IMG/VR virus record: IMGVR_UViG_3300020084_000003 | Span: 62,001-126,000 of that record | Reading direction: 5' to 3' (one strand) | DNA length: 64,000 bases | Part shown: in pieces, positions 1 through 64,000 of the stretch | Layout: each line of letters begins with the position of its first letter | How positions within the stretch are numbered: position 1 is the stretch's first letter | Notes under the pieces: model-generated | What the model was told of the DNA's origin: nothing | What the model saw: only the letters and a program-made list of their open reading frames with translations | Database searches by the model: none | Translations under genes and position numbers: made by a program

Positions 1-2
1 AA

Positions 3-1778
3 TCTAGTATCAAGACATTTTTGAAAAATCAATCTCAATTCAAAGATTACGACTTTGAAGGCTCAAACATGTCTGTCTTGATAGACATTTTGGCATATAA
101 CACTTTCCACAATGCGTTTTACAATAACATGGCGCTATCTGAGATGTTTCTTGATAGCGCACAGCTACGTTCTGCGATAACCTCTCATGCTAAATCTTTG
201 AACTATCTCCCAAGATCAAAAAGATCAGCAACCGGTTCTCTTAAAGTCTCAATAGAAGTCGAAGATGGCGCACCATTCGTCACAATTCCTGCTAGAACTG
301 TTTTCAATTCACCAAATTCAAATGGTAGAAGCTTCAAATTTTATACAATGGAAGCGCATACCATAACCCCTCATAACGGGATATACACTTCGGATGAGAT
401 ACCCGTTTTTGAAGGTAATATGAAAACAGAGAAATTTTTCATATCAGACGATTTGAATAAAAAGTATCCTGTCGGTGCGGTCGATGTTGACACCACATCG
501 TTGAAGGTATTCATCACAAATAACGATGGCATAGAAGAAGAATATATACTGGCAGAGAGCATTTATCAAATAACAGATAAAAGTAAGGTGTATTACTTGC
601 AATTATCAAATGATACATACGAGATTTATTTTGGCATGAATGTCTTTGGACGTGCGCCAGACGTAAACTCAGTAATGCGTATAGAATATATTGTAACAAA
701 TGGTGAAGACGCCAACGGTGTTTGTGAATTTTATTCTCAATCAAGAATAGACGGATATAAAGTTTCTCAGGTAACTCCGATCAATGTGGCGCACGGTGGA
801 TCAAATGCAGAAAGCAATGAATCTATTAAAAAGAGCGCACCTAGATCATACCAGATGCAAGACAGGGCAATCTCTGAAAGCGATTATGTTAATATATTGA
901 AAGATAAATTTCCAGAAGTCCAATCTATATCAGTCATTGGTGGTGAGCAACTAAGCCCGCCTGTATATGGAAGAGTTTTCATTTATGTTGATGCCAAAGG
1001 TATCGACGGCATTTCTAGTAACTTGAAAGATAAGATAAGAAACTTTATAACACCAAGAATGCCGGTGGGAATATCCGTTGACATAGAAAATCCAAACTTC
1101 TTCTTCCTTGAAGTTGTTTCTGAGGCTATATATGACGGCAAGGTAACAAACAAGTCAAAAGCAAATATCACCAAAGCTGTTTATGACAATATTAAATCCT
1201 ATGTGAATGAGAATGTAAGTGAATTTGGAATTACTTTTTATCATTCAAAAATGGAAAATGCTGTCAATAACTCAGACGGTGCTATTTTGTCTAACATGAC
1301 AAGCGTTCGCATATACAGTGAGCATGAGCTTCTAGTTGGGATCAGAAACGATTTCATCATTAATTTCGGAATGGAATTGACTCCGATAAGCGATTATGCT
1401 TATAGAGCATTTGCATCTGAAAATCCAAATATGACAAATCTTCCAGATTTGAATAGAAACTCAAATAGCAGACCTCCCACAGTTTCTTCTAGCCCATTTA
1501 CATATGGTGGTCTAGTTGCATATATTAGAGATAATGGTTCAGGAACATTACAAGTTGTTAGAAGCGTAGGTAATAGAGAAATAGTTATCAATAAAAATAT
1601 TGGAACAGTTGATTATAAAACCGGAAGAGTTAGAATAAATAAGCTTATAACTCAGGGATATAATGGCTCTGGCGTTAAATTTTACGCAGTTCCTAAGAGT
1701 AGAGATTTCTCAATACCTAAAAATACATTACTTTCAATAAGAAATGAGGATTTGAGAGTAACCGCAAAAACTAATTAA
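3..1778 (+). CDS. gp6: Baseplate wedge subunit, T4 gp6-like (5' partial; frame is open to the window edge)
   Basis: FKDYDFEGSNMSVLIDILAYNT...EMFLDSAQLR...AKSLNYLPRS and QDRAISESDY motifs are typical of gp6; lies upstream of gp7/gp8. Confidence 0.9.
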   Translation, partial: SSIKTFLKNQSQFKDYDFEGSNMSVLIDILAYNTFHNAFYNNMALSEMFLDSAQLRSAITSHAKSLNYLPRSKRSATGSLKVSIEVEDGAPFVTIPARTVFNSPNSNGRSFKFYTMEAHTITPHNGIYTSDEIPVFEGNMKTEKFFISDDLNKKYPVGAVDVDTTSLKVFITNNDGIEEEYILAESIYQITDKSKVYYLQLSNDTYEIYFGMNVFGRAPDVNSVMRIEYIVTNGEDANGVCEFYSQSRIDGYKVSQVTPINVAHGGSNAESNESIKKSAPRSYQMQDRAISESDYVNILKDKFPEVQSISVIGGEQLSPPVYGRVFIYVDAKGIDGISSNLKDKIRNFITPRMPVGISVDIENPNFFFLEVVSEAIYDGKVTNKSKANITKAVYDNIKSYVNENVSEFGITFYHSKMENAVNNSDGAILSNMTSVRIYSEHELLVGIRNDFIINFGMELTPISDYAYRAFASENPNMTNLPDLNRNSNSRPPTVSSSPFTYGGLVAYIRDNGSGTLQVVRSVGNREIVINKNIGTVDYKTGRVRINKLITQGYNGSGVKFYAVPKSRDFSIPKNTLLSIRNEDLRVTAKTN

Positions 1779-1791
1779 TGGATAATGAAAT

Positions 1792-4700
1792 ATGAACAAA
1801 CATGATGTGTCTCAATATATAAGACAGCAATTCCCCACTGCTTATGAGGAAGGTGGAGAAGGTTTTATAGCATTCGTTGAAGCTTATTACGAATATTTGG
1901 ATCAGAATCATTTCAAAAATAGAACTATGATTGAAAGTATTGATCTAGACACAACACTAGATGAGTTCGTAGTTCATTTCAAAGAAACATATCTAAAGGA
2001 TTTTCCGTTTGTCGCCGCGACAGATAGAAAGTTCATGATTAAGCATATCTTGGATTTTTATAAATCAAAGGGTAGCTCATTATCTACAGAATTGCTAATT
2101 CGTATGCTATACGGAGAAGATTCATCTGTTAACCTTCCATCAAAAGATATTTTAAGAGCATCCAGTTCTGATTGGACCGAGCCTGAATATATCGAAGTAT
2201 CCAGAAGCGATAGAACTATAAGTTTCTTGGATAAAGAAGTTGTAGGTTCAAAATCAAAAGCTAAGGCTACCGTAGAGGGCATTGTTACCAAAAGGGTTAA
2301 CGGAAAATATATTGACGTTGTTTATATTGATAATGTCAAAGGAAACTTTATCAAAGACGAATTCATAACTGATGATGGTAATTTGAGAAATGCTCCTATC
2401 ATTGTTGGTTCTTTGACCGCAGTCAACATCTCAAATGGTGGTAGAAATAACAAGGTCGGTGACATATTTAATGTTATTGGCGCTAACGGTGAAAGAGGAA
2501 AGGTCCGCGTTTCTGAAATAGTCGGTGCTACCGGTAGGGTAGACTTTTCTATTGTTGACGGTGGTTTCGGTTATACCTCCAACGCTGATACTGATGTTTA
2601 TATATCAGACGCAATTCTTCAAGTTAAAAATGAAGACATGCTATTTGAAAAGTTTGATGAAGTCAGACAGCACAGCGAAACTCTTGACCTAATATCTTTT
2701 GAACAAACAGCCAATGTGATAACCATAGGTGATACTATGGTCGGAGTAACATCATCTGGTTCAGTTATAGCTAATGGCGTCGTTACTTCTATTACAGACG
2801 GCGGCGACGGGACCGGAAAAGTAAAACTTTTGGTCAAAGAAGGCACTTTCGACACTCAAAGAAGACTTACAGTTAATGGTGGAAATACCGCCAGCTTCAC
2901 CGTGGGCGACATTGTGACCGAGGAATCTTTTGCAACAATAGAAGTTTCAAGCAACACAATTCCTCTTGTGGTCGGTCAGAGATTAGAGCAATCCAGAGAA
3001 ATACAATTGCAGGCAAAGACAGGCACACTTGTTCTTACTACTGCTGTTGCTAACACATTTTCAGCCGGTGAAGTCGTCACATGCGCGGATGATTCTGGAA
3101 ATACTATAATAAGCGGTAAAGTGGTTGTAGCGTCTTCACCAACCACTTTAAAGCTAAATTCAATTGTTACATATCGCGCACCCAATACATTTGTAACAGG
3201 AAGAACAGTTTTGGGCGTGACTTCTAATGTTACAGCTACCGTAAGCAGCTACACATCAAATCCAATTCCTCCTGTATATTCTGACAAATCTTACGGAATA
3301 ATCACAAATATTGCAGGCAACCAAGTCTCTCTAGCTGGAATGTGGGGAGAATTTGATAGCTCCACAAGCGCATTTATATTTGCAAACAGCACGTCAACAT
3401 CTGTTGCCGGTGGTTGCTACATCAATACTGTAACTTATACCGAAAGAGGCGCAATAGGTAAAATAGCATCTAAGACTGCCACAACTTTGAACCTACAAGG
3501 GGTCAGAGGGGATTTCAATGTTGGAAACAAGGTAAAGTCTAAAAAATCAATAGACGTAAGAAATATAACCGCTGTGAGCGACGTTGGAGCGGCTGACGTT
3601 AGATTGAACGGAAACGTCAGTTTAACATCCGTTATTTCATTAGTTGCAAATACTTCCGCAACAGGTAAAGTAATAGGCCAAAATACATCTTCCGTTGGCG
3701 TATGGGGTAATACAAATCCGTTTATGTCCTCTGGTGATATTAGCGTTCCAAACACATCCAGAGTTATAGATGCTCTTACAACATCTGATACAAACTTGGT
3801 GACTATCCGTGTAACATCACCACACGGCTATTCTCAGAACGATTCTGTTATCATAAACATTGATTTGCAGCAAAATAGTGAAGTCAAGAAAATATACGGC
3901 CTTTATACCGTAGTTTCCATTGTAAACTCTACCACATTCAGAGTTCAAATGGATGAACAATATGGTAATATAATAAGAATGGGTAACTTCCAGTTCTTTA
4001 CTTCAACTGTTAACAAAACAGTCGTCATACCAATATATGTTGAAAGAAAAAGCGGCGAGAATTTCAACAAAGAAGTTTATGGTGTTTCAAGTGGTTCTGA
4101 TGCCAATTTTAACGTAGGATCATTGGAAGGCGAGGAAACAGTCTTCATCAATACTGACTTTGTGGGCGATGAAAACATTGTCGGCGTGGATTATCTTGAC
4201 ATTAGACTAGACGGTTCTCAATCTGGTATCGGATTCGTCGGTGCAATAAACGTGGTTGACGGTGGCACACAATACGCAAACGGGGCGCAGCTTACTTTCA
4301 CAGGCGGCGGTTACGGAAGCGGCGAACCAGAAATAGTTGCAATTGGTAGTGTAATGACAAACTCCAATGGCGCTATAATAGATGTTAATATTTCAAACAT
4401 GGGTCAGGGTTATTATTCAGCGCCAACTATAACATTGCCTGCAACCTCTGGAACACCCGCTACCTTGGTTCCATTAATGGAATTTGGATATGGTTTCCCT
4501 AAACTACCCACTGGTGGTCACGAAAACATGCTTGAAGACCTGTTTACTTCAAAAGAAATGACAATTGGTAAAATTTCTACCTTGAGCAACATCAACCCCG
4601 GTATTAACTACAACGCAAACCCATACGTATTAGTATATAATTCATATATTGCTGGTTTCCAAAGAACAGATAGAATTGTTGTTTCATCCGAAGGTGAGAC

Positions 4701-7341
4701 AATGTTCATTGTTGGAGAAATAGTATCACAACAAATACCCGGAAGCGGCGGCGCGATAATTTCACCTAAAGGTTACGTGTCATCTATCCAAGGCACAACG
4801 GTATATATTAAAAGAATGTCATTTAACACCAGCTTTGCAGCGGGAATACCGTTGGTTGGACAAACATCTTCTGCTATAAGATATGTTCAAACTGTAGAAG
4901 AATTATCCGGTGGCATGGTGTTGGGTGACAACGCTATCATAAATGCTACAACAATTGCGGCAGATGGTATTGCAACAGAGCTTGAAGTTATAGATTCTGG
5001 TTTTGGATATGAGCATATGCAAAACGTTTCAATATTCAATTCAAGTAGTCCGTTCATCATGACCGGGACCGCTGTAGTTTCACGTCACGGTAAATCAGAG
5101 GGTTCATGGAAATCTCAGGTTTCTCAGTTGGATGGAAATTCCAGAATACATGACAACAATTACTACCAAGAGTTTTCTTATGAAGTAATTGCTGGCCGTT
5201 CTATGGACACCTATAAAGACGTGTTGAAAAAGATCACACACGTCGCTGGAACCAAGATGTTTGGTAAAGTTGAAAAGAACTCATTCTTGGATACAAGAAT
5301 TAAAAATACTCAAGCAAACATTAGCAGAGGCGTGGACAACTATTCAACCGTTTCCAACAAGCTTATAACTGAGATATTCAATAACAACGAAAGAGGCGTA
5401 GTTCTCTGGCCGTCATATGAAAATTGGTTCTCAGATGTTACAGGCACCGAGAAAATAGTTAAATCAAACGAAAAAATTGTTTCATGGAGAAGCGCAAGAA
5501 AAGAAAACACAACCAAGAGGAAAAACCTGTTGGTGTGGACAAATGATTATGACATGAGCGCATGGGTCAAGTCTGGTGTTACAATGACTAAAGTCGCTGA
5601 CGGCACCGAGTTTAGATTGACAAGCACTAACGTTCAGCATTCATTGTCTTCTTCATTCAAAACAAGAGCTAATGAAAAATATACGTTCTCAGGTTTTGTC
5701 AAAGTTTCAAACCATAGCAGAATAACAGTAATGATTCGTGGTTCTATTACTAGCGGTTACATAACCTTCAACGTTTCAACTGGCGCTATTGTTGCCAGAA
5801 GTGGCGGTTATGAAGGTGCAATAGAAGTTGTTTCCAATGGTTTCTATAAAATAAGCTTGTTGGGAACAAGAGCCATTGCCAGCGAAGGAACAGCTTTTGT
5901 AGATATAATACTAAATAGCAACTCTGGCATCGGAGCAGAAACATTTAATGGTTCAACTATGCCAACCTCAGTTGTGACCATCAAAAACGTTCAGGTAGAA
6001 AATGGTCTTATTGTTTCTCCATATCAAAACGTGAGACACGGTGAAGAATGGGATGGTATCAGATATTATCAAAATAAAGGACAAGATTTCGCACCGATTT
6101 CTTCCAGAATGCCAATTTCTGGTATTAAAAACTATCTTCCAAACAGTGACAATTTTGAAACCAGTGAATGGATTTTGAATAAAATAAACTTGTCAGATGG
6201 CTCTAGAATTCTAGGAAAAGAGGGCTATTTAATCACATGTGGTCGTGATCTTCGTCCAGAAAAACATTCTTTGAAAAGATTTGTATCTACTCCATTAAGA
6301 ACTATTGGTGCAGTTGTCAGAGCTAACACAACCATGAGATATGTATCTCTTTCACTAATCGGAAGAGAAGCCGTTTTTGATCTTTACACAAAAACAATTA
6401 TCAGAAACAATTTCCAAGTCGCAGAGATAGTCGAAGAAGATAACTACATCATTATTGCGGTAAATGATTCTAATATTGAAACTGAAATCAAGCAAAACGA
6501 CAGCGTGTTTGAGTTGACCTTGATGAACGGCCCAGACAATTCAAACAAAGAATTTGTAGGAAACCGTGACGTTAGTTTTGAGATTTTGAGAGTATTCGGA
6601 TCAGTAGGCGTTATTAACGATATATTCGACGGATACACTCAAGAAAATACAAACATGTTTGATGTAAGCGATATAAACGAGAGAAGCATATTGTATGCGT
6701 CATTTGCGGATCAAAAGCAAAGATTGATATCTCCTGCATATGAAAACTTTAATGGTGATATCGTAGTTGGCGGCATAAATGGAACTTGGTTCAAGCCATA
6801 TCTGAGAAACGCTAACTCATTCAACACTGTCACACCGCTTTCATATGAAATAATTAAAGCTATGGGCGGAATTATAGGAATGGTATTGATTGACAGAAAT
6901 CTAACTGTAGAAGAGCAAAACAAGATAGTTGATTATCTAAAGTTGGGCGGTTCTAAGGGTAGATATTTTGAAGAAATTGCTCCTACTGTTTCAGGTATGT
7001 CATTGGGCGTAGCTACTAATGCGACAATATCAGCTAACACCATAACCAAAATATCTGATAGTGAAGCTATTGTTAGATTTAACGTTCCGAACGGGTTGTA
7101 TAGAATTAGTTTTGATTATCAGACTTTGGTGGATAATATTTCTTCATTTGAATTGGTAGAAGTTGTCGGTAACGGTATCATCCGATCAGTCTCAGATATA
7201 CCTAAATCTGTTGATGTTGGGACATTTGATGACTTCGTTCATATCGAGAATGGCAATTTTGGATTTTTAATTAAGTGTGCTGATAACGTAAGTTTGGTTA
7301 ACATATCAAACTTGGCTGCTTATTTCTATAATGTTGCTTAA
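1792..7341 (+). CDS. gp7: Baseplate wedge initiator, gp7-like, with long C-terminal extension
   Basis: N-terminal QFP..FIAFVEAYYEYL..FYKSKGS and internal DNNYYQEFSYE..THVAGTKMFG motifs as in gp7 of cyanophage-type T4-like phages; lies between gp6 and gp8. Confidence 0.75.
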   Translation: MNKHDVSQYIRQQFPTAYEEGGEGFIAFVEAYYEYLDQNHFKNRTMIESIDLDTTLDEFVVHFKETYLKDFPFVAATDRKFMIKHILDFYKSKGSSLSTELLIRMLYGEDSSVNLPSKDILRASSSDWTEPEYIEVSRSDRTISFLDKEVVGSKSKAKATVEGIVTKRVNGKYIDVVYIDNVKGNFIKDEFITDDGNLRNAPIIVGSLTAVNISNGGRNNKVGDIFNVIGANGERGKVRVSEIVGATGRVDFSIVDGGFGYTSNADTDVYISDAILQVKNEDMLFEKFDEVRQHSETLDLISFEQTANVITIGDTMVGVTSSGSVIANGVVTSITDGGDGTGKVKLLVKEGTFDTQRRLTVNGGNTASFTVGDIVTEESFATIEVSSNTIPLVVGQRLEQSREIQLQAKTGTLVLTTAVANTFSAGEVVTCADDSGNTIISGKVVVASSPTTLKLNSIVTYRAPNTFVTGRTVLGVTSNVTATVSSYTSNPIPPVYSDKSYGIITNIAGNQVSLAGMWGEFDSSTSAFIFANSTSTSVAGGCYINTVTYTERGAIGKIASKTATTLNLQGVRGDFNVGNKVKSKKSIDVRNITAVSDVGAADVRLNGNVSLTSVISLVANTSATGKVIGQNTSSVGVWGNTNPFMSSGDISVPNTSRVIDALTTSDTNLVTIRVTSPHGYSQNDSVIINIDLQQNSEVKKIYGLYTVVSIVNSTTFRVQMDEQYGNIIRMGNFQFFTSTVNKTVVIPIYVERKSGENFNKEVYGVSSGSDANFNVGSLEGEETVFINTDFVGDENIVGVDYLDIRLDGSQSGIGFVGAINVVDGGTQYANGAQLTFTGGGYGSGEPEIVAIGSVMTNSNGAIIDVNISNMGQGYYSAPTITLPATSGTPATLVPLMEFGYGFPKLPTGGHENMLEDLFTSKEMTIGKISTLSNINPGINYNANPYVLVYNSYIAGFQRTDRIVVSSEGETMFIVGEIVSQQIPGSGGAIISPKGYVSSIQGTTVYIKRMSFNTSFAAGIPLVGQTSSAIRYVQTVEELSGGMVLGDNAIINATTIAADGIATELEVIDSGFGYEHMQNVSIFNSSSPFIMTGTAVVSRHGKSEGSWKSQVSQLDGNSRIHDNNYYQEFSYEVIAGRSMDTYKDVLKKITHVAGTKMFGKVEKNSFLDTRIKNTQANISRGVDNYSTVSNKLITEIFNNNERGVVLWPSYENWFSDVTGTEKIVKSNEKIVSWRSARKENTTKRKNLLVWTNDYDMSAWVKSGVTMTKVADGTEFRLTSTNVQHSLSSSFKTRANEKYTFSGFVKVSNHSRITVMIRGSITSGYITFNVSTGAIVARSGGYEGAIEVVSNGFYKISLLGTRAIASEGTAFVDIILNSNSGIGAETFNGSTMPTSVVTIKNVQVENGLIVSPYQNVRHGEEWDGIRYYQNKGQDFAPISSRMPISGIKNYLPNSDNFETSEWILNKINLSDGSRILGKEGYLITCGRDLRPEKHSLKRFVSTPLRTIGAVVRANTTMRYVSLSLIGREAVFDLYTKTIIRNNFQVAEIVEEDNYIIIAVNDSNIETEIKQNDSVFELTLMNGPDNSNKEFVGNRDVSFEILRVFGSVGVINDIFDGYTQENTNMFDVSDINERSILYASFADQKQRLISPAYENFNGDIVVGGINGTWFKPYLRNANSFNTVTPLSYEIIKAMGGIIGMVLIDRNLTVEEQNKIVDYLKLGGSKGRYFEEIAPTVSGMSLGVATNATISANTITKISDSEAIVRFNVPNGLYRISFDYQTLVDNISSFELVEVVGNGIIRSVSDIPKSVDVGTFDDFVHIENGNFGFLIKCADNVSLVNISNLAAYFYNVA

Positions 7342-7357
7342 AAATACTTGGTTGGCT

Positions 7358-7365
7358 TATAAATA
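7358..7365 (+). promoter_or_regulatory. T4-type late promoter TATAAATA, enclosed by a GGTTGGCTT/AAGCCAACC inverted repeat
   Basis: Exact TATAAATA in the gp7-gp8 intergenic region. Confidence 0.8.
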
Positions 7366-7402
7366 ATCTTGAACATTTAGAAGCCAACCTATAGGATTAT
7401 TA

Positions 7403-9553
7403 ATGACAAGTATTGTAACTAAAGATATGCACGTGCATATGGCAGAACAATTTTACGAATCTTTGACAGAAGAGGCTAACACAATATACTATGTGGTAGC
7501 CTCAAAATCAACTGAATTTGATTCCGATCTAGAACCGCCCACTCCATCAAATTCAACCTATGGCACTCTATATCAAATATATGACGAGATGATTTTTGGA
7601 AAACATGTTTCCCAAAATGATGTTTCGCATATGGTGAGATATGTTCCTTGGGAAAGCGGCGTAACATATGATATGTATGACGACAAGGACGAATTTCTTT
7701 TTGAAAAAGATTTCTTTGTGGTATCAATAGAGCCATCCGGCGATCACTCTATATTCAAGTGCATATATAATGGCAAAAAAGTTAAGGGCGATGTTGAAGT
7801 AGTCCCGAAGACGTTTGACCAACCATTGTCAACAGAAACACATGCAGGCGATAATTATTACAGAACTGCGGATGGTTATGTTTGGAAATTGATGTGCGTC
7901 ATCAATAGAAACGAGTTTGAAAAATTCGCTACCAAAGAATTCATGCCGGTTAAAGTCGATCCAGCCATAAGCGGTGCCGCAATAGACGGTGCCATCGAAC
8001 ACATTCTTGTAGAAAATTCTGGTTCTTCTTATAACGCATATGCTTTTGGTTCTATAAAACAATCAGCCGTTGCAGGTAATAACATGATATTTGCCTTGCA
8101 AACCGACGAATTAAATGATATACTTACATTTGACGTTCTGATGAGAACCGGAGCTTTTGTTAGCAACCACAACCAAACAGAAAGAAAAAAGTTCTTTTTC
8201 AGATTGAATAACAACACCTTTTGGTCTGTGGACGGCGTTCCTGTCACAGCAGAATATTACCATGTAAACAACACTATAGTTCGCGTTATCATGTCAAACT
8301 CTGTTAAGTATGATTATAACGTTGTGAGCTTGTTCCAAACAAATAACAACTTGCCAACAGGGACAGTTGTAGCAGAAGGTGAAATATCAGCTATCAGAAG
8401 AGACTTGATACCAACTCTTTCAAGTAACTCTGACTTCTATACAAACTCAAGTTTTTATATAAGAAGTGGAACAGGCGCAGGAAATCTAAGATATATTGTT
8501 GATTATATCGTTGTAGGTAATGATAGAAGAGTATTACTTGACAGGCCATTTCCAGTATTGCCAGATTCTACTTCCAGATTTGAAATTGGTCCTAGAGTAT
8601 TGATAAGAGGCGACGGGACTAGCACAGACGGAACCAGAAGTGCATCCGCTATCGCAATTATGGAAGAAAGCTCCAATACCATACATTCAATAGAAATTAT
8701 TGATCCGGGTAAGGCATACACATATGCCAACGTGGAAATACTTTCAAATACTGGCTATGTTGATTCTCAAAATAACAACATAATAGCAAACACTGCTCAA
8801 ACCAGAGTAATCATTTCACCCAAAGGTGGTCATGGTAAATCACCAATCAAAGAATTGGGTGGAAAATACATATGCGTTTCTGCTGAATTTGACAATGCTT
8901 CCAACAGCAAGATACCATCCCAAAACGACTATAGATCAGTTGCAATTTTGAAAGACCCACTATTTAATAGATTAAGCCTTACACTTGACAGCAACTCACT
9001 CTTGTTCAACGATGGAGAAACTGTTGTTCAATTTAGAGGCGGTGCTACTGGCGAAGTATATAATCGTTCTGGAAACACATTGACTTTGAAAAATATCAGA
9101 GGCTTCTTCAATAGCGGTGAAGAAATTACTACTGTAAGAGGCGTCAACGATGTTACCGCAGAGATATTAAATCTTGATAAAAATTATGATGTTGCCGATC
9201 AACGCTCTAGATTTGCTATAAATATGACTAACATGGGTTCACTAGGAACCGGCTTTTTGTTGGATGAATTTGTTAGACAACCGGATACTAATGCTGTAGG
9301 CTATGTTCATGCTATAACTGATACTAGAATAGATTTGGTTCAGGTCAGAGGAACATGGAATACATCTGATGATTCTACTGGATATATTGCAAGCATGGTT
9401 GGTGATGTTTCAGGCGCGTCCGCGAAAATAACCGCAGTTGAACCGGGAGATTTTGTTGACAATTCTGGCGAGTTTTTGTATGTTGAGCATTTTACTCCTA
9501 TACAACGAATGGAAGACCAAAAAGAGCAAATAAAAATAGTAATGGAATTTTAA
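7403..9553 (+). CDS. gp8: Baseplate wedge subunit gp8-like
   Basis: WESGVTYDMYDD, IFKCIYN, TADGYVWK, IISPKGGHG, NDYRSVAILKDP and terminal EQIKIVMEF motifs. Confidence 0.85.
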   Translation: MTSIVTKDMHVHMAEQFYESLTEEANTIYYVVASKSTEFDSDLEPPTPSNSTYGTLYQIYDEMIFGKHVSQNDVSHMVRYVPWESGVTYDMYDDKDEFLFEKDFFVVSIEPSGDHSIFKCIYNGKKVKGDVEVVPKTFDQPLSTETHAGDNYYRTADGYVWKLMCVINRNEFEKFATKEFMPVKVDPAISGAAIDGAIEHILVENSGSSYNAYAFGSIKQSAVAGNNMIFALQTDELNDILTFDVLMRTGAFVSNHNQTERKKFFFRLNNNTFWSVDGVPVTAEYYHVNNTIVRVIMSNSVKYDYNVVSLFQTNNNLPTGTVVAEGEISAIRRDLIPTLSSNSDFYTNSSFYIRSGTGAGNLRYIVDYIVVGNDRRVLLDRPFPVLPDSTSRFEIGPRVLIRGDGTSTDGTRSASAIAIMEESSNTIHSIEIIDPGKAYTYANVEILSNTGYVDSQNNNIIANTAQTRVIISPKGGHGKSPIKELGGKYICVSAEFDNASNSKIPSQNDYRSVAILKDPLFNRLSLTLDSNSLLFNDGETVVQFRGGATGEVYNRSGNTLTLKNIRGFFNSGEEITTVRGVNDVTAEILNLDKNYDVADQRSRFAINMTNMGSLGTGFLLDEFVRQPDTNAVGYVHAITDTRIDLVQVRGTWNTSDDSTGYIASMVGDVSGASAKITAVEPGDFVDNSGEFLYVEHFTPIQRMEDQKEQIKIVMEF

Positions 9554-9563
9554 AGGTAATAAA

Positions 9564-12500
9564 ATGGGATTAAACACTGACTTAAATGCTGCTCCATACT
9601 TCAATGATTATGATGAAGATAAGAACTATCATCACATATTGTTCAAGCCAAATGTTGCTATTCAAGCAAGAGAACTTACACAATTACAATCTATTCTTCA
9701 ACAGCAAGTAGAGCGTTTTGGTGATAATATTCTTCAAAAAGGAACCATCGTAAAAGGTGGCAACTTCTTTGACTTTAAAAATCTTCCATACGTAAAAATT
9801 TCTGATAACTATGTTAATGTCAATGCTGTTAACATGAAGAGCTTTGATGGTGCATCATTAAGGGGTGTTAACTCAGGTGTTACTGCTATTGTTAGAACAT
9901 TCGTTGAAGGAAGTTCAAGCATGGCTCCAAACCTGAATACTCTATATGTCAAATATACCGGAAGCGGTCTAGACGGTAATGGCAGAGATATTAAAAACTT
10001 CATCCCCGGTGAGGTTTTGGAAGTTTCTATTGGAAATATCGTTCAGCCTGACATTTCAGTTTCAGTAGTTTCTTTTGGCGTCGATCCAAACCCAATCGGT
10101 TTTGGTTACGCAGTTTCATGCGGTGACGGTGTTATTTACCAGAAGGGCCACTTTGTAAGATTTGAAAATCAAATTACAGTAATATCAAAATACGACAACA
10201 AACCAGATGGCGTTGTAGTAGGTTTTATTACAGAAGAAGAAATAATAACAGCAGAGGATGACAACTCATTATACAATAACTCCGGTGGTTTTATTAACCA
10301 AAATACACCGGGCGCAGACAGAATGAAGTTGACCCCGAAGCTGATTGTATATCTAAAAGAAGATGCTATAAATGACGAGAATTTCTTGTCAATTCAAGAA
10401 TACCAAGAAGGTCGTCTTGTTAGAAGAAATGTGGAAACACAATTCAACTCCATTTCAAAAGAATTGGAGAAAAGAACATTTGACGAATCAGGTAACTATA
10501 GCGTAACTGGATACAACATAACAATGGGTGATGAGGATGACAAGAGCAAACTAGAATTGCGCGTCAGCCCCGGCATTTCTTATGTTAACGGTAAAAGAGT
10601 GGAAACTGTAGGTCGTTACGATGTTGAAATAGACAAAGCTACAGAATTTAGCTCAGTATACAACCAAGACATTCTTGCCAACTACGGTAATTTCATCTAT
10701 GTTAATAACGTAGTGGGCGCATTCCCTCTAGATGAACTTAAAACCGTAAACCTTAGAAGTGAACCACAAATAGCGAGTTCTATAGTTGGCTTTACACCAG
10801 CAGGAACAGTCATAGGAACCGCCAGAGTTCTATCATATGATATGGAAAGCAACAATCTCTATAGAGTTTATTTGTTTGATATCAAAATGACAGGCACTAA
10901 CGTATTTTCTTCTGTAAGATCAATTCACTCTACAGAAGCAGGATTTGTTGGTTTCGGAAACGTAATTCTTGAATCTTCAAGAGCGGTCCTTAAAGATACC
11001 AATTTCAGAAGTTTGATATTCCCTCTAGGTCATAGTGCCGTCAAAGAAGTTATTACTGACAATACTGATTATGTTTACAGAAAAAGAACAAACATTTCTG
11101 TCGGCACAACTGGTTCATTCACAATAACTGCTTCTGGTGACGAATCATTCCCCTACAGCGCGGGTTCTGCTCTAACATCTGATTCAATCAGAGATATAAT
11201 TGCGACTAACGCGACCACTGGTGTAAGATATAATATAACTTCTGCATCTGTCGATCCTTCTGGCACAGTTCTAACATTGAATATCGGTGCATTGGGTTCA
11301 AGCCAATCAGTCAACGTTGTATACAACATCAAAAAATTGAAAGTTAGACCTACCGGTAAAATACTTAAAACAGTATACCTTAGAATTAACGCAAACAACC
11401 ACGTCACAGGACCATACTCATTGGGATGGCCTGACGTTCATTCCATTGAAGGAATATGGAGAGGCGCTAACTCTACATTTACTGAAAACTCAACCGGCTT
11501 GACAAACGTCACATCAAACTTTACTTTGCATAGAAATGACAATGATATGTATTATGGCATATCCTTCATAAAGAAGAAAAATGCATATACCATAGCAAAT
11601 ACTGACAGATTCCTTGTCAAAGCTAAAGTTTTTGTCAAAGAAACCACCGGTTCATTCTCACAATCTTTCTTCTGTGTCAACAGCTATCCGGTTGATGATA
11701 ACAGTGAAGTATTGCCGAACGACAAGATAAGAACAGAGCATATTCCAAATGATCTAAGAGATGTAATTGATTTCAGACCGTATGCTGCAAATACTGCAAA
11801 CTATGCAGAAAGTGCAACCTCTGGTGTTTCAACGCAAACATCTACCAACTTGATGAATACCTTGAATTTCCAAGGCAATATGTTCATGGCTGCTCCAAAT
11901 AGATCAGTTGAAACTTCTTATAGCTACTACTTGGCTAGAAGAGACAGACTTATTATAAATGACAAAGGTGAATTTTCTGTTATAAAAGGCGAAAACTCTG
12001 TAAATCCGACCTACCCACAAGAGCCAGCAAGATCAATGACTGTTGCAAGAATAACTGTTCCTGCATTCCCTTCATTGTCTCCTTCTGTTGCTTCTAGAAG
12101 TGGATACCCTGAATATGGTGTAAAGGTTGACATGGACAATAACAGACGTTATACCATGAGCGACATTCAAAGAATAGAAGATAGAATTGGAAATATAGAA
12201 TATTATACAATTCTTAACGCTTTGGAAAAAAGCGCAGAAGATATGGTTATCCAAGATAGCGACGGTCTAAACCGCTTTAAGAATGGTATATTCGTAGATA
12301 ACTTTGATAATATGCTAACCTGTGAAGTAAAAGACCCAGATTTCTCCGCATCGGTCGATTCTGGCGAATCTGCACTATACCCAAGATTTAGAGCATATAA
12401 TTTGGAATTTGCAACACCTACTACTTCTGGTGGAACAGTTCTTAACAACAATACCGTTGCGTCAATGCGTTTCAACAATGTCATAATGGAGCAACAAACA

Positions 12501-15134
12501 TTTGCCACAAAATATAGAAGCTGCGTTACTGACTTCTATAGCTTTGAAGGCGTTGGTGTTTGCTATCCAGAATATGATAACGGATATGACGAAACATATG
12601 CACCAGATATTAACATAAACATAGACTTGGCTGGTGCATTCACAGAATTCACATCCGCGCTGAGTGAGTTTGTCCCTCTTACAACCAAGAATGTCAAAAC
12701 TTTGACAAACTCTACAAATTTGGGAACAACCACCACAACAAATACTGTTAATAGCAGAGCAACTAGAACAAGCACTACCACTGTTACTTCTACCACTAAA
12801 ACAGAAGTCACAAATAAAACAACTACAAATACATCTAGCTTGCAACAAAAATCTACAACTAATACAGACAAGGTTGGGGATTTCATCACCAATATGTCCA
12901 TAAGCCCATTCTTGAGAGCTAATGAAATTAGAGTTGCCTTTGCCGGATTAAGACCAAATACTCGCTTCTGGGTATGGTTTGACGGCAAGCCAATAACTGA
13001 TAGATGCGCTATGGCGTCATTTAGAAGCGATGATAGAGATAATGTTGCAAGAATAATTAGAACAGCAAAATGGGGAACAACCATTAAATCAGATGCAAGT
13101 GGTGAACTTGTTTTCATGATTGATTTGCCGGGCGAGACTTTCTATGTCGGTGACAGAGAAATCCTAGTAATGGATGTTGATAGCATTATTTCAAATGATG
13201 CCGCAACATCTACTGGTGTTGTTACTTACAGAGGCTTCAACTTTAGTGTTGAAAAAACTGGCCTAGAAATGTCAACCAGAACTCCAACATTCGATGTTGC
13301 TAAAACTAGAAATGTTTCTGTAAACAAGAAAATTGTAACTACTCAGCAAGTGACTAAAACAACTGCGGCGTTCGATCCTATTGCACAGACATTTGTTGTA
13401 GACGAATCATACACCAATAGCGACTCATTGATGATAACAAAGGTTGACGTTGCGTTCAATAGAAAAAGTGCCGATAAAGGTATAACATTGCAAGTTAGAA
13501 AAACTGTTAATGGATATCCTAGCGATGAGGTATTGCCTTTCGGTAGCGTAAGATTGAACCCATCCAGCGTTAATGTTTCAGCTAATGGGTCTGCATGGAC
13601 TACTTTCACCTTCAAGTCACCGATTACATTGGCGGCAGGCGAGAGCTACTGTATTGTCCTTCTTCCAGATGGCAATTCACCTGATTATCTAATTTATTGT
13701 GCCAAAACAGGTCAAACCGACCTTAGAACTGGAACAAGAATTACATCTGACGTTAATTTGGGAACACTATTTACTTCCACAAATAACATGGCATGGACAC
13801 CATACCAAGATGAAAACTTGACTTTCAGAATCTATAAAGCTCAATATACCGATAATAGTGGCGATTTGTTCTTCAACTTGAAAGATTATGAATTCTTCAA
13901 TATTGGTTCATATACTGGTAAATTCAGAAGAGGCGAGACTGCATTTGTGGTTAAAGCCAACGCTGCTGGAACCATAAGCACAACAAATGGTTCTCCTGTC
14001 GTAACTGGAACCGGCACAAGCTTCACCAGCTTGTTTGCTCTAGGTGATTATATTGCAATTCATAACTCTACTTCTTCAACTTATGACGTTGCTAGAATTT
14101 CTGCTATTGCAAACAACACATCTATGACTTTGGATGAGGTTATGAAGGACAACAGAACAGGTAGAAACTATTTCAGAACTGTTGCGGGTAAAGTTGATTA
14201 TTTCAACACCCAAGCACCTGAAAAATTGTTCTTGAAAGATTCTAATGCCAAAGACGGCACCGTTTTTGCTAACGGAGATACTGTCAGAGGCGAATCAAGC
14301 AACGCTACTGCTGTTATTTCAAATATCTCAAATCTTCCTATCAGTCATTATCAGGCTAATATATACAGAACAAACTTTGATAATACTGAAACAAGATTGT
14401 TCTTGGATACGCAGACAAACGTAAGCGGAACCAGAAGCGTAGTCAACTTGGTAAATGAATTTGGTGAAAATAACAGACTAGGTAATATGCCAACTGTCGT
14501 TAAGAGTAGAAGCAGAGAAATAACCGAAGACAACGGTGCAAGATCATTGAGATTTAGAGTAAATCTTTCAATGAGCGGTTCAGGTCCATACTATGTATCG
14601 CCTATCGTTGACTATGATATTTCCGGTGTTACCTTGTTTGAATATTTAATAAATCCAACAAGCACTGCGGTTGCTGCCAGTGAAAGGTTCTCAGGCGGCG
14701 ATTCCATGACTAAGCATATTTCCAAAAAGGTTACATTGCGAGATGGTTTGGATGCAGAAGACTTGAAAGTTTGGCTAACTGCGTATAGACCACCAGAGAC
14801 AGAAATTTCTGTTTATGTTAAGTTTATATCCGACATTGACCAAACTCCATTGTCAGAAATTCCTTGGACTAGATTGAATATAAGAGACAACCAAAATCTA
14901 AGATCATCTACAACCAATTTGGAAGATTATCGTGAGATTGAATTTAGTCTTGGAAGCACAAACCTTGGAAATAACGGCGGTGCTTTCTTGAACAACGGAG
15001 ATTTCAGATATCTTGGCAGAAGTGGTGAAGTCTACGAGAACTACAAGCATTTCATAATAAAAATAGTTATGAACAGCACAGGACAGCACAGGATACCTAA
15101 AGTCAAAGATATTCGCGCCATCGCACTAACTTAA
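9564..15134 (+). CDS. VrlC-like (DUF4815-type) large virion structural protein, copy 1
   Basis: N-terminal DLNAAPYFNDYDEDKNYHHILFKP..QARELTQLQ, RTFDESGNY, RRYTMSDI, RFKNGIFVDNF and C-terminal PKVKDIRAIALT. Confidence 0.8.
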   Translation: MGLNTDLNAAPYFNDYDEDKNYHHILFKPNVAIQARELTQLQSILQQQVERFGDNILQKGTIVKGGNFFDFKNLPYVKISDNYVNVNAVNMKSFDGASLRGVNSGVTAIVRTFVEGSSSMAPNLNTLYVKYTGSGLDGNGRDIKNFIPGEVLEVSIGNIVQPDISVSVVSFGVDPNPIGFGYAVSCGDGVIYQKGHFVRFENQITVISKYDNKPDGVVVGFITEEEIITAEDDNSLYNNSGGFINQNTPGADRMKLTPKLIVYLKEDAINDENFLSIQEYQEGRLVRRNVETQFNSISKELEKRTFDESGNYSVTGYNITMGDEDDKSKLELRVSPGISYVNGKRVETVGRYDVEIDKATEFSSVYNQDILANYGNFIYVNNVVGAFPLDELKTVNLRSEPQIASSIVGFTPAGTVIGTARVLSYDMESNNLYRVYLFDIKMTGTNVFSSVRSIHSTEAGFVGFGNVILESSRAVLKDTNFRSLIFPLGHSAVKEVITDNTDYVYRKRTNISVGTTGSFTITASGDESFPYSAGSALTSDSIRDIIATNATTGVRYNITSASVDPSGTVLTLNIGALGSSQSVNVVYNIKKLKVRPTGKILKTVYLRINANNHVTGPYSLGWPDVHSIEGIWRGANSTFTENSTGLTNVTSNFTLHRNDNDMYYGISFIKKKNAYTIANTDRFLVKAKVFVKETTGSFSQSFFCVNSYPVDDNSEVLPNDKIRTEHIPNDLRDVIDFRPYAANTANYAESATSGVSTQTSTNLMNTLNFQGNMFMAAPNRSVETSYSYYLARRDRLIINDKGEFSVIKGENSVNPTYPQEPARSMTVARITVPAFPSLSPSVASRSGYPEYGVKVDMDNNRRYTMSDIQRIEDRIGNIEYYTILNALEKSAEDMVIQDSDGLNRFKNGIFVDNFDNMLTCEVKDPDFSASVDSGESALYPRFRAYNLEFATPTTSGGTVLNNNTVASMRFNNVIMEQQTFATKYRSCVTDFYSFEGVGVCYPEYDNGYDETYAPDININIDLAGAFTEFTSALSEFVPLTTKNVKTLTNSTNLGTTTTTNTVNSRATRTSTTTVTSTTKTEVTNKTTTNTSSLQQKSTTNTDKVGDFITNMSISPFLRANEIRVAFAGLRPNTRFWVWFDGKPITDRCAMASFRSDDRDNVARIIRTAKWGTTIKSDASGELVFMIDLPGETFYVGDREILVMDVDSIISNDAATSTGVVTYRGFNFSVEKTGLEMSTRTPTFDVAKTRNVSVNKKIVTTQQVTKTTAAFDPIAQTFVVDESYTNSDSLMITKVDVAFNRKSADKGITLQVRKTVNGYPSDEVLPFGSVRLNPSSVNVSANGSAWTTFTFKSPITLAAGESYCIVLLPDGNSPDYLIYCAKTGQTDLRTGTRITSDVNLGTLFTSTNNMAWTPYQDENLTFRIYKAQYTDNSGDLFFNLKDYEFFNIGSYTGKFRRGETAFVVKANAAGTISTTNGSPVVTGTGTSFTSLFALGDYIAIHNSTSSTYDVARISAIANNTSMTLDEVMKDNRTGRNYFRTVAGKVDYFNTQAPEKLFLKDSNAKDGTVFANGDTVRGESSNATAVISNISNLPISHYQANIYRTNFDNTETRLFLDTQTNVSGTRSVVNLVNEFGENNRLGNMPTVVKSRSREITEDNGARSLRFRVNLSMSGSGPYYVSPIVDYDISGVTLFEYLINPTSTAVAASERFSGGDSMTKHISKKVTLRDGLDAEDLKVWLTAYRPPETEISVYVKFISDIDQTPLSEIPWTRLNIRDNQNLRSSTTNLEDYREIEFSLGSTNLGNNGGAFLNNGDFRYLGRSGEVYENYKHFIIKIVMNSTGQHRIPKVKDIRAIALT

Positions 15135-15160
15135 AAAATGGGGGTTCAGCCCCCATTTTT
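15134..15160 (+). terminator. Intrinsic terminator after VrlC-like copy 1
   Basis: AAAAATGGGGG-TTCAG-CCCCCATTTTT hairpin with T-run. Confidence 0.8.
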
Positions 15161-15172
15161 GATTCTGTGGCT

Positions 15173-15180
15173 TATAAATA
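15173..15180 (+). promoter_or_regulatory. Late promoter for VrlC-like copy 2
   Basis: Exact intergenic TATAAATA. Confidence 0.8.
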
Positions 15181-15216
15181 ATCAGACATGTAATAACAAT
15201 AATTTAGGACTATACT

Positions 15217-18200
15217 ATGCCATTAGAGACTGATCTAAATGTTCAACCATACCTTAATGATTATGACGAAGAAAAGAATTATCACAAAATTCTTTTCAAA
15301 GAATCAAACCAATTACAAAGCAGAGAGTTAAACCAACTACAACAAATCCTTCAAGGTCAAATTGAAAGATTTGGTGAAACTGTATTGGAAAGAGGTTCTA
15401 TCGTTCAAGGTGGTAACTTTTACGATTATAAAAAGTTGGCTTATGTTAAAATATCAGATAACAACACCAATAAACAGCCGATAGTAATTGAAAACTATAA
15501 CGGTGCAACTCTTCGCGGTGAAAATAGCGGAGTTATGGCTATAGTAATTACTAATGTTTCTGGTTACGAATCAAAATCACCAGACCTTAACACACTATAT
15601 GTCAGATATACACAAACAGGTCAGGACGCATTCGGAACAGACATTAAAAGATTTATTCCCGGTGAAACTCTGATAGCATATAAAAACAACGAAAGAGTTC
15701 CTGAACTAGATGTTAACGTTGCAACTTTTGGTGTAGATTCCAATCCACTAGGTGACGGTTATGGCGTTTCTTGTGGAGAAGGTATTTTATTTCAAAAAGG
15801 ATATTTCACTCAGTTTGGGCAGCAAATTGTCATAGTTTCAAAATACAATACTAATCCTCACAGAGTGAGTGTTGGTTTTGTTACAGAAGAAACAATTACC
15901 AACTTTAACGCAGATGTGTCTTTAAGAGACAATGCAATTGGTAGCAGAAACTTCAACGCTCCGGGTGCAGATAGAATAAAATTGACACCAACTCTTGTTG
16001 TTTACAGCAAAGAGCAAGCTGATGAAGATGACAATTTCCTTCCAATTCAAGAATATGAAAACGGTCTTCTGGTTAGCAAGCGCACTGGAACATCTTTTAG
16101 CGAATCATTGACTAAATCCATATCCAACAGAACATACGAAGAATCAGGCAACTATACTATAATCGGGCATGTCCCGCAAATAGTTTCTGCGCCGGGATCG
16201 GACAATACCCCCGCATTGGTAATAAATCCGGGTGTGTCTTATGTTAATGGAAGACGAGTAGAAACAATCGAAAAAATATATATTGATTTGAATGCCGTCA
16301 CAGATAATGATGGAAATCAAATTGGTCAAATAAGCACTGCAATGGGCGGATACGTAAACTGCGGTGTTGTTCTAGGTAATGCCGCATTGGCAGAATCCAA
16401 AGCTTTAGTGAATTTGAGAGATGCAGTTCAGGTCAACGTCAACTCCCCTCTTGGCTCTGTCATAGGGACAGCAAATTATATTCAATACGAAAATGTTGAA
16501 AATGGAAACAAGCGCCTGTATCTAACAAACATAAGAATGAATACTGGAAGAAGTTTTTCAGAAACTAGAAGTCTAGAAACACCCACTTTCTTGGCTAACT
16601 TGATTTTGGAATCTGGAAAAGCTGTATATAAAGAAGCATCCAAGTCATCATTACTATTCAGAGCAAATGCCAGTGATATTAGCAATATTACTCTTCCTGT
16701 TTCATACCAATCTTATATGACAGGATTGTTCACTGCCAGCGGCGCAGGAACAATATCAACTACTTTGCAAGCAGGGTTTTCTTTCCCATATGAAAATGGG
16801 GCAACATTGAGCGATGCTCAGTTGAGAGAAATAACAATAATAGGAGAAACTGCCCCACAAACCGGAACCCCAACCTACGGTTCCGTGTCGAGTGATGGTG
16901 CGACTTTGACATTAAACGTTACTCAAATTTATGATGCTGGTGCAGCGGTCAACGCTCTTATTCCAGTTGTCGTCACTTTGAATAATATAGAAACAAAAAC
17001 ACTGTCAACAGTTTATATGAAAATAAACCCTAATGGTATGGCTAACAACACAGCTTTCTTCTTGGGATGGCCTGACGTTCATTCTATTGAAGGAATATGG
17101 AGAGGCGCTAACACCACATTCACTGAAAACTCAACCGGCTTGACAAATGTCACCGATAAATTTGTTTTGGATAAAAATAAGACTCCAACATATTATGGAA
17201 CATCTTTAATAAGAAAGAAAACTGGATATACCATAACAAACTCTGATAGATTTCTGGTTAAAGCAAAAGTATTCAGAAGAGTTGCGCCTAATTTGAAGAC
17301 ATTCTCTGCGATCACTAGCTATCCTATTAATGATACCATAACAACTTTACCGGCCACTAGCATTAGAAGCAATGAATTGGACGAGGATACCAGAACATCT
17401 TTCGATTTCAGATTGTATGTGTCCAATGCTGCGGCGTATTCCACGACTGCGGGTTCCGCTACTATTGCCACAAGCGCATCACAATTGAATGGAACAACCA
17501 TAGAAAATAGTATGGTTTTGCCTAAAGTAAATTCTACTATCAATCTAGGGTTTGAATATAAATTCCCAAGAATTGATAGCTTGATTATAAATGAAAAAGG
17601 CAATTTCTCAGTAAGAAGAGGCGTTCCATCTGAAAATCCAAAAGCTCCATATGTAGATGGAAAGAACATGGTTATTGCCAATGTTTATATCCCTACCGGC
17701 ACTCTTATGATGCCAAATACAGCTAAAAGATTGGGTATGGATGATAAGATAATAACCATAAATTCAAATATGAATAGACGCTATACGATGAGAGACATTG
17801 ATCGTATCAATGAAAGAGTTAACAATATTGAATACTACGCCATACTTTCAGCACTTGAAATGGAAACTGAAAACATGGTTGTCAAGGGTGCAGATGGTCT
17901 TGATAGATTTAAGAATGGTATATTCGTTGATAATTTCGAGACAATGCTTACTTGCGATGTTAAAAATCCAGATTTTGCTGCATCAGTAGATGCCAGCGAT
18001 GCATTGCTATATCCTGCGTTTAAAGCATATAACTTGGATTTGGAAATTGATAGTTTTAGCAGCAGCATCGAAGTGAATACAAACGGCGCGGCTTCTTTGA
18101 AATACAGAAGCGTCCTTCTGGATCAGCAACCAGTTGCGACAAAGTTCAGAAATTGCGTAACAGATTTTTATAATTTTACTGGAACAGGTTACATACATCC

Positions 18201-20841
18201 TGAATACGATTTTGGTTACGACGAAACTGTAGCTCCAACTATTAATAAAACAATTGACATGGTTGGTGCCTTTACTGAATTTACAGATAGGCTAAATGAG
18301 TTTGTTCCACTTAAAACTTCAACATCCACAACTACAAATAATAGCAAAGTAATTGATGTTAAGAAAAATACAAACACAACTACCAGTGTAAGTAACACTC
18401 GTTCCACTAGCACTACTACTGTGACTAGCACAACCAGAACAACTACAACTACTCAAAATACTGCTAAAACTGTAACAAATACAAAAGAATTGGTTAATAC
18501 CGGAACTAAGACAACCACTCAAAATGTCGGTAGTTTCATAACTGATGTTCAGTTCAGCCCGTATTTGAGAGAACAATTGCTGAGAGTAGTGTTCTTTGGA
18601 TTAAGACCAAATACAAGATTCTGGGCTTGGTTCGATAAACAACCAGTTAATGAATGGTGTGCGCCTGCCATAATGGAAGGTGACGACATTACAAAAGTAA
18701 AAAGAATTGGTGCATTTGGAAGTGCGCTAAGGTCCGATTCAAATGGTGAATTGGCTATAGTATTTTCTATTCCTAAATCAAAATTCTTTGTCGGTGACAG
18801 GGAGTTTATCGTGATCGACGTTGACGCAATGAATTCTGCGGACTCTGCAACTTCTAGATCATTGGTTACATTTAGAGGGTTTAACTACAGCATAGAAAAA
18901 ACTGGTTTGGAAGTATCAACCAGAATACCTACATTTGATGTTGCAAAAGCGAGAAGTGTTTCTACCTCAGTAACAACTTCTAGAAATACTACAGTAAATA
19001 CCACATCCACCAGCACCACAAGAGTTATTCCTGTAGTTGATGAAAGAGCGATATGGGGTGGTGACGGCGAAGGTCAAGACCCAATTTCTCAAACCTTCAC
19101 TGTTCCTTCTACTTTAACAGATTATCAAAATATAATGATAACTCATGTTGAAATACCGTTCAAAAAGAAGAGTAACAACAGAGGCATTACTTTGCAACTA
19201 AGAAAAACTGAAAACGGTTTTCCGGGTTCAGAGGTATTGGCGTTCGGTTCAGTTCGCGTCCCAAGCAGTTCAGTTTCAGTTTCTAATGATGGTTCTGCTT
19301 ACACCACATTTAAATTCAAGTCACCAGTATCTTTGAGTGCAGGCGAAAGCTACTGTATCGTATTGATGCCAGATGCAAACTCTCCTGACTATCAGGTATT
19401 TTGTGCAAAAACTGGTGAAATAGATTTGAGAACCGGAAACCGTGTTACATTCGATATTCACTCTGGAACACTCTTTACTTCAACAAATAACATGGCATGG
19501 ACTCCTTATCAAGATGAGAACATGGCATTCAAGATATACAGAGCCGAATATACTGAAAAGAATGGAACAGTAAATCTTAGAACCAAAAACTATGAATTTT
19601 TCAATTTGACCTCTCATGTTGGTGATTTCAAAAGAGGCGAAACTGCGTTTGTCATAAATACCTTCCTTGAAGGAAGTTTGACAACCACATCTGGTTCTAA
19701 TGTTGTTACTGCAAGCGGTATAGATTTAAGAAATATTTTCAAAGCTGGCGACCATGTTGCAATTTATAACAGAACAAATGATACTCATGATGTGTCAAGA
19801 GTTTCTTCTGTTATTAGTGCAACGTCAATGGCGCTGGATGAATACATGACCTTAGACATGACAGGCAGACAGTTCTTCAAGACTTTAGTTGGCACTGTAG
19901 ATTATTTCAATAAAAAAGAACCTGTAAGATTATTCTTGAAAGATTCTGTTGCAAAATCCAATATGGTATTCCAAGCAGGCCAAGCTATCAAGGGCGAAAG
20001 AAGTAATGCGGCGGCTATAATAGACGAGGTAATATCTCTTCCTCTAAGCTATTATCAGGCAGATATTCCAAAATTGGATTTAGTCAATACTTCAACAAAA
20101 TTGGATTTGATTAGACAGACAAACTCATCTGGCAGCATATCATCTATACAATCTTCACAACTGTTTGGTGACAATAACAGATTGTCTAACATGGACACAG
20201 TTATCAAAAGTAGAAGTCTTGAACTATCTCAAAACAATGGTGCAAGATCATTCGTATTGAGAACAACTCTATCTCTTGACGGCAATTCTCCATATACCGT
20301 TTCTCCTGCAATAGATCATTCTATTTCTGGTATAACAGCTTATGAGTATTTAATAAATGATTATACTGATGAAGTTTCTGAGAGCGAACATGGTGAAGAT
20401 GGATTGTCACAATCTAAATATATTTCGAAGGTAATCAACCTTAGAGAAGGTTTTGATGCCGAAGATTTGAACCTGTGGTTGACTGCATACAAACCAGCGA
20501 ATACTGAAATAAATGTTTATGTCAAATTCATTTCAGAAATTGATAACAGAGCGCCCACCGATATAGCATGGACTAAATTGGTATTGCAAGACAGTAGATC
20601 ATTTAGATCATCATCTACAAATACAAATGACTTCAAAGAATACGCATATAAAATACCTGTAGGCGGAAGTGAAAGTTCAATTGGAGCGTTCATAGATGAG
20701 GCTGGAAACTTCAAATACTACAATGCTGACGGCGGATTGTATGATAATTACAAACAGTTTATTGTAAAAATTATCATAAATTCCAAAGGTCAGAATTTTA
20801 TACCAACAGTGAAAGACGTAAGGGCTATAGCATTAACATGA
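15217..20841 (+). CDS. VrlC-like (DUF4815-type) large virion structural protein, copy 2 (paralog of 9564..15134)
   Basis: Colinear similarity to copy 1 from the N-terminus (DLNVQPYLNDYDEEKNYHKILFK) to the C-terminus (PTVKDVRAIALT). Confidence 0.8.
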   Translation: MPLETDLNVQPYLNDYDEEKNYHKILFKESNQLQSRELNQLQQILQGQIERFGETVLERGSIVQGGNFYDYKKLAYVKISDNNTNKQPIVIENYNGATLRGENSGVMAIVITNVSGYESKSPDLNTLYVRYTQTGQDAFGTDIKRFIPGETLIAYKNNERVPELDVNVATFGVDSNPLGDGYGVSCGEGILFQKGYFTQFGQQIVIVSKYNTNPHRVSVGFVTEETITNFNADVSLRDNAIGSRNFNAPGADRIKLTPTLVVYSKEQADEDDNFLPIQEYENGLLVSKRTGTSFSESLTKSISNRTYEESGNYTIIGHVPQIVSAPGSDNTPALVINPGVSYVNGRRVETIEKIYIDLNAVTDNDGNQIGQISTAMGGYVNCGVVLGNAALAESKALVNLRDAVQVNVNSPLGSVIGTANYIQYENVENGNKRLYLTNIRMNTGRSFSETRSLETPTFLANLILESGKAVYKEASKSSLLFRANASDISNITLPVSYQSYMTGLFTASGAGTISTTLQAGFSFPYENGATLSDAQLREITIIGETAPQTGTPTYGSVSSDGATLTLNVTQIYDAGAAVNALIPVVVTLNNIETKTLSTVYMKINPNGMANNTAFFLGWPDVHSIEGIWRGANTTFTENSTGLTNVTDKFVLDKNKTPTYYGTSLIRKKTGYTITNSDRFLVKAKVFRRVAPNLKTFSAITSYPINDTITTLPATSIRSNELDEDTRTSFDFRLYVSNAAAYSTTAGSATIATSASQLNGTTIENSMVLPKVNSTINLGFEYKFPRIDSLIINEKGNFSVRRGVPSENPKAPYVDGKNMVIANVYIPTGTLMMPNTAKRLGMDDKIITINSNMNRRYTMRDIDRINERVNNIEYYAILSALEMETENMVVKGADGLDRFKNGIFVDNFETMLTCDVKNPDFAASVDASDALLYPAFKAYNLDLEIDSFSSSIEVNTNGAASLKYRSVLLDQQPVATKFRNCVTDFYNFTGTGYIHPEYDFGYDETVAPTINKTIDMVGAFTEFTDRLNEFVPLKTSTSTTTNNSKVIDVKKNTNTTTSVSNTRSTSTTTVTSTTRTTTTTQNTAKTVTNTKELVNTGTKTTTQNVGSFITDVQFSPYLREQLLRVVFFGLRPNTRFWAWFDKQPVNEWCAPAIMEGDDITKVKRIGAFGSALRSDSNGELAIVFSIPKSKFFVGDREFIVIDVDAMNSADSATSRSLVTFRGFNYSIEKTGLEVSTRIPTFDVAKARSVSTSVTTSRNTTVNTTSTSTTRVIPVVDERAIWGGDGEGQDPISQTFTVPSTLTDYQNIMITHVEIPFKKKSNNRGITLQLRKTENGFPGSEVLAFGSVRVPSSSVSVSNDGSAYTTFKFKSPVSLSAGESYCIVLMPDANSPDYQVFCAKTGEIDLRTGNRVTFDIHSGTLFTSTNNMAWTPYQDENMAFKIYRAEYTEKNGTVNLRTKNYEFFNLTSHVGDFKRGETAFVINTFLEGSLTTTSGSNVVTASGIDLRNIFKAGDHVAIYNRTNDTHDVSRVSSVISATSMALDEYMTLDMTGRQFFKTLVGTVDYFNKKEPVRLFLKDSVAKSNMVFQAGQAIKGERSNAAAIIDEVISLPLSYYQADIPKLDLVNTSTKLDLIRQTNSSGSISSIQSSQLFGDNNRLSNMDTVIKSRSLELSQNNGARSFVLRTTLSLDGNSPYTVSPAIDHSISGITAYEYLINDYTDEVSESEHGEDGLSQSKYISKVINLREGFDAEDLNLWLTAYKPANTEINVYVKFISEIDNRAPTDIAWTKLVLQDSRSFRSSSTNTNDFKEYAYKIPVGGSESSIGAFIDEAGNFKYYNADGGLYDNYKQFIVKIIINSKGQNFIPTVKDVRAIALT

Positions 20842-21032
20842 ATAATACAAGTTTAATACGAGAACAAGCATCCAAAGCCTTACTTAATACAGATAGTAAG
20901 GCTTTGGAAGAATATAAGTTTAAGAAAAAATTATTACGAGATATAAATACTTTGAAAGAGCAAGTAGATGGTTTGCAGCGAGAGAATGCTGAACTTAAAA
21001 ATAGGCTCGACAGGATAGAGAACAAATTATAA
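20838..21032 (+). CDS. Small coiled-coil virion-region protein
   Basis: Overlaps the upstream stop (ATGA); heptad pattern; small ORFs with an SKALLNTD-like motif commonly follow VrlC genes. Confidence 0.7.
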   Translation: MNNTSLIREQASKALLNTDSKALEEYKFKKKLLRDINTLKEQVDGLQRENAELKNRLDRIENKL

Positions 21033-21049
21033 AATAGGGGCTAATTTAT

Positions 21050-24000
21050 ATGTCAAAACCCATTTATGTTGGTGCTAATGTGTCAACCACTGACACATTT
21101 AGTCAATGGTTGTCCAGAACAAATCAAATTATATTCGATATGGGAACGACTGTAGTAACTACAGCAAACGTCCTACAACCAAATACAACTAACGGTGCGT
21201 TGACTGCCGGTAACGCGCACGTAGCGGGTGTTTTTAGTGCAAACTCATTGGTGGCTACCTCTTCTTTGAGAGGCGGCACAGTAAGCACACCAGCTAACTT
21301 GGTGATAACATCAAATACAATATTTTCTCAGTCAGCATTGATTGCAATTCAAGCTAACACTGCTAACTTCAACGTTCAGGCTAACACCACAACTGTTAAT
21401 GGAAACTTTGCAATGTCCAACACTGCAAAGACATTTACCGTTCATGCAAATAGCACAACTATTTCTCATGGCCCGTTCACCGTGTCTTCAAACTCAGCCT
21501 TTACCGGCGCATTTGTCGATGTTAATGGATCAAATCTTACAGTAACATCAAATACAAGCGTTTCAGCTACCACAATAAACATGGCAGGAAACGTAACCAT
21601 AACTGGTGTGAACACAAATATTTATTCTACAAATATAAATCTTGGTGACGATGCCACAGATACCGTGTTTGCATTTGCTAGATTTGGAAGACACATAATC
21701 CCAACTGGAACAACTGTTGACATAGGAAATACTTCACTTAATTTTGGAAACGTTCACGCTACAAATGGTGTTTATTCAAATGACATGACCGTTGGTCGCG
21801 ATACTACTACACAAAGAAATCTATTTGTTAATGGAACAGAAGCGAGAGTTCAAGGATTTGTTAACGCTAATGCTCTTTACTCTAGATCATCTGTAGAAAG
21901 AGGCATTTTCTATAACAACACTAGCTTGGTAGAAACATCTTCAAACTTCACATATCAAAATGGTAGAGTTTCAATACTAGGAACAAACGCGACATTTGAA
22001 TCTTTCACAACTACAGGTGGTGGTAGCTTTGGTGGAACATTGAATGTTGGAAATACTGCAAACGTTGCGGTGGATGCAAATATAGGCCAAAATGCCAATA
22101 CAAACAATTTGCGCGTAAGATCAATACCAGTGAACAGAATAGCATATACTGATGCAAACAGCGTCATGATATCCACTGCAAACTTGACCTACAACGGCAC
22201 TCTTCTTGCAATAAACACTGCCTCCGATTCAACTACTGCATTTACTGTAAGAGGTTCCGGTTCTGTAACTGGCAACTGGAACGCAAACGGAGCTTTGACA
22301 GTAGGTTCAACTGCAACTATCGGTGCAAATACCACAATAAATGGTGCAGAGGTTAGAGTAACTGGATTTGTAAACGCTAACGCTCTATTCGCCCGTTCTG
22401 CTGTCAACAGAGGTTTGTTCTATTCAAATGCTGGGTCATTGGAGACTTCTGCAAACTTCATCTATAACGGTGGCACACTTAGCGTAAATGGAACAACTGC
22501 TGCGGCACTCGGTTTTACTACAACTGGTTCTGGTAGCTTTGGTGGTAGCGTTGACGTTGCTGCAAATACAAATATTGGTGTTGATGCCAATATTGCAGCT
22601 AATGCCAATACAAACAACTTGCGTGTAAGATCAATTCCGACAAACAGAATACCATACGCAAACGCTACAAACTTCATGGTTTCAAGTGCCAACCTTACAT
22701 ATAATGGAACATTGTTGGCCGTAACTGGCGCAAGCAATGTGACTTCCGTATTTACTGCTACTGGTTCTGCAACTGTCACAGGTGCGTTGACCGTAGGTGG
22801 AGCAACTGGTGTTGGCGGCGAATTGGCTGTTTCTGGGAATACTAACGTTCAAAGTAACATCAATATATCCTCTGGTGCAAATACCGATACTTTAAGAGTA
22901 AGAAGTTTGATTGCAAATAATGGTATTGCTGTAACTGACGGGACCACTGGAAATATTGTTTCAAGCGGAAACTTTACATTCAATAACCAGTCTTTGGTTG
23001 TAAATGGTGCAAATAGCTCTTCGATCACAATACAAACTAACGGCGACTTGATTGCTGGTGGTAGCGGTTCGTTCTTTAGAAATCTAGATGTTAATGGTAA
23101 CACAGTCATTAACGGTGACTTGACTGTTAACGGTAGAACATTTATGGCTGCAAACAGCGCATTCACCATTCCTGCTGATTCTACAGTATCTAAGATAACT
23201 GTAACTCAAGAAATAGAAATGGCTAATACGGCTAGAGTCGCTGGTAATATAATGCCAAGAGTTAATAATCTAAATGATGTGGGTTCAGAGACTAGTATAT
23301 ATCGCTCAGTTTATGCAAACACATTTGTTGGTAATATTTCTTGGAATGGTGTTACTGATAGACCAAGCCCTGTATTGACCTTCGCTGGTGGTGATACTAC
23401 TGGTAACGGAGCTATGACAAGTTTGGGTGGAGTTTCAATAGCATTAACCACTAGAAGTGCAAACAGCACTGCATCTGGTGTAGTTAATACTGCTGCACAA
23501 ACTTTCTCTGGCGTAAAAACTTTTGCAAATACTATAACTGGCAGCATAAACGGAAACGCAAATACTGCAACCCGTTTCCAAACTGCAAGAACAATAAATG
23601 AAACTTCATTTGATGGTTCATCAAACATAACAATTGCTACTAGAGTTGTGACTGCAAATACCAATAGCAACATTTCTGCCCCAATGGCATTTGTCAACTC
23701 AGATATTGCGGCTACTAGCAATGGTTCAATTAGAGATATTGCATATGATTCCAGATTTACCTATCATCTAGAAACTGGCTCATTGAGAGTTATTGATGTT
23801 AACTCATCTTCTGATGCAAGAAAAAAATATAACATAAAAACCATTGAAAATTCTCTAAATAAGGTTAGCAGAATGAGAGGCGTCGAATATGACAGATTTG
23901 ATACCGATCTTCATTATGTTGGTGTTATAGCTCAAGAAATGGAAGAAATTATTCCAGAAGTCGTTAATGAAGATGCCGATGGGTTCAAATATGTTTCATA

Positions 24001-24088
24001 CGGCAACTTGGTTGGCGTTTTGATTGAGGCTATTAAAGACCTTAAAAATAAAGTAGATGTTCTAGAAGAAAAGTTGAAGGATCGCTAA
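21050..24088 (+). CDS. Tail fibre/spike protein with C-terminal intramolecular chaperone (peptidase S74-like)
   Basis: N-terminal TDTFSQWLSRTN; Asn/Thr/Gly-rich beta repeats; C-terminal SSDARKKYNI..GVIAQEMEEIIPEVV..VSYGNLVGVLIEAIKDL. Confidence 0.85.
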   Translation: MSKPIYVGANVSTTDTFSQWLSRTNQIIFDMGTTVVTTANVLQPNTTNGALTAGNAHVAGVFSANSLVATSSLRGGTVSTPANLVITSNTIFSQSALIAIQANTANFNVQANTTTVNGNFAMSNTAKTFTVHANSTTISHGPFTVSSNSAFTGAFVDVNGSNLTVTSNTSVSATTINMAGNVTITGVNTNIYSTNINLGDDATDTVFAFARFGRHIIPTGTTVDIGNTSLNFGNVHATNGVYSNDMTVGRDTTTQRNLFVNGTEARVQGFVNANALYSRSSVERGIFYNNTSLVETSSNFTYQNGRVSILGTNATFESFTTTGGGSFGGTLNVGNTANVAVDANIGQNANTNNLRVRSIPVNRIAYTDANSVMISTANLTYNGTLLAINTASDSTTAFTVRGSGSVTGNWNANGALTVGSTATIGANTTINGAEVRVTGFVNANALFARSAVNRGLFYSNAGSLETSANFIYNGGTLSVNGTTAAALGFTTTGSGSFGGSVDVAANTNIGVDANIAANANTNNLRVRSIPTNRIPYANATNFMVSSANLTYNGTLLAVTGASNVTSVFTATGSATVTGALTVGGATGVGGELAVSGNTNVQSNINISSGANTDTLRVRSLIANNGIAVTDGTTGNIVSSGNFTFNNQSLVVNGANSSSITIQTNGDLIAGGSGSFFRNLDVNGNTVINGDLTVNGRTFMAANSAFTIPADSTVSKITVTQEIEMANTARVAGNIMPRVNNLNDVGSETSIYRSVYANTFVGNISWNGVTDRPSPVLTFAGGDTTGNGAMTSLGGVSIALTTRSANSTASGVVNTAAQTFSGVKTFANTITGSINGNANTATRFQTARTINETSFDGSSNITIATRVVTANTNSNISAPMAFVNSDIAATSNGSIRDIAYDSRFTYHLETGSLRVIDVNSSSDARKKYNIKTIENSLNKVSRMRGVEYDRFDTDLHYVGVIAQEMEEIIPEVVNEDADGFKYVSYGNLVGVLIEAIKDLKNKVDVLEEKLKDR

Positions 24089-26605
24089 ATGGCATATGAA
24101 ATTAGAGGCACGGTAATAGTTGACGACAATAGAAATATTGTTGGAGCAAACACATATAACGGCTATGTCCCGGTAAACCCAAATTTGACAATATCTGCTG
24201 GCAACGGTATGAACGGAGGCGGATCACTATCTTCAAACCTATCATTTACAATCAGAGCCGGTAATGGATTGATTGCAAACACTTCCGGTCTACACGTAGC
24301 GCCCGGCAATGGCTTAATTGCAAATAATACCAACTTGACAGTAGATACGGTCTATTTCAATGAGCGTTATACAAATTATGCAAACGTAAACAGCTTTTCA
24401 AATACTCAAACATTTGAACAAGCTATGGGTGCGACTGCGAACGCCCATTTTGCTTTCGCATACGGACATTCTCAGGGTGCATCACCAACCGATGCTCCAA
24501 TTGCACAACAATCCAATGGTCTTTATTTAAAAAATCCTTGGAGATATAGCCAAATCCACTTCACCCCCGGCAACAGAATTTTTACAAGAAGTGACTCAGA
24601 TTGGGCAGAATTGTGGCACTCAGGCAACTTGCCGAACCCTGCTTTAAATTCTACTATTATTGCTACTGGTAATGGTCTTTCTGGCGGTGGAAACTTAACC
24701 GCAAACAGAACATTGGCAGTTGTGGGTGGTGCAGGAATAGTTTCAAACGCATCCGGCGTTCACGTTGCTGCTGGTGATGGTCTAGCAGTAAACTCATCTT
24801 CATTATCTGTAGCAAATACTATTGCAAGAGTTACATATGTAGATAGCACAGCAAATACCATTGCTGGAAGAACTATCGCTACTGGAAACGGTTTGACAGG
24901 TGGTGGAAACTTAACTGCAAACAGAACATTGTCTGTAGTCGCTGGTGCTGGTTTGACTGCAAACTCAACTGGCGTTCACGTGGTTGCTGGCGCTGGTTTG
25001 GTAACAAATTCTACTCATGTTTATATCCAAACCGGAAACGGCATGACTGCAAACTCTACTCATTTGTTTGTAAATGCTGGTGACGGTATAGTTGTATCTT
25101 CTACCGGTGTTGCAGTTGACTCTACTGTAGTTAGAAATAATACAAGCCAAGTAATTAATGGTGATATTTCAGTAAGAGCTAACGAAAACGTTGCAACTAC
25201 TCATATATGGATGCGTAACAATGACAGTTCTATCAGAGGATTGATCTATGCTGGCGCGGCAGATTCATCTATGATTATAAGACCATATAACTCAAATGGT
25301 CTAGGTGGAAGCTATAACTTCATATTTAACTCAAACGGAAGGTTTACAACTGCTTCTATATCCGGTGACGGTTCAGCGTTGACTTCACTTCCAGCCGAAC
25401 AATTGACCGGAACTATAAATGACGCGAGAATTGCATCTACTATTGCAAGATCAGCAATAACAATATCTCCGGGTAATGGTCTTACCGGTGGTGGTAACTT
25501 AACTGCAAACAGAACATTGGCAGTAGGTCAAGGCAACGGTATTAGCGTAAACTCTACTGCGGTTTCTGTAAATGCTGGAAACGGCATGGCCTCAGAGTCA
25601 AGCGGAATTAGAGTAGTTGGTGGAAATGGTTTGGCAGTAAACACCACAGGCGTTCATGTCGTGACTTCTGGTGGCCTTAGCACAAACTCTACTCACGTAT
25701 TTGTAAATACTGGAAACGGATTGACCAACAATACTACACATTTGTCTGTAGTGAGCGGTGATGGTGTTACATTTAATGCCAGCGGTGGAGTATCTGTAGA
25801 TAGCTCTGTAGTCAGAACAGGATTGACAATAACAACTACTAACGGTTTGGCTGGCGGCGGAAACCTATCTTCAAACAGAACATTGTCTGTTGTAGCTGGT
25901 AACGGATTGCTTGCAAACTCTACCGGCGTCCATGTCAACACTGGACCGGGGCTTACTGCCAACGCAACTCATGTTTTTGTTAATACAATTGGTGTTGGTT
26001 TTATCATTGGTGGAACAGGGCTTGCCATAGATTTCGCAAGAGTAGTAGGAACTGGCAGAAACATTATTGCTGGTAATGGTCTTTCTGGCGGTGGCAACTT
26101 AACAAATGATAGAACTATTCATGTAAACCCCGGAACTGGATTGGTCACAAACTCCACCCACGTTTATATTCAAACTGGAAACGGTTTGGGTTCAAACTCT
26201 ACACATTTGTTCGTAAATGCTGGTAACGGTCTTACTTCGGAAGCGGATGGTATCAGACTTGGAAACCCCGGTTCAATTACCGCTACTTCAACAAACTCAG
26301 TTTCATCATCAAGCCATACCCATGCCATAACAGAAGGCACAATTCGTTCGCTGATATCTGATGGGCCAGTTGGCGGTATTGGAACTTATGCAATGCTAAG
26401 ACAAGACGGCGGTGCTACACAGAGAGGCGACACAAGGGCTGGTTCTGGTATGACATATTCAGCGTGTAGCGGTAGAACATCACATGACGGGTTCTTTGGT
26501 AGCTCACGTCCCGGTGGAACATGGATGTGTATGGGTGTGGCATCGGCCTATAGCGGTAACAATGACGGCGGCGGCAACACAACATTGTGGATGCGAGTAT
26601 CATAA
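24089..26605 (+). CDS. Tail fibre protein with GNGL(S/T)GGGNLTANRT repeats
   Basis: Multiple Gly/Asn repeats; fibre-tip-type C-terminus GGIGTYAML..PGGTWMCMG..TLWMRVS. Confidence 0.8.
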   Translation: MAYEIRGTVIVDDNRNIVGANTYNGYVPVNPNLTISAGNGMNGGGSLSSNLSFTIRAGNGLIANTSGLHVAPGNGLIANNTNLTVDTVYFNERYTNYANVNSFSNTQTFEQAMGATANAHFAFAYGHSQGASPTDAPIAQQSNGLYLKNPWRYSQIHFTPGNRIFTRSDSDWAELWHSGNLPNPALNSTIIATGNGLSGGGNLTANRTLAVVGGAGIVSNASGVHVAAGDGLAVNSSSLSVANTIARVTYVDSTANTIAGRTIATGNGLTGGGNLTANRTLSVVAGAGLTANSTGVHVVAGAGLVTNSTHVYIQTGNGMTANSTHLFVNAGDGIVVSSTGVAVDSTVVRNNTSQVINGDISVRANENVATTHIWMRNNDSSIRGLIYAGAADSSMIIRPYNSNGLGGSYNFIFNSNGRFTTASISGDGSALTSLPAEQLTGTINDARIASTIARSAITISPGNGLTGGGNLTANRTLAVGQGNGISVNSTAVSVNAGNGMASESSGIRVVGGNGLAVNTTGVHVVTSGGLSTNSTHVFVNTGNGLTNNTTHLSVVSGDGVTFNASGGVSVDSSVVRTGLTITTTNGLAGGGNLSSNRTLSVVAGNGLLANSTGVHVNTGPGLTANATHVFVNTIGVGFIIGGTGLAIDFARVVGTGRNIIAGNGLSGGGNLTNDRTIHVNPGTGLVTNSTHVYIQTGNGLGSNSTHLFVNAGNGLTSEADGIRLGNPGSITATSTNSVSSSSHTHAITEGTIRSLISDGPVGGIGTYAMLRQDGGATQRGDTRAGSGMTYSACSGRTSHDGFFGSSRPGGTWMCMGVASAYSGNNDGGGNTTLWMRVS

Positions 26606-26619
26606 AAGAGGAATAAATT

Positions 26620-27156
26620 ATGCAAGTAAAAAATATCAAACGTGTAACAGAGACAGAAATAACATGTGAAATTAAACATCCAAAATATGGATGGATTCCT
26701 TATACCGCAATGGCGAATAGCGGCGAAGAAGACATGGAAAAGATATGGCAAAAGTGCAATACTGAGGATTTGGAATATGACACAGAAATTCTTAGAAATA
26801 GATATCGTTCAGACATTATAGCAAAAATGGATTATGGTGTTTTTGCCTTAATATCTCAGTATACAGACAGAGAGCAATCTTTATTCGATACTAAAGTAAT
26901 AGAAGCTGAAAAAGTTTTAGCTGGTGGAAAGTCTACATTATTAGAAACAGAGGCGAATATCAAAAAAATTACTGTTAAAAAATTGGCAGAAAATATTAAA
27001 AGCAAGAGTGACAAATATAGAGAAATGATAGTCAAGGTTGAGGCATCCAAGCCTATCGTTTATGAAGCATTTCAAAATCTAACCTCTTTGGAAGAAATAA
27101 ACGCTACAAGAGATAAATACATGAAGTTAGCATTAGAAATCACTAATGCGGAATAA
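26620..27156 (+). CDS. Probable tail fibre assembly chaperone
   Basis: CEIKHPKYGWIPYTA motif; directly downstream of the fibre gene. Confidence 0.65.
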   Translation: MQVKNIKRVTETEITCEIKHPKYGWIPYTAMANSGEEDMEKIWQKCNTEDLEYDTEILRNRYRSDIIAKMDYGVFALISQYTDREQSLFDTKVIEAEKVLAGGKSTLLETEANIKKITVKKLAENIKSKSDKYREMIVKVEASKPIVYEAFQNLTSLEEINATRDKYMKLALEITNAE

Positions 27157-27173
27157 AACGGAAGGTAAATGAA

Positions 27174-27911
27174 ATGGCACAACCAACTACCAGAGATGAA
27201 TTTAAAGACTACTGTTTAAGAAAATTGGGTGCGCCAGTTATCAATATAGATATGTCTGATGAGCAGATTGAAGATCGTATTGATGAAGCAATTTCTTTTT
27301 GGAGAGATTATCATTATGATGGTAGTGAGTTGACATATTTCAAGCATCAACTTACAGAAGAAGATGTAACTAATGGTTATATTACCGTCCCAAGCGATGC
27401 AATTGGTGTAGTCAGAATATTCAATTTTGGTGGAAAATTTGCTGGATTGGGCGGCGGCATATTCAATGCTCAATACCAATTCATGCTGAACAATATTACA
27501 ACTTTAAACTCTGGTGGTCTTAGTGATTACTATGCCATGAGAACCAACCTTTCATTGATTGAAGAAGTTTTGGTTGGTATGCCTATCATAAGATTCAATC
27601 GCCATTCAAATAAATTACATTTGGATAGTAGTGCCGGTAAATTGGTGGTTGGTCAATATATCATCATTGAAGGTTATGCGACAGTAGAAACCGCAGATGT
27701 TTGGTCAGACAGATGGCTTCAAAATTATGCAGCATGTTTGATTAAAGAAAATTGGGGCGGAAACTTGACCAAATATACAAACATGCAAATGGTTGGTGGC
27801 ATGATGTTCAACGGTGAAAAAATTCTGGATGACGCAAAAGAGGAAAGAAGAAAACTAGAAGAGGAAGTAATTATAGGTTTCTCCCCTCTTATTAGAAGCT
27901 TCTACGGATAA
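27174..27911 (+). CDS. gp13: Neck protein gp13
   Basis: DYCLRKLGAPVINIDMSDEQIEDRIDEA..YHYDG; WGGNLTKY. Confidence 0.93.
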   Translation: MAQPTTRDEFKDYCLRKLGAPVINIDMSDEQIEDRIDEAISFWRDYHYDGSELTYFKHQLTEEDVTNGYITVPSDAIGVVRIFNFGGKFAGLGGGIFNAQYQFMLNNITTLNSGGLSDYYAMRTNLSLIEEVLVGMPIIRFNRHSNKLHLDSSAGKLVVGQYIIIEGYATVETADVWSDRWLQNYAACLIKENWGGNLTKYTNMQMVGGMMFNGEKILDDAKEERRKLEEEVIIGFSPLIRSFYG

Positions 27912-27914
27912 TAA

Positions 27915-28592
27915 ATGGCAACAAATCGTTTTTTCAATAACTACCGCTCTGCAAATGAACAAGAGTTAATAAACAATCTTGTAGTAGAATCAATCCAAAT
28001 TTTTGGAATTGATACATATTATGTTGCAAGACGTTTGGACAATGTAGATGATATTCTTAACGAAGCTTCCTTGTCAACATTTGACAGAGCTTTCGAGATG
28101 GAAATGTATCTAAAATCATTTGATTCATTTGAAGGCGACGGTGACATAATGAGCAAATTTGGTCTTGAGATTAAAGACCAATTGGTATTCACTGTTGCAA
28201 TAAAAACTTTCGAAAGACATGTTTGCCAGTTTGATCCTGACATAAAAAGACCGCGCGAGGGAGATTTGGTATATTTCCCCATGAACGATAAATTTTTCAA
28301 GGTTAACTTTGTTGAACATGAATCTGTTCTATACCAAGGCGGCAAACTATTTGTTTATGATTTGAAATGTGAATTGATGGAATTCTCAAATGAAAGATTT
28401 GATACCAAAGTCCCAATGATAGATGAGCATCATGCATTTAGCAGAACTGATAATATCGCAGATATGGAAACTCTTCATGATATTGATCCAATATCTAAAA
28501 ACATATTCTTCGAAGAAGAGTCAGAAGAGTTGATAAACACTAGTGACTTTGATCCATTCAAGGATATCAATATAACATCAATAAGAAAATAA
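27915..28592 (+). CDS. gp14: Neck protein gp14
   Basis: LVVESIQIFGID, SKFGLEIKD, RPREGDLVYFPM, VEHE motifs. Confidence 0.93.
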   Translation: MATNRFFNNYRSANEQELINNLVVESIQIFGIDTYYVARRLDNVDDILNEASLSTFDRAFEMEMYLKSFDSFEGDGDIMSKFGLEIKDQLVFTVAIKTFERHVCQFDPDIKRPREGDLVYFPMNDKFFKVNFVEHESVLYQGGKLFVYDLKCELMEFSNERFDTKVPMIDEHHAFSRTDNIADMETLHDIDPISKNIFFEEESEELINTSDFDPFKDINITSIRK

Positions 28593-28601
28593 GGATATAC
28601 T

Positions 28602-29474
28602 ATGGCCTTTGCGAATCATTTTTATAACAAGCTTACAAGAAAATATGTTGCGGTATTTGGTAGCCTTTTTAATAAACTAACAATAAATCGTTACGACACA
28701 AACGGAGAGCCGGTTCAATCTTTGCCGGTTCCGATAAGCTTTGGACCTTGGCAGAAATTCCTTTTGAAGAACACCGCTGATCCTAATCTAGACAGAAAAT
28801 ATCAAATTCTACTTCCTAGAATGTCTTTTGATCTAGAGAACATATCATATGATCCAGAAAGAAGAGTTTCGCAGATTCAAAAATTGAAAGTTTCAGGCCC
28901 AGACGGAAACGATTTCGTATACACTCCAACGCCTTATATATTAAACTTTACTTTGCATGTGACTGCCTTGAACATGGAAGACGGCATTCAAATAATTGAA
29001 CAAATTATTCCATTCTTCCAGCCTAGCTATACACCTTCTGTTTATTTGATAGATGGACTAGAAGAACCAGTTGATATCTCAATAGATTTGGAGCAAGTGA
29101 CATTTACAGACGCATATGACGGCGACTTTCAATCAAGTAGAGTTATGGTTTGGACATTAATGTTTACCATGAAAGGATATTACTTCGGTCCTGTCAGACA
29201 CGGTAAGGTCATTAAATTTGTGGATGTTCAAAATAAGCTATCCAAAACAAGTGCTTTCGATCAAAATTATCTTGGTTCTATTATCACTGTTCAACCGGGA
29301 ATGGATGCGAATGGTGAACCAACTAAGAACATAGATGAAACCGTAAGTTATGTTTCTATAAATATTGATGATGATTGGGATTATTTGAAACAATTGCACA
29401 CCTTTGAAGAGTTACTTGAAAAAGGCTTATCAGACCAAAATCCTGATCCTCACAGAACCAATGGAAAACTATAG
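28602..29474 (+). CDS. gp15: Tail sheath stabilizer/completion protein gp15
   Basis: FYNKLTRKYVAVFGSLFN, LPRMSF, QIIEQIIPFFQP motifs. Confidence 0.93.
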   Translation: MAFANHFYNKLTRKYVAVFGSLFNKLTINRYDTNGEPVQSLPVPISFGPWQKFLLKNTADPNLDRKYQILLPRMSFDLENISYDPERRVSQIQKLKVSGPDGNDFVYTPTPYILNFTLHVTALNMEDGIQIIEQIIPFFQPSYTPSVYLIDGLEEPVDISIDLEQVTFTDAYDGDFQSSRVMVWTLMFTMKGYYFGPVRHGKVIKFVDVQNKLSKTSAFDQNYLGSIITVQPGMDANGEPTKNIDETVSYVSINIDDDWDYLKQLHTFEELLEKGLSDQNPDPHRTNGKL

Positions 29475-29483
29475 GAAAATTAA

Positions 29484-30020
29484 ATGAGCGATGATATCAT
29501 ATCAAAGGCATTGGGCTTGCCTAGTATGCCTGACATGAGAGATGACGTTAACTCTGAGATAGAAGACGCAGAGATAGTTGAAGAAACTATTGCAGAAGAC
29601 GTGACCGAGAATGAAACAACTCAATCAAATGAATTGGTTGATTATGAAGAAACACATGCTGAAATTATTGACAATGATACAAATGATGTTGCTATATTTG
29701 AATCTGAAATAGATAAAGAATATATTGATGATGTTACTAAGGCCAAGAAAAACGTTTCTAAAATGATAGTGGATGGTCATTGGGCGTTTGAGAAATTACT
29801 TCTCGTCGCCACTCAGACAGAAAATCCAACTGCATTTGATTCTGCTTCTAGATTACTCAAAACTCTAGTTGATGCTAACAAAGAAATGGCTAACCTGTCC
29901 AACATGAAGCGTGACGCAAAAACTATGAAAAATAGAGATGCTAACGGTATTACTAACAACACAACAAATAACACTGTCATTTTAACTACAGCAGAAATAT
30001 TAAAAACACTTAAAAAATGA
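29484..30020 (+). CDS. gp16: Terminase small subunit gp16
   Basis: Position after gp15; helical core ENPTAFDSASRLLKTLVDANKE and NNTTNNTVILTTAEI tail. Confidence 0.75.
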   Translation: MSDDIISKALGLPSMPDMRDDVNSEIEDAEIVEETIAEDVTENETTQSNELVDYEETHAEIIDNDTNDVAIFESEIDKEYIDDVTKAKKNVSKMIVDGHWAFEKLLLVATQTENPTAFDSASRLLKTLVDANKEMANLSNMKRDAKTMKNRDANGITNNTTNNTVILTTAEILKTLKK

Positions 30021-30027
30021 GGTTTAT

Positions 30028-30510
30028 ATGGAAGCTTTTAGTGACAGATTTAATTCGTTATTCACAAATAAAACATTAGTAATAGGTAAAAGAGGCGCAG
30101 GAAAAACATCTCTGTTAATAGAACTAGCAGCAGAGCATTTTCTAAAAGGTAATTTTAGAATACTGATAATAGATAAGGACTACAGTAGTTCTCTTTCCAA
30201 AAGAGATGAAATAGTCAATTTGATAATCAGTAAGAGCGGTGATGATAAAATTATCTCAAAAGTAGACAAAAAAGAAATCGCAAGTGAAAAAATAAATTCT
30301 ATAATAGCATTTGGGACTAGTGAAACTCACAAGATGCGCGGGTATTCCCTCGACGTTGTTTTGCTTGACAATATAGATTTATACGATTTTTACGATTGCA
30401 TGGTCAGTATATATCCATGCCTAGCAACAAATTTAAAATCAAAAATAATAGCAACCTCAACATCCGAAGTGGATGATTTGAGGAATTTTAATAAGGTATA
30501 TATGGAATAA
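30028..30510 (+). CDS. Stand-alone terminase-ATPase-like P-loop protein (degenerate gp17 paralog)
   Basis: Walker A GKRGAGKTS; MRGYSLDVVLLDN..SIYPCL..KIIATSTS aligns with gp17 IRGKAVAFLYIDE..SVYPTI..KVLLTSTP; has a GAGG SD. Confidence 0.7.
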   Translation: MEAFSDRFNSLFTNKTLVIGKRGAGKTSLLIELAAEHFLKGNFRILIIDKDYSSSLSKRDEIVNLIISKSGDDKIISKVDKKEIASEKINSIIAFGTSETHKMRGYSLDVVLLDNIDLYDFYDCMVSIYPCLATNLKSKIIATSTSEVDDLRNFNKVYME

Positions 30511-30511
30511 A

Positions 30512-32155
30512 ATGGCAGAAAAGAAAGACAGTGGCGGTTACTTAGGCAACCCGCTATTAAAAAAACATGGAGAGAAAATTGAGTGGACTTATGAAATGCT
30601 TATGGAGTTTCAAAAGTGCGCCAAAGACCCAATTTACTTTGCAGAGAAATATATCTACATCGTAAACATGAATGAAGGTTTGATACCTATTAAACTCTAC
30701 GATTATCAAAAAGAAATTATAACATCAATTACAAATAATAGAAGGGTTGTAGTCAACACTGCTAGACAGTCTGGTAAAACTACATCTGCATCCGCAATTA
30801 TTCTACACTACATTCTATTTAATGAACATAAAACTGTTGCTCTACTTGCTAACAAAGCTGACGCAGCACGTGAAATTATGGACAGAATTCAAATATCATA
30901 TCAAAACCTTCCTAAATTCTTGCAACAAGGTGTTATGGAATGGAATAAAGGTTCTATTGAATTAGAAAATGGATGTAAAGTTCTGGCTGCTGCCTCTAGC
31001 TCATCTGCTATTCGTGGTAAAGCTGTTGCGTTTTTGTATATTGACGAAACAGCATTCTTGGAAAATTGGGACGAATTCTACGCCTCAGTTTATCCTACAA
31101 TTTCATCTGGTAAAGAAAGTAAAGTTCTTTTAACATCAACCCCCAAAGGTATGAATCATTTTTATAAGATATGCACCGAAGCCATGGAAATTTCGCCAGA
31201 AGCGGAAAAGGCAGGCTCTAATGTTGGAAAAAATGGTTTCATTTATATTGAAGTTAAATGGGATCGTGTGCCGGGTAGAGATGAAAAATGGAAACAAGAT
31301 GCTCTTGCCAGCTTAGGTTGGAACTACGATCAGTTCAATCAGGAATTTGATTGCTCATTCATTGGTAGCTCTGACACTTTGATTTCATCTCAAGGTTTGT
31401 CCAATTTGGTTGCAAAAAGACCTCTTCAACATTCAAATAATATATTCCAGTATGAGCAAGTCAAAGCTGACAGACAATATGCTCTTATTTCAGACGTTGG
31501 GCGTGGAAAAGGTTTGGACTATTCTGCATTTTCAATTATTGACGTTACAGAGATGCCTTACAAACAGGTATGTGTTTATAGAAACAATGAAATAGGTCCA
31601 ATTGACTATGCTGCGGTTATTCATAATTTCGCAAAGAAATATAATGAAGCGATGGTTTTGATAGAAGTTAACGATATTGGTGGACAGGTAGCAGACAGTT
31701 TGTGGATGGACTTTGGTTACGAGAATGTTCTTTCTACAGAAACTAATGGGCGTTCAGGTAAAAGAATATCAGGTGGTTTTGGTAGAAACGTAGACAGAGG
31801 TATTAGAACATCTGAAAAGGTAAAGATTATTGGATGCTCCATCTTGAAGCTTCTTATAGAACAAAATCAGTTAATTATTTGTGACGAAAACACTATTGAC
31901 GAATTGAGAAGATTTTCAAAGAAAAATAATAGCTATGCTGCTGAAAAAGGTTCTCACGATGACCTTGTTATGACTCTAGTTTTATTTGCATGGTTGTCCG
32001 ATCAGGGCTATTTTGCTGAAATGACTGATATAAATACATTAAATAAATTAAGAGAAAAGACAGACGACGAATTAGATGATATGGTTATGCCATTTTTCTA
32101 CATTAATGATGGCAATGCCGATGATAATTCATACTGGAAACCCGTCAACCTATAA
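30512..32155 (+). CDS. gp17: Terminase large subunit gp17
   Basis: YQ motif, ARQSGKTT Walker A, YIDE Walker B, TSTP, nuclease DVGRGKGLDYSAF..HDDLVM. Confidence 0.97.
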   Translation: MAEKKDSGGYLGNPLLKKHGEKIEWTYEMLMEFQKCAKDPIYFAEKYIYIVNMNEGLIPIKLYDYQKEIITSITNNRRVVVNTARQSGKTTSASAIILHYILFNEHKTVALLANKADAAREIMDRIQISYQNLPKFLQQGVMEWNKGSIELENGCKVLAAASSSSAIRGKAVAFLYIDETAFLENWDEFYASVYPTISSGKESKVLLTSTPKGMNHFYKICTEAMEISPEAEKAGSNVGKNGFIYIEVKWDRVPGRDEKWKQDALASLGWNYDQFNQEFDCSFIGSSDTLISSQGLSNLVAKRPLQHSNNIFQYEQVKADRQYALISDVGRGKGLDYSAFSIIDVTEMPYKQVCVYRNNEIGPIDYAAVIHNFAKKYNEAMVLIEVNDIGGQVADSLWMDFGYENVLSTETNGRSGKRISGGFGRNVDRGIRTSEKVKIIGCSILKLLIEQNQLIICDENTIDELRRFSKKNNSYAAEKGSHDDLVMTLVLFAWLSDQGYFAEMTDINTLNKLREKTDDELDDMVMPFFYINDGNADDNSYWKPVNL

Positions 32156-32187
32156 ATAGTAATACAACCAACCCCAAAATATAAATA
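32151..32187 (+). promoter_or_regulatory. Two late promoters upstream of gp18
   Basis: TATAAATA at 32151 and 32180. Confidence 0.75.
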
Positions 32188-32232
32188 TATAAGACTTATT
32201 ATTTTATTTTGATATTAAAAAAGGAGAGAAAT

Positions 32233-34059
32233 ATGGCTTTTTCAGTTAGCCCTTCTGTAATCGTGAGGGAGGTTGACGCCACAGGTTCAATACCTGCTGT
32301 TGCTAATGCGCCAGCGGCTATTGCGGGTGTTTTCAATTGGGGTCCAGTAATGGAGCCGGTTCTGATAACATCTGAGAGTAATTTAATTTCACGCTTTGGC
32401 AGACCAAATGACAACAATGGTGAAACATTCTTCGTTGCCGCAGATTATCTAGCATACTCAAATGCTCTTTACGTTACTCGCGTTGCAGAAAATGCTGCAA
32501 AAGCTTCTGCCAATGGTTTCGCGTTTCGTGCGAAATATGTTGGTAGCCTTGGTAACTCATTGGGCGTGTCATTTGTTTCAAGTGCAACAAAATTCGCAGA
32601 AACTTTGATGAACGTTGGTGAAGCCGCTGGTAACATCACTTTCGCATCTAGAACAATCATTTTCAGATCAACCGATGTTTCCATTGGGTCTAAAGTTATT
32701 GTAGGTGATACTCTAAAAGTAGGAAATACCGCTATTGGTTTCCAACAATTCAGAGTTACTACTTTTAATGCAAGTTCACCAGATGGTGTCACAGGCGAAG
32801 TTACTTATACTATTGGTATCAACACCCCTTATTCACTACCTATCACAAACGTTGCGGAGCTTTCTTTCGGAAGAGAGTGGAGATTTGCGCCGTTCGTATC
32901 ATCCGCGCCAAGAGAAGGCAATATTCATGTTGTAGTTTATGACGTTGACGGTAGAATAACCGGCACCGCAGGTTCTATTGTTGAAATATTTGACAACGTT
33001 TCATTGTCTGCAAATGCCAGAACATTTGATGGTGCTTCAAACCATTATGCAACTGTTATTGCAAACCGTTCAGACTACGTTGAAGTTGACACAAGCGTTA
33101 CAATTGGAAACAACACCATAAGCTACAGAACTCTAGAAAACGGTAGCAATGGTGCAAACGAAAACCAAATTTCATTTGGTGCAGTCGCTCTAGGCTACGA
33201 TACCTTCAAGAATGCAGAAGAAATTGATATTTCTTTCATTCTACAAGGTAAAGCTATTGGCGGAACCAACGGAAGCGGTATCGCAAACTACATCCTAAGC
33301 AACATTGTTGAATATAGAAAAGATTGTATGTTGTTCATATCTCCTTCATATGACGCTGTTGTTACACCAGCAAGCGTAGAAGTTAAGTTGAACAATATCA
33401 TTTCTTTCAGAAATACAGTTCAGAATTCATCTTACTGGTTCATGGACAGCGGCTACAAATATCGTTACGACAAATACAATGACAAATATCGTTGGGTTCC
33501 TCTAAACGGCGACATTGCTGGTCTTTCTGCAAGAATTGATCCTTGGGAATCTCCTGCTGGATACAAGCGTGGCACAATCAAGAATGTTATAAAATTGGCT
33601 TACAACCCAAATAAAACACATCGTGATTTGCTATTCGGTTCTGACGTTAACCCTGTAATGAGCCAAGTCGGACAAGGCGTCATGCTATTTGGCGACAAAA
33701 CTGGTCTAGGCACTGAGTCTGCATTCAACAGAATTAACGTTCGTAGATTGTTCATTACTGTCGAAAAAGCAATTGCAACTATGGCTGCATCATTCTTGTT
33801 CGATTTTAACGACACATTCACTCAGAACCAATTCAGAAACACAGTCAATCCTTTCCTTGCAAATATTCAAGGTAAAAGAGGTATTACTGATTTCAGAGTT
33901 GTATCCGACGCAAGCATCAACACACCAGACATTGTTGACGCAAATACTTTCAAAGGCCACATCTTCATTAAGCCTGCCAGAACTATCTCTGTAATTGAAC
34001 TAACATTCGTTGCAACTAGAACTGGTATCGACTTCAACGAGATTATCGGTCAAGTATAA
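32233..34059 (+). CDS. gp18: Tail sheath protein gp18 (start at ATG 32233 after AAGGAG)
   Basis: SPSVIVREVD, FNWGP, YDKYNDKYRWVPLNGDIAGL, RINVRRLF motifs. Confidence 0.97.
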   Translation: MAFSVSPSVIVREVDATGSIPAVANAPAAIAGVFNWGPVMEPVLITSESNLISRFGRPNDNNGETFFVAADYLAYSNALYVTRVAENAAKASANGFAFRAKYVGSLGNSLGVSFVSSATKFAETLMNVGEAAGNITFASRTIIFRSTDVSIGSKVIVGDTLKVGNTAIGFQQFRVTTFNASSPDGVTGEVTYTIGINTPYSLPITNVAELSFGREWRFAPFVSSAPREGNIHVVVYDVDGRITGTAGSIVEIFDNVSLSANARTFDGASNHYATVIANRSDYVEVDTSVTIGNNTISYRTLENGSNGANENQISFGAVALGYDTFKNAEEIDISFILQGKAIGGTNGSGIANYILSNIVEYRKDCMLFISPSYDAVVTPASVEVKLNNIISFRNTVQNSSYWFMDSGYKYRYDKYNDKYRWVPLNGDIAGLSARIDPWESPAGYKRGTIKNVIKLAYNPNKTHRDLLFGSDVNPVMSQVGQGVMLFGDKTGLGTESAFNRINVRRLFITVEKAIATMAASFLFDFNDTFTQNQFRNTVNPFLANIQGKRGITDFRVVSDASINTPDIVDANTFKGHIFIKPARTISVIELTFVATRTGIDFNEIIGQV

Positions 34060-34066
34060 TAAACTC

Positions 34067-34093
34067 AGAGGGGGTTTCGGCCCCCTCTATTTC
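34067..34093 (+). terminator. Hairpin terminator after gp18
   Basis: AGAGGGGGT-TTCG-GCCCCCTCT followed by ATTT. Confidence 0.7.
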
Positions 34094-34126
34094 GCATATT
34101 AAATTGGTCTATGGAGCAATTATTGT

Positions 34127-34134
34127 TATAAATA
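34127..34134 (+). promoter_or_regulatory. Late promoter for gp19
   Basis: Exact intergenic TATAAATA. Confidence 0.8.
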
Positions 34135-34182
34135 AACTCGTATATACAACAATAATTTCTTTACGTAAGGAGAGACATAAAA

Positions 34183-34719
34183 ATGAGTTTCGCAATTAAT
34201 GAATTTAAGGCACAGCTAGTGGGCGATGGGGCTAGAGGTTCACTTTTCAAAGTGTTCATCACCAACCCTATTCTTCCTGCCGCTGATTTCAAAATTCCTT
34301 TCATGGTAAAGGCCGCTTCATTGCCAGCATCCACTATTGGTAAAATTGAAGTTCCTTGGATGGGAAGAAAAATTCCATTTGGTGGTGATAGAACATTCGA
34401 AGATTGGACTGTAACAGTCATAAACGACGAAGACTTTGCTGTAAGAAATGCTATGGAAGCATGGTCAAACGCTATCAACTCGCACCAATCAAATACTAGA
34501 ACTCTTGCTCAGACCTACAAATCTAGCGCACAAGTCGTTCAGTATGCGAAAAGTGGAACTGAATTGAGAACATACACCTTCAACGGTATTTTCCCAATTA
34601 ACATCGCTGCAATTGAAACAGCATGGGCGCAGACAGATGAAATCGAAGAATTCCAAGTCACCTTCGCTTATGATGAGTGGGAAATTTCTTCCGGTATCAC
34701 TGGTAGCTCTACTACCTAA
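34183..34719 (+). CDS. gp19: Tail tube protein gp19
   Basis: KAASLPAS, GRKIPFGGDRTFEDWTVTVINDEDF, IEEFQVTF. Confidence 0.95.
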   Translation: MSFAINEFKAQLVGDGARGSLFKVFITNPILPAADFKIPFMVKAASLPASTIGKIEVPWMGRKIPFGGDRTFEDWTVTVINDEDFAVRNAMEAWSNAINSHQSNTRTLAQTYKSSAQVVQYAKSGTELRTYTFNGIFPINIAAIETAWAQTDEIEEFQVTFAYDEWEISSGITGSSTT

Positions 34720-34739
34720 TAGTGTTAAAAATCAACAAG

Positions 34740-34780
34740 AAAAATCTCTCGTAGTATAAATAAATACGAGAGATTTTTTT
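34740..34780 (+). terminator. Terminator hairpin with a late promoter (TATAAATA, 34755-34762) in its loop
   Basis: AAAAATCTCTCGTA / TACGAGAGATTTTT perfect 14-bp inverted repeat plus T-run. Confidence 0.7.
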
Positions 34781-34799
34781 ATTATTTGAGGTAAATATA

Positions 34800-36590
34800 A
34801 TGGTAAAGTTGTTTGGGTTTGAAATTAAACGCCAAGAAGATGAAGAAGATATTGAGAACGTAAAATCTTTTGCAACTCCTGTAAATGAAGATGGTGCAAT
34901 TAATATTGGAGCCGCATTGGGTGGTTCATATGGTCACATCTTCAATATGGATTCTACGTTTAAATCAGAATCAGACTTAATAACACAATATAGAACAATG
35001 TCACTCCAACCAGAGGTTTCCTTTGCAGTTGAAAACATTGTTAATGAAGCTATTTCCATCGACACAGAAGAAAATATTGTTAAAATAATTCTAGACGATG
35101 TTGAAGTAGGCGAGAAAACAAAAGCTAGAATTTATGAAGAATTTGAAGTAATTCTTAAACTTCTAAATTTCAGCAATAACGCATACGACATATTCCAGAA
35201 GTGGTTTGTAGACGGAAGAATAAACTATAACGTTGTAATTGATGAATCAAATCTAAAGCGCGGCATAGTTGAACTTGTTTACGTTGACCCAAGAAAACTA
35301 AGACTTGTTAAAGAAATCATGGAGATACCAGATAGAGAAGCTGGTATTGCCGTGACCACAAAAAAGATTAAAAACGAATATTTCTTGTATAACGAAAACG
35401 GTTTTGGAAATACAAACAACCCATCTATGACAGGTGCAGCGGGCGGATTATCTACCAACTATTCAACTGGCATGACAAATGATTCTATTAGAATTGCTAA
35501 AGACAGCGTTGTTAGAGTTCCATCTGGTTTGGTTTCAGAAGATAATGCTATGGTATTATCACATTTGCACAAAGCGATCAAGCCTCTAAACTTGCTAAGA
35601 TCACTTGAAGACGCAAACGTTATTTACACTATTACACGTGCGCCAGAAAGAAGAATTTTCTATATCGACGTTGGTAACTTGCCAACCAATAAAGCTGAAC
35701 AATATCTACACAATATGATGGTTAGACATAAGAATAAAGTAACTTATGACAACACCACAGGTCAAATTGCTGACGATAGACGCTTTATGACAATGACACA
35801 AGATTACTGGTTCCCTAGAAGAGAAGGCTCAAGATCAACTGAGATTGAAACCCTTCCGGGTAGTGGATCACTAAGCGATAATGACCAATTGGAATACTTC
35901 AAGAAAAATCTATATCAGGCGTTGTCAATACCTGCATCTAGATTTGATAGTGAAAACAACTACTCTTTGGGTAGAGTTACTGAAATGTCCAGAGAAGAAG
36001 TAAACTTTGGTAAATTCGTTAGAAGACTTAGAGCAAAATTCTCTGTTCTATTTGATAAGCTATTGGAAAGACAGCTTATTTTGAAAGGTGTTATTACACC
36101 GGATGAGTGGCCCACCATTCAAGAAAAAATGCGCTACGACTATATGAAGGATAACTACTTCGAAGAATTGAAGTCTATGGAAATCCTAAGAGAAAAAATT
36201 GCTATGTTCCAATCAATGGAAGAGCTAATAGGCAAACATGTTTCTACTCGTTGGGCTTATAGAAATGTTCTATTCATGTCAGATGATGAGATGGAAGAAA
36301 TGAGAGCAGAAATTGATGAAGAAAAAGAATTGGGTTATTATGAAGATAATAGTGGCGATACCAATATCATCATAGATCAAGATTCTGAAAAATATGTAGA
36401 CGGATTAGCTGGAACTGAGGAAGACGAAGAGGAAGAAGAAAATCCCGAAGAGGAAACCGAAGAAGAAGAATTGGTTGACGACGAGGAAGAAGAGGAAAAG
36501 CTAAATAGTAATGAGAAGAATAGAAAAAGATCAAAAGGTCTAAAGTCTAAATCGAAACCAAAGAAAGAAGAGGATAGCAAAGATGAGTAA
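34800..36590 (+). CDS. gp20: Portal protein gp20
   Basis: LFGFEI, WFVDGR, LHKAIKPLNLLRSLEDA..RAPERRIFYIDVGNLP, DYWFPRREG. Confidence 0.97.
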   Translation: MVKLFGFEIKRQEDEEDIENVKSFATPVNEDGAINIGAALGGSYGHIFNMDSTFKSESDLITQYRTMSLQPEVSFAVENIVNEAISIDTEENIVKIILDDVEVGEKTKARIYEEFEVILKLLNFSNNAYDIFQKWFVDGRINYNVVIDESNLKRGIVELVYVDPRKLRLVKEIMEIPDREAGIAVTTKKIKNEYFLYNENGFGNTNNPSMTGAAGGLSTNYSTGMTNDSIRIAKDSVVRVPSGLVSEDNAMVLSHLHKAIKPLNLLRSLEDANVIYTITRAPERRIFYIDVGNLPTNKAEQYLHNMMVRHKNKVTYDNTTGQIADDRRFMTMTQDYWFPRREGSRSTEIETLPGSGSLSDNDQLEYFKKNLYQALSIPASRFDSENNYSLGRVTEMSREEVNFGKFVRRLRAKFSVLFDKLLERQLILKGVITPDEWPTIQEKMRYDYMKDNYFEELKSMEILREKIAMFQSMEELIGKHVSTRWAYRNVLFMSDDEMEEMRAEIDEEKELGYYEDNSGDTNIIIDQDSEKYVDGLAGTEEDEEEEENPEEETEEEELVDDEEEEEKLNSNEKNRKRSKGLKSKSKPKKEEDSKDE

Positions 36591-37002
36591 ATCATTTCGC
36601 CAATTTGTCTCAGAGGTAGCACGTCCTGTAGCTGGCGATGAGATTGATTTCATGAACAAGCACGTCACAATATTGATAGATTACCCTATTGATGTTGAGG
36701 ATCAATTCACTGGCGGCGATATTAAAAAATTCACCAGACTTGCCGATTATAAGAACGGCAAGGATGTTCAAGTTTACGAAGCCAATTTGAACATTCAAGG
36801 TGAAGATGAAATTAATGACGCCGAAGAAGCACGTCACGATGCCCAAGAAGTTTTGAAAAAAATTATTGATGAAGCATGTGGTGACGACGAAGACCTTAAA
36901 GAAGAATATACTGAAATTCTATCACAACTTAGTGAAGAAAACATAAATTATGCTCTTGATAACGATATTGATCTAATTGATTTCGCTAAACGTTTCGTGT
37001 AA
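36583..37002 (+). CDS. Acidic hypothetical protein at the prohead-core (gp67/gp68) position
   Basis: Lies between portal and protease; MSKSFRQFVSE N-terminus; very acidic. Confidence 0.55.
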   Translation: MSKSFRQFVSEVARPVAGDEIDFMNKHVTILIDYPIDVEDQFTGGDIKKFTRLADYKNGKDVQVYEANLNIQGEDEINDAEEARHDAQEVLKKIIDEACGDDEDLKEEYTEILSQLSEENINYALDNDIDLIDFAKRFV

Positions 37003-37014
37003 TATTCGGAAAAT

Positions 37015-37022
37015 TATAAATA
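37015..37022 (+). promoter_or_regulatory. Late promoter for gp21
   Basis: Exact intergenic TATAAATA. Confidence 0.8.
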
Positions 37023-37053
37023 AAAGTAAATACTACATCAAGGGAAATATCAA

Positions 37054-37728
37054 ATGAAGTTAATAAGAGAAGTATACGAAGATAACTGCGTTGCTCTTAC
37101 TGAAAGTGTCGGTGATAAGAAAAACTATTTCATCGAAGGTATTTTCATGCAAGGCAACATTAAAAACAGAAATGGTAGAGTATACCCATCTGACCTTCTA
37201 GAAAAAGAAATGGTTAGATATAATGACTCATTTGTTTCTGCAAAAAGAGCTTTGGGCGAACTAGGTCATCCAGACGGCCCTAAACTAAATGAAGACAGAA
37301 TTTCCCATTTGATCGTTGAAATGGAAAGAAACGGCAATGATTTCTACGGAAAAGCTAAAATTCTTTCAACCCCAATGGGCAACATTGTTAAAACATTCAT
37401 GGAAGAAGGCGTTAAGATCGGCGTTTCCACCAGAGGTTTAGGTCAAGTCCAAAAGAACTACAACGGTATCATGGAAGTAAAAGATTTCCATTTGGTCACA
37501 GTTGATATTGTTACTGATCCTAGCGGTCCAGATTGTTTTGTTAATGGTATAATGGAAAACACCCAATACTATTATGATATAGCTTCTGGTAATTGGGTTG
37601 CTCAAGAAATGATTGAAAATACTATTGCAGAGCTTAAAGCTGAATATACCCCAACTGCAAAAAAATTCAACGAAGAAAGTGTTATTAAGGCATTTTCTAA
37701 CTTTATGAAAGCGATTTCATCTAAATAA
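37054..37728 (+). CDS. gp21: Prohead core protease gp21
   Basis: IEGIFMQ..KNRNGRVYP, ALGELGHP, GVSTRGLG, DIVTDPS. Confidence 0.96.
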   Translation: MKLIREVYEDNCVALTESVGDKKNYFIEGIFMQGNIKNRNGRVYPSDLLEKEMVRYNDSFVSAKRALGELGHPDGPKLNEDRISHLIVEMERNGNDFYGKAKILSTPMGNIVKTFMEEGVKIGVSTRGLGQVQKNYNGIMEVKDFHLVTVDIVTDPSGPDCFVNGIMENTQYYYDIASGNWVAQEMIENTIAELKAEYTPTAKKFNEESVIKAFSNFMKAISSK

Positions 37729-37732
37729 TATT

Positions 37733-37763
37733 ATGCACCAGATGCAACTATCTGGTGCATTTT
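37733..37763 (+). terminator. Hairpin after gp21 (probable terminator)
   Basis: ATGCACCAGAT-GCAACT-ATCTGGTGCAT then TTT. Confidence 0.6.
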
Positions 37764-37775
37764 AATGCAAAATGT

Positions 37776-37936
37776 TATAAATAATTTCATAGATTTGCGT
37801 TATTATAAATAATAGAAATATCTGAAATTATAAATAAAGTTAACTGTGGCAAACATCCGTCCTCATGATAGTATGTGAAGTCCATGTTTTGGTGACACTT
37901 TACGGTGAAAACTGGAAAAGTATAAATATATAAATA
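37776..37936 (+). promoter_or_regulatory. Cluster of five late-promoter boxes upstream of gp22
   Basis: TATAAATA at 37776, 37804, 37829, 37921 and 37929. Confidence 0.75.
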
Positions 37937-37978
37937 AAAACAATTTGGAAGAATTGAACTTATTCTAAGGAGAACAAT

Positions 37979-38944
37979 ATGACAGTCGAAAACCTAGCAG
38001 AAGAAGGCAAGATCATGAGCGCCGATGGCGTTTCACACGTGCCGACCCCTGTAGACGGTGAAGGTGGCAAAGTCAAAGATCGCAAAGCTGACTTGAAAAA
38101 GAAAGTTGATCCTAACGCCGAAACCCTACCAGAGCCTCCACTATCCGAAGGCGAAGAAACCGAAGAAGGTAAAGATACCGTAGTTGAAGGCGAGACTGAT
38201 GTTCTTCGCGTATTCGAAGGTGTTGAACTATCTGAGGAAGCTAAACACAAGTTGAAAGTAGTTTTTGAAGCTGCTGTTGCTGCGGAAGCAGAAGCTATTG
38301 TTGAAGCAAAACTAGAAGCTGAAAAAGCTGCTATTGTTGAAGCTCACGATGCCGAAGTTGCTGCTCTAAAAGAAGCACACGAAGCTCAAATTGCTGAACT
38401 TGAAGAAAATCTAAATACATTTATGGAAGATGCTTCCGCTAAATGGCTAGAAGAAAACAGAATTGCAATTCAAGACGCTAGAACTGTAGAAATCGCAGAA
38501 GCTTTTGTTAACAGCATGAAAGACTTGTTCGTAGAGCATGAAATCATGGTTGACGTTGACAATGCAGAAGCTATCGCAGCATTGGAAGAAGAACTTGCAA
38601 CCGCAAATGCTAACACAAATGAAGCTATTCTAGAAGGCATTGCTGCTAGAAAAGAATTGGCAGAATTGAAATCTGAGTTGATTTTCACCGAAGTTTCTGA
38701 GGGACTAACAACCAGCCAGTCTGAAAAACTACGTTCTCTTTCAAAGAAACTAGTTAAAGAAGACGCAGACACCTTCAAACAAGATTTGATTTCTATTAAA
38801 GAATCATTCTTCCAGAGTCAGATTGTTGTTGAGGAAAAAGAAGAAGCGCCTATCGTTAAAGAAGAGCCAACCGCAACTGCTTTGAGTGAAGATGTTCACA
38901 TTAATGCAATTGCTCAAGCAATCAACGCGCGTAATTTCGCATAA
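37979..38944 (+). CDS. gp22: Prohead core scaffold protein gp22
   Basis: ELSEEAK..VFEAAV, WLEENRIAI, LFVEH motifs; Glu/Ala-rich coiled coil; directly before gp23. Confidence 0.9.
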   Translation: MTVENLAEEGKIMSADGVSHVPTPVDGEGGKVKDRKADLKKKVDPNAETLPEPPLSEGEETEEGKDTVVEGETDVLRVFEGVELSEEAKHKLKVVFEAAVAAEAEAIVEAKLEAEKAAIVEAHDAEVAALKEAHEAQIAELEENLNTFMEDASAKWLEENRIAIQDARTVEIAEAFVNSMKDLFVEHEIMVDVDNAEAIAALEEELATANANTNEAILEGIAARKELAELKSELIFTEVSEGLTTSQSEKLRSLSKKLVKEDADTFKQDLISIKESFFQSQIVVEEKEEAPIVKEEPTATALSEDVHINAIAQAINARNFA

Positions 38945-38945
38945 T

Positions 38946-38953
38946 TATAAATA
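38946..38953 (+). promoter_or_regulatory. Late promoter for gp23
   Basis: Exact intergenic TATAAATA. Confidence 0.8.
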
Positions 38954-38989
38954 ATATTATTAAGTTTTAAACTAAGGAGAGATAAAACG

Positions 38990-40318
38990 ATGACTCTGGA
39001 AAACCGTGAGATATCCAAAAGATGGGCACCGATTCTTGAAAATACAAATTTCGCGCCTATCGAATCAAATGTCAAGAGAGACACAACTGCTGTCGTTCTT
39101 GAAAACACTCTAAAAGCTTTGCAGGAAGATGGTTCTTCTGCAAGTCTTACTAGCTTGCTAGAAACACACACCAACGCCGCAGGCACCGGTGGTTACTCTA
39201 GTGCAGCTAATGCTGGTGGTCCTGTTGCTGGTTACGACCCTGTGTTGATTTCACTTGTTCGTCGTGCAATGCCTAACCTAATTGCTTACGATATTGCTGG
39301 CGTTCAGCCAATGACCGGTCCTACTGGCCTAGTCTTCGCAATGCGTTCACGTTATGTTAGCCAAACTGGCCCAGAAGCATTCTACGGTGAAGCTAACACC
39401 GCATTTTCTGGTGATAGAACAGCTACCGGTGGCACTCCAAACTTCCCACATTCTGGTTCTATTCCGGGTGCTGGTGTATCAAATGGTGTAGCCATGACAA
39501 CTGCTGCTGCCGAAGCTCTAGGTTCCATTCCCGGCACCAATGACTTCGCTGAGATGGCTTTCAGCATCGAAAAAGTTGCTGTTCAAGCTAGATCACGTGC
39601 TTTGAAAGCAGAATACACCACTGAACTAGCACAAGACTTGAAAGCTGTTCATGGTCTAAACGCAGAAGCCGAATTGGCAAACATCCTGTCCTCAGAAATC
39701 ATTGTTGAAATCAACCGTGAGTTGATCCGTAGCATTTGGACTTCTGCTGTCGCCGGTGCTGCTGAGACTGCTGTTGCAGGCACATTCGACCTTGACGTTG
39801 ACGCAAATGGCCGTTGGTCAGTTGAGAAATTCAAGGGCTTGATGTTCCAAATCGACCGTGAAGCTAACGCTATCGCTAAAGCTACACGTAGAGGTAAAGG
39901 TAACATCGTTATTTGTTCCTCAGACGTTGCTTCTGCGCTACAAATGGCTGGTGTTCTAGACTACACCCCTGCTTTGAATTCAAATGCTCTAAACGTAGAC
40001 GATACTGGTAATACCTTCGCTGGTGTTCTAAACGGTCGTTACCGCGTTTATATCGACCCATATGCTGCTGGTCAGTATCTAGTTGTCGGTTATAAAGGTG
40101 CATCTTCATTCGACGCTGGTTTGTTCTACTGCCCATACGTCCCAATGCAAATGGTCCGTGCAATCGGTGAGCATTCATTCCAGCCGAAAATTGGCTTCAA
40201 AACCCGCTACGGCATGGTTGCGAACCCATTCTCCGGTGGTGCTAACCCTTCTGATGGTTCTATCGTTGCTAACTCCAACGTTTACTACCGTAAGATTTAC
40301 ATCGAAAACTTGATGTAA
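38990..40318 (+). CDS. gp23: Major capsid protein gp23
   Basis: DPVLISLVRRAMPNLIAYDIAGVQPMTGPTGLVFAMR, RWSVEKFKGL, FQPKIGFKTRYG. Confidence 0.98.
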   Translation: MTLENREISKRWAPILENTNFAPIESNVKRDTTAVVLENTLKALQEDGSSASLTSLLETHTNAAGTGGYSSAANAGGPVAGYDPVLISLVRRAMPNLIAYDIAGVQPMTGPTGLVFAMRSRYVSQTGPEAFYGEANTAFSGDRTATGGTPNFPHSGSIPGAGVSNGVAMTTAAAEALGSIPGTNDFAEMAFSIEKVAVQARSRALKAEYTTELAQDLKAVHGLNAEAELANILSSEIIVEINRELIRSIWTSAVAGAAETAVAGTFDLDVDANGRWSVEKFKGLMFQIDREANAIAKATRRGKGNIVICSSDVASALQMAGVLDYTPALNSNALNVDDTGNTFAGVLNGRYRVYIDPYAAGQYLVVGYKGASSFDAGLFYCPYVPMQMVRAIGEHSFQPKIGFKTRYGMVANPFSGGANPSDGSIVANSNVYYRKIYIENLM

Positions 40319-40337
40319 GTTTTACTTAATCTAAAAG

Positions 40338-40364
40338 AAAAGAGGGCTTCGGCCCTCTTTTTTT
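40338..40364. terminator. Bidirectional intrinsic terminator between gp23 and the convergent nadE
   Basis: AAAAGAGGGC-TTCG-GCCCTCTTTTTTT. Confidence 0.9.
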
Positions 40365-40373
40365 ATTCGCGTA

Positions 40374-41483
40374 TTAGAACATTGGACTGTCTGGAACAGT
40401 AGTCGCAATCTCAGTATAGTGTAATAGTTCTAGTTTATTCACTACACCATCTGTTACTCTAATTGTTCCGTATCGTTTGAACCATGTTGAATAAATTCTG
40501 TCTAGAAAGATTTTAAGCTTTTCTTTATCTTGTTCAGATGCTTCCATTTCATCTGATACGCCTAGAAGAATTACCTCTTCAACCATTTCATGGTCAAACT
40601 TGATATGCTCAATGCCTGTTTTTGCTTCCATATATTTGTTAGTAATTCCGACTAATGAAAGATATGATATCGTGAGAATATCCCATTCAAGATAAGTCAT
40701 ACCAAGTTGGTCTTCATCTGAATTTGAAATGCCTAATCCGTCCGTAGGGACAACGCGCCAGAACTTTTCGGGCAGACCTAGCTCTTGTGCAATTACAGGA
40801 ATTTCTGTGGATTTGAAGAAGCTTTGTAGAGGGGCAAAGTCTCCCACATCACCGTTCACTGTGAATAAGCCTGCTGAATATTCTGAGAAATTGTCAGTGC
40901 TTACCACAATGCCATTTACAGACTTGGCAGCATCATACAGGTATGTCATACGCAGTCTAGCATATACATTTCCCCTACGTATATTGTAATCACTGGAATT
41001 TTCAGAATCTAATCCAATATCATCTACCATAACACTTGCTGCATAAGTCAAATCTTTGTAGTTGAGTTTAATGCCAAGAAATTCACACACTTCTTTTGCA
41101 AGATCGACTTCTTTTGGTTTTTGATTAATAGGAAGGGTATATGCGTGAATTTTAATGTCTGAGTTTTTTGCTTGTGCTGCTTTAAGAACGGCTAGAACGG
41201 TTGCGGAATCTGCGCCACCTGAAACGCCTACAACAAAGTTTGTAATGCCCGTTGCATCAACATAATCTATAACTGAACTTACAACATAATCCGTAATATC
41301 TTGCTCATGTCCATGATAAAAATATAGTGGTTTACAAACTACGCTTTTTAGCATATGGTGCATCCAAGGGCTTAGTGGTTCTGCTTCATTCTGTCGGGAG
41401 TTGTAAAGAATTCGTTCAAAAATCCCGTTGTCATATTCGATTGCAGCATTGGTAGCATTTTCTAGCATAGATTTTACATCCAT
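40374..41483 (-). CDS. nadE: NH3-dependent NAD+ synthetase (NadE family); ATG at 41483 preferred over TTG at 41498
   Basis: GVSGGADS PP-loop, GNVYARLRMTYLY, STDNFSE, GDVGDFAPL, PTDGL..SDEDQLG. Confidence 0.88.
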   Translation of the reverse strand: MDVKSMLENATNAAIEYDNGIFERILYNSRQNEAEPLSPWMHHMLKSVVCKPLYFYHGHEQDITDYVVSSVIDYVDATGITNFVVGVSGGADSATVLAVLKAAQAKNSDIKIHAYTLPINQKPKEVDLAKEVCEFLGIKLNYKDLTYAASVMVDDIGLDSENSSDYNIRRGNVYARLRMTYLYDAAKSVNGIVVSTDNFSEYSAGLFTVNGDVGDFAPLQSFFKSTEIPVIAQELGLPEKFWRVVPTDGLGISNSDEDQLGMTYLEWDILTISYLSLVGITNKYMEAKTGIEHIKFDHEMVEEVILLGVSDEMEASEQDKEKLKIFLDRIYSTWFKRYGTIRVTDGVVNKLELLHYTEIATTVPDSPMF

Positions 41484-41494
41484 GTGTCTTCCTT

Positions 41495-41995
41495 TCAAAT
41501 AAAATTTTCTAAGTAGTATTTAATCTCTGGTATCTGAGTCGCAAAATTAAATACTGGAATGTTATACAACTTGGCGATGCGAATCGCTTGGGCTGTCCCA
41601 CCTGTCATCTCACCATTTGGCGTCCAGCACAATATGAAAGATGCAGGCGTTTTAAGATCATCTCCTAACACCTGATTTGCATTTCTTGACATATATAACT
41701 GACCGTCTTCGTTGAGCCTGTTTGGTTTCGGATGCAGCTTTTTGGTGTAGTAGTCGTTAAAGGGTGGAATGATATAATCCTTACCGTTGACGAATTTTTT
41801 CTGAAACCCATCGAACGGAAGGTATATCCGTCTACCCTCTGGTGGTGCGCCTTCTTCAAAGAAAGAATCTGCACCAGCCGCACCGCCAGACCTTAGTATA
41901 TAACCTTTCTCATAAAGAAAAGTTGCAGTGTTTGCCATGATAGATTTGAACTTAGTAGGAGTCGCGCGACTTCCTATTCCTGCATAATACTTCAT
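41495..41995 (-). CDS. SLOG/DprA-like Rossmann-fold nucleotide-binding protein
   Basis: YAGIGSRATP, LRSGGAAGADSFFE, RNANQVLG, GGTAQAIRIA..IPVFN. Confidence 0.75.
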   Translation of the reverse strand: MKYYAGIGSRATPTKFKSIMANTATFLYEKGYILRSGGAAGADSFFEEGAPPEGRRIYLPFDGFQKKFVNGKDYIIPPFNDYYTKKLHPKPNRLNEDGQLYMSRNANQVLGDDLKTPASFILCWTPNGEMTGGTAQAIRIAKLYNIPVFNFATQIPEIKYYLENFI

Positions 41996-42390
41996 GGGTG
42001 AAGAGACATATCACTCAGAACAAATTTCACTTGATCCATTACATTCTCATCTGCGTATACATACGCACACGTGGCAATGTTTAGATAATGAATTGCAGTG
42101 CCATCAATGAGTGGATAGGTTGGATCGACAACCAAATCTGCGAGAATATTACCCATAGACCAAAGCATTGAGATTTTCTTTTCAATGTTAGAAATAGAAC
42201 CTCCGTCCAGAACATACACTGTTCCAAAACCTTGATTAGTTTCTTGGGTCCAAGAAGAAATATCTTTGCCAACTTTGGCGGCATTATTTACAAACGCATT
42301 AGAGGCATGGCTTGCTTGAGCCATCATTTTTCCTGCATTGGCCGAATTCATGTCTGTTCTCATTATGATGTATAGAACTGATTTTGTCAT
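41992..42390 (-). CDS. Peptidyl-tRNA hydrolase type 2 (Pth2)-like protein
   Basis: YIIMRTDM..AGKMMAQASHAS signature. Confidence 0.7.
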   Translation of the reverse strand: MTKSVLYIIMRTDMNSANAGKMMAQASHASNAFVNNAAKVGKDISSWTQETNQGFGTVYVLDGGSISNIEKKISMLWSMGNILADLVVDPTYPLIDGTAIHYLNIATCAYVYADENVMDQVKFVLSDMSLHP

Positions 42391-42394
42391 TTAT

Positions 42395-42820
42395 TTAATC
42401 CGATAGTTTTTCGTCAATTATCTTGCCTGCAAGCTTCATGTCTACTGATTGCCCATACTTAGCCTTGACCTCTTTCATATACAGACCTTTGTTGGGGTTG
42501 TCAAGTGAAATAGAGTTGATGAAGGCACGAAGATCATCTTCGCTGACCATCTGCGGAAGATACAATTCTAAAATCTCATTTTGAAATGATAGGCTTGCAT
42601 TCGTCGCTTCTGATTTAGATACTTCCAGAATTTCATTATTTTTCTGAATAATCTTCTTGATAGCTGCAATGGCTTCATCATCCGTAGTCTCACGGTTGCC
42701 AGCATTTTTACCAATAGCCTCTAGAGAGCCAATCACAAAGCTTAGAAATGATGCCACATCTTTTTGTTTATTTTTAAGTGCCGAAACTCTGGCAGCTTTA
42801 ATATCTGATATTACTGACAT
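42395..42820 (-). CDS. GatB/YqeY-domain protein
   Basis: ALKNKQK.., ILELYLPQMVSEDDL, GLYMKEVKAKYGQSVDMK. Confidence 0.8.
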   Translation of the reverse strand: MSVISDIKAARVSALKNKQKDVASFLSFVIGSLEAIGKNAGNRETTDDEAIAAIKKIIQKNNEILEVSKSEATNASLSFQNEILELYLPQMVSEDDLRAFINSISLDNPNKGLYMKEVKAKYGQSVDMKLAGKIIDEKLSD

Positions 42821-43089
42821 TTTACTTTCCTTTTAAATTTATTAAAATACTTACTATCGACTTTGTTAATTGATACCCTACCAGATTTTAAATCGTCCCT
42901 GATTTGTTGGAATTCGTTTTCAATCCAAAGATCAACATGACCATTTTCATCCACAATATCATAAATTGAATATTTGTGTAGAAAGCCATTATGTCCCGGT
43001 AGATTGGTTTCAATTACAATGCCGCTGATGCAACCTTCATTGTCATTCCAGTGAAAATCCCACCAAATATCCCAAGGACGATTTTGCAT
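42811..43089 (-). CDS. Hypothetical protein
   Basis: ORF packed within the minus-strand operon. Confidence 0.55.
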   Translation of the reverse strand: MQNRPWDIWWDFHWNDNEGCISGIVIETNLPGHNGFLHKYSIYDIVDENGHVDLWIENEFQQIRDDLKSGRVSINKVDSKYFNKFKRKVKCQ

Positions 43090-43093
43090 TTAT

Positions 43094-43354
43094 TTACTCC
43101 ATACCAACGGCAGATTTATATGTTTCTAGAAGAGCTTGCTCTTCCTCAACTGCTGCACGATCACGGGCGCGAAGCTTTACAACCATACCCATAATTTTTG
43201 TATCATACCCTCGCGCCTTGCACTCAGCTTTATGCTCCTTCATGCGGGTAGATACTTCCTTTTTATCGGCATCAATTCCTTCCCAAATTTCAATCATTTG
43301 AAGAAGTTCGCCACTAGCATTTGCGTAGTCGATATCATCGTTTTCATCACTCAT
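43094..43354 (-). CDS. gapR: GapR/DUF2312-family DNA-binding protein
   Basis: ELLQMIE..DKKE..KAECKARGYDTKIM..VVKLR..EEEQALLETYKSAVGM matches the GapR pattern. Confidence 0.82.
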   Translation of the reverse strand: MSDENDDIDYANASGELLQMIEIWEGIDADKKEVSTRMKEHKAECKARGYDTKIMGMVVKLRARDRAAVEEEQALLETYKSAVGME

Positions 43355-43368
43355 ATTATATTCCTTTA

Positions 43369-43911
43369 TTAACGTAGTTTAAGATGTTCTTCTGTTCCAG
43401 TTTCAAACATATTGCGGACACGCTCAGTAGAAACGGCACGGTAATTTTCGAGATTAATTTTGGGATATCCCATCATGTTGAGAAAAAACCCAGATGGCAT
43501 ATTGCCAAGTTTAATTTTATAATCCCTGACTGCATCAATCATGCGAGTTTGTTCACGTTGAAAGTCTTTGCGTCCACTTTCCATAAGCTGCTGTAGCTTG
43601 ACGTAAACAGTAGAGTCGATGTTAGGATTATCTTCTGCAATTGCTTGAAAGACTGCTTGCGATCCGTTTTCACCATAACGACCTTCAAGGGCGGCAGTAA
43701 TAACTTCACGCAAGTCATCACGTTGCATCTCTGGAACCTGTGCTGCCTCAAAAATGAGGTTTTGATACTGAGATGCAATGTTTACAGCATTATCTTGAAT
43801 TGCAACGATATTTTGTTCAAAGCGATTGCCCATGTTGTTGTATGATACAACAGTCAAGAAAATTGCACCAATGATGACGATAATAGCACCAATACCAATA
43901 AGACTTTTCAT
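43369..43911 (-). CDS. LemA-like membrane-anchored protein
   Basis: N-terminal TM followed by SYNN; helical body; FP-like MPSGFFL near the C-terminus. Confidence 0.55.
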   Translation of the reverse strand: MKSLIGIGAIIVIIGAIFLTVVSYNNMGNRFEQNIVAIQDNAVNIASQYQNLIFEAAQVPEMQRDDLREVITAALEGRYGENGSQAVFQAIAEDNPNIDSTVYVKLQQLMESGRKDFQREQTRMIDAVRDYKIKLGNMPSGFFLNMMGYPKINLENYRAVSTERVRNMFETGTEEHLKLR

Positions 43912-43923
43912 TTACAATCCCTT

Positions 43924-45036
43924 TCAAAAAATTTCATTACGACAGAAGAAATAAGTCACAGCCGGGGTGACGATTAGAGTTATAACCCACAAAAGAATGT
44001 AGCTGAACCACGATAGTTTAACATCATATTTAAGATAGTCAAACTTTGCTGGATCAGGCTCAACATAGTTGGAATTTATAATCGACCCAACTGTTTGCAA
44101 ATCCTCATAGAGTGAGTTTATATTTTTGTTGACAAAATGATCCTTAATCAGCACTTCAACAGAGCTAGATTCGGACCAACTGAACACTCTCACATATTGA
44201 TACATGTTGTCTGGTTTGTCAAGCCCCAATACGACCACAACATCATTTAGCCTAAAACCATCCCATTTTACCTGCAAAGACGTGGCAAAATCCTCTGGAT
44301 ACTCAGTTACATAAACAATTAGGTTCGCATTGTTGGACATGGCAGAGTTGATTTCGGATAGACGCCTGTTGTGTTCTTTTAAAAATTCTGGCGATACGTC
44401 ATGAGTGAAGACAACCCTATCAATATTATAGTAGTCATAGATGGCAGGCATTTTAACTTTGAGTTCGGGATAGGCATCATCTGAGTGACGAAACAGAGTA
44501 TCCGACGCCGCTTTTACATAATTTGTATAAGATTTCGTGGAGGTTACAGGATCATTCCTTTTTGCATTTTTGTAGAACGGAGGTTCATATACGCCCTGTT
44601 GGTCAACTCGTTCGATCTTGTAATCACCGAGCGTTGTTTTCACATAATACTTTCTCTCCCAAGGATACTTAGGATAGTATTGTGTTTCAAAGTATGTTTC
44701 AGTTTTCATATTACCATCTGCATCGCGGGCGAGGCGAGTTTTAGTAACTGTTCTGGTATAATGAACTTCACACCATGAGTCCTTACTAGTAGACCACGTT
44801 TGCATACACGATCTTTGAACCATTTGTTTGTCAGATACAACACCGTTGACGTGCATGGTATCTGTGACCTGTGAGTAATTATCAATCAAAATGACGCCTG
44901 AAACTACAACAAGTGTCGCTACAAGCTGAACCAGTAGCTCTTTCACACTATATTTACAACTTAAAACATAGTGTGAAACTACCATCACTAGTAGAGCCGG
45001 AATGAAAAACAAAAAGAAATTTAAAAGCATTATCAA
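43924..45036 (-). CDS. Membrane protein (2 N-terminal TMs + 1 C-terminal TM) with large extracytoplasmic domain
   Basis: Hydrophobic segments; NDVVVVLG motif reminiscent of TPM domains. Confidence 0.6.
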   Translation of the reverse strand: MIMLLNFFLFFIPALLVMVVSHYVLSCKYSVKELLVQLVATLVVVSGVILIDNYSQVTDTMHVNGVVSDKQMVQRSCMQTWSTSKDSWCEVHYTRTVTKTRLARDADGNMKTETYFETQYYPKYPWERKYYVKTTLGDYKIERVDQQGVYEPPFYKNAKRNDPVTSTKSYTNYVKAASDTLFRHSDDAYPELKVKMPAIYDYYNIDRVVFTHDVSPEFLKEHNRRLSEINSAMSNNANLIVYVTEYPEDFATSLQVKWDGFRLNDVVVVLGLDKPDNMYQYVRVFSWSESSSVEVLIKDHFVNKNINSLYEDLQTVGSIINSNYVEPDPAKFDYLKYDVKLSWFSYILLWVITLIVTPAVTYFFCRNEIF

Positions 45037-45533
45037 GTCCTTTTTGATTTATGATGCACTGCAACTACCGTGCGTTGAAATTTGCGAAACATCCTCTCTT
45101 GAACATTCATGTATTCAATCGAAGTCATGAATGCAATCAAAGCAAACGCACAGAATGTCAGAAAGATAGGAACTAGCGTAGGGAAGTATGCAATACACAG
45201 ACCCACGATAGAAAAAATTGAAATCCATCGAAACACGTTGAAAAATATGATGGTGTTGTCATCATACTCCATAAGGGTCAGTTTGCCTTCTTTAATTTTC
45301 TTGGCATATACTTCAACTGTCTTACGGATAATAGTTTCATTTTCTAGAAATTCTTTATCATCTAGTTTAAGAAGAGGGGCGTGATGCATTGTCACTAGGT
45401 AGAAACTGAGGCTCTTAAATAAGTTAAGACCCATAGAAAAAATAAGAAAATAGGTTAGGGCAGTAAATGCCCCAAAATACAGAAACGATCCTACGATTAT
45501 AGGGAACCCAAATAGTGTAAGAAAAATTTTCAT
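45033..45533 (-). CDS. Hypothetical membrane protein
   Basis: About four hydrophobic segments; SD GGGGA. Confidence 0.6.
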   Translation of the reverse strand: MKIFLTLFGFPIIVGSFLYFGAFTALTYFLIFSMGLNLFKSLSFYLVTMHHAPLLKLDDKEFLENETIIRKTVEVYAKKIKEGKLTLMEYDDNTIIFFNVFRWISIFSIVGLCIAYFPTLVPIFLTFCAFALIAFMTSIEYMNVQERMFRKFQRTVVAVHHKSKRT

Positions 45534-45562
45534 TTTATATCCCCTTAAATAAGGAAGGTTGC

Positions 45563-46531
45563 TTACGCAACCTTCGCCATGTCAAGTGCAAGAGTAAGGG
45601 CTTGCTGTTTCACATTGGAGTTTTTACCAAACCAAGCCGATTCAAGACGAGTATCGTTTTCACGACCAAGAACGTGATCGGTTGCGTAAGTAACAGCGTT
45701 GAACGCCTGCCAGAAGGTTCCAGCTTGATACTCAGCGCCCGGTTGATTTTCGATCAGGTCCATGACAATCTGACCATTCCGAGAAAGGTCTTTGCCTTCC
45801 ATTTCAGATTTACCAAAAAGAGTGCCATAGTATTCGGTCAGAGCTTCTTTGGTGAATTTCTTCGAACCAAGGAATTCAGCAGCTTCCTTGAAGTTATTCA
45901 GTTTGTCGGAAGAAACACCAAGGATGGATTTGACGCGATCAGCATCAAAGACCGAGCGGTGGTTGATTTTCACAGCATTTTTTCCGCGTTCTGCCAGAGC
46001 CATAGTCAGGGTGTTATTGCAAACAACACGCTCGGCGCAGAAACGGATATCAATCGACTTACCGTAAAGGTGCGGGTTGCTGAAAAGCAGGTAGCCTTTC
46101 ACTTCATCGCCGTTGAAGAGGGTGAAGCCATCCTTGATCGAAGCAAGCGCCCAGACAATGCGGCCATCTTTCAGCGCACCAGCGGTATCCATAACCATGT
46201 CGCCTTTTTCAACAAAATCGTGGAAGAAGTTGAATGCTTCGCTGTTTTGAACTTCTTTCCAGTTTTCACCAACAATAGTCATGATCTTGCCGTCGCTATC
46301 GCGAACAAGAGCATCTTTTCCGGTTTTGACCCGTTGCAGGCCAGCGCCAAAATCACCTTCAATGAACATCTCATGTTTGCTCACGGTCCAATCAAGGTTG
46401 GCAGCTTTCATGATTTCTGCGGGAGTCATATCATCACCGACAGGAACACCAAGGCCATGCCAAGGTTTGCCATTGCTGGCGCGATAAGCCATAGAAGCGG
46501 TGCCGTTGCTCAGGATTTCAAGTTCATGCAT
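45563..46531 (-). CDS. DUF932/DUF945-family protein (start at ATG 46531)
   Basis: PWHGLG, LDWTV, VQNSEAFNFF, TAGALKDGRIVWALA, RVVCNNTL, WQAFNAVTYATDH; AGGAG SD precedes 46531. Confidence 0.85.
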   Translation of the reverse strand: MHELEILSNGTASMAYRASNGKPWHGLGVPVGDDMTPAEIMKAANLDWTVSKHEMFIEGDFGAGLQRVKTGKDALVRDSDGKIMTIVGENWKEVQNSEAFNFFHDFVEKGDMVMDTAGALKDGRIVWALASIKDGFTLFNGDEVKGYLLFSNPHLYGKSIDIRFCAERVVCNNTLTMALAERGKNAVKINHRSVFDADRVKSILGVSSDKLNNFKEAAEFLGSKKFTKEALTEYYGTLFGKSEMEGKDLSRNGQIVMDLIENQPGAEYQAGTFWQAFNAVTYATDHVLGRENDTRLESAWFGKNSNVKQQALTLALDMAKVA

Positions 46532-46571
46532 TATAAATACTCCTATAAGGTTTGTGTCTTTCGATACAGAA

Positions 46572-46602
46572 CTTATAACCGATTCGGATGTAACTGTCAA
46601 CC
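46572..46602 (-). promoter_or_regulatory. Sigma70-like early promoter
   Basis: Minus strand GGTTGACA-N17-TATAAG. Confidence 0.7.
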
Positions 46603-46625
46603 ACTCATTTTAAGATCGTGTCGTT

Positions 46626-46970
46626 TTAGTGCATGGCCGTAGAAATCATGGGAACGCTATGGATCATGTTTCCGGCCCACTCATTGTAGCCACTCTTTAG
46701 AATCTCTTGATATGATGCGAACTTATTTGATTCGTTTTCAACTTTTAGTTCGAATATTTTGCACTTTTCAATCTCCTTTGGTCGCAAGACTTCTTTTAGA
46801 AACTCGCTGGCAACCTCTTCGGATGAAAATTTAGTAGTTTGTTTAATGATAAACGGATGCTCTTCGTCCTGTTCATCTAGTGTGAAAAGAAGTTGTGTAT
46901 TGTATCCATTAAGACTTTCGCCAAGAGCGGCAAAAATTCCTCTTTCTTTATGTATGATAATATATGACAA
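46626..46970 (-). CDS. Hypothetical protein
   Basis: ORF with GGAGG SD, in the operon downstream of DUF2786. Confidence 0.6.
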   Translation of the reverse strand: MSYIIIHKERGIFAALGESLNGYNTQLLFTLDEQDEEHPFIIKQTTKFSSEEVASEFLKEVLRPKEIEKCKIFELKVENESNKFASYQEILKSGYNEWAGNMIHSVPMISTAMH

Positions 46971-46972
46971 TT

Positions 46973-47707
46973 TTATCCTCCAATTTTCAATACTTTTTTA
47001 TCTTCAAATTTACGGTGAAGCTCAACTCGCTCACCAGCTTCAACTCCCTTTTCAAAGGAATCATCTTTATTGTATTTAACCACTGAGGTTGACTTTTCAC
47101 TAAAGCTTGCGGTGGCCTCTTCATACAGTTTCGCAACCAAAGCATTTTTAACTACAATAAGTTCCGTAGAGCTAGAATTTTGTTTTTCAGCTTCCATCAG
47201 TTCATTGATTTTGTTGCAAATTGAAGCGGACATACCGATAGAAAAATTCTTCATACGATTGCCGTGAATTTTTTCTTCACTGGATGCAACATATTTTGCC
47301 CATTCAATTTTCAGGGCGCTTTTTGCAATATTAAGAATGTAGATAGCCAATTCAACATCGACTTTGTGACCAAAGAACATAAGTTGCTTTGCTTCACGTT
47401 CATATTTTTCTTTATTGTGCTTACGTTTGGTGATAACAACTGCTTTAGTGTTAGTATAATCTGCAATTTTTTTGGCAATGGTCCGTTCAAAAGAACCCAA
47501 TTTGACGGTTGGAACAGGATCGTTGGACCCCCAAACATAATCGCCAAGATTGACTTTGCGCTGCTTGATATCATCCATAGTCAGACCATGTTTAGCCATG
47601 AGTTTTTTAGCTAATGCAATAGCTTGCATGGCTTCTGCTTCGGATGCCCCATTTTCAATGGTCTTGTTGAAAAGACTGCGAATCTGTTCGATTTTCATAT
47701 CAGACAT
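46973..47707 (-). CDS. DUF2786-domain protein
   Basis: IRSLFNKT..GASEAEAMQAIALAKKLMAKHGL N-terminus; FFGHKVDVE. Confidence 0.75.
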   Translation of the reverse strand: MSDMKIEQIRSLFNKTIENGASEAEAMQAIALAKKLMAKHGLTMDDIKQRKVNLGDYVWGSNDPVPTVKLGSFERTIAKKIADYTNTKAVVITKRKHNKEKYEREAKQLMFFGHKVDVELAIYILNIAKSALKIEWAKYVASSEEKIHGNRMKNFSIGMSASICNKINELMEAEKQNSSSTELIVVKNALVAKLYEEATASFSEKSTSVVKYNKDDSFEKGVEAGERVELHRKFEDKKVLKIGG

Positions 47708-47746
47708 AGAAAACTCTCCTATCAGGATGGAATTACAATATGTCTC

Positions 47747-47777
47747 TGTCTAGCATGTCTGATTCTGGTTGTCAACC
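47747..47777 (-). promoter_or_regulatory. Sigma70-like early promoter with alphaproteobacterial-type -10
   Basis: Minus strand GGTTGACA-N15-GCTAGACA. Confidence 0.6.
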
Positions 47778-48092
47778 ACAATCTATCTTGGCTACACCTG
47801 TTTTGATTTCGTTCTCTGCATACATGTCACCCACACGTGCAACCCCTCGACCTTCTACCTTGACCTTTGAAGAGAATGTTGTCAAGAGGCTTCTATCTAA
47901 ATTGGTTGGATTACACCCTGCTCTTAGATGCGGAGTAATCATATCGCCTTCGCGGACGACGCCATGCCCATTTACTTTAACTTTTTCTGAACATTCATTT
48001 GTGGATGTAATCAATGGGAAGGCGCAGTTGTTTCTTGCGCCATCCGGTGATTCTACCTCACATGTTTCATTTCCTGTTACTAATAGTGGCAT
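47772..48092 (-). CDS. PAAR-like spike-tip protein (T4 gp5.4-like)
   Basis: SEKVKVNGHGVVREGD..H..C..SSKVKVEGRGVARVGD. Confidence 0.8.
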   Translation of the reverse strand: MPLLVTGNETCEVESPDGARNNCAFPLITSTNECSEKVKVNGHGVVREGDMITPHLRAGCNPTNLDRSLLTTFSSKVKVEGRGVARVGDMYAENEIKTGVAKIDCG

Positions 48093-48104
48093 GGCGTCCT
48101 TCCT

Positions 48105-48839
48105 TTATGCTGCCATTACGTCTTCTTCTGCAAGAATAAACGCTTTAACCAGACCTGATCTTACAACGTCTTCGACATTGAATTTAACAGTTCTGAATTC
48201 AGGAATAGTTGACAATACTTGCAAGAAGTCACCAAGTCCTGATTTATCGTTTCTATTCTTACCGGCTTTTAGATCGTCCTGCTTTGTGTCACCGCAGAAA
48301 ATGATCTTTGAGTTATTACCTACGCGAGTAATAATTGATCTTAATTCGTCATAGTTAGCATTTTGGCATTCATCAAAAATGATAATAGCATTGTCAAAGG
48401 TTAGACCTCTTACGAATGATGAACTCATAAATGTGATAACGCCCTTGTCTTTCAATTGCTTGTAAGCATCTTTTTTACCAAACAATTCGTTGACGATATC
48501 GCAGTATGGACCTTCATAGTAAGACATTTTTTCGTCCAATGTTCCCGGCATAAAACCTTGATCCCTGCTTTGAACGGCTGTTCTGATAATAATTAGTCTT
48601 TCGTAATTCTTTTCATTTATAATATCATCTAGAGCCAAATACAATGCACACATTGTTTTTCCGGTGCCAGCGGTGCCTATTGCAGCCATACTATAATTGT
48701 CATCATAGAAATCAAACATTGTCTCCTGAGTTTTAGTAATGGGATACAACTCTTTCAAAGATAGTCTTGACTGACTAACATACTCGTTATGAGTTGCTAC
48801 ACGGGTATTGCGCTGTTTTCTAGTTAGTTTTTTTGACAT
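48105..48839 (-). CDS. phoH: PhoH-family ATPase
   Basis: GTAGTGKT, GFMPGTLDEK, FVRGLTFD, DECQN, TRVG, GDTKQDDL, DVVRSGLV. Confidence 0.95.
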   Translation of the reverse strand: MSKKLTRKQRNTRVATHNEYVSQSRLSLKELYPITKTQETMFDFYDDNYSMAAIGTAGTGKTMCALYLALDDIINEKNYERLIIIRTAVQSRDQGFMPGTLDEKMSYYEGPYCDIVNELFGKKDAYKQLKDKGVITFMSSSFVRGLTFDNAIIIFDECQNANYDELRSIITRVGNNSKIIFCGDTKQDDLKAGKNRNDKSGLGDFLQVLSTIPEFRTVKFNVEDVVRSGLVKAFILAEEDVMAA

Positions 48840-48982
48840 AAATGCTCTCCTATTTGACGATAGTGCGCCAATTGCTAATTTGTCGTTATGACCCAGACAT
48901 GTTTAAGGGTCGTGAAAATTCACGTTATTCATAATATAAAACAAAGGTAAAAGTGCGTATATGATACCCACCACTACCAATC

Positions 48983-49219
48983 TTATTTTACATCTACTGT
49001 TGAGTATTTGTGATTTTCTTTTACTTTACTAAGAACTTCTTTGAAGCCAGCATCATGCTTACGGACGCCAAGCTTTACAGGGTCAATGAATGCAGGAAAT
49101 TTATTAAAAATTTGCTTCATGTGCTTGTTCTCTTCAAGATATTCTTCTCGTTCTTTCATGGAAAGGGAGATTTCGAATTCTTCACCTGTTTCGGTGTTTC
49201 TCATAGAATATAAGGGCAT
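48983..49219 (-). CDS. Conserved T4-like-phage small protein (FmdB-like MPLY N-terminus)
   Basis: MPLYSMRNTETGEEFE..GFKEVLSKVK; GAGG SD before ATG 49219. Confidence 0.6.
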   Translation of the reverse strand: MPLYSMRNTETGEEFEISLSMKEREEYLEENKHMKQIFNKFPAFIDPVKLGVRKHDAGFKEVLSKVKENHKYSTVDVK

Positions 49220-49250
49220 TTGTTTCCTCTCACTATTTTCTTTATACATT

Positions 49251-49258
49251 TATTTATA
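49251..49258 (-). promoter_or_regulatory. Late promoter (minus strand) upstream of the small gene-phoH-PAAR unit
   Basis: TATTTATA on + equals TATAAATA on -. Confidence 0.65.
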
Positions 49259-49306
49259 CGACGAGGCATCTTCATAATCTAAAATCAGTCATAAAAAAAG
49301 CGAGTA

Positions 49307-49924
49307 TTAAAACCCGCCTTTTTCTAGTTCCTTGATTCTATTATATATTTCTCTCCATGAATCTACACGTTTCATTGGCGGTTCAACTTTGTAGTGCTTA
49401 TTATAGGGAGATGTGTATAAAATTGACTCATATCCTAATTCTTCACCAAGTTCAACATTTGATATATTATCGTCTACCCATATGTGACCCTTATCTCTAT
49501 TGAGGATAAGAACCTCTCTTTTGGCAGCGGATGATGGAGTGCAATATAGGCTGTGAATGTTTTCTTCACCTAGAATAGAAGAAACGTTTTTAAAACGGTT
49601 GTCATAGATAGCTTGACCTTGCTGTGATTCTCCACATGCACTGATTAAACAGAATTTATATCCAAAATCTTCTGCTATTTTCCTTGCATATATAATGCTA
49701 TCATCAATGGGATGGAGGTTCGCAAAATTCTCAGAAGAATTAAAGTCTAGATAGAGTTCTTCAACTATATCCTCTGGTATATCAAAGTGGTGATGTAGAA
49801 AATAAAGAGTTGGGTCTATTACTTTGTAACCCAACGCCTTAGCTTTTTCTGAAAAGGCTGGTAGCCATTTTACTACCACTTCATCAACATCAGAGTATAT
49901 AATTTTTTCATTCTTCGTCATCAT
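49307..49924 (-). CDS. HAD-family 5'(3')-nucleotidase-like protein (T4 30.2-like)
   Basis: DVDEV motif I, WVDD motif IV, PYN..RVDSWREI. Confidence 0.75.
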   Translation of the reverse strand: MMTKNEKIIYSDVDEVVVKWLPAFSEKAKALGYKVIDPTLYFLHHHFDIPEDIVEELYLDFNSSENFANLHPIDDSIIYARKIAEDFGYKFCLISACGESQQGQAIYDNRFKNVSSILGEENIHSLYCTPSSAAKREVLILNRDKGHIWVDDNISNVELGEELGYESILYTSPYNKHYKVEPPMKRVDSWREIYNRIKELEKGGF

Positions 49925-50058
49925 CTATCCTATCAAATCTGTCATGATCTTTTAGTTTATCACGCTGTTGTTTTTTTACGATTTCTCAGCTTTTCATTCT
50001 TTTGCTCAAAATCGTCATCATCATAATCATCTTTACTTCTTTTAAAAGTTTTTCCCAT
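49908..50058 (-). pseudogene. Small charged ORF, apparently frameshifted at an A7 run
   Basis: Reads MGKTFKRSKDDYDDDDFEQKNEKLRNRKK then stops after TTA; removing one A at 49971-49977 continues QQRDKLKDHDRFDRIDDDEE* into the next gene start. Confidence 0.4.
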
Positions 50059-50483
50059 CAGAATTTTTCTTCGTATAGATTAGGGAAAGCGGCTAGAACA
50101 ACGTCTTCATCCATTCCCATAATTGGTTTTTTTTCAATCATATTAGCTACAATTTCGGAGTCTTTATCATCAATTCCCTCAAGCAATTCAATGAAAAGTC
50201 TTTCTATCTGGATTTGATTTAGCTTTCCATCATACTTGCCTCCCTTTAGGAAAATGGGCAAGCGGCGGGTTTCTGAAAATAGACGACCCTCTACGTTTAC
50301 AAGACCATTTTTATTCCAAGGTGGCCTTACGTCTGGAACTAGAAATTCTACATTTTTATCGTATGTAAACTTCAAAATCATCCTTAGTGTTACTGAATTG
50401 TTCTTCTGTAAAAACGCAACTTTTTCTTCTTTTGTCTCTAGAGATATAGTCTTTGCAACTATCTCAGCTATAGAAAGTCTCAT
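50058..50483 (-). CDS. Conserved T4-like-phage hypothetical protein
   Basis: IERLFIELLEGID..LAAFP pattern; coupled to rnh. Confidence 0.65.
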   Translation of the reverse strand: MRLSIAEIVAKTISLETKEEKVAFLQKNNSVTLRMILKFTYDKNVEFLVPDVRPPWNKNGLVNVEGRLFSETRRLPIFLKGGKYDGKLNQIQIERLFIELLEGIDDKDSEIVANMIEKKPIMGMDEDVVLAAFPNLYEEKF

Positions 50484-51343
50484 TAAAAATCTCCTATGTC
50501 ACTTAAAAGGTTTGAAAGACCCTTTTTGAAAAAGTAGTCCATAAGTTTTCCTCTTTTGTTATTGCACGGTATATTATACTGTTCGATTATTTGTTTTTTA
50601 AATTTGTTCGGAACACAATACAAGTCGATAAGAACTTTATTACGTTTCCAATTTTGCTGTTCCTGTTCATTTAGAGTTCCAGCCAAGAAAGCTTCCTTTC
50701 TTTTCTGTGTCATAACCCCTTGCCTTTTACCTATGGCAAAAACATTATCTTCTGACAAAATGTTAGGAATATCGTCGCCAGAATCTCCGCAGATAACCAT
50801 TTCATCTAGAAATGCCTCTGGGTCTTCCACAACCATAAATTTATGGTCAAAAGGATCATACTGTTTAACGTTTCTGAATTTAAGAAGTTGCTTATAGTCT
50901 TTGTCTCTAGACAAAATCAAGAAATCTTCTCCGGTAGAAAGAAACTCATCGCCATAAGTATGACAAATTACTCCGATAATGTCATCAGCTTCACATTTTT
51001 CTACTTCAATGACTTTATATGGAAAGTTTTGCTTCAACTCTTCTTTCAGGGTTTGCATGACTTGATACAGCTTTCCCCAATCAATGTCACTTTCCTTTTT
51101 GTTTCTATTTCTTCGTATCTTGTAATAAGGGAAGAAATCTTTTCTCCAAGTATTTTTAGAGTCGCAGCAAATGACCAATTCACCAAACTGACCGGCAAAT
51201 TTTTTCCTGTTTGATCGTAAATGATTTAATAGTATATGGCGAACGTTATTTTCATCCACCACATCAGATGCGCTAAGTCCAGATTTCATGCTGTTGAAAA
51301 TTGCAGACAAGCAATATTGGTTATAGTCTATAAGTATCGGCAT
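50483..51343 (-). CDS. rnh: RNase H / 5'-3' flap exonuclease (T4 rnh-like)
   Basis: ILIDYNQ, WRKDFFPYYK, EADDIIG, SRDKDYKQL, GDSGDDIPNILS. Confidence 0.93.
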   Translation of the reverse strand: MPILIDYNQYCLSAIFNSMKSGLSASDVVDENNVRHILLNHLRSNRKKFAGQFGELVICCDSKNTWRKDFFPYYKIRRNRNKKESDIDWGKLYQVMQTLKEELKQNFPYKVIEVEKCEADDIIGVICHTYGDEFLSTGEDFLILSRDKDYKQLLKFRNVKQYDPFDHKFMVVEDPEAFLDEMVICGDSGDDIPNILSEDNVFAIGKRQGVMTQKRKEAFLAGTLNEQEQQNWKRNKVLIDLYCVPNKFKKQIIEQYNIPCNNKRGKLMDYFFKKGLSNLLSDIGDF

Positions 51344-51367
51344 TATAAAAAAGTCACTCCTTGTTTC

Positions 51368-51721
51368 TTATTCCTCTGTTATAGCACTTTCTTCTTCATT
51401 TGTCAAGTCCTCAGATTCGTCTTCATCTGATTCGTCAAAAGATTGTCTGACTATTTCTTGTATAGGGTGAGCATAACCCATCTTTTTCATCATTAGTGAT
51501 TTTATAGAATCTCTGACAAAGAAAATGTCTGCCATATCAGTATCTTCAAGATGAAACCCTGCACGATCCATTTCCATAATCATAATATTGGAAATGAAGT
51601 CAGAAACATCATCAATATAACCCATTCTAAATTCGGTTATATTCTCTTGCATTTTCTCGCTTGTTGCTGGTTTGGTTTTTTCTTTTGAAAATCTATCTGG
51701 AAATTTAATTACGTTATCCAT
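51368..51721 (-). CDS. Hypothetical protein
   Basis: MDNVIKFP N-terminus; lies in the operon upstream of rnh. Confidence 0.65.
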   Translation of the reverse strand: MDNVIKFPDRFSKEKTKPATSEKMQENITEFRMGYIDDVSDFISNIMIMEMDRAGFHLEDTDMADIFFVRDSIKSLMMKKMGYAHPIQEIVRQSFDESDEDESEDLTNEEESAITEE

Positions 51722-52676
51722 TTTTTATCTCCTGTAAAACGTTCTCCCACTGCCTTTTGAATTCTAACAAAGAATAGGGAATGAACCTGCTGGATTTTAT
51801 TTGCATGTCTTCTGTCACGCTGGAATAGTTATCCAATATATATTTAGATAAACTGTAAGTTCTATTCGCAACATCATTATAACTTTCAGACATTGGAAAC
51901 ATATAAGTCATGTTCTGCGCCGTTTCAGGTAATGCTCCAAAATCAGGATGAATGCAAATGCAACCATTCTGAATAGCCTCCATCAATGCAAGACAACTTG
52001 TTTCGTGCCAGATACAAGGATAAATAAACATGTCACTTTTCTTTAAATAATCCAAGACTACTGAATTTGGTTGTGATCCGTGATACGTTATATTATCTGT
52101 GTTATTTATTTTATCAAATAAGCTTTGGTAGTTAACATCATTTTCTTCCCATCCATATATTTTGAAAGATGAGAATACATCCAAAGTTACATCATATTCT
52201 TTCACCAATTCGTTGAATACTGGAAGCAATAGCTCCAATCCTCGATGTGGTGTAGTGTGATATATTATTTTGACCGGACCATCATTTTCTTTTTTGCTAT
52301 TTGGATTGAAATAGTCTCCAATGGCATTCTTTATGACTACGCATTTAGAGTATGGAAGGTCGAAGTGTTGGATGAACAAATCTCTTTGATGATATGAAAC
52401 GAATACGAATTTTGCATATGAATTCAGTATATTTTTATCTTTTAGTTTTTCATATCTTATGTCAAATGGAAGATCGTGTAGATACAATATGTTCTTCATT
52501 TTTGGTTCTATATCATACACTCTGCTGAAATGAATGCAAACGCCTTTAAGCAAATCATTATCTACTAGCTGTAGCAATCTATTTCGCATTATTTCTGTTC
52601 CGCCCATTGCGGCTGGACTTGTCAGCTTATTAAGTATTTTACCATTATTAATTTGGCTCATATTAAACCTTTGCAT
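51714..52676 (-). CDS. Glycosyltransferase (GT4/group 1-like)
   Basis: MGGTE, HTTPHRGLELL, YPCIWHETSCLALMEA (E-x7-E), GALPET. Confidence 0.85.
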   Translation of the reverse strand: MQRFNMSQINNGKILNKLTSPAAMGGTEIMRNRLLQLVDNDLLKGVCIHFSRVYDIEPKMKNILYLHDLPFDIRYEKLKDKNILNSYAKFVFVSYHQRDLFIQHFDLPYSKCVVIKNAIGDYFNPNSKKENDGPVKIIYHTTPHRGLELLLPVFNELVKEYDVTLDVFSSFKIYGWEENDVNYQSLFDKINNTDNITYHGSQPNSVVLDYLKKSDMFIYPCIWHETSCLALMEAIQNGCICIHPDFGALPETAQNMTYMFPMSESYNDVANRTYSLSKYILDNYSSVTEDMQIKSSRFIPYSLLEFKRQWENVLQEIKNG

Positions 52677-52703
52677 AAAAAAGTGGGGCTGTTACACCCC
52701 ACT
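52677..52703 (-). terminator. Intrinsic terminator (minus strand)
   Basis: AGTGGGG..CCCCACT hairpin with an A-run on + (T-run on -). Confidence 0.7.
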
Positions 52704-52723
52704 CGTATAAATTTGAAAAAGTA

Positions 52724-52993
52724 TTAAAGGGGGAAGACTTTTTTCATAACGTCTTTATAAGACCCGCCTTTATAAGTGTTCATTTTGACACGAATAAATA
52801 GCCTATTAGTTTCGTTCTTGTTTGGATTTCGAATAGTGATCCAAGGGTTTCCACCGGCAAGCCATGATTTTTGTGCAGCAATATGACGGTCTGACGCAGG
52901 ACGTGCAGCCTTCATGGCGCGACGAGTAGCGGCAGAAACGTTACGGCCTGTGCCTTTGGAAGTGTAAGATGTTTTGTTACCTTGTTTAGCCAT
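52724..52993 (-). CDS. Small basic hypothetical protein (start at ATG 52993)
   Basis: YTSKG..W..G.NPWITIRNPN..TNRLFIRV; AAGGA SD. Confidence 0.6.
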   Translation of the reverse strand: MAKQGNKTSYTSKGTGRNVSAATRRAMKAARPASDRHIAAQKSWLAGGNPWITIRNPNKNETNRLFIRVKMNTYKGGSYKDVMKKVFPL

Positions 52994-53021
52994 AATATAT
53001 ATTCCTTCTTCATATTTAATT

Positions 53022-53237
53022 TTATATCGAATCAAGTTCTTTCAGTATGCGAAACGATATGTCTGTTATATCACACTCTGGTTCCGAGCGCAAGACAAAA
53101 ATCAATCTGTCCATAAATAACAATTCCATATTGGTGTCCGACGCTACAGATAATGCTTCAAAAACAGTTTCTATATCGTAAGGATTTTCGCAAAAAACTT
53201 GTCTTTCTTTATTCTTCTTTTGAGTTTTTTCGCTCAT
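53022..53237 (-). CDS. Hypothetical protein
   Basis: AAGGA SD; packed in the operon. Confidence 0.5.
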   Translation of the reverse strand: MSEKTQKKNKERQVFCENPYDIETVFEALSVASDTNMELLFMDRLIFVLRSEPECDITDISFRILKELDSI

Positions 53238-53856
53238 TATGTGTCCTTATAATCTCTGTAATAATAGAGTATAGGTCTTCTAAGCTACCGTTATTGTGGA
53301 CAACATATCCGCTCAATGGAACTGTTTCTTCAAAAAATTGATCTTCTAGTTTTTCAACATCAGTTTTGTGATTTATTACAATCTCTTCAAGTATATTTTC
53401 AAACTTAATATATTTTCTCGAATCATTTCGGTAGTCCAAACCATCCCTATACAACCTTACGATGATGACTTCTTCATCACCAAATTTATTTATAATATGG
53501 GAAAGCTCTTCGACAAAACCACCATCACTTATACAGTAATTCTTACCGTGTTCCATCTTTTCAGAAGCTTTAAGACCATAATATGAGTTGCCATATAAGG
53601 GTTTTATTATGTTTTCTGACGTATGGATAAGTGCTTCTCTTCTAGAGAAATTTTTAAGTTTTTCTTCCTTCACATCTTTGTGTTTGGAGTTGTAATTTGA
53701 GAAAAACCAATCTCGGTCTACTCTAAAAAGAGCAATCGTATCTGCAAAAAGCTGTTCTTTGAACTCGACATGAGTAAAATCTTTTTCATTTTTTAAAAAT
53801 TCACATGAGGCATCTTTCCCTGACGAGGGTGGCCCATTAAATATTATCACAGTCAT
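53209..53856 (-). CDS. Deoxynucleoside monophosphate kinase (T4 gp1-like)
   Basis: NGPPSSGKD P-loop, REALIHTSE..KPLYG, ISDGGF.EE, HNNGSLEDL. Confidence 0.8.
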   Translation of the reverse strand: MTVIIFNGPPSSGKDASCEFLKNEKDFTHVEFKEQLFADTIALFRVDRDWFFSNYNSKHKDVKEEKLKNFSRREALIHTSENIIKPLYGNSYYGLKASEKMEHGKNYCISDGGFVEELSHIINKFGDEEVIIVRLYRDGLDYRNDSRKYIKFENILEEIVINHKTDVEKLEDQFFEETVPLSGYVVHNNGSLEDLYSIITEIIRTHNERKNSKEE

Positions 53857-53865
53857 TTATATAAA

Positions 53866-54603
53866 TTATTCTCCATGTTGAAAAATTCCCTCATATACCC
53901 ATCCCATAATGGATTTTTTTCTTTGATTAGGACTTATACAATCCCCAACTCTTCCGCGCTTACATTTTAAAAAAGATTGTATTTCTTTTCTAGTCATGTA
54001 AACAGAACCTTTTTCTGGATGGGTCCATATATATTTGGTAAAATCTTCACCACTTCTAAAGTTAGGTTCAAATTCATTTCCAACTTCGCCTGCAAAATAC
54101 CACCCTCTAACAGACTTACAGTGTTTCCTCTTAATTACACAAGAGTTGACATTACATTTATAACCGCCTAAAAACAAAGTCATGCCATATTGGGATTTAT
54201 AAATCTTTTCTTTAGTCTTTTTGTTAATCCACACATATATTTTATCATCGTAACGTGGGTGACTTTCTGCATTTCCTAATCCGATACCTCCCGGTATCTT
54301 ATTCATACATAATTTATCTTTAAACCACAAATCACCAATTATTATATTTTCATTCAATAAATTGCTACTATGGCTATCGTTCATCATTATTATTTCTTTT
54401 ACAAACTCAGGATTATTAGTAAAATGTCTTCTTCTAGCTACAGGAGGTTTATGCTTAAAACCATTTATAACCATCGCAAGGTTCCTTATCCAATCACCAC
54501 TACCAAAATAATCATGGTCTTCGGGATTCTCGAAACAGGAACTTCTACCTATATAATATTCGCCAGTATTTGTATTAGTTATTTTATATAGGTAAAAATT
54601 CAT
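53866..54603 (-). mobile_element. Free-standing GIY-YIG (Seg-like) homing endonuclease
   Basis: FYLYKITNTNTGEYYIG..YFGSG, conserved E and N, followed by repeated small DNA-binding modules (KSVRGW / KSIMGW). Confidence 0.8.
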
Positions 54604-54604
54604 A

Positions 54605-54820
54605 TCATTCCTTTACGTCTGTAAATGCCTCTTTCCACTCATCTTGAGTGATCCCAGATATTATAAATTCAACATCTTCGTCATTAAGATATGGCATGGC
54701 ATCATGTATACTCATATAACCCAAGTTATATGTTATCCAATCATCAGGATTTACGGGAATGTCTCTAATTCTTTCAATTCCTGTTATTACACTTGTTCTC
54801 TTGATTCTCATTTTAACCAC
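54605..54820 (-). CDS. Hypothetical protein
   Basis: IHDAMPYLNDEDVEFIISGITQDEW conserved-looking phage motif. Confidence 0.6.
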   Translation of the reverse strand: MVKMRIKRTSVITGIERIRDIPVNPDDWITYNLGYMSIHDAMPYLNDEDVEFIISGITQDEWKEAFTDVKE

Positions 54821-54850
54821 CTTATTATGACAAATTTATAATCATGGTAT

Positions 54851-54923
54851 TATTTATACCACAACATATGCTGCTTGTCAAGCAAAAAATCACCGCATAT
54901 ATAATAGGTTAATGGTATAAATA
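54851..54923. promoter_or_regulatory. Divergent late promoters
   Basis: TATTTATA at 54851 (minus) and TATAAATA at 54916 (plus). Confidence 0.65.
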
Positions 54924-54953
54924 AAGTTACATGTGAACAAATAAGGAATCGTT

Positions 54954-55487
54954 ATGAGAATTGCAGCCATTGACTACAGTATGACCTCTCCCGCGATATG
55001 CGTAGCAAATACAGAAAAACCTCTATCTTTTGAAAATTGTTTTTTCTACAACATTTCAAATATTAAAAATAAGCCATATAGAGAAAATATTCATTACACT
55101 GAAATGAAATACATCACTGACGATGAAGAAAGATTTGACTATCTTTCAAATTGGGCAGTTGAAGCACTCCAAGTCAACAATGTTGAAAAGGTTATCATGG
55201 AAGGTTATTCCTTCGGAAGCAAATCTAGCCGACTATTTCAAATTGGAGAAAATGGCGGTGTCCTGAAACACAAGATTTTCAGAATGAATATACCTTTGAT
55301 AAAGCTTGCTCCGACAGAAGTCAAGAAGGTTTTTCATGGAAAAGGTAACGCTTCTAAAGAAGATATGATTGAAGCACTTTTCACCAAAGAAGGTATTAGG
55401 TTGGGAGATAATGCAAAGTCGCCCATAGGAGATATAGTCGATTCTTATGCTATATTATATTCTGCTGTAACCAGAGGATTAATATAA
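54954..55487 (+). CDS. RuvC-like Holliday junction resolvase
   Basis: IAAIDYS, MEGYSFG, PTEVKK..GKGNASKEDM, DIVDSYAI catalytic acidic residues. Confidence 0.8.
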   Translation: MRIAAIDYSMTSPAICVANTEKPLSFENCFFYNISNIKNKPYRENIHYTEMKYITDDEERFDYLSNWAVEALQVNNVEKVIMEGYSFGSKSSRLFQIGENGGVLKHKIFRMNIPLIKLAPTEVKKVFHGKGNASKEDMIEALFTKEGIRLGDNAKSPIGDIVDSYAILYSAVTRGLI

Positions 55488-55518
55488 AAGAGGCAGTGTT
55501 TCATCACTGCCTCTTTTT
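55486..55518. terminator. Bidirectional terminator
   Basis: AAAAGAGGCAGTG-TTTCAT-CACTGCCTCTTTT between convergent genes. Confidence 0.85.
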
Positions 55519-55777
55519 ATTTCAAGTTTCCTAGACCTTGCATATTTTCGGAAACATAAATTTCGTATTCAGTGAAGCCTCCAATATGTTTACCATTAAC
55601 AAAAATTTGTGGGACTGTTTTTGCATTTGGAACCAAGGCAAGTAATTCTTGTTTTGTGTCGCCTTCGGAAACGTCTTTCCACTCATACTTAATTTGGTTT
55701 ACGTTATTCAACTTCTTAGCTTCATCGCAATAAAAGCATCCGGGTCTTCCGAAAACTATAACATTTGCACTCATCAT
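55517..55777 (-). CDS. Glutaredoxin
   Basis: CFYC, TVPQIFVNGKHIGGF. Confidence 0.92.
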   Translation of the reverse strand: MMSANVIVFGRPGCFYCDEAKKLNNVNQIKYEWKDVSEGDTKQELLALVPNAKTVPQIFVNGKHIGGFTEYEIYVSENMQGLGNLK

Positions 55778-56007
55778 TTACTCCTATAATATTCTATAAT
55801 ATGATTTATTATCATTTGCACTTCTTCTTTGGGTATCTTACCCTGTGAATATACATCAGGATTTAGCCTGCATATTCCACAATCTTCCATATAAGCATCG
55901 ACGTAAATGTAAGACTTGCTCTCTTCGTCATATATGGTTATTACTAACGTTTTCTCTGGTGTGTTGGTTCTACTCGGTAGTATCTTTGAAATAATCTTGT
56001 TTATCAT
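55774..56007 (-). CDS. Hypothetical protein
   Basis: ORF overlapping its neighbours in the operon. Confidence 0.5.
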   Translation of the reverse strand: MINKIISKILPSRTNTPEKTLVITIYDEESKSYIYVDAYMEDCGICRLNPDVYSQGKIPKEEVQMIINHIIEYYRSK

Positions 56008-56167
56008 TTAGATACTTTTCACCTTCCGCTGTCACGACCCATTCCCCATTATCATGAAAAATATAACCGTTACCTTTAAGACGGTTGATGTATGGAGTAT
56101 GTTTGTTTGACACCATTATATTTTTGTCTTTTAATTTTTGCAACAACTCTAAGCTCTTGTTATCCAT
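55970..56167 (-). CDS. Small hypothetical protein (possible winged helix)
   Basis: INRLKGNGYI..WVVTAEGEKYL resembles a wHTH wing motif. Confidence 0.45.
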   Translation of the reverse strand: MDNKSLELLQKLKDKNIMVSNKHTPYINRLKGNGYIFHDNGEWVVTAEGEKYLNDKQDYFKDTTE

Positions 56168-56513
56168 CTAAAGATATTCCTTCAACGTTGTAAGACATGA
56201 TATCATCATAATCAAATATTCTGTGATTTATACCATTCACTTCTACATCCAAGAGCAGATGGCTTATAATTATGACGTTTTCAAACATGAAAATATCTTT
56301 CAATTCTTGGTATTCTTTGGCTTTAACTACTACCAAACAATCTTTCAGAACGCAGCTTTTAAATTGTATCTTCTTATCTTTGATGTTTCCGAAGTCGAGT
56401 ATTCCATCCATATTTCTATTTTTAATTACGAAATCATTATTAAATTTATTAGTATGTATTAAATATCTATCTGTGCAAAAAACATCTCTTGTTATAAAAA
56501 TGTTATCTTCCAT
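56160..56513 (-). CDS. Hypothetical protein (ATG 56513 preferred over 56582)
   Basis: ORF; the shorter start avoids an 80-bp overlap with the MTase. Confidence 0.5.
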   Translation of the reverse strand: MEDNIFITRDVFCTDRYLIHTNKFNNDFVIKNRNMDGILDFGNIKDKKIQFKSCVLKDCLVVVKAKEYQELKDIFMFENVIIISHLLLDVEVNGINHRIFDYDDIMSYNVEGISLDG

Positions 56514-57048
56514 AAAATTGTATATTGTCCTCTTCACTTTTATTTGGAACAAACAAATACCAGCATACATCGTCTTTGCCACTCATGGTTGTTCCTTCAA
56601 TCCATTTCATTCTTCCTACAGTTACAATTTTTGTGCAGTATTTTTGTAAATATGGGGCAGCTTTCATGGTGAACATCCAGTTCGCATCAAACAAAAACCA
56701 TGTGGGTTTCATTGAAGCAAAATGTTCTATTGAGTGATGTAGCAAATCTCTTGACCAAGGTGGGTTCGAAATGATAAACTCCGATTCGGAAAGATCAGCC
56801 TCAGTAACGTTTATATATGATTTTTCGATGAATGTCAAGTCTGTAATGTTATGTTCGTAATCTGGCTCTATATCAGATGCGTATACACATTTTCCTTCAA
56901 GTTGATTGATTAAATCGCCTCTTCCGCAAAAGGGTTCTGCATATGTATAGGTTTCTGGTAAAAATGGCTTTATAGCCTTTCCCGCTTTAGGATCAAATGT
57001 TCTGTAATAATCCTTAGCAATTCTGTCAAAATCTGACCGCTTACCCAT
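56503..57048 (-). CDS. DNA N6-adenine/N4-cytosine methyltransferase
   Basis: DYYRT, EPFCGRG SAM-binding motif, ISNPPW catalytic motif. Confidence 0.8.
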   Translation of the reverse strand: MGKRSDFDRIAKDYYRTFDPKAGKAIKPFLPETYTYAEPFCGRGDLINQLEGKCVYASDIEPDYEHNITDLTFIEKSYINVTEADLSESEFIISNPPWSRDLLHHSIEHFASMKPTWFLFDANWMFTMKAAPYLQKYCTKIVTVGRMKWIEGTTMSGKDDVCWYLFVPNKSEEDNIQFYGR

Positions 57049-57101
57049 TATAAATCTCCATAATAATTTTATATATGGATTATTTATAACAGAATCTAGT
57101 A

Positions 57102-57207
57102 AATTATGATTGGGCGAAGCCCAATTTTGCGAAGCAAAATTTCATGATTCTTCTTACTTGACAGGACTCATGAAACCCTATAGAGTCTTATAAGAATCAT
57201 GAGTCCT
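57102..57207. repeat. Cluster of inverted repeats including two GCGAAGC mini-hairpins
   Basis: ATTGGGC-GAA-GCCCAAT (57109-57125), AATTTTGC-GAA-GCAAAATT (57123-57141), AGGACTCATGA/TCATGAGTCCT (57163-57173/57197-57207). Confidence 0.85.
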
Positions 57208-57305
57208 ATAATTTAATCACGAATCACAAGATTCATTATATCACAGGTTGTATTTTTGTCAAGTCCCTAAATAAACCTTGACATATTGTCGCAGTGTGAT
57301 AATAT
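57158..57305. promoter_or_regulatory. Divergent/convergent sigma70-like promoters
   Basis: +: TTGACA(57158)-N17-TAGAGT; -: TTGACA(57262-57257)-N16-TATAAT; +: TTGACA(57278)-N16-TAATAT upstream of pnuC. Confidence 0.6.
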
Positions 57306-57341
57306 GGACTCAATCGAATCACTATAACAAGGAGTTTTGTT

Positions 57342-57995
57342 ATGACTATAAAGAAAGACGATTTTCAATTAAATATTATGCTAATTTGCGTAGGTTTTAT
57401 TCTTACGGTTTTAACTCATTATATTTGTGTCATGTTGGGAGTTCAACTACCAGACATTAATATGCTTGAGTTTGTTGCTGTTGCTACTAGCTATACATGC
57501 ACTATCATGTTCGCTATGCAGAAGAGAGCAGCATACTTTTACGGAATTATCAGCACGTTTTTTCTGTGCTGGTTCTTTGCAACACAAGGAATTTTCGCGT
57601 TAGCAATTTTTAACGGTGTTCTAGTTATCAGTTTAATTTACGGATACTGGCGTTGGGGTCCAGATGGACGACCGATTCCAGTTACAAATATCAAAGGTTT
57701 CAAATCATTTGCCGGTTACGGAATGTTTACAGTTATTATCGCAGGTTTATTCCTTCTGCTTGTGGGCGCTTCTTCCAAGATCGACATTTTTCTGGCATCG
57801 GCTTCCGCAACCGCGCAGCTTATGCTAGACAATAAAAAGCTGGAAAACTGGCTTGTATGGATGGTCATTAACGTGTTCTCTATCGTTTTCTTCATTCAAA
57901 GCGGCTTCTGGCTATTGGCAATTCAATTTATGCTATTCTTGCTGAACGCTATTTTCGCGTATTTCTCTTGGAGAAAGGGTCTAGTAAATGTCTAA
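57342..57995 (+). CDS. pnuC: Nicotinamide riboside transporter PnuC
   Basis: Multi-TM; YGYWRW, AQLMLDNKKLENWLVWMVINVFSI motif. Confidence 0.88.
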   Translation: MTIKKDDFQLNIMLICVGFILTVLTHYICVMLGVQLPDINMLEFVAVATSYTCTIMFAMQKRAAYFYGIISTFFLCWFFATQGIFALAIFNGVLVISLIYGYWRWGPDGRPIPVTNIKGFKSFAGYGMFTVIIAGLFLLLVGASSKIDIFLASASATAQLMLDNKKLENWLVWMVINVFSIVFFIQSGFWLLAIQFMLFLLNAIFAYFSWRKGLVNV

Positions 57996-59049
57996 AGATG
58001 AAAAAATTCATGGCCTAATTCTCGGAACGTTCATGCCCTTTCATAAGGGGCATGAACTACTAATCAACTTCGGCAAAGAATATACTGAACAATTTGGGCG
58101 TGGTCGCCTTCTGGTAATTCTTTCATCTCGCAGCAATGAACCCATTTCAGGTAATATGCGTCTGGATGCAATCAGAAAGACTTTTGGAAACGATGTGTCG
58201 ATTTTTCATCATATTGACGATGATGCTCCACAAAATCCAAAAGACAAAGATGACGTTAAATTCTGGGAATACTGGAAGAAAGTTATCACCAAAGCTGCCA
58301 TTCAAAGTAATTTAAATCCATACGCAATAAAGTATGTATTTTCATCTGAAAACTATGGTGACAAAGTAGCAGAAATTATTGATGCAACTCATGTCAAATT
58401 TGACCAAGCTAGAACGGCTGTCCACGTAAGCGGAACGCAAATCAGAAACAACCCTTTGTCAAATTACCAACACATGAACGCGCACATGATTACAAATCTT
58501 CGTCGCAGGTATGTTTTGTTTGGAGCCGAATCGGTTGGCAAGACTACTTCTCTAAAATATCTAGGCAATAGTCACTACGGGTCACATACCCTACCTGAAT
58601 ATGCCAGACCGTTTTTAGAAGAATTGGAAGACAAGTCTCCGTCCGAAAAGAACATGTGCAGTATCTTCATGGCGCAGCATTCTATGGAAATTGCCGCAAT
58701 GAAACAAGTCGGCGGTTCTCTACTGACGTTTATGGATACTGATATCATGTCCACTTTTGGATATGCAAGGCTGGTAAAGATGAAAACAAATCAGTTTGAA
58801 CATTTGGTTCCAATTGATTTTAGAAGAACGTATTTCGTTCTGTCACAAGATGAGGTTCCTTTTGAAAAGGACATTCTCAGATATGGTGGCGATGTAAGAG
58901 AAACCAAGGATAGTTTTTGGATCAATCTGCTAGAAGAATTTAATCTAAGATACTTTGTTGTCAAAGGCGATTTCAGTAGCAGGATGGACCAAATTAACGC
59001 TATAATAGCAAAAGATTTCAAGAAGGACTTTCACTTTAACAGAGAGTAG
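57988..59049 (+). CDS. nadR: NadR-type bifunctional NMN adenylyltransferase / ribosylnicotinamide kinase (no HTH)
   Basis: GTFMPFHKGH, FSSENYG, VSGTQIR; GAESVGKTT P-loop, PEYAR, DTD. Confidence 0.88.
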   Translation: MSKDEKIHGLILGTFMPFHKGHELLINFGKEYTEQFGRGRLLVILSSRSNEPISGNMRLDAIRKTFGNDVSIFHHIDDDAPQNPKDKDDVKFWEYWKKVITKAAIQSNLNPYAIKYVFSSENYGDKVAEIIDATHVKFDQARTAVHVSGTQIRNNPLSNYQHMNAHMITNLRRRYVLFGAESVGKTTSLKYLGNSHYGSHTLPEYARPFLEELEDKSPSEKNMCSIFMAQHSMEIAAMKQVGGSLLTFMDTDIMSTFGYARLVKMKTNQFEHLVPIDFRRTYFVLSQDEVPFEKDILRYGGDVRETKDSFWINLLEEFNLRYFVVKGDFSSRMDQINAIIAKDFKKDFHFNRE

Positions 59050-59058
59050 GAAAATCTT

Positions 59059-59409
59059 ATGAAACAAGATTTCTTGATACACAAACTAGATATCACTATA
59101 AAAGTGGTCACTGATAATATGCTGGAAGTATCGTGGTATGGTTTCAACACCCGCCACGATATTGACGGTATGGTATTGGTTCAGACAGATGATGACCACA
59201 ATGATATATTCATGACAATAGAACATGATATGCATCCAATGGAAATTGGAGACAATACATCTGTCAACGTTTATCTGAAAAATCCAAATAAACGCAAAAG
59301 CGTATCCAAAGATGCGTGTCCTATGCTTAAAAAACTAGTAAACGAAATACAATTCAGGACACGCAAGCTTCATTTTTCAGGACTCGTCACGTCCGAAGTA
59401 GATATGTAG
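59059..59409 (+). CDS. Hypothetical protein
   Basis: ORF with AGGA SD following nadR. Confidence 0.55.
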   Translation: MKQDFLIHKLDITIKVVTDNMLEVSWYGFNTRHDIDGMVLVQTDDDHNDIFMTIEHDMHPMEIGDNTSVNVYLKNPNKRKSVSKDACPMLKKLVNEIQFRTRKLHFSGLVTSEVDM

Positions 59410-59760
59410 TAGTGTAATCACAACACCCAATAGCAGCAATGCTACGTGGAAATATGATACAGTATAAAGGGCAGCACCATACATAACGGTGAATATGTCC
59501 TCAAGACAGTCTACCTTATTACCACCATTAATATAGTCAATAAATTCTTTGACGCCGTATAACGCAAATGTTACCATCAGCATAGTTGCATATGTCATCG
59601 GAAAGATGTATATGGACACATGGGCTAGAATCCACATGAACGCACCGCCTAGCGCACCGTGCCAAACGCCTTCTGCCCCGCGTCTATAAGACTGTTCCGC
59701 TGGACCAAACTTGTTTGATGGTGTGAATAGTTCTTTGAAAAATTTAGCGATTGTCTTCAT
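59377..59760 (-). CDS. Hypothetical membrane protein
   Basis: AGGAG SD; three to four hydrophobic segments; isolated minus-strand gene. Confidence 0.55.
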   Translation of the reverse strand: MKTIAKFFKELFTPSNKFGPAEQSYRRGAEGVWHGALGGAFMWILAHVSIYIFPMTYATMLMVTFALYGVKEFIDYINGGNKVDCLEDIFTVMYGAALYTVSYFHVALLLLGVVITLLHIYFGRDES

Positions 59761-59811
59761 TTTCTTCTCCTGTTAATGTGTAGACTAAGGTATTTATTGG
59801 AAGGAGTTTTT

Positions 59812-60132
59812 ATGTCTAGGGTAATCAAACCAGAAATACACGCTATAGATTATCTGGAAGAAATTGTATCATACACAAAATATTTTTTAAATGCCGATTG
59901 CGCTGAAACTAAAAGCGATAGCTTTATCTATATAATGCATAGATGGGAAAATGCTGTAAGTGTTTTTTCAAAAAATCAAAAAATTGTAAATTATGATGTG
60001 AAAAAAATTGTAATAGAAAACAGGTATATAGGATTCCGAATAAATCATATCGCAGTTAATCATGAGAAAACGCATAACATACAAGTAGAATATAAAGATT
60101 GTGTGAATTTAATAACAGGAGAGATATTGTGA
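59812..60132 (+). CDS. Hypothetical protein (Cys-motif family, partial motif)
   Basis: AAGGAG SD; C-terminal IQVEYKDCVN. Confidence 0.55.
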   Translation: MSRVIKPEIHAIDYLEEIVSYTKYFLNADCAETKSDSFIYIMHRWENAVSVFSKNQKIVNYDVKKIVIENRYIGFRINHIAVNHEKTHNIQVEYKDCVNLITGEIL

Positions 60133-60497
60133 GTATTATTTTGGCTTTATTTCTTTTTAGCGGCATTGAGTCAAATGCAGATTTAAAAGAATACACCTAT
60201 GATCTAGATGGTGGTATCTGCACTCATGATGTGTCTGCCAGTTTTAACCCTCAAACAATTGAAATAAATGGGGGAGGAATTTATATGGGTAATGGCGGTA
60301 ATGTTAGATTTAGCGTCACCTTGGGTAATGGATTGATTATATACGGTGTGAGTCAATTTGGTTCAAATCCTAACTATGTCTACTATTATACCCTGAACCC
60401 AGAGACAGGAGATATTGGGGCATTTCAAACAAATAACCCAGAGGAACTTAAAGAAGAAGGAGCGGTTGATACGATGCAGTTGAAACCATGTAGATAA
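60129..60497 (+). CDS. Hypothetical exported protein (GTG start)
   Basis: AGGAG SD; short hydrophobic signal-like N-terminus. Confidence 0.5.
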   Translation: MSIILALFLFSGIESNADLKEYTYDLDGGICTHDVSASFNPQTIEINGGGIYMGNGGNVRFSVTLGNGLIIYGVSQFGSNPNYVYYYTLNPETGDIGAFQTNNPEELKEEGAVDTMQLKPCR

Positions 60498-60498
60498 T

Positions 60499-60861
60499 AT
60501 GAAACTTGAATACCAAAAAAACTTCGATGAGAAAATATTTAATAACTATGTAAAACAATCAATATTTGGAAATAATGAATTTTCCGAATTACATTTTAAT
60601 GATTGTAAGATAACTGTTTTGAATAGGTTATCATACGAAAAAACTATACGTTATGTAAACAAAAAAAATCTTGAGAATACACCTGTATTGACCCTTAGAA
60701 ATGTAGATGTATCAAGTGGGCCTGTAATATATGTGAGATATTATGATAGCAGTGAAAGTTATATAAAATCATCATATCCTTGTTACTATCACTCTATAAT
60801 AAAACCAGTAACCAGAAGGCACTCAGCAATAGCCTGTATAATGGAAGGAAATGCAACATGA
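60499..60861 (+). CDS. Hypothetical protein
   Basis: Tightly packed ORF. Confidence 0.55.
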   Translation: MKLEYQKNFDEKIFNNYVKQSIFGNNEFSELHFNDCKITVLNRLSYEKTIRYVNKKNLENTPVLTLRNVDVSSGPVIYVRYYDSSESYIKSSYPCYYHSIIKPVTRRHSAIACIMEGNAT

Positions 60862-61088
60862 CTAAACAACCAAGAGTATATAGAGGAATTGGATTTTTTG
60901 GAGTTCTGACAATCGTATTGATTGTTTTGAAATTGGCCGAAGTCATCAGCATTTCATGGTGGTGGATTGTGGCTACATTTTTTGCACCTTGGATCATCGG
61001 ATTTAGCATAATCGCATTCGGATTTATGGCTGTAGGACTTATATTTCTCGGTGCTTTGATTTTGGATTTGATTACAGGTAAACGGTGA
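60858..61088 (+). CDS. Small two-TM membrane protein (start at ATG 60858)
   Basis: GFFGVLTIVLIVLKLAEVISISWWWIV motif common in phage membrane proteins. Confidence 0.65.
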   Translation: MTKQPRVYRGIGFFGVLTIVLIVLKLAEVISISWWWIVATFFAPWIIGFSIIAFGFMAVGLIFLGALILDLITGKR

Positions 61089-61089
61089 C

Positions 61090-61578
61090 ATGATACTGGA
61101 TAGATCAGAACTAGGGAAGCAGATATTAGAAATGAGCTATACTGGTGAATGCTCATTTAGAAATAACATTGGCTTTTATAAAACCGATAATGGTAGTCTA
61201 GATTTTTATGAAGCTTATGGATTGTCTGATAGTATGCTAGATGATTTGGGTTTTGGGTGTGAAGATTATTTAAATTTCAAAAGCGATGAGTTTGTCCCAA
61301 GAGAAAAAGCAGAAAATTCATATGAAAGTAAAGCGCCTCTGTATAGATATGTAAACATACGTTTCAAGAAGCCATTCTATATTAGAGTGAAAAGAAGTAG
61401 ATTCACACATACATCAACAAACGGAAATATAAGCAGCTTCAATTTGCTAGATAAGTTTGAATTGTTTATCAGAGTTAGATTTGAGGGATGCCAATTTGAT
61501 GAATTGCCTGAAAAATACACGTTCTGTAGCTATAAAAATTGTTATGCGGATGATAAACTGATAGGAGATTTACAATGA
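61090..61578 (+). CDS. Hypothetical protein (Cys-motif family)
   Basis: KPFYI..IRVRFEGCQF..SYKNCY. Confidence 0.6.
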   Translation: MILDRSELGKQILEMSYTGECSFRNNIGFYKTDNGSLDFYEAYGLSDSMLDDLGFGCEDYLNFKSDEFVPREKAENSYESKAPLYRYVNIRFKKPFYIRVKRSRFTHTSTNGNISSFNLLDKFELFIRVRFEGCQFDELPEKYTFCSYKNCYADDKLIGDLQ

Positions 61579-61793
61579 ATATTTTATACCTGACAGATAG
61601 AGAGGCTACTAGTTACGGTCAACCTTCCGTTGGCAGTATCGCCTATATCAGCATTGATCTAATAAAGATGGCAATCAAGGAACATGCTGACTGGATTTTG
61701 GACTATGACGAAGACATTCATACAAAGGAGGAATTTCATTTTCATTCCAGTGCATTCGTTGCGCTGACGAACCTTTTGAAAGAAGTCAAGTAA
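61575..61793 (+). CDS. Hypothetical protein
   Basis: AGGAG SD; overlaps its neighbours. Confidence 0.5.
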   Translation: MNILYLTDREATSYGQPSVGSIAYISIDLIKMAIKEHADWILDYDEDIHTKEEFHFHSSAFVALTNLLKEVK

Positions 61794-62248
61794 TGTCAGG
61801 CAAAGAAATCTATAGTTATTTCATAAGCAAGTTTAAAGTGCCATATGGCACTGTAACTGAAAAACACACATACGAAGATATTGGACAAGTTACAACAAAA
61901 GTATCAATTAATGATGTAATTAAAATTATGGCAGTCGATATAGATGTTCGTGTGAAAGACGTTAACGAAAGTATTAATATACCGTTTCCTAATGGGTTGC
62001 GTAAGATTAAACTGGTTCCTAGAAAAAGTATCAGTATTGACAATATGTTAATTTCTTCAACTTTCCCTATAAACTTTTTCAATATGTATATTGAATATAC
62101 ACCATTTTTTATAGTGAACTTGATTGATGCTGAAAGAAGTATTATTAAAAGTCATTATATAAGATGCTACTTTTCTAATTGCGTAGTGCAGGGGAAAAAT
62201 TTGGAGATGCTGGAATATGACAACTGCGAAATCATCACTGCCACTTGA
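61793..62248 (+). CDS. Hypothetical protein (Cys-motif family)
   Basis: TPFFI..IRCYFSNCVV..EYDNCEI. Confidence 0.6.
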   Translation: MSGKEIYSYFISKFKVPYGTVTEKHTYEDIGQVTTKVSINDVIKIMAVDIDVRVKDVNESINIPFPNGLRKIKLVPRKSISIDNMLISSTFPINFFNMYIEYTPFFIVNLIDAERSIIKSHYIRCYFSNCVVQGKNLEMLEYDNCEIITAT

Positions 62249-62272
62249 CATTACCCCTCTGTATGATAAAGT
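62245..62272 (+). promoter_or_regulatory. Sigma70-like promoter
   Basis: TTGACA-N16-TAAAGT. Confidence 0.5.
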
Positions 62273-62366
62273 GTCATCAGGCATGGACCCATACCAAATT
62301 GGTGAAGGCTACAGAGAAACCATCTTTCACAAAAAAGGTGGTTTGTTTTAACTTGAAAAAGAAATA

Positions 62367-62717
62367 GTGTTGTCTTGTGTAAGATGGCACATTGGAAAAA
62401 TGTTTATAATAAGCATCGAAATAAATGGGTTTGTAAAAGAAAAGAACATATCTATACCTATGCCAGATGGCATGGAGCCTATTGTATTTGAGAACAAAGA
62501 TTACAAAAATATCTATACACCTGAAAACTTTGTGTATGACAAGGAAGTGGTCATTAAAAATAGAAACCTTGTGAGTGGAGTGATTTTTCGATTCTCTAGA
62601 AACTCCGGTTCTGAAATAATAACTGCGCCAATGATATATCAAGATTGCATTTATTATACAAGTCACAAATATATACCTTTAACAATTAATAGTATACAGG
62701 AAAACGACAATGGATAG
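62367..62717 (+). CDS. Hypothetical protein (Cys-motif family; possibly the 3' part of an interrupted ORF starting at 62283)
   Basis: PMIYQDCIY; in frame with a 22-codon upstream ORF that ends in TAA at 62349. Confidence 0.5.
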   Translation: MLSCVRWHIGKMFIISIEINGFVKEKNISIPMPDGMEPIVFENKDYKNIYTPENFVYDKEVVIKNRNLVSGVIFRFSRNSGSEIITAPMIYQDCIYYTSHKYIPLTINSIQENDNG

Positions 62718-63129
62718 TATTGAAGAAGCTATTAAAGAAATATATAAAACGACCTCTTTGAAGTTTGAATATAATGGCATCCATTGTGCAATTCACAAGA
62801 AGCTGTTTAATGCGGAACTTTATGTGAATTTGGATCAGGCCGAAGATACAGAAAAGAGAATAGGCAAATATATTGGCTTTGATTTTGAATACGATATAAA
62901 CAAGCATTTTCTTCCCAATACGAACATACAAATTCAAAAGAAACCAAATTTTGGCCTTGTTTTTGTCAACGAAGTAAAGCCCATTGAAATAAACCTTACG
63001 CTTGTGAGAAAGGAAGTAGAATATAAAACGAACACGTTATATAAAGGATGTGTTTTCAAAAGATCACAATGTTTAAATCCTGCGCGGTCTATTTTTGATA
63101 ACTGTGAAGGGGTAGATGGTTTAGAATAA
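62710..63129 (+). CDS. Hypothetical protein (Cys-motif family)
   Basis: KPIEI..TLYKGCVF..IFDNCEG. Confidence 0.6.
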   Translation: MDSIEEAIKEIYKTTSLKFEYNGIHCAIHKKLFNAELYVNLDQAEDTEKRIGKYIGFDFEYDINKHFLPNTNIQIQKKPNFGLVFVNEVKPIEINLTLVRKEVEYKTNTLYKGCVFKRSQCLNPARSIFDNCEGVDGLE

Positions 63130-63149
63130 CAACTCAATAGGATATAGAT

Positions 63150-63587
63150 ATGGAAAACGAGGTTTCAAAACTTATAGGTCGTTTCTTGGAAATTTCAAAA
63201 AAGAAGAACGATGATTATGAAGAATATTCTACCAGTGTCAAATCAGACGTTGAACCCCAGATGGACATTGCTTTAGAATTTTGGTATGATTTTTGCGAAA
63301 TTGTCGTAACGATATATTGTCATGCGTCAGTTTATGATGCTGAAAAATTCATAGTAGAATTGCCTAGTGGTGAAACGCTGTATTACAACCATTACTCTAC
63401 AAATACGGTCAACATTAGAAACATTGACACGAACGGATATGATATTCTCTTCTTTGTTGTATTTGAAAAAGAATACGAAGAAAAACAAGCAAAAGAAAGG
63501 TTAAATATCAAATATAAAAACTGCGTTGTAAACAATTATATGCTCTCTGATAATTCAGTAGAAGGATGTGAATTTTATGAAAGGTGA
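63150..63587 (+). CDS. Hypothetical protein (Cys-motif family)
   Basis: LNIKYKNCVV..SVEGCEF. Confidence 0.6.
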   Translation: MENEVSKLIGRFLEISKKKNDDYEEYSTSVKSDVEPQMDIALEFWYDFCEIVVTIYCHASVYDAEKFIVELPSGETLYYNHYSTNTVNIRNIDTNGYDILFFVVFEKEYEEKQAKERLNIKYKNCVVNNYMLSDNSVEGCEFYER

Positions 63588-63978
63588 TAGTAAAAAACTG
63601 GTGGATATTTACACTAGGCAAATGCAAGGGCTTGATACATCTCCATATAGGATATTGGTTAATCAATCGAAATATTTGGACGTTTATTCTATGGGGGTCG
63701 AAGATATCACTATGGAAGAGTTTGGAATTTCCAATATAGACCATGAACAGTTTAATCTGAAAACCATAAAAGACTCATTTCAAAAACCTGAATTTCATAG
63801 CTTTGAAGTTGATAACTTGATTCTCATATACCCATTAAGATTGACATTTTTTGTGGGAACTATAGAATACCATTTGAATGTAAAACATAATAACTGCATA
63901 TTCAAATTAGGCCAGAAGAAATACTATGAAACTATTAACGAGCATAATTGTGTATGGTGTTTAGATGATGTTGGGTAA
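63568..63978 (+). CDS. Hypothetical protein (Cys-motif family)
   Basis: YPLRL..LNVKHNNCIF..EHNCVW. Confidence 0.6.
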   Translation: MNFMKGDSKKLVDIYTRQMQGLDTSPYRILVNQSKYLDVYSMGVEDITMEEFGISNIDHEQFNLKTIKDSFQKPEFHSFEVDNLILIYPLRLTFFVGTIEYHLNVKHNNCIFKLGQKKYYETINEHNCVWCLDDVG

Positions 63979-64000
63979 AACTGAAAACAAGCTACTTGAA

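What the first reader, a model, noticed from the sequence alone, without database searches (positions are those of the whole stretch)
59812..63978. Cryptic tandem family of highly diverged small proteins sharing a C-terminal Cys motif
Seen: seven ORFs of ~105-160 aa with no obvious nucleotide similarity end in [YFH]-x-[NDG]-C, usually repeated 13-19 aa later: EYKDCVN (59812); RFEGCQF..SYKNCY (61090); YFSNCVV..EYDNCEI (61793); IYQDCIY (62367); LYKGCVF..IFDNCEG (62710); KYKNCVV..SVEGCEF (63150); KHNNCIF..EHNCVW (63568). Four also share an upstream P-hydrophobic-x-hydrophobic strand (KPFYI, TPFFI, KPIEI, YPLRL). FNDCKI (60499) and FKSCVLKDCLV (56160) may be outliers. Inference: an ancient expanded paralog array with variable N-termini and a shared docking or oligomerisation tail, i.e. 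a diversified effector/anti-defence library. It may continue past the window.
Basis: partly seen in the sequence, partly recalled or inferred. Interest (0 to 1): 0.72.

Follow-up and report, generated by a model that had tools for sequence, protein, structure and literature searches.

The report
Orphan tandem small-protein family in phage
An uncultivated freshwater T4-like giant phage carries ten or eleven very diverged tandem copies of one small protein that has no detectable relative elsewhere; the family is real, but its job (probably handling the host early in infection) is only inferred.

Summary
All quoted motifs are at the stated places. The array continues about 1.2 kb past the window with three more members (L, M, N). 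All three carry the same C-terminal Cys motif, which is an out-of-sample check.

Support for one family:
- The motif is in 10 of 11 array ORFs, against 3-5% of the phage's other genes.
- Pairwise scores beat shuffles (L-M p 3e-15; J-N, K-M and G-N 5e-5 to 3e-4).
- In leave-one-out profile searches, 8 of 11 members rank 1-5 among about 1,244 ORFs.

Homology runs the full length: a conserved N-terminal helix motif, a poorly conserved middle, and a C-terminal half with three copies of a strand-turn-strand motif ([FY]-x-N-[C/M/I]-x-hydrophobic). So "variable N-termini plus a shared tail" is wrong in detail.

No relative was found in 1.84 billion or 5.8 billion proteins, or in Pfam, PHROGs, PADLOC, NCBIfam, PDB or fold libraries.

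The genes form two tightly packed operon-like blocks in the lowest-GC part of a 285-kb T4-like genome. They have sigma70-like promoters and no T4 late promoter nearby.

Best reading: a lineage-specific, rapidly diverging accessory family, probably expressed early and binding host targets. That function is inference only. Interest is moderate.

The parts
59812..60132 (+). A, 106 aa: family member (short form, one Cys motif, EYKDCV)
   Evidence: ATG preceded by GGAGG. A profile of the other eight core members ranks it 1st of 1,246 ORFs, E 9e-4 to 5e-3.
60129..60497 (+). B, 122 aa: not a member; N-terminus looks like a signal peptide (MSIILALFLFSGIESNA)
   Evidence: GTG start overlaps A's stop (GTGA). 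Profile rank 559-824. No Pfam hit.
60499..60861 (+). C, 120 aa: possible degenerate member
   Evidence: It keeps the mid motif LTLRNVDV..GPVIYV and two C-terminal Cys 18 residues apart. Profile ranks are unstable, from 7 to 907.
60858..61088 (+). D, 76 aa: not a member; hydrophobic, two predicted membrane spans
   Evidence: Sequence and GRAVY of 1.41. JGI gene call.
61090..61578 (+). E, 162 aa: probable member
   Evidence: It has the N-terminal ILEMSY, the mid YRYVNIRFKKPFYIRV (compare M: FAHFKNMHFKKPIVIRA), and RFEGCQF plus SYKNCY. It ranks 3-18 with the core profile, but fails the full-length leave-one-out test.
61575..61793 (+). F, 72 aa: not a member; acidic, no Cys
61793..62248 (+). G, 151 aa: member (subgroup with H, J, N)
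   Evidence: G-N p 3e-4 against shuffles. Leave-one-out rank 2. It shares INIPFPNG with H's ISIPMPDG.
62245..62399 (+). Spacer between the two gene blocks: sigma70-like site TTGACA-16-TAAAGT (62245-62272), then a hairpin (62317-62344)
   Evidence: hairpin about -14 kcal/mol; the spacer is unique in the genome.
62400..62717 (+). H, 105 aa from ATG 62400 (116 aa if GTG 62367): member, short form with one Cys motif
   Evidence: Leave-one-out rank 1. JGI calls give 105 aa or 85 aa.
62710..63129 (+). I, 139 aa: member (subgroup with K, L, M)
   Evidence: Leave-one-out rank 1, E 0.01. I-K p 0.005 and I-M p 0.008.
63150..63587 (+). J, 145 aa: member
   Evidence: J-N p 5e-5. A profile of the I/K/L/M C-termini ranks J 1st of 1,250. 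It has N-terminal FLEISK.
63568..63978 (+). K, 136 aa (133 aa from ATG 63577): member
   Evidence: K-M p 2e-4. Leave-one-out rank 2.
63965..64000 (+). Start of L (142 aa, runs to 64393 beyond the window). It is followed, outside the window, by M (64378-64794, 138 aa) and N (64807-65226, 139 aa). In locus L002: L 4966-5394, M 5379-5795, N 5808-6227.
   Evidence: L-M are 31% identical, p 3e-15. All three carry the Cys motifs. The array ends at N, where a repeat-punctuated, higher-GC region starts.

Best explanation
**What is there.** This is a lineage-restricted family of at least ten small, soluble proteins of 105-162 aa (A, E, G, H, I, J, K, L, M, N; perhaps C). It arose by repeated tandem duplication inside an accessory region of an uncultivated freshwater T4-like phage of 285 kb.

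**Shown**
- The members are homologous over their whole length.
- They share an N-terminal amphipathic-helix motif (…ILE-h-SK…).
- The middle is poorly conserved and rich in indels.
- The C-terminal half of about 60-80 aa holds three copies of a strand / two-residue turn / strand motif, [FY]-x-[N/D/G]-[C/M/I]-x-hydrophobic. The last two copies carry the Cys residues.
- The genes sit in two tightly packed, start/stop-overlapping blocks (A-G and H-N).

**Inferred**
- The Cys residues are buried core positions next to tight turns rather than a catalytic or obligatory metal site.
- The blocks are transcribed from host-type (sigma70-like) promoters, that is, before or independently of late gene expression.
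- The family is a panel of binding proteins on one scaffold whose variable middle gives each copy a different host target (host takeover or counter-defence), as assumed for other orphan genes in plastic regions of T4-like genomes.
For: **One family**
- Motif enrichment: 10/11 against 3-5% of other genes, with shuffles reaching at most 4/11. The three members outside the window give an out-of-sample confirmation.
- Pairwise Smith-Waterman against shuffles: L-M 3e-15, J-N 5e-5, K-M 2e-4, G-N 3e-4.
- Leave-one-out profile ranks are 1-5 of about 1,244 for A, G, H, I, K, L, M and N, while the four control neighbours rank 62-559.

**Full-length homology**
- N-terminal motif in 7/11 against 1/395.
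- Collinear alignments and region-wise conservation.
- Three-fold motif and Cys spacing of 15-21 residues.

**Structure**
- The AF2 model of M (pLDDT 61, C-terminal half 63-84) shows a helix, an alpha/beta part and then strands. Each motif forms a long strand, a turn and a short strand.

**Real genes**
- The annotated frame is best for codon usage in 14/14 ORFs.
- Gene calls are identical on independent contigs.
- Start and stop codons overlap or are closely spaced, and ribosome-binding sites are present.

**Orphan status**
- Searches found only the phage's own proteins.
- No family, PDB or fold match.

**Context**
- T4-like core genes.
- The array is the lowest-GC stretch of the genome.
- No TATAAATA late promoter in or just upstream of the array, although 29 such sites sit in front of genes elsewhere, including portal, protease, scaffold and capsid.
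- Sigma70-like sites are 3x enriched in intergenic DNA and occur at 57278, 62245 and 63841 on the + strand.
- Plastic regions full of orphan genes are described for T4-like phages (PMC4122927).
Against: - The link between the two subgroups (I/K/L/M and G/H/J/N) is weak by profile methods alone. hhalign gives P = 0.09, and a G/H/J/N profile ranks I, K, L and M only 146-275 of 1,250.
- Function is pure inference: no homologue, no expression data (no RNA run holds the sequence) and no confident fold.
- Promoter timing rests on consensus matches only. T4's own internal-protein genes also lack a TATAAATA box just upstream, so a missing late promoter does not prove early-only expression.
- The J model was unusable (pLDDT 38), so a shared fold was not shown by modelling.
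- Eight of ten members have three or more Cys in the last 35 residues, and Cys is 2.4x enriched. A metal site in most members is therefore not excluded.
Confidence: 0.5

Rival explanations
1. The proteins are internal head proteins in the manner of T4 IPI/IPII/IPIII. The conserved N-terminal helix would be a capsid-targeting sequence cut by the prohead protease after (I/L)-L-E. The mature proteins would be packaged and injected with the DNA to meet host defences.
For: - L, M, E, J and I carry LLE / ILE / ILE / FLE / IKE at residues 10-14.
- By alignment with T4 gp23, the phage's own capsid protein would be cut at SLLE|T, and its delta domain holds several xLE sites.
- T4 IPII and IPIII start MKTYQEFIAE, and T4's IP locus is a classic hypervariable locus (cited in PMC4122927).
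- T4 ipII and ipIII also lack a TATAAATA box just upstream, so the missing late promoter here is not decisive.
Against: - The P1 Glu is not conserved: K has D, N has N, G has S, and H lacks the helix.
- The motif differs from the one clear T4-like targeting sequence in this genome, MSKSFRQFVSE on the gp68-like core protein. That sequence is unique in the genome.
- T4 internal proteins share only the targeting peptide, whereas these proteins are homologous throughout.
- There is no late promoter within the 5.4-kb block.
Confidence: 0.12
2. There are two unrelated small-protein families (I/K/L/M(/E) and G/H/J/N(/A)) that merely share a convergent C-terminal Cys-containing motif.
For: - Profile-profile comparison of the subgroups gives P = 0.09.
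- Cross-subgroup profile ranks are modest.
- The tree is unresolved.
Against: - J and N share the N-terminal h-h-E-h-S-K motif with E, I, K, L and M.
- The hhalign alignment is collinear over residues 11-141 against 3-143.
- A profile of the I/K/L/M C-termini ranks J first of 1,250.
- The joint profile finds A at E about 1e-3.
- The mid N-h-x-h and P-h-x-h motifs are common to both subgroups.
- Members of both subgroups interleave in one array.
Confidence: 0.1
3. The C-terminal Cys cluster is a metal (zinc) site, and the proteins are small metal-dependent regulators or nucleic-acid or protein binders. This is a sub-hypothesis about the tail and is compatible with the main explanation.
For: - E, G, I, K, L, M and N have 3-4 Cys in the last 35 residues; N has C-x-C…C-x4-C.
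- Cys makes up 2.5% of residues, against 1.0% in the rest of the genome.
Against: - A and H have one Cys and J has two.
- No fourth ligand is conserved, and the spacing varies between 15 and 21 residues.
- The first copy of the same motif has Met, Ile or Leu where the later copies have Cys, which fits a buried hydrophobic position.
- No zinc-finger or zinc-ribbon family matched.
Confidence: 0.15
4. The copies are decaying or functionless duplicates (junk ORFs).
For: - Divergence is extreme.
- 9 of 11 differences in a 97-98% identical groundwater variant change the amino acid. These contigs have about 2x depth, so errors are possible.
Against: - All copies are intact, tightly packed, in the right frame for codon usage, and keep three motifs.
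- The sequence is identical in six other lake contigs.
Confidence: 0.05

Closest known systems
Orphan gene clusters of the hyperplastic regions of T4-like phages (Comeau, Arbiol and Krisch 2014, PMC4122927; Arbiol et al. 2010 as cited there)
   Same: Small genes of unknown function lie in a non-core region of a T4-like genome. They sit between conserved modules, have host-type promoters, and diverge fast.
   Different: Here ten or eleven genes are paralogues of one another. The genes abut or overlap, without the repeated promoter/stem-loop (PeSL) cassettes between them. Such repeats start only just after the array.
T4 internal proteins IPI/IPII/IPIII and the hypervariable IP locus
   Same: Small, diverse proteins with a conserved N-terminal helix containing a hydrophobic-x-Glu site, in a T4-like phage.
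   Different: The N-terminal motif differs from MKTYQEFIAE and from this phage's own MSKSFRQFVSE. The Glu is not invariant. Homology extends through the whole protein. Packaging is untested.
Beta-solenoid / leucine-rich-type repeats (BspA/TpLRR-type LRR, pentapeptide repeats)
   Same: A repeated short motif has an Asn or Cys next to alternating hydrophobic residues ([FY]-x-N-C-x-F). The weakest fold hits for residues 56-138 of the M model are Qnr, antigen 43 and TLR5 (Z 2.2-2.5).
   Different: No Pfam LRR or pentapeptide model matches at E <= 1. The register (N-2, N+1, N+3) and the spacing (15-30 residues) do not fit either repeat, and the Z scores are at noise level.
SEA domain (eukaryotic mucin-type repeat protein P0006)
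   Same: It is the only non-self hit of the 1.84-billion-protein search (E 1e-6), and it contains FLNCVF.
   Different: It is an artefact. Fourteen near-identical repeats each score 3-7 bits, and a single unit scores E about 1e4-1e5.

Membership tests
T4-type internal head proteins (capsid-targeted, protease-processed) | N-terminal capsid-targeting peptide of the MKTYQEFIAE type | tested here: not met
   T4 IPII and IPIII were read from NC_000866. Only the gp68-like protein at 36583-37002 has such a peptide in this genome. The family motif is h-h-E-h-S-K at residues 8-17.
T4-type internal head proteins (capsid-targeted, protease-processed) | Conserved (L/I)-x-Glu cleavage site near the N-terminus | tested here: inconclusive
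   It is present in E, I, L and M, and as FLE in J. It is absent in K (LVD), N (YVN), G and H; A is ambiguous.
T4-type internal head proteins (capsid-targeted, protease-processed) | Protein present in the virion in processed form | not testable with these tools
   The phage is uncultivated and no proteome exists.
PeSL-flanked cassettes of T4-like hyperplastic regions | Repeated composite stem-loop plus early-promoter element between the ORFs | tested here: not met
   Most genes overlap or are 1-20 nt apart. The single 151-nt spacer is unique in the genome, and its hairpin follows the promoter-like site rather than preceding it. Repeated promoter/hairpin elements begin after N.
BspA-type LRR / pentapeptide-repeat beta-solenoids | Match to the family profile (Pfam LRR or pentapeptide models) and regular repeat spacing | tested here: not met
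   No such Pfam hit at E <= 1 or 0.1. Motif spacings are 26-30 and 15-21 residues. Fold Z scores are <= 2.5.
Known defence-system proteins (PADLOC) and NCBIfam/PHROG families | Profile match above noise | tested here: not met
   The best hits are E 0.028 (PADLOC), 0.005 (NCBIfam, 16.6 bits against a 390-bit cut-off) and 0.008-0.5 (PHROGs), each for a single member.
SEA domain | A single domain matching the family profile | tested here: not met
   One repeat unit of P0006 scores 9-13 bits, E about 1e4-1e5 at library size. No array protein hits Pfam SEA.

The most novel reading that the evidence does not exclude
The array is a phage-encoded repertoire built on a previously unseen small fold. One scaffold (N-terminal helix plus a triple Cys/Asn hairpin core) displays a hypervariable middle, and each copy neutralises a different host defence or takeover target. 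Alternatively, the copies are packaged and injected after cleavage at the (I/L)LE site. Either way, this would be a multi-copy counter-defence toolkit with no homologue among about 15 billion known proteins.
Probability: 0.2. Interest if true: 0.7.

Novelty: new member of a known kind. Interest (0 to 1): 0.4.

Why it matters
Tandem families of fast-evolving small genes in large phages are where new host-takeover and counter-defence proteins have repeatedly been found. Here, ten or more copies of one orphan scaffold sit in a single genome. This gives a natural set of variants showing which positions are structural (the helix motif, the Asn/Cys hairpins) and which are free to vary. That makes the family a practical target for structure determination and binding screens. 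By itself, however, the finding is an example of a known phenomenon in an uncultivated phage with an unknown host, so its immediate value is modest.

Tried and rejected
- **Sequence searches.** All returned only the phage's own proteins:
  - a word-seeded search of 5.8 billion proteins with J and with the 10-member profile;
  - full HMMER of the I/K/L/M profile against 1.84 billion representatives. Its only outside hit was a repeat-inflated SEA protein, rejected;
  - an IMG/VR pattern scan;
  - ORFs around distant NadR and capsid homologues.
- **Family libraries.** Pfam, PHROGs, PADLOC, NCBIfam and PDB sequence profiles gave nothing above noise.
- **Structure.** The J model was unusable (pLDDT 38). 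The M model was moderate (pLDDT 61) but had no match in PDB, AFDB clusters, BFVD, ESM Atlas or the VIA wide search (best Z 3.5). Atlas feature leads (ubiquitin-like/PB1 for M, nothing for J) are below the tool's own trust level.
- **Homodimer prediction for M.** The tool gave no answer.
- **In-genome searches.** Searches from L+M alone, or from either subgroup alone, found no further member elsewhere in the 285-kb genome. A few other ORFs with a tail motif (for example genome 254353-254790) were not picked up by any profile.
- **Global hhalign mode.** It failed; local mode gave P 0.09.
- **Tree.** It was unresolved.
- **RNA.** No RNA family in 54000-64000, and no RNA-seq run holds the sequence.
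- **Closest phage relatives.** The closest capsid relatives are only 61-75% identical and mostly on short contigs, so synteny could not be compared.
- **Gene-pair idea.** I considered a repeated two-gene unit (I-J, M-N) and dropped it, because the order of subgroup members along the array fits it no better than chance.

Full report
**Where the window lies.** The window is bases 62001-126000 of a 284,776-bp virus record that is rated complete. Its baseplate, terminase, portal, scaffold and capsid genes are of the T4 type. The capsid protein is 61-65% identical to those of Stenotrophomonas phage DLP6, the Sinorhizobium phiM12 group and the Methylophilales Melnitz phages. The closest uncultivated relatives reach 75%. 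The same sequence occurs, 100% identical, in six other contigs (JGI and Logan assemblies). The sequencing runs that hold it are lake-water metagenomes, and a 97-98% variant occurs in one groundwater run. So this is an uncultivated freshwater T4-like phage with a large genome and no close sequenced relative.

**The observation.** Start codons can be refined as follows:

| ORF | Refined start | Note |
|---|---|---|
| A | ATG 59812 | behind a GGAGG |
| B | GTG 60129 | overlaps A's stop |
| D | 60858 | |
| H | probably ATG 62400 | |
| K | ATG 63577 or GTG 63568 | |

The array does continue past the window. L (63965-64393), M (64378-64794) and N (64807-65226, extrapolated window coordinates; locus L002) end in DYTNCVF…DKDCIW, DYTSCIF…KTDCIY and MINCVC…FKNCEI.

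**Is it more than chance?**
- The pattern [YFH]x[NDGS]C lies in the last 45 residues of 10 of 11 array ORFs. It does so in 2.8% of the other 395 genes and 5.0% of those of similar size.
- Shuffled family sequences never gave more than 4 of 11 in 2,000 trials.
- The pattern was fitted to the window, so the fair test is the three unseen members. All three have it.
- Pairwise Smith-Waterman scores against shuffles give L-M p 3e-15, J-N 5e-5, K-M 2e-4 and G-N 3e-4, with K-L, I-K and I-M at 4-8e-3.
- In leave-one-out profile searches against all 1,254 ORFs of the genome, A, H, I, L and M rank first, G and K second, N fifth and J 21st. The four neighbouring control ORFs rank 62-559.
- A profile of the eight core members finds A at E 9e-4 to 5e-3 and E at rank 3-18.
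- C is unstable (rank 7 to 907). The minus-strand ORF at 56160 is not supported.
- No member was found elsewhere in the genome.
- All 14 ORFs of the block score best in their own frame for the phage's codon usage.

**Anatomy of the proteins.**
- A motif hydrophobic-hydrophobic-[E/D/N]-hydrophobic-[S/Y/A]-[K/T/Y] sits at residues 8-17 (ILEMSY, IKEIYK, FLEISK, LVDIYT, LLEMSK, ILEHSK, YVNMAK). It is in seven members from both subgroups, and in 1 of 395 other genes.
- Column conservation is lowest in the middle: mean BLOSUM62 of 0.18, against 0.51 for the N-terminal part and 0.62 for the C-terminal part.
- The C-terminal half holds three copies of one motif, [FY]-x-[N/D/G]-[C/M/I/L]-x-hydrophobic, each preceded by alternating hydrophobic residues:
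  - Copy 1 (for example FAHFKNMHF, YRYVNIRF, VLKNLAF) has Met, Ile or Leu where copies 2 and 3 have Cys.
  - Copies 2 and 3 are 15-21 residues apart.
- The moderate AlphaFold model of M (pLDDT 61; 63-84 in the C-terminal half) places each copy as a long strand, a tight turn and a short strand. An N-terminal helix and an alpha/beta part precede them.
- I therefore read the Cys residues as buried positions flanking tight turns. This is inference. A metal site in the members with three or four Cys is not excluded.
- The proteins are soluble and mildly acidic to neutral.

**One family or two?** Members fall into I/K/L/M (with E) and G/H/J/N (with A).
- The direct profile-profile link is weak (hhalign P 0.09, though collinear over the full length).
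- Cross-subgroup profile ranks are mixed.
- Several points make a single family much more likely than convergence:
  - the shared N-terminal motif;
  - the shared mid and C-terminal motifs;
  - J ranking first with the I/K/L/M C-terminal profile;
  - A being found by the joint profile.
- The tree is a star with saturated branches, so "ancient" and "fast-evolving" cannot be separated. L-M is the only recent duplication.

**Relatives elsewhere.** None was found in any of these:
- the word-seeded search of 5.8 billion proteins with J and with the 10-member profile;
- HMMER of the I/K/L/M profile over 1.84 billion representatives;
- the IMG/VR scan;
- Pfam, PHROGs, PADLOC, NCBIfam and PDB profiles.

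The one outside hit, a 1,880-aa eukaryotic protein of 14 near-identical SEA repeats, is an artefact of summed weak scores. One unit scores 9-13 bits. The M model has no significant structural neighbour.

**Context and timing.**
- The genes form two blocks, A-G (59812-62248) and H-N (62400-65226). Start and stop codons overlap or lie 1-20 nt apart.
- A 151-nt spacer separates the blocks. It carries a sigma70-like site and a hairpin.
- Upstream lie pnuC and a nadR-like gene behind near-consensus sigma70-like sites.
- The array is the lowest-GC stretch of the genome (0.32-0.34). It ends where a 22-kb higher-GC region with repeated promoter/hairpin elements begins.
- T4 late promoters (TATAAATA) are clearly functional in this phage: 29 of 51 lie within 80 nt upstream of same-strand genes, including portal, protease, scaffold and capsid. 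None, even with one mismatch in a sensible place, serves the array.
- Sigma70-like sites are three times enriched in intergenic DNA.
- Together this points to early or host-polymerase transcription, but only from consensus matches. No RNA run holds the sequence.

**What it most likely does.** The features are those of the accessory orphan genes that fill the plastic regions of T4-like genomes and are thought to adapt the phage to its host (PMC4122927). I commit to a panel of early, soluble binding proteins on one scaffold, with specificity set by the variable middle, aimed at host takeover or counter-defence. My confidence that this is one real paralogue family is about 0.9. My confidence in the functional reading is about 0.4-0.5.

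**The main rival: packaged internal proteins.**
- In favour:
  - several members carry (I/L)LE at residues 10-14;
  - the capsid protein's inferred maturation site is SLLE|T;
  - T4 IPII and IPIII start MKTYQEFIAE, and their genes also lack a TATAAATA box just upstream.
- Against:
  - the Glu is not conserved in K, N, G or H;
  - the motif differs from the one T4-like targeting peptide in this genome;
  - homology runs the whole length.

**Other points.**
- The homodimer test of the "oligomerisation tail" idea gave no answer.
- In the groundwater variant, 9 of 11 differences change the amino acid. This hints at weak constraint, but the contigs have about 2x depth and the sample is tiny.

**Verdict.** This is a new orphan family of a known kind of phage feature. 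It is of moderate interest, mainly as a well-defined target for structure and binding work.

Noticed in passing
window 57342-59049 and 40374-41498 (-): An NAD salvage set: pnuC (NMN transporter, Pfam E 1e-30), an overlapping nadR-like NMN adenylyltransferase/kinase (31-37% identical to those of Sinorhizobium, Agrobacterium and Caulobacter phages), and an NAD synthetase-like gene next to the capsid gene.
   Followed up: partly
window 57049-57341: A divergent promoter region. It has a perfect TTGACA-16-TATAAT on the minus strand (57262-57235), and two near-consensus sites on the plus strand (57158 and 57278) in front of pnuC.
   Followed up: partly
window 60129-60497, 60858-61088, 59377-59760 (-): Non-family genes lie inside and beside the array. 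One is a small protein with a signal-peptide-like start (B). One is a 76-aa two-span membrane protein (D). One is a 127-aa membrane protein on the opposite strand whose 3' end overlaps the ORF at 59059-59409. None has a family match.
   Followed up: partly
window 62249-62399: This is the only sizeable spacer in the array. A sigma70-like site is followed by a strong hairpin (62317-62344) and a possible 22-codon ORF (62284-62352). The spacer is unique in the genome.
   Followed up: partly
L002 6225-10001 (genome 127.2-150 kb, beyond the window): Directly after the last family gene, a 22-kb region of higher GC begins (0.42-0.49 against 0.32-0.36). It is punctuated by repeats of GGCAAAAGAACAAACCGTGAAC…TTGACA and by AAAAAGCCCCGAAGGGCTT hairpins, which resemble the PeSL promoter/terminator cassettes of T4-like phages. 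It holds several small paralogue clusters.
   Followed up: partly
window 36583-37002: A 139-aa protein lies between the portal and prohead protease genes. It starts MSKSFRQFVSE, close to the T4 capsid-targeting peptide MKTYQEFIAE, and is the only such N-terminus in the genome. It has no tblastn match in the phage collection.
   Followed up: partly
window 7358, 15173, 32151-32180, 34127, 34755, 37015, 37921-37929, 38946 and others: T4-type late promoters (TATAAATA) lie 20-50 nt upstream of structural genes. Across the genome, 29 of 51 occurrences sit in front of same-strand genes.
   Followed up: yes
window 9564-15134 and 15217-20841: Two adjacent giant ORFs (1,856 and 1,874 aa) are paralogues; the first carries DUF4815. 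A third giant ORF (1792-7341, 1,849 aa) has a weak baseplate-wedge match.
   Followed up: no
window 53866-54603 (-) and six other places in the genome: A seven-copy family of 205-313 aa proteins is scattered over the genome. The N-terminus looks GIY-YIG-like by eye, but there is no Pfam hit at 1e-4.
   Followed up: no
window 59800-63867 (run X12): A groundwater metagenome from 2024 holds short contigs 96.5-100% identical to parts of the array. Of the 11 listed differences, 9 change the amino acid.
   Followed up: partly
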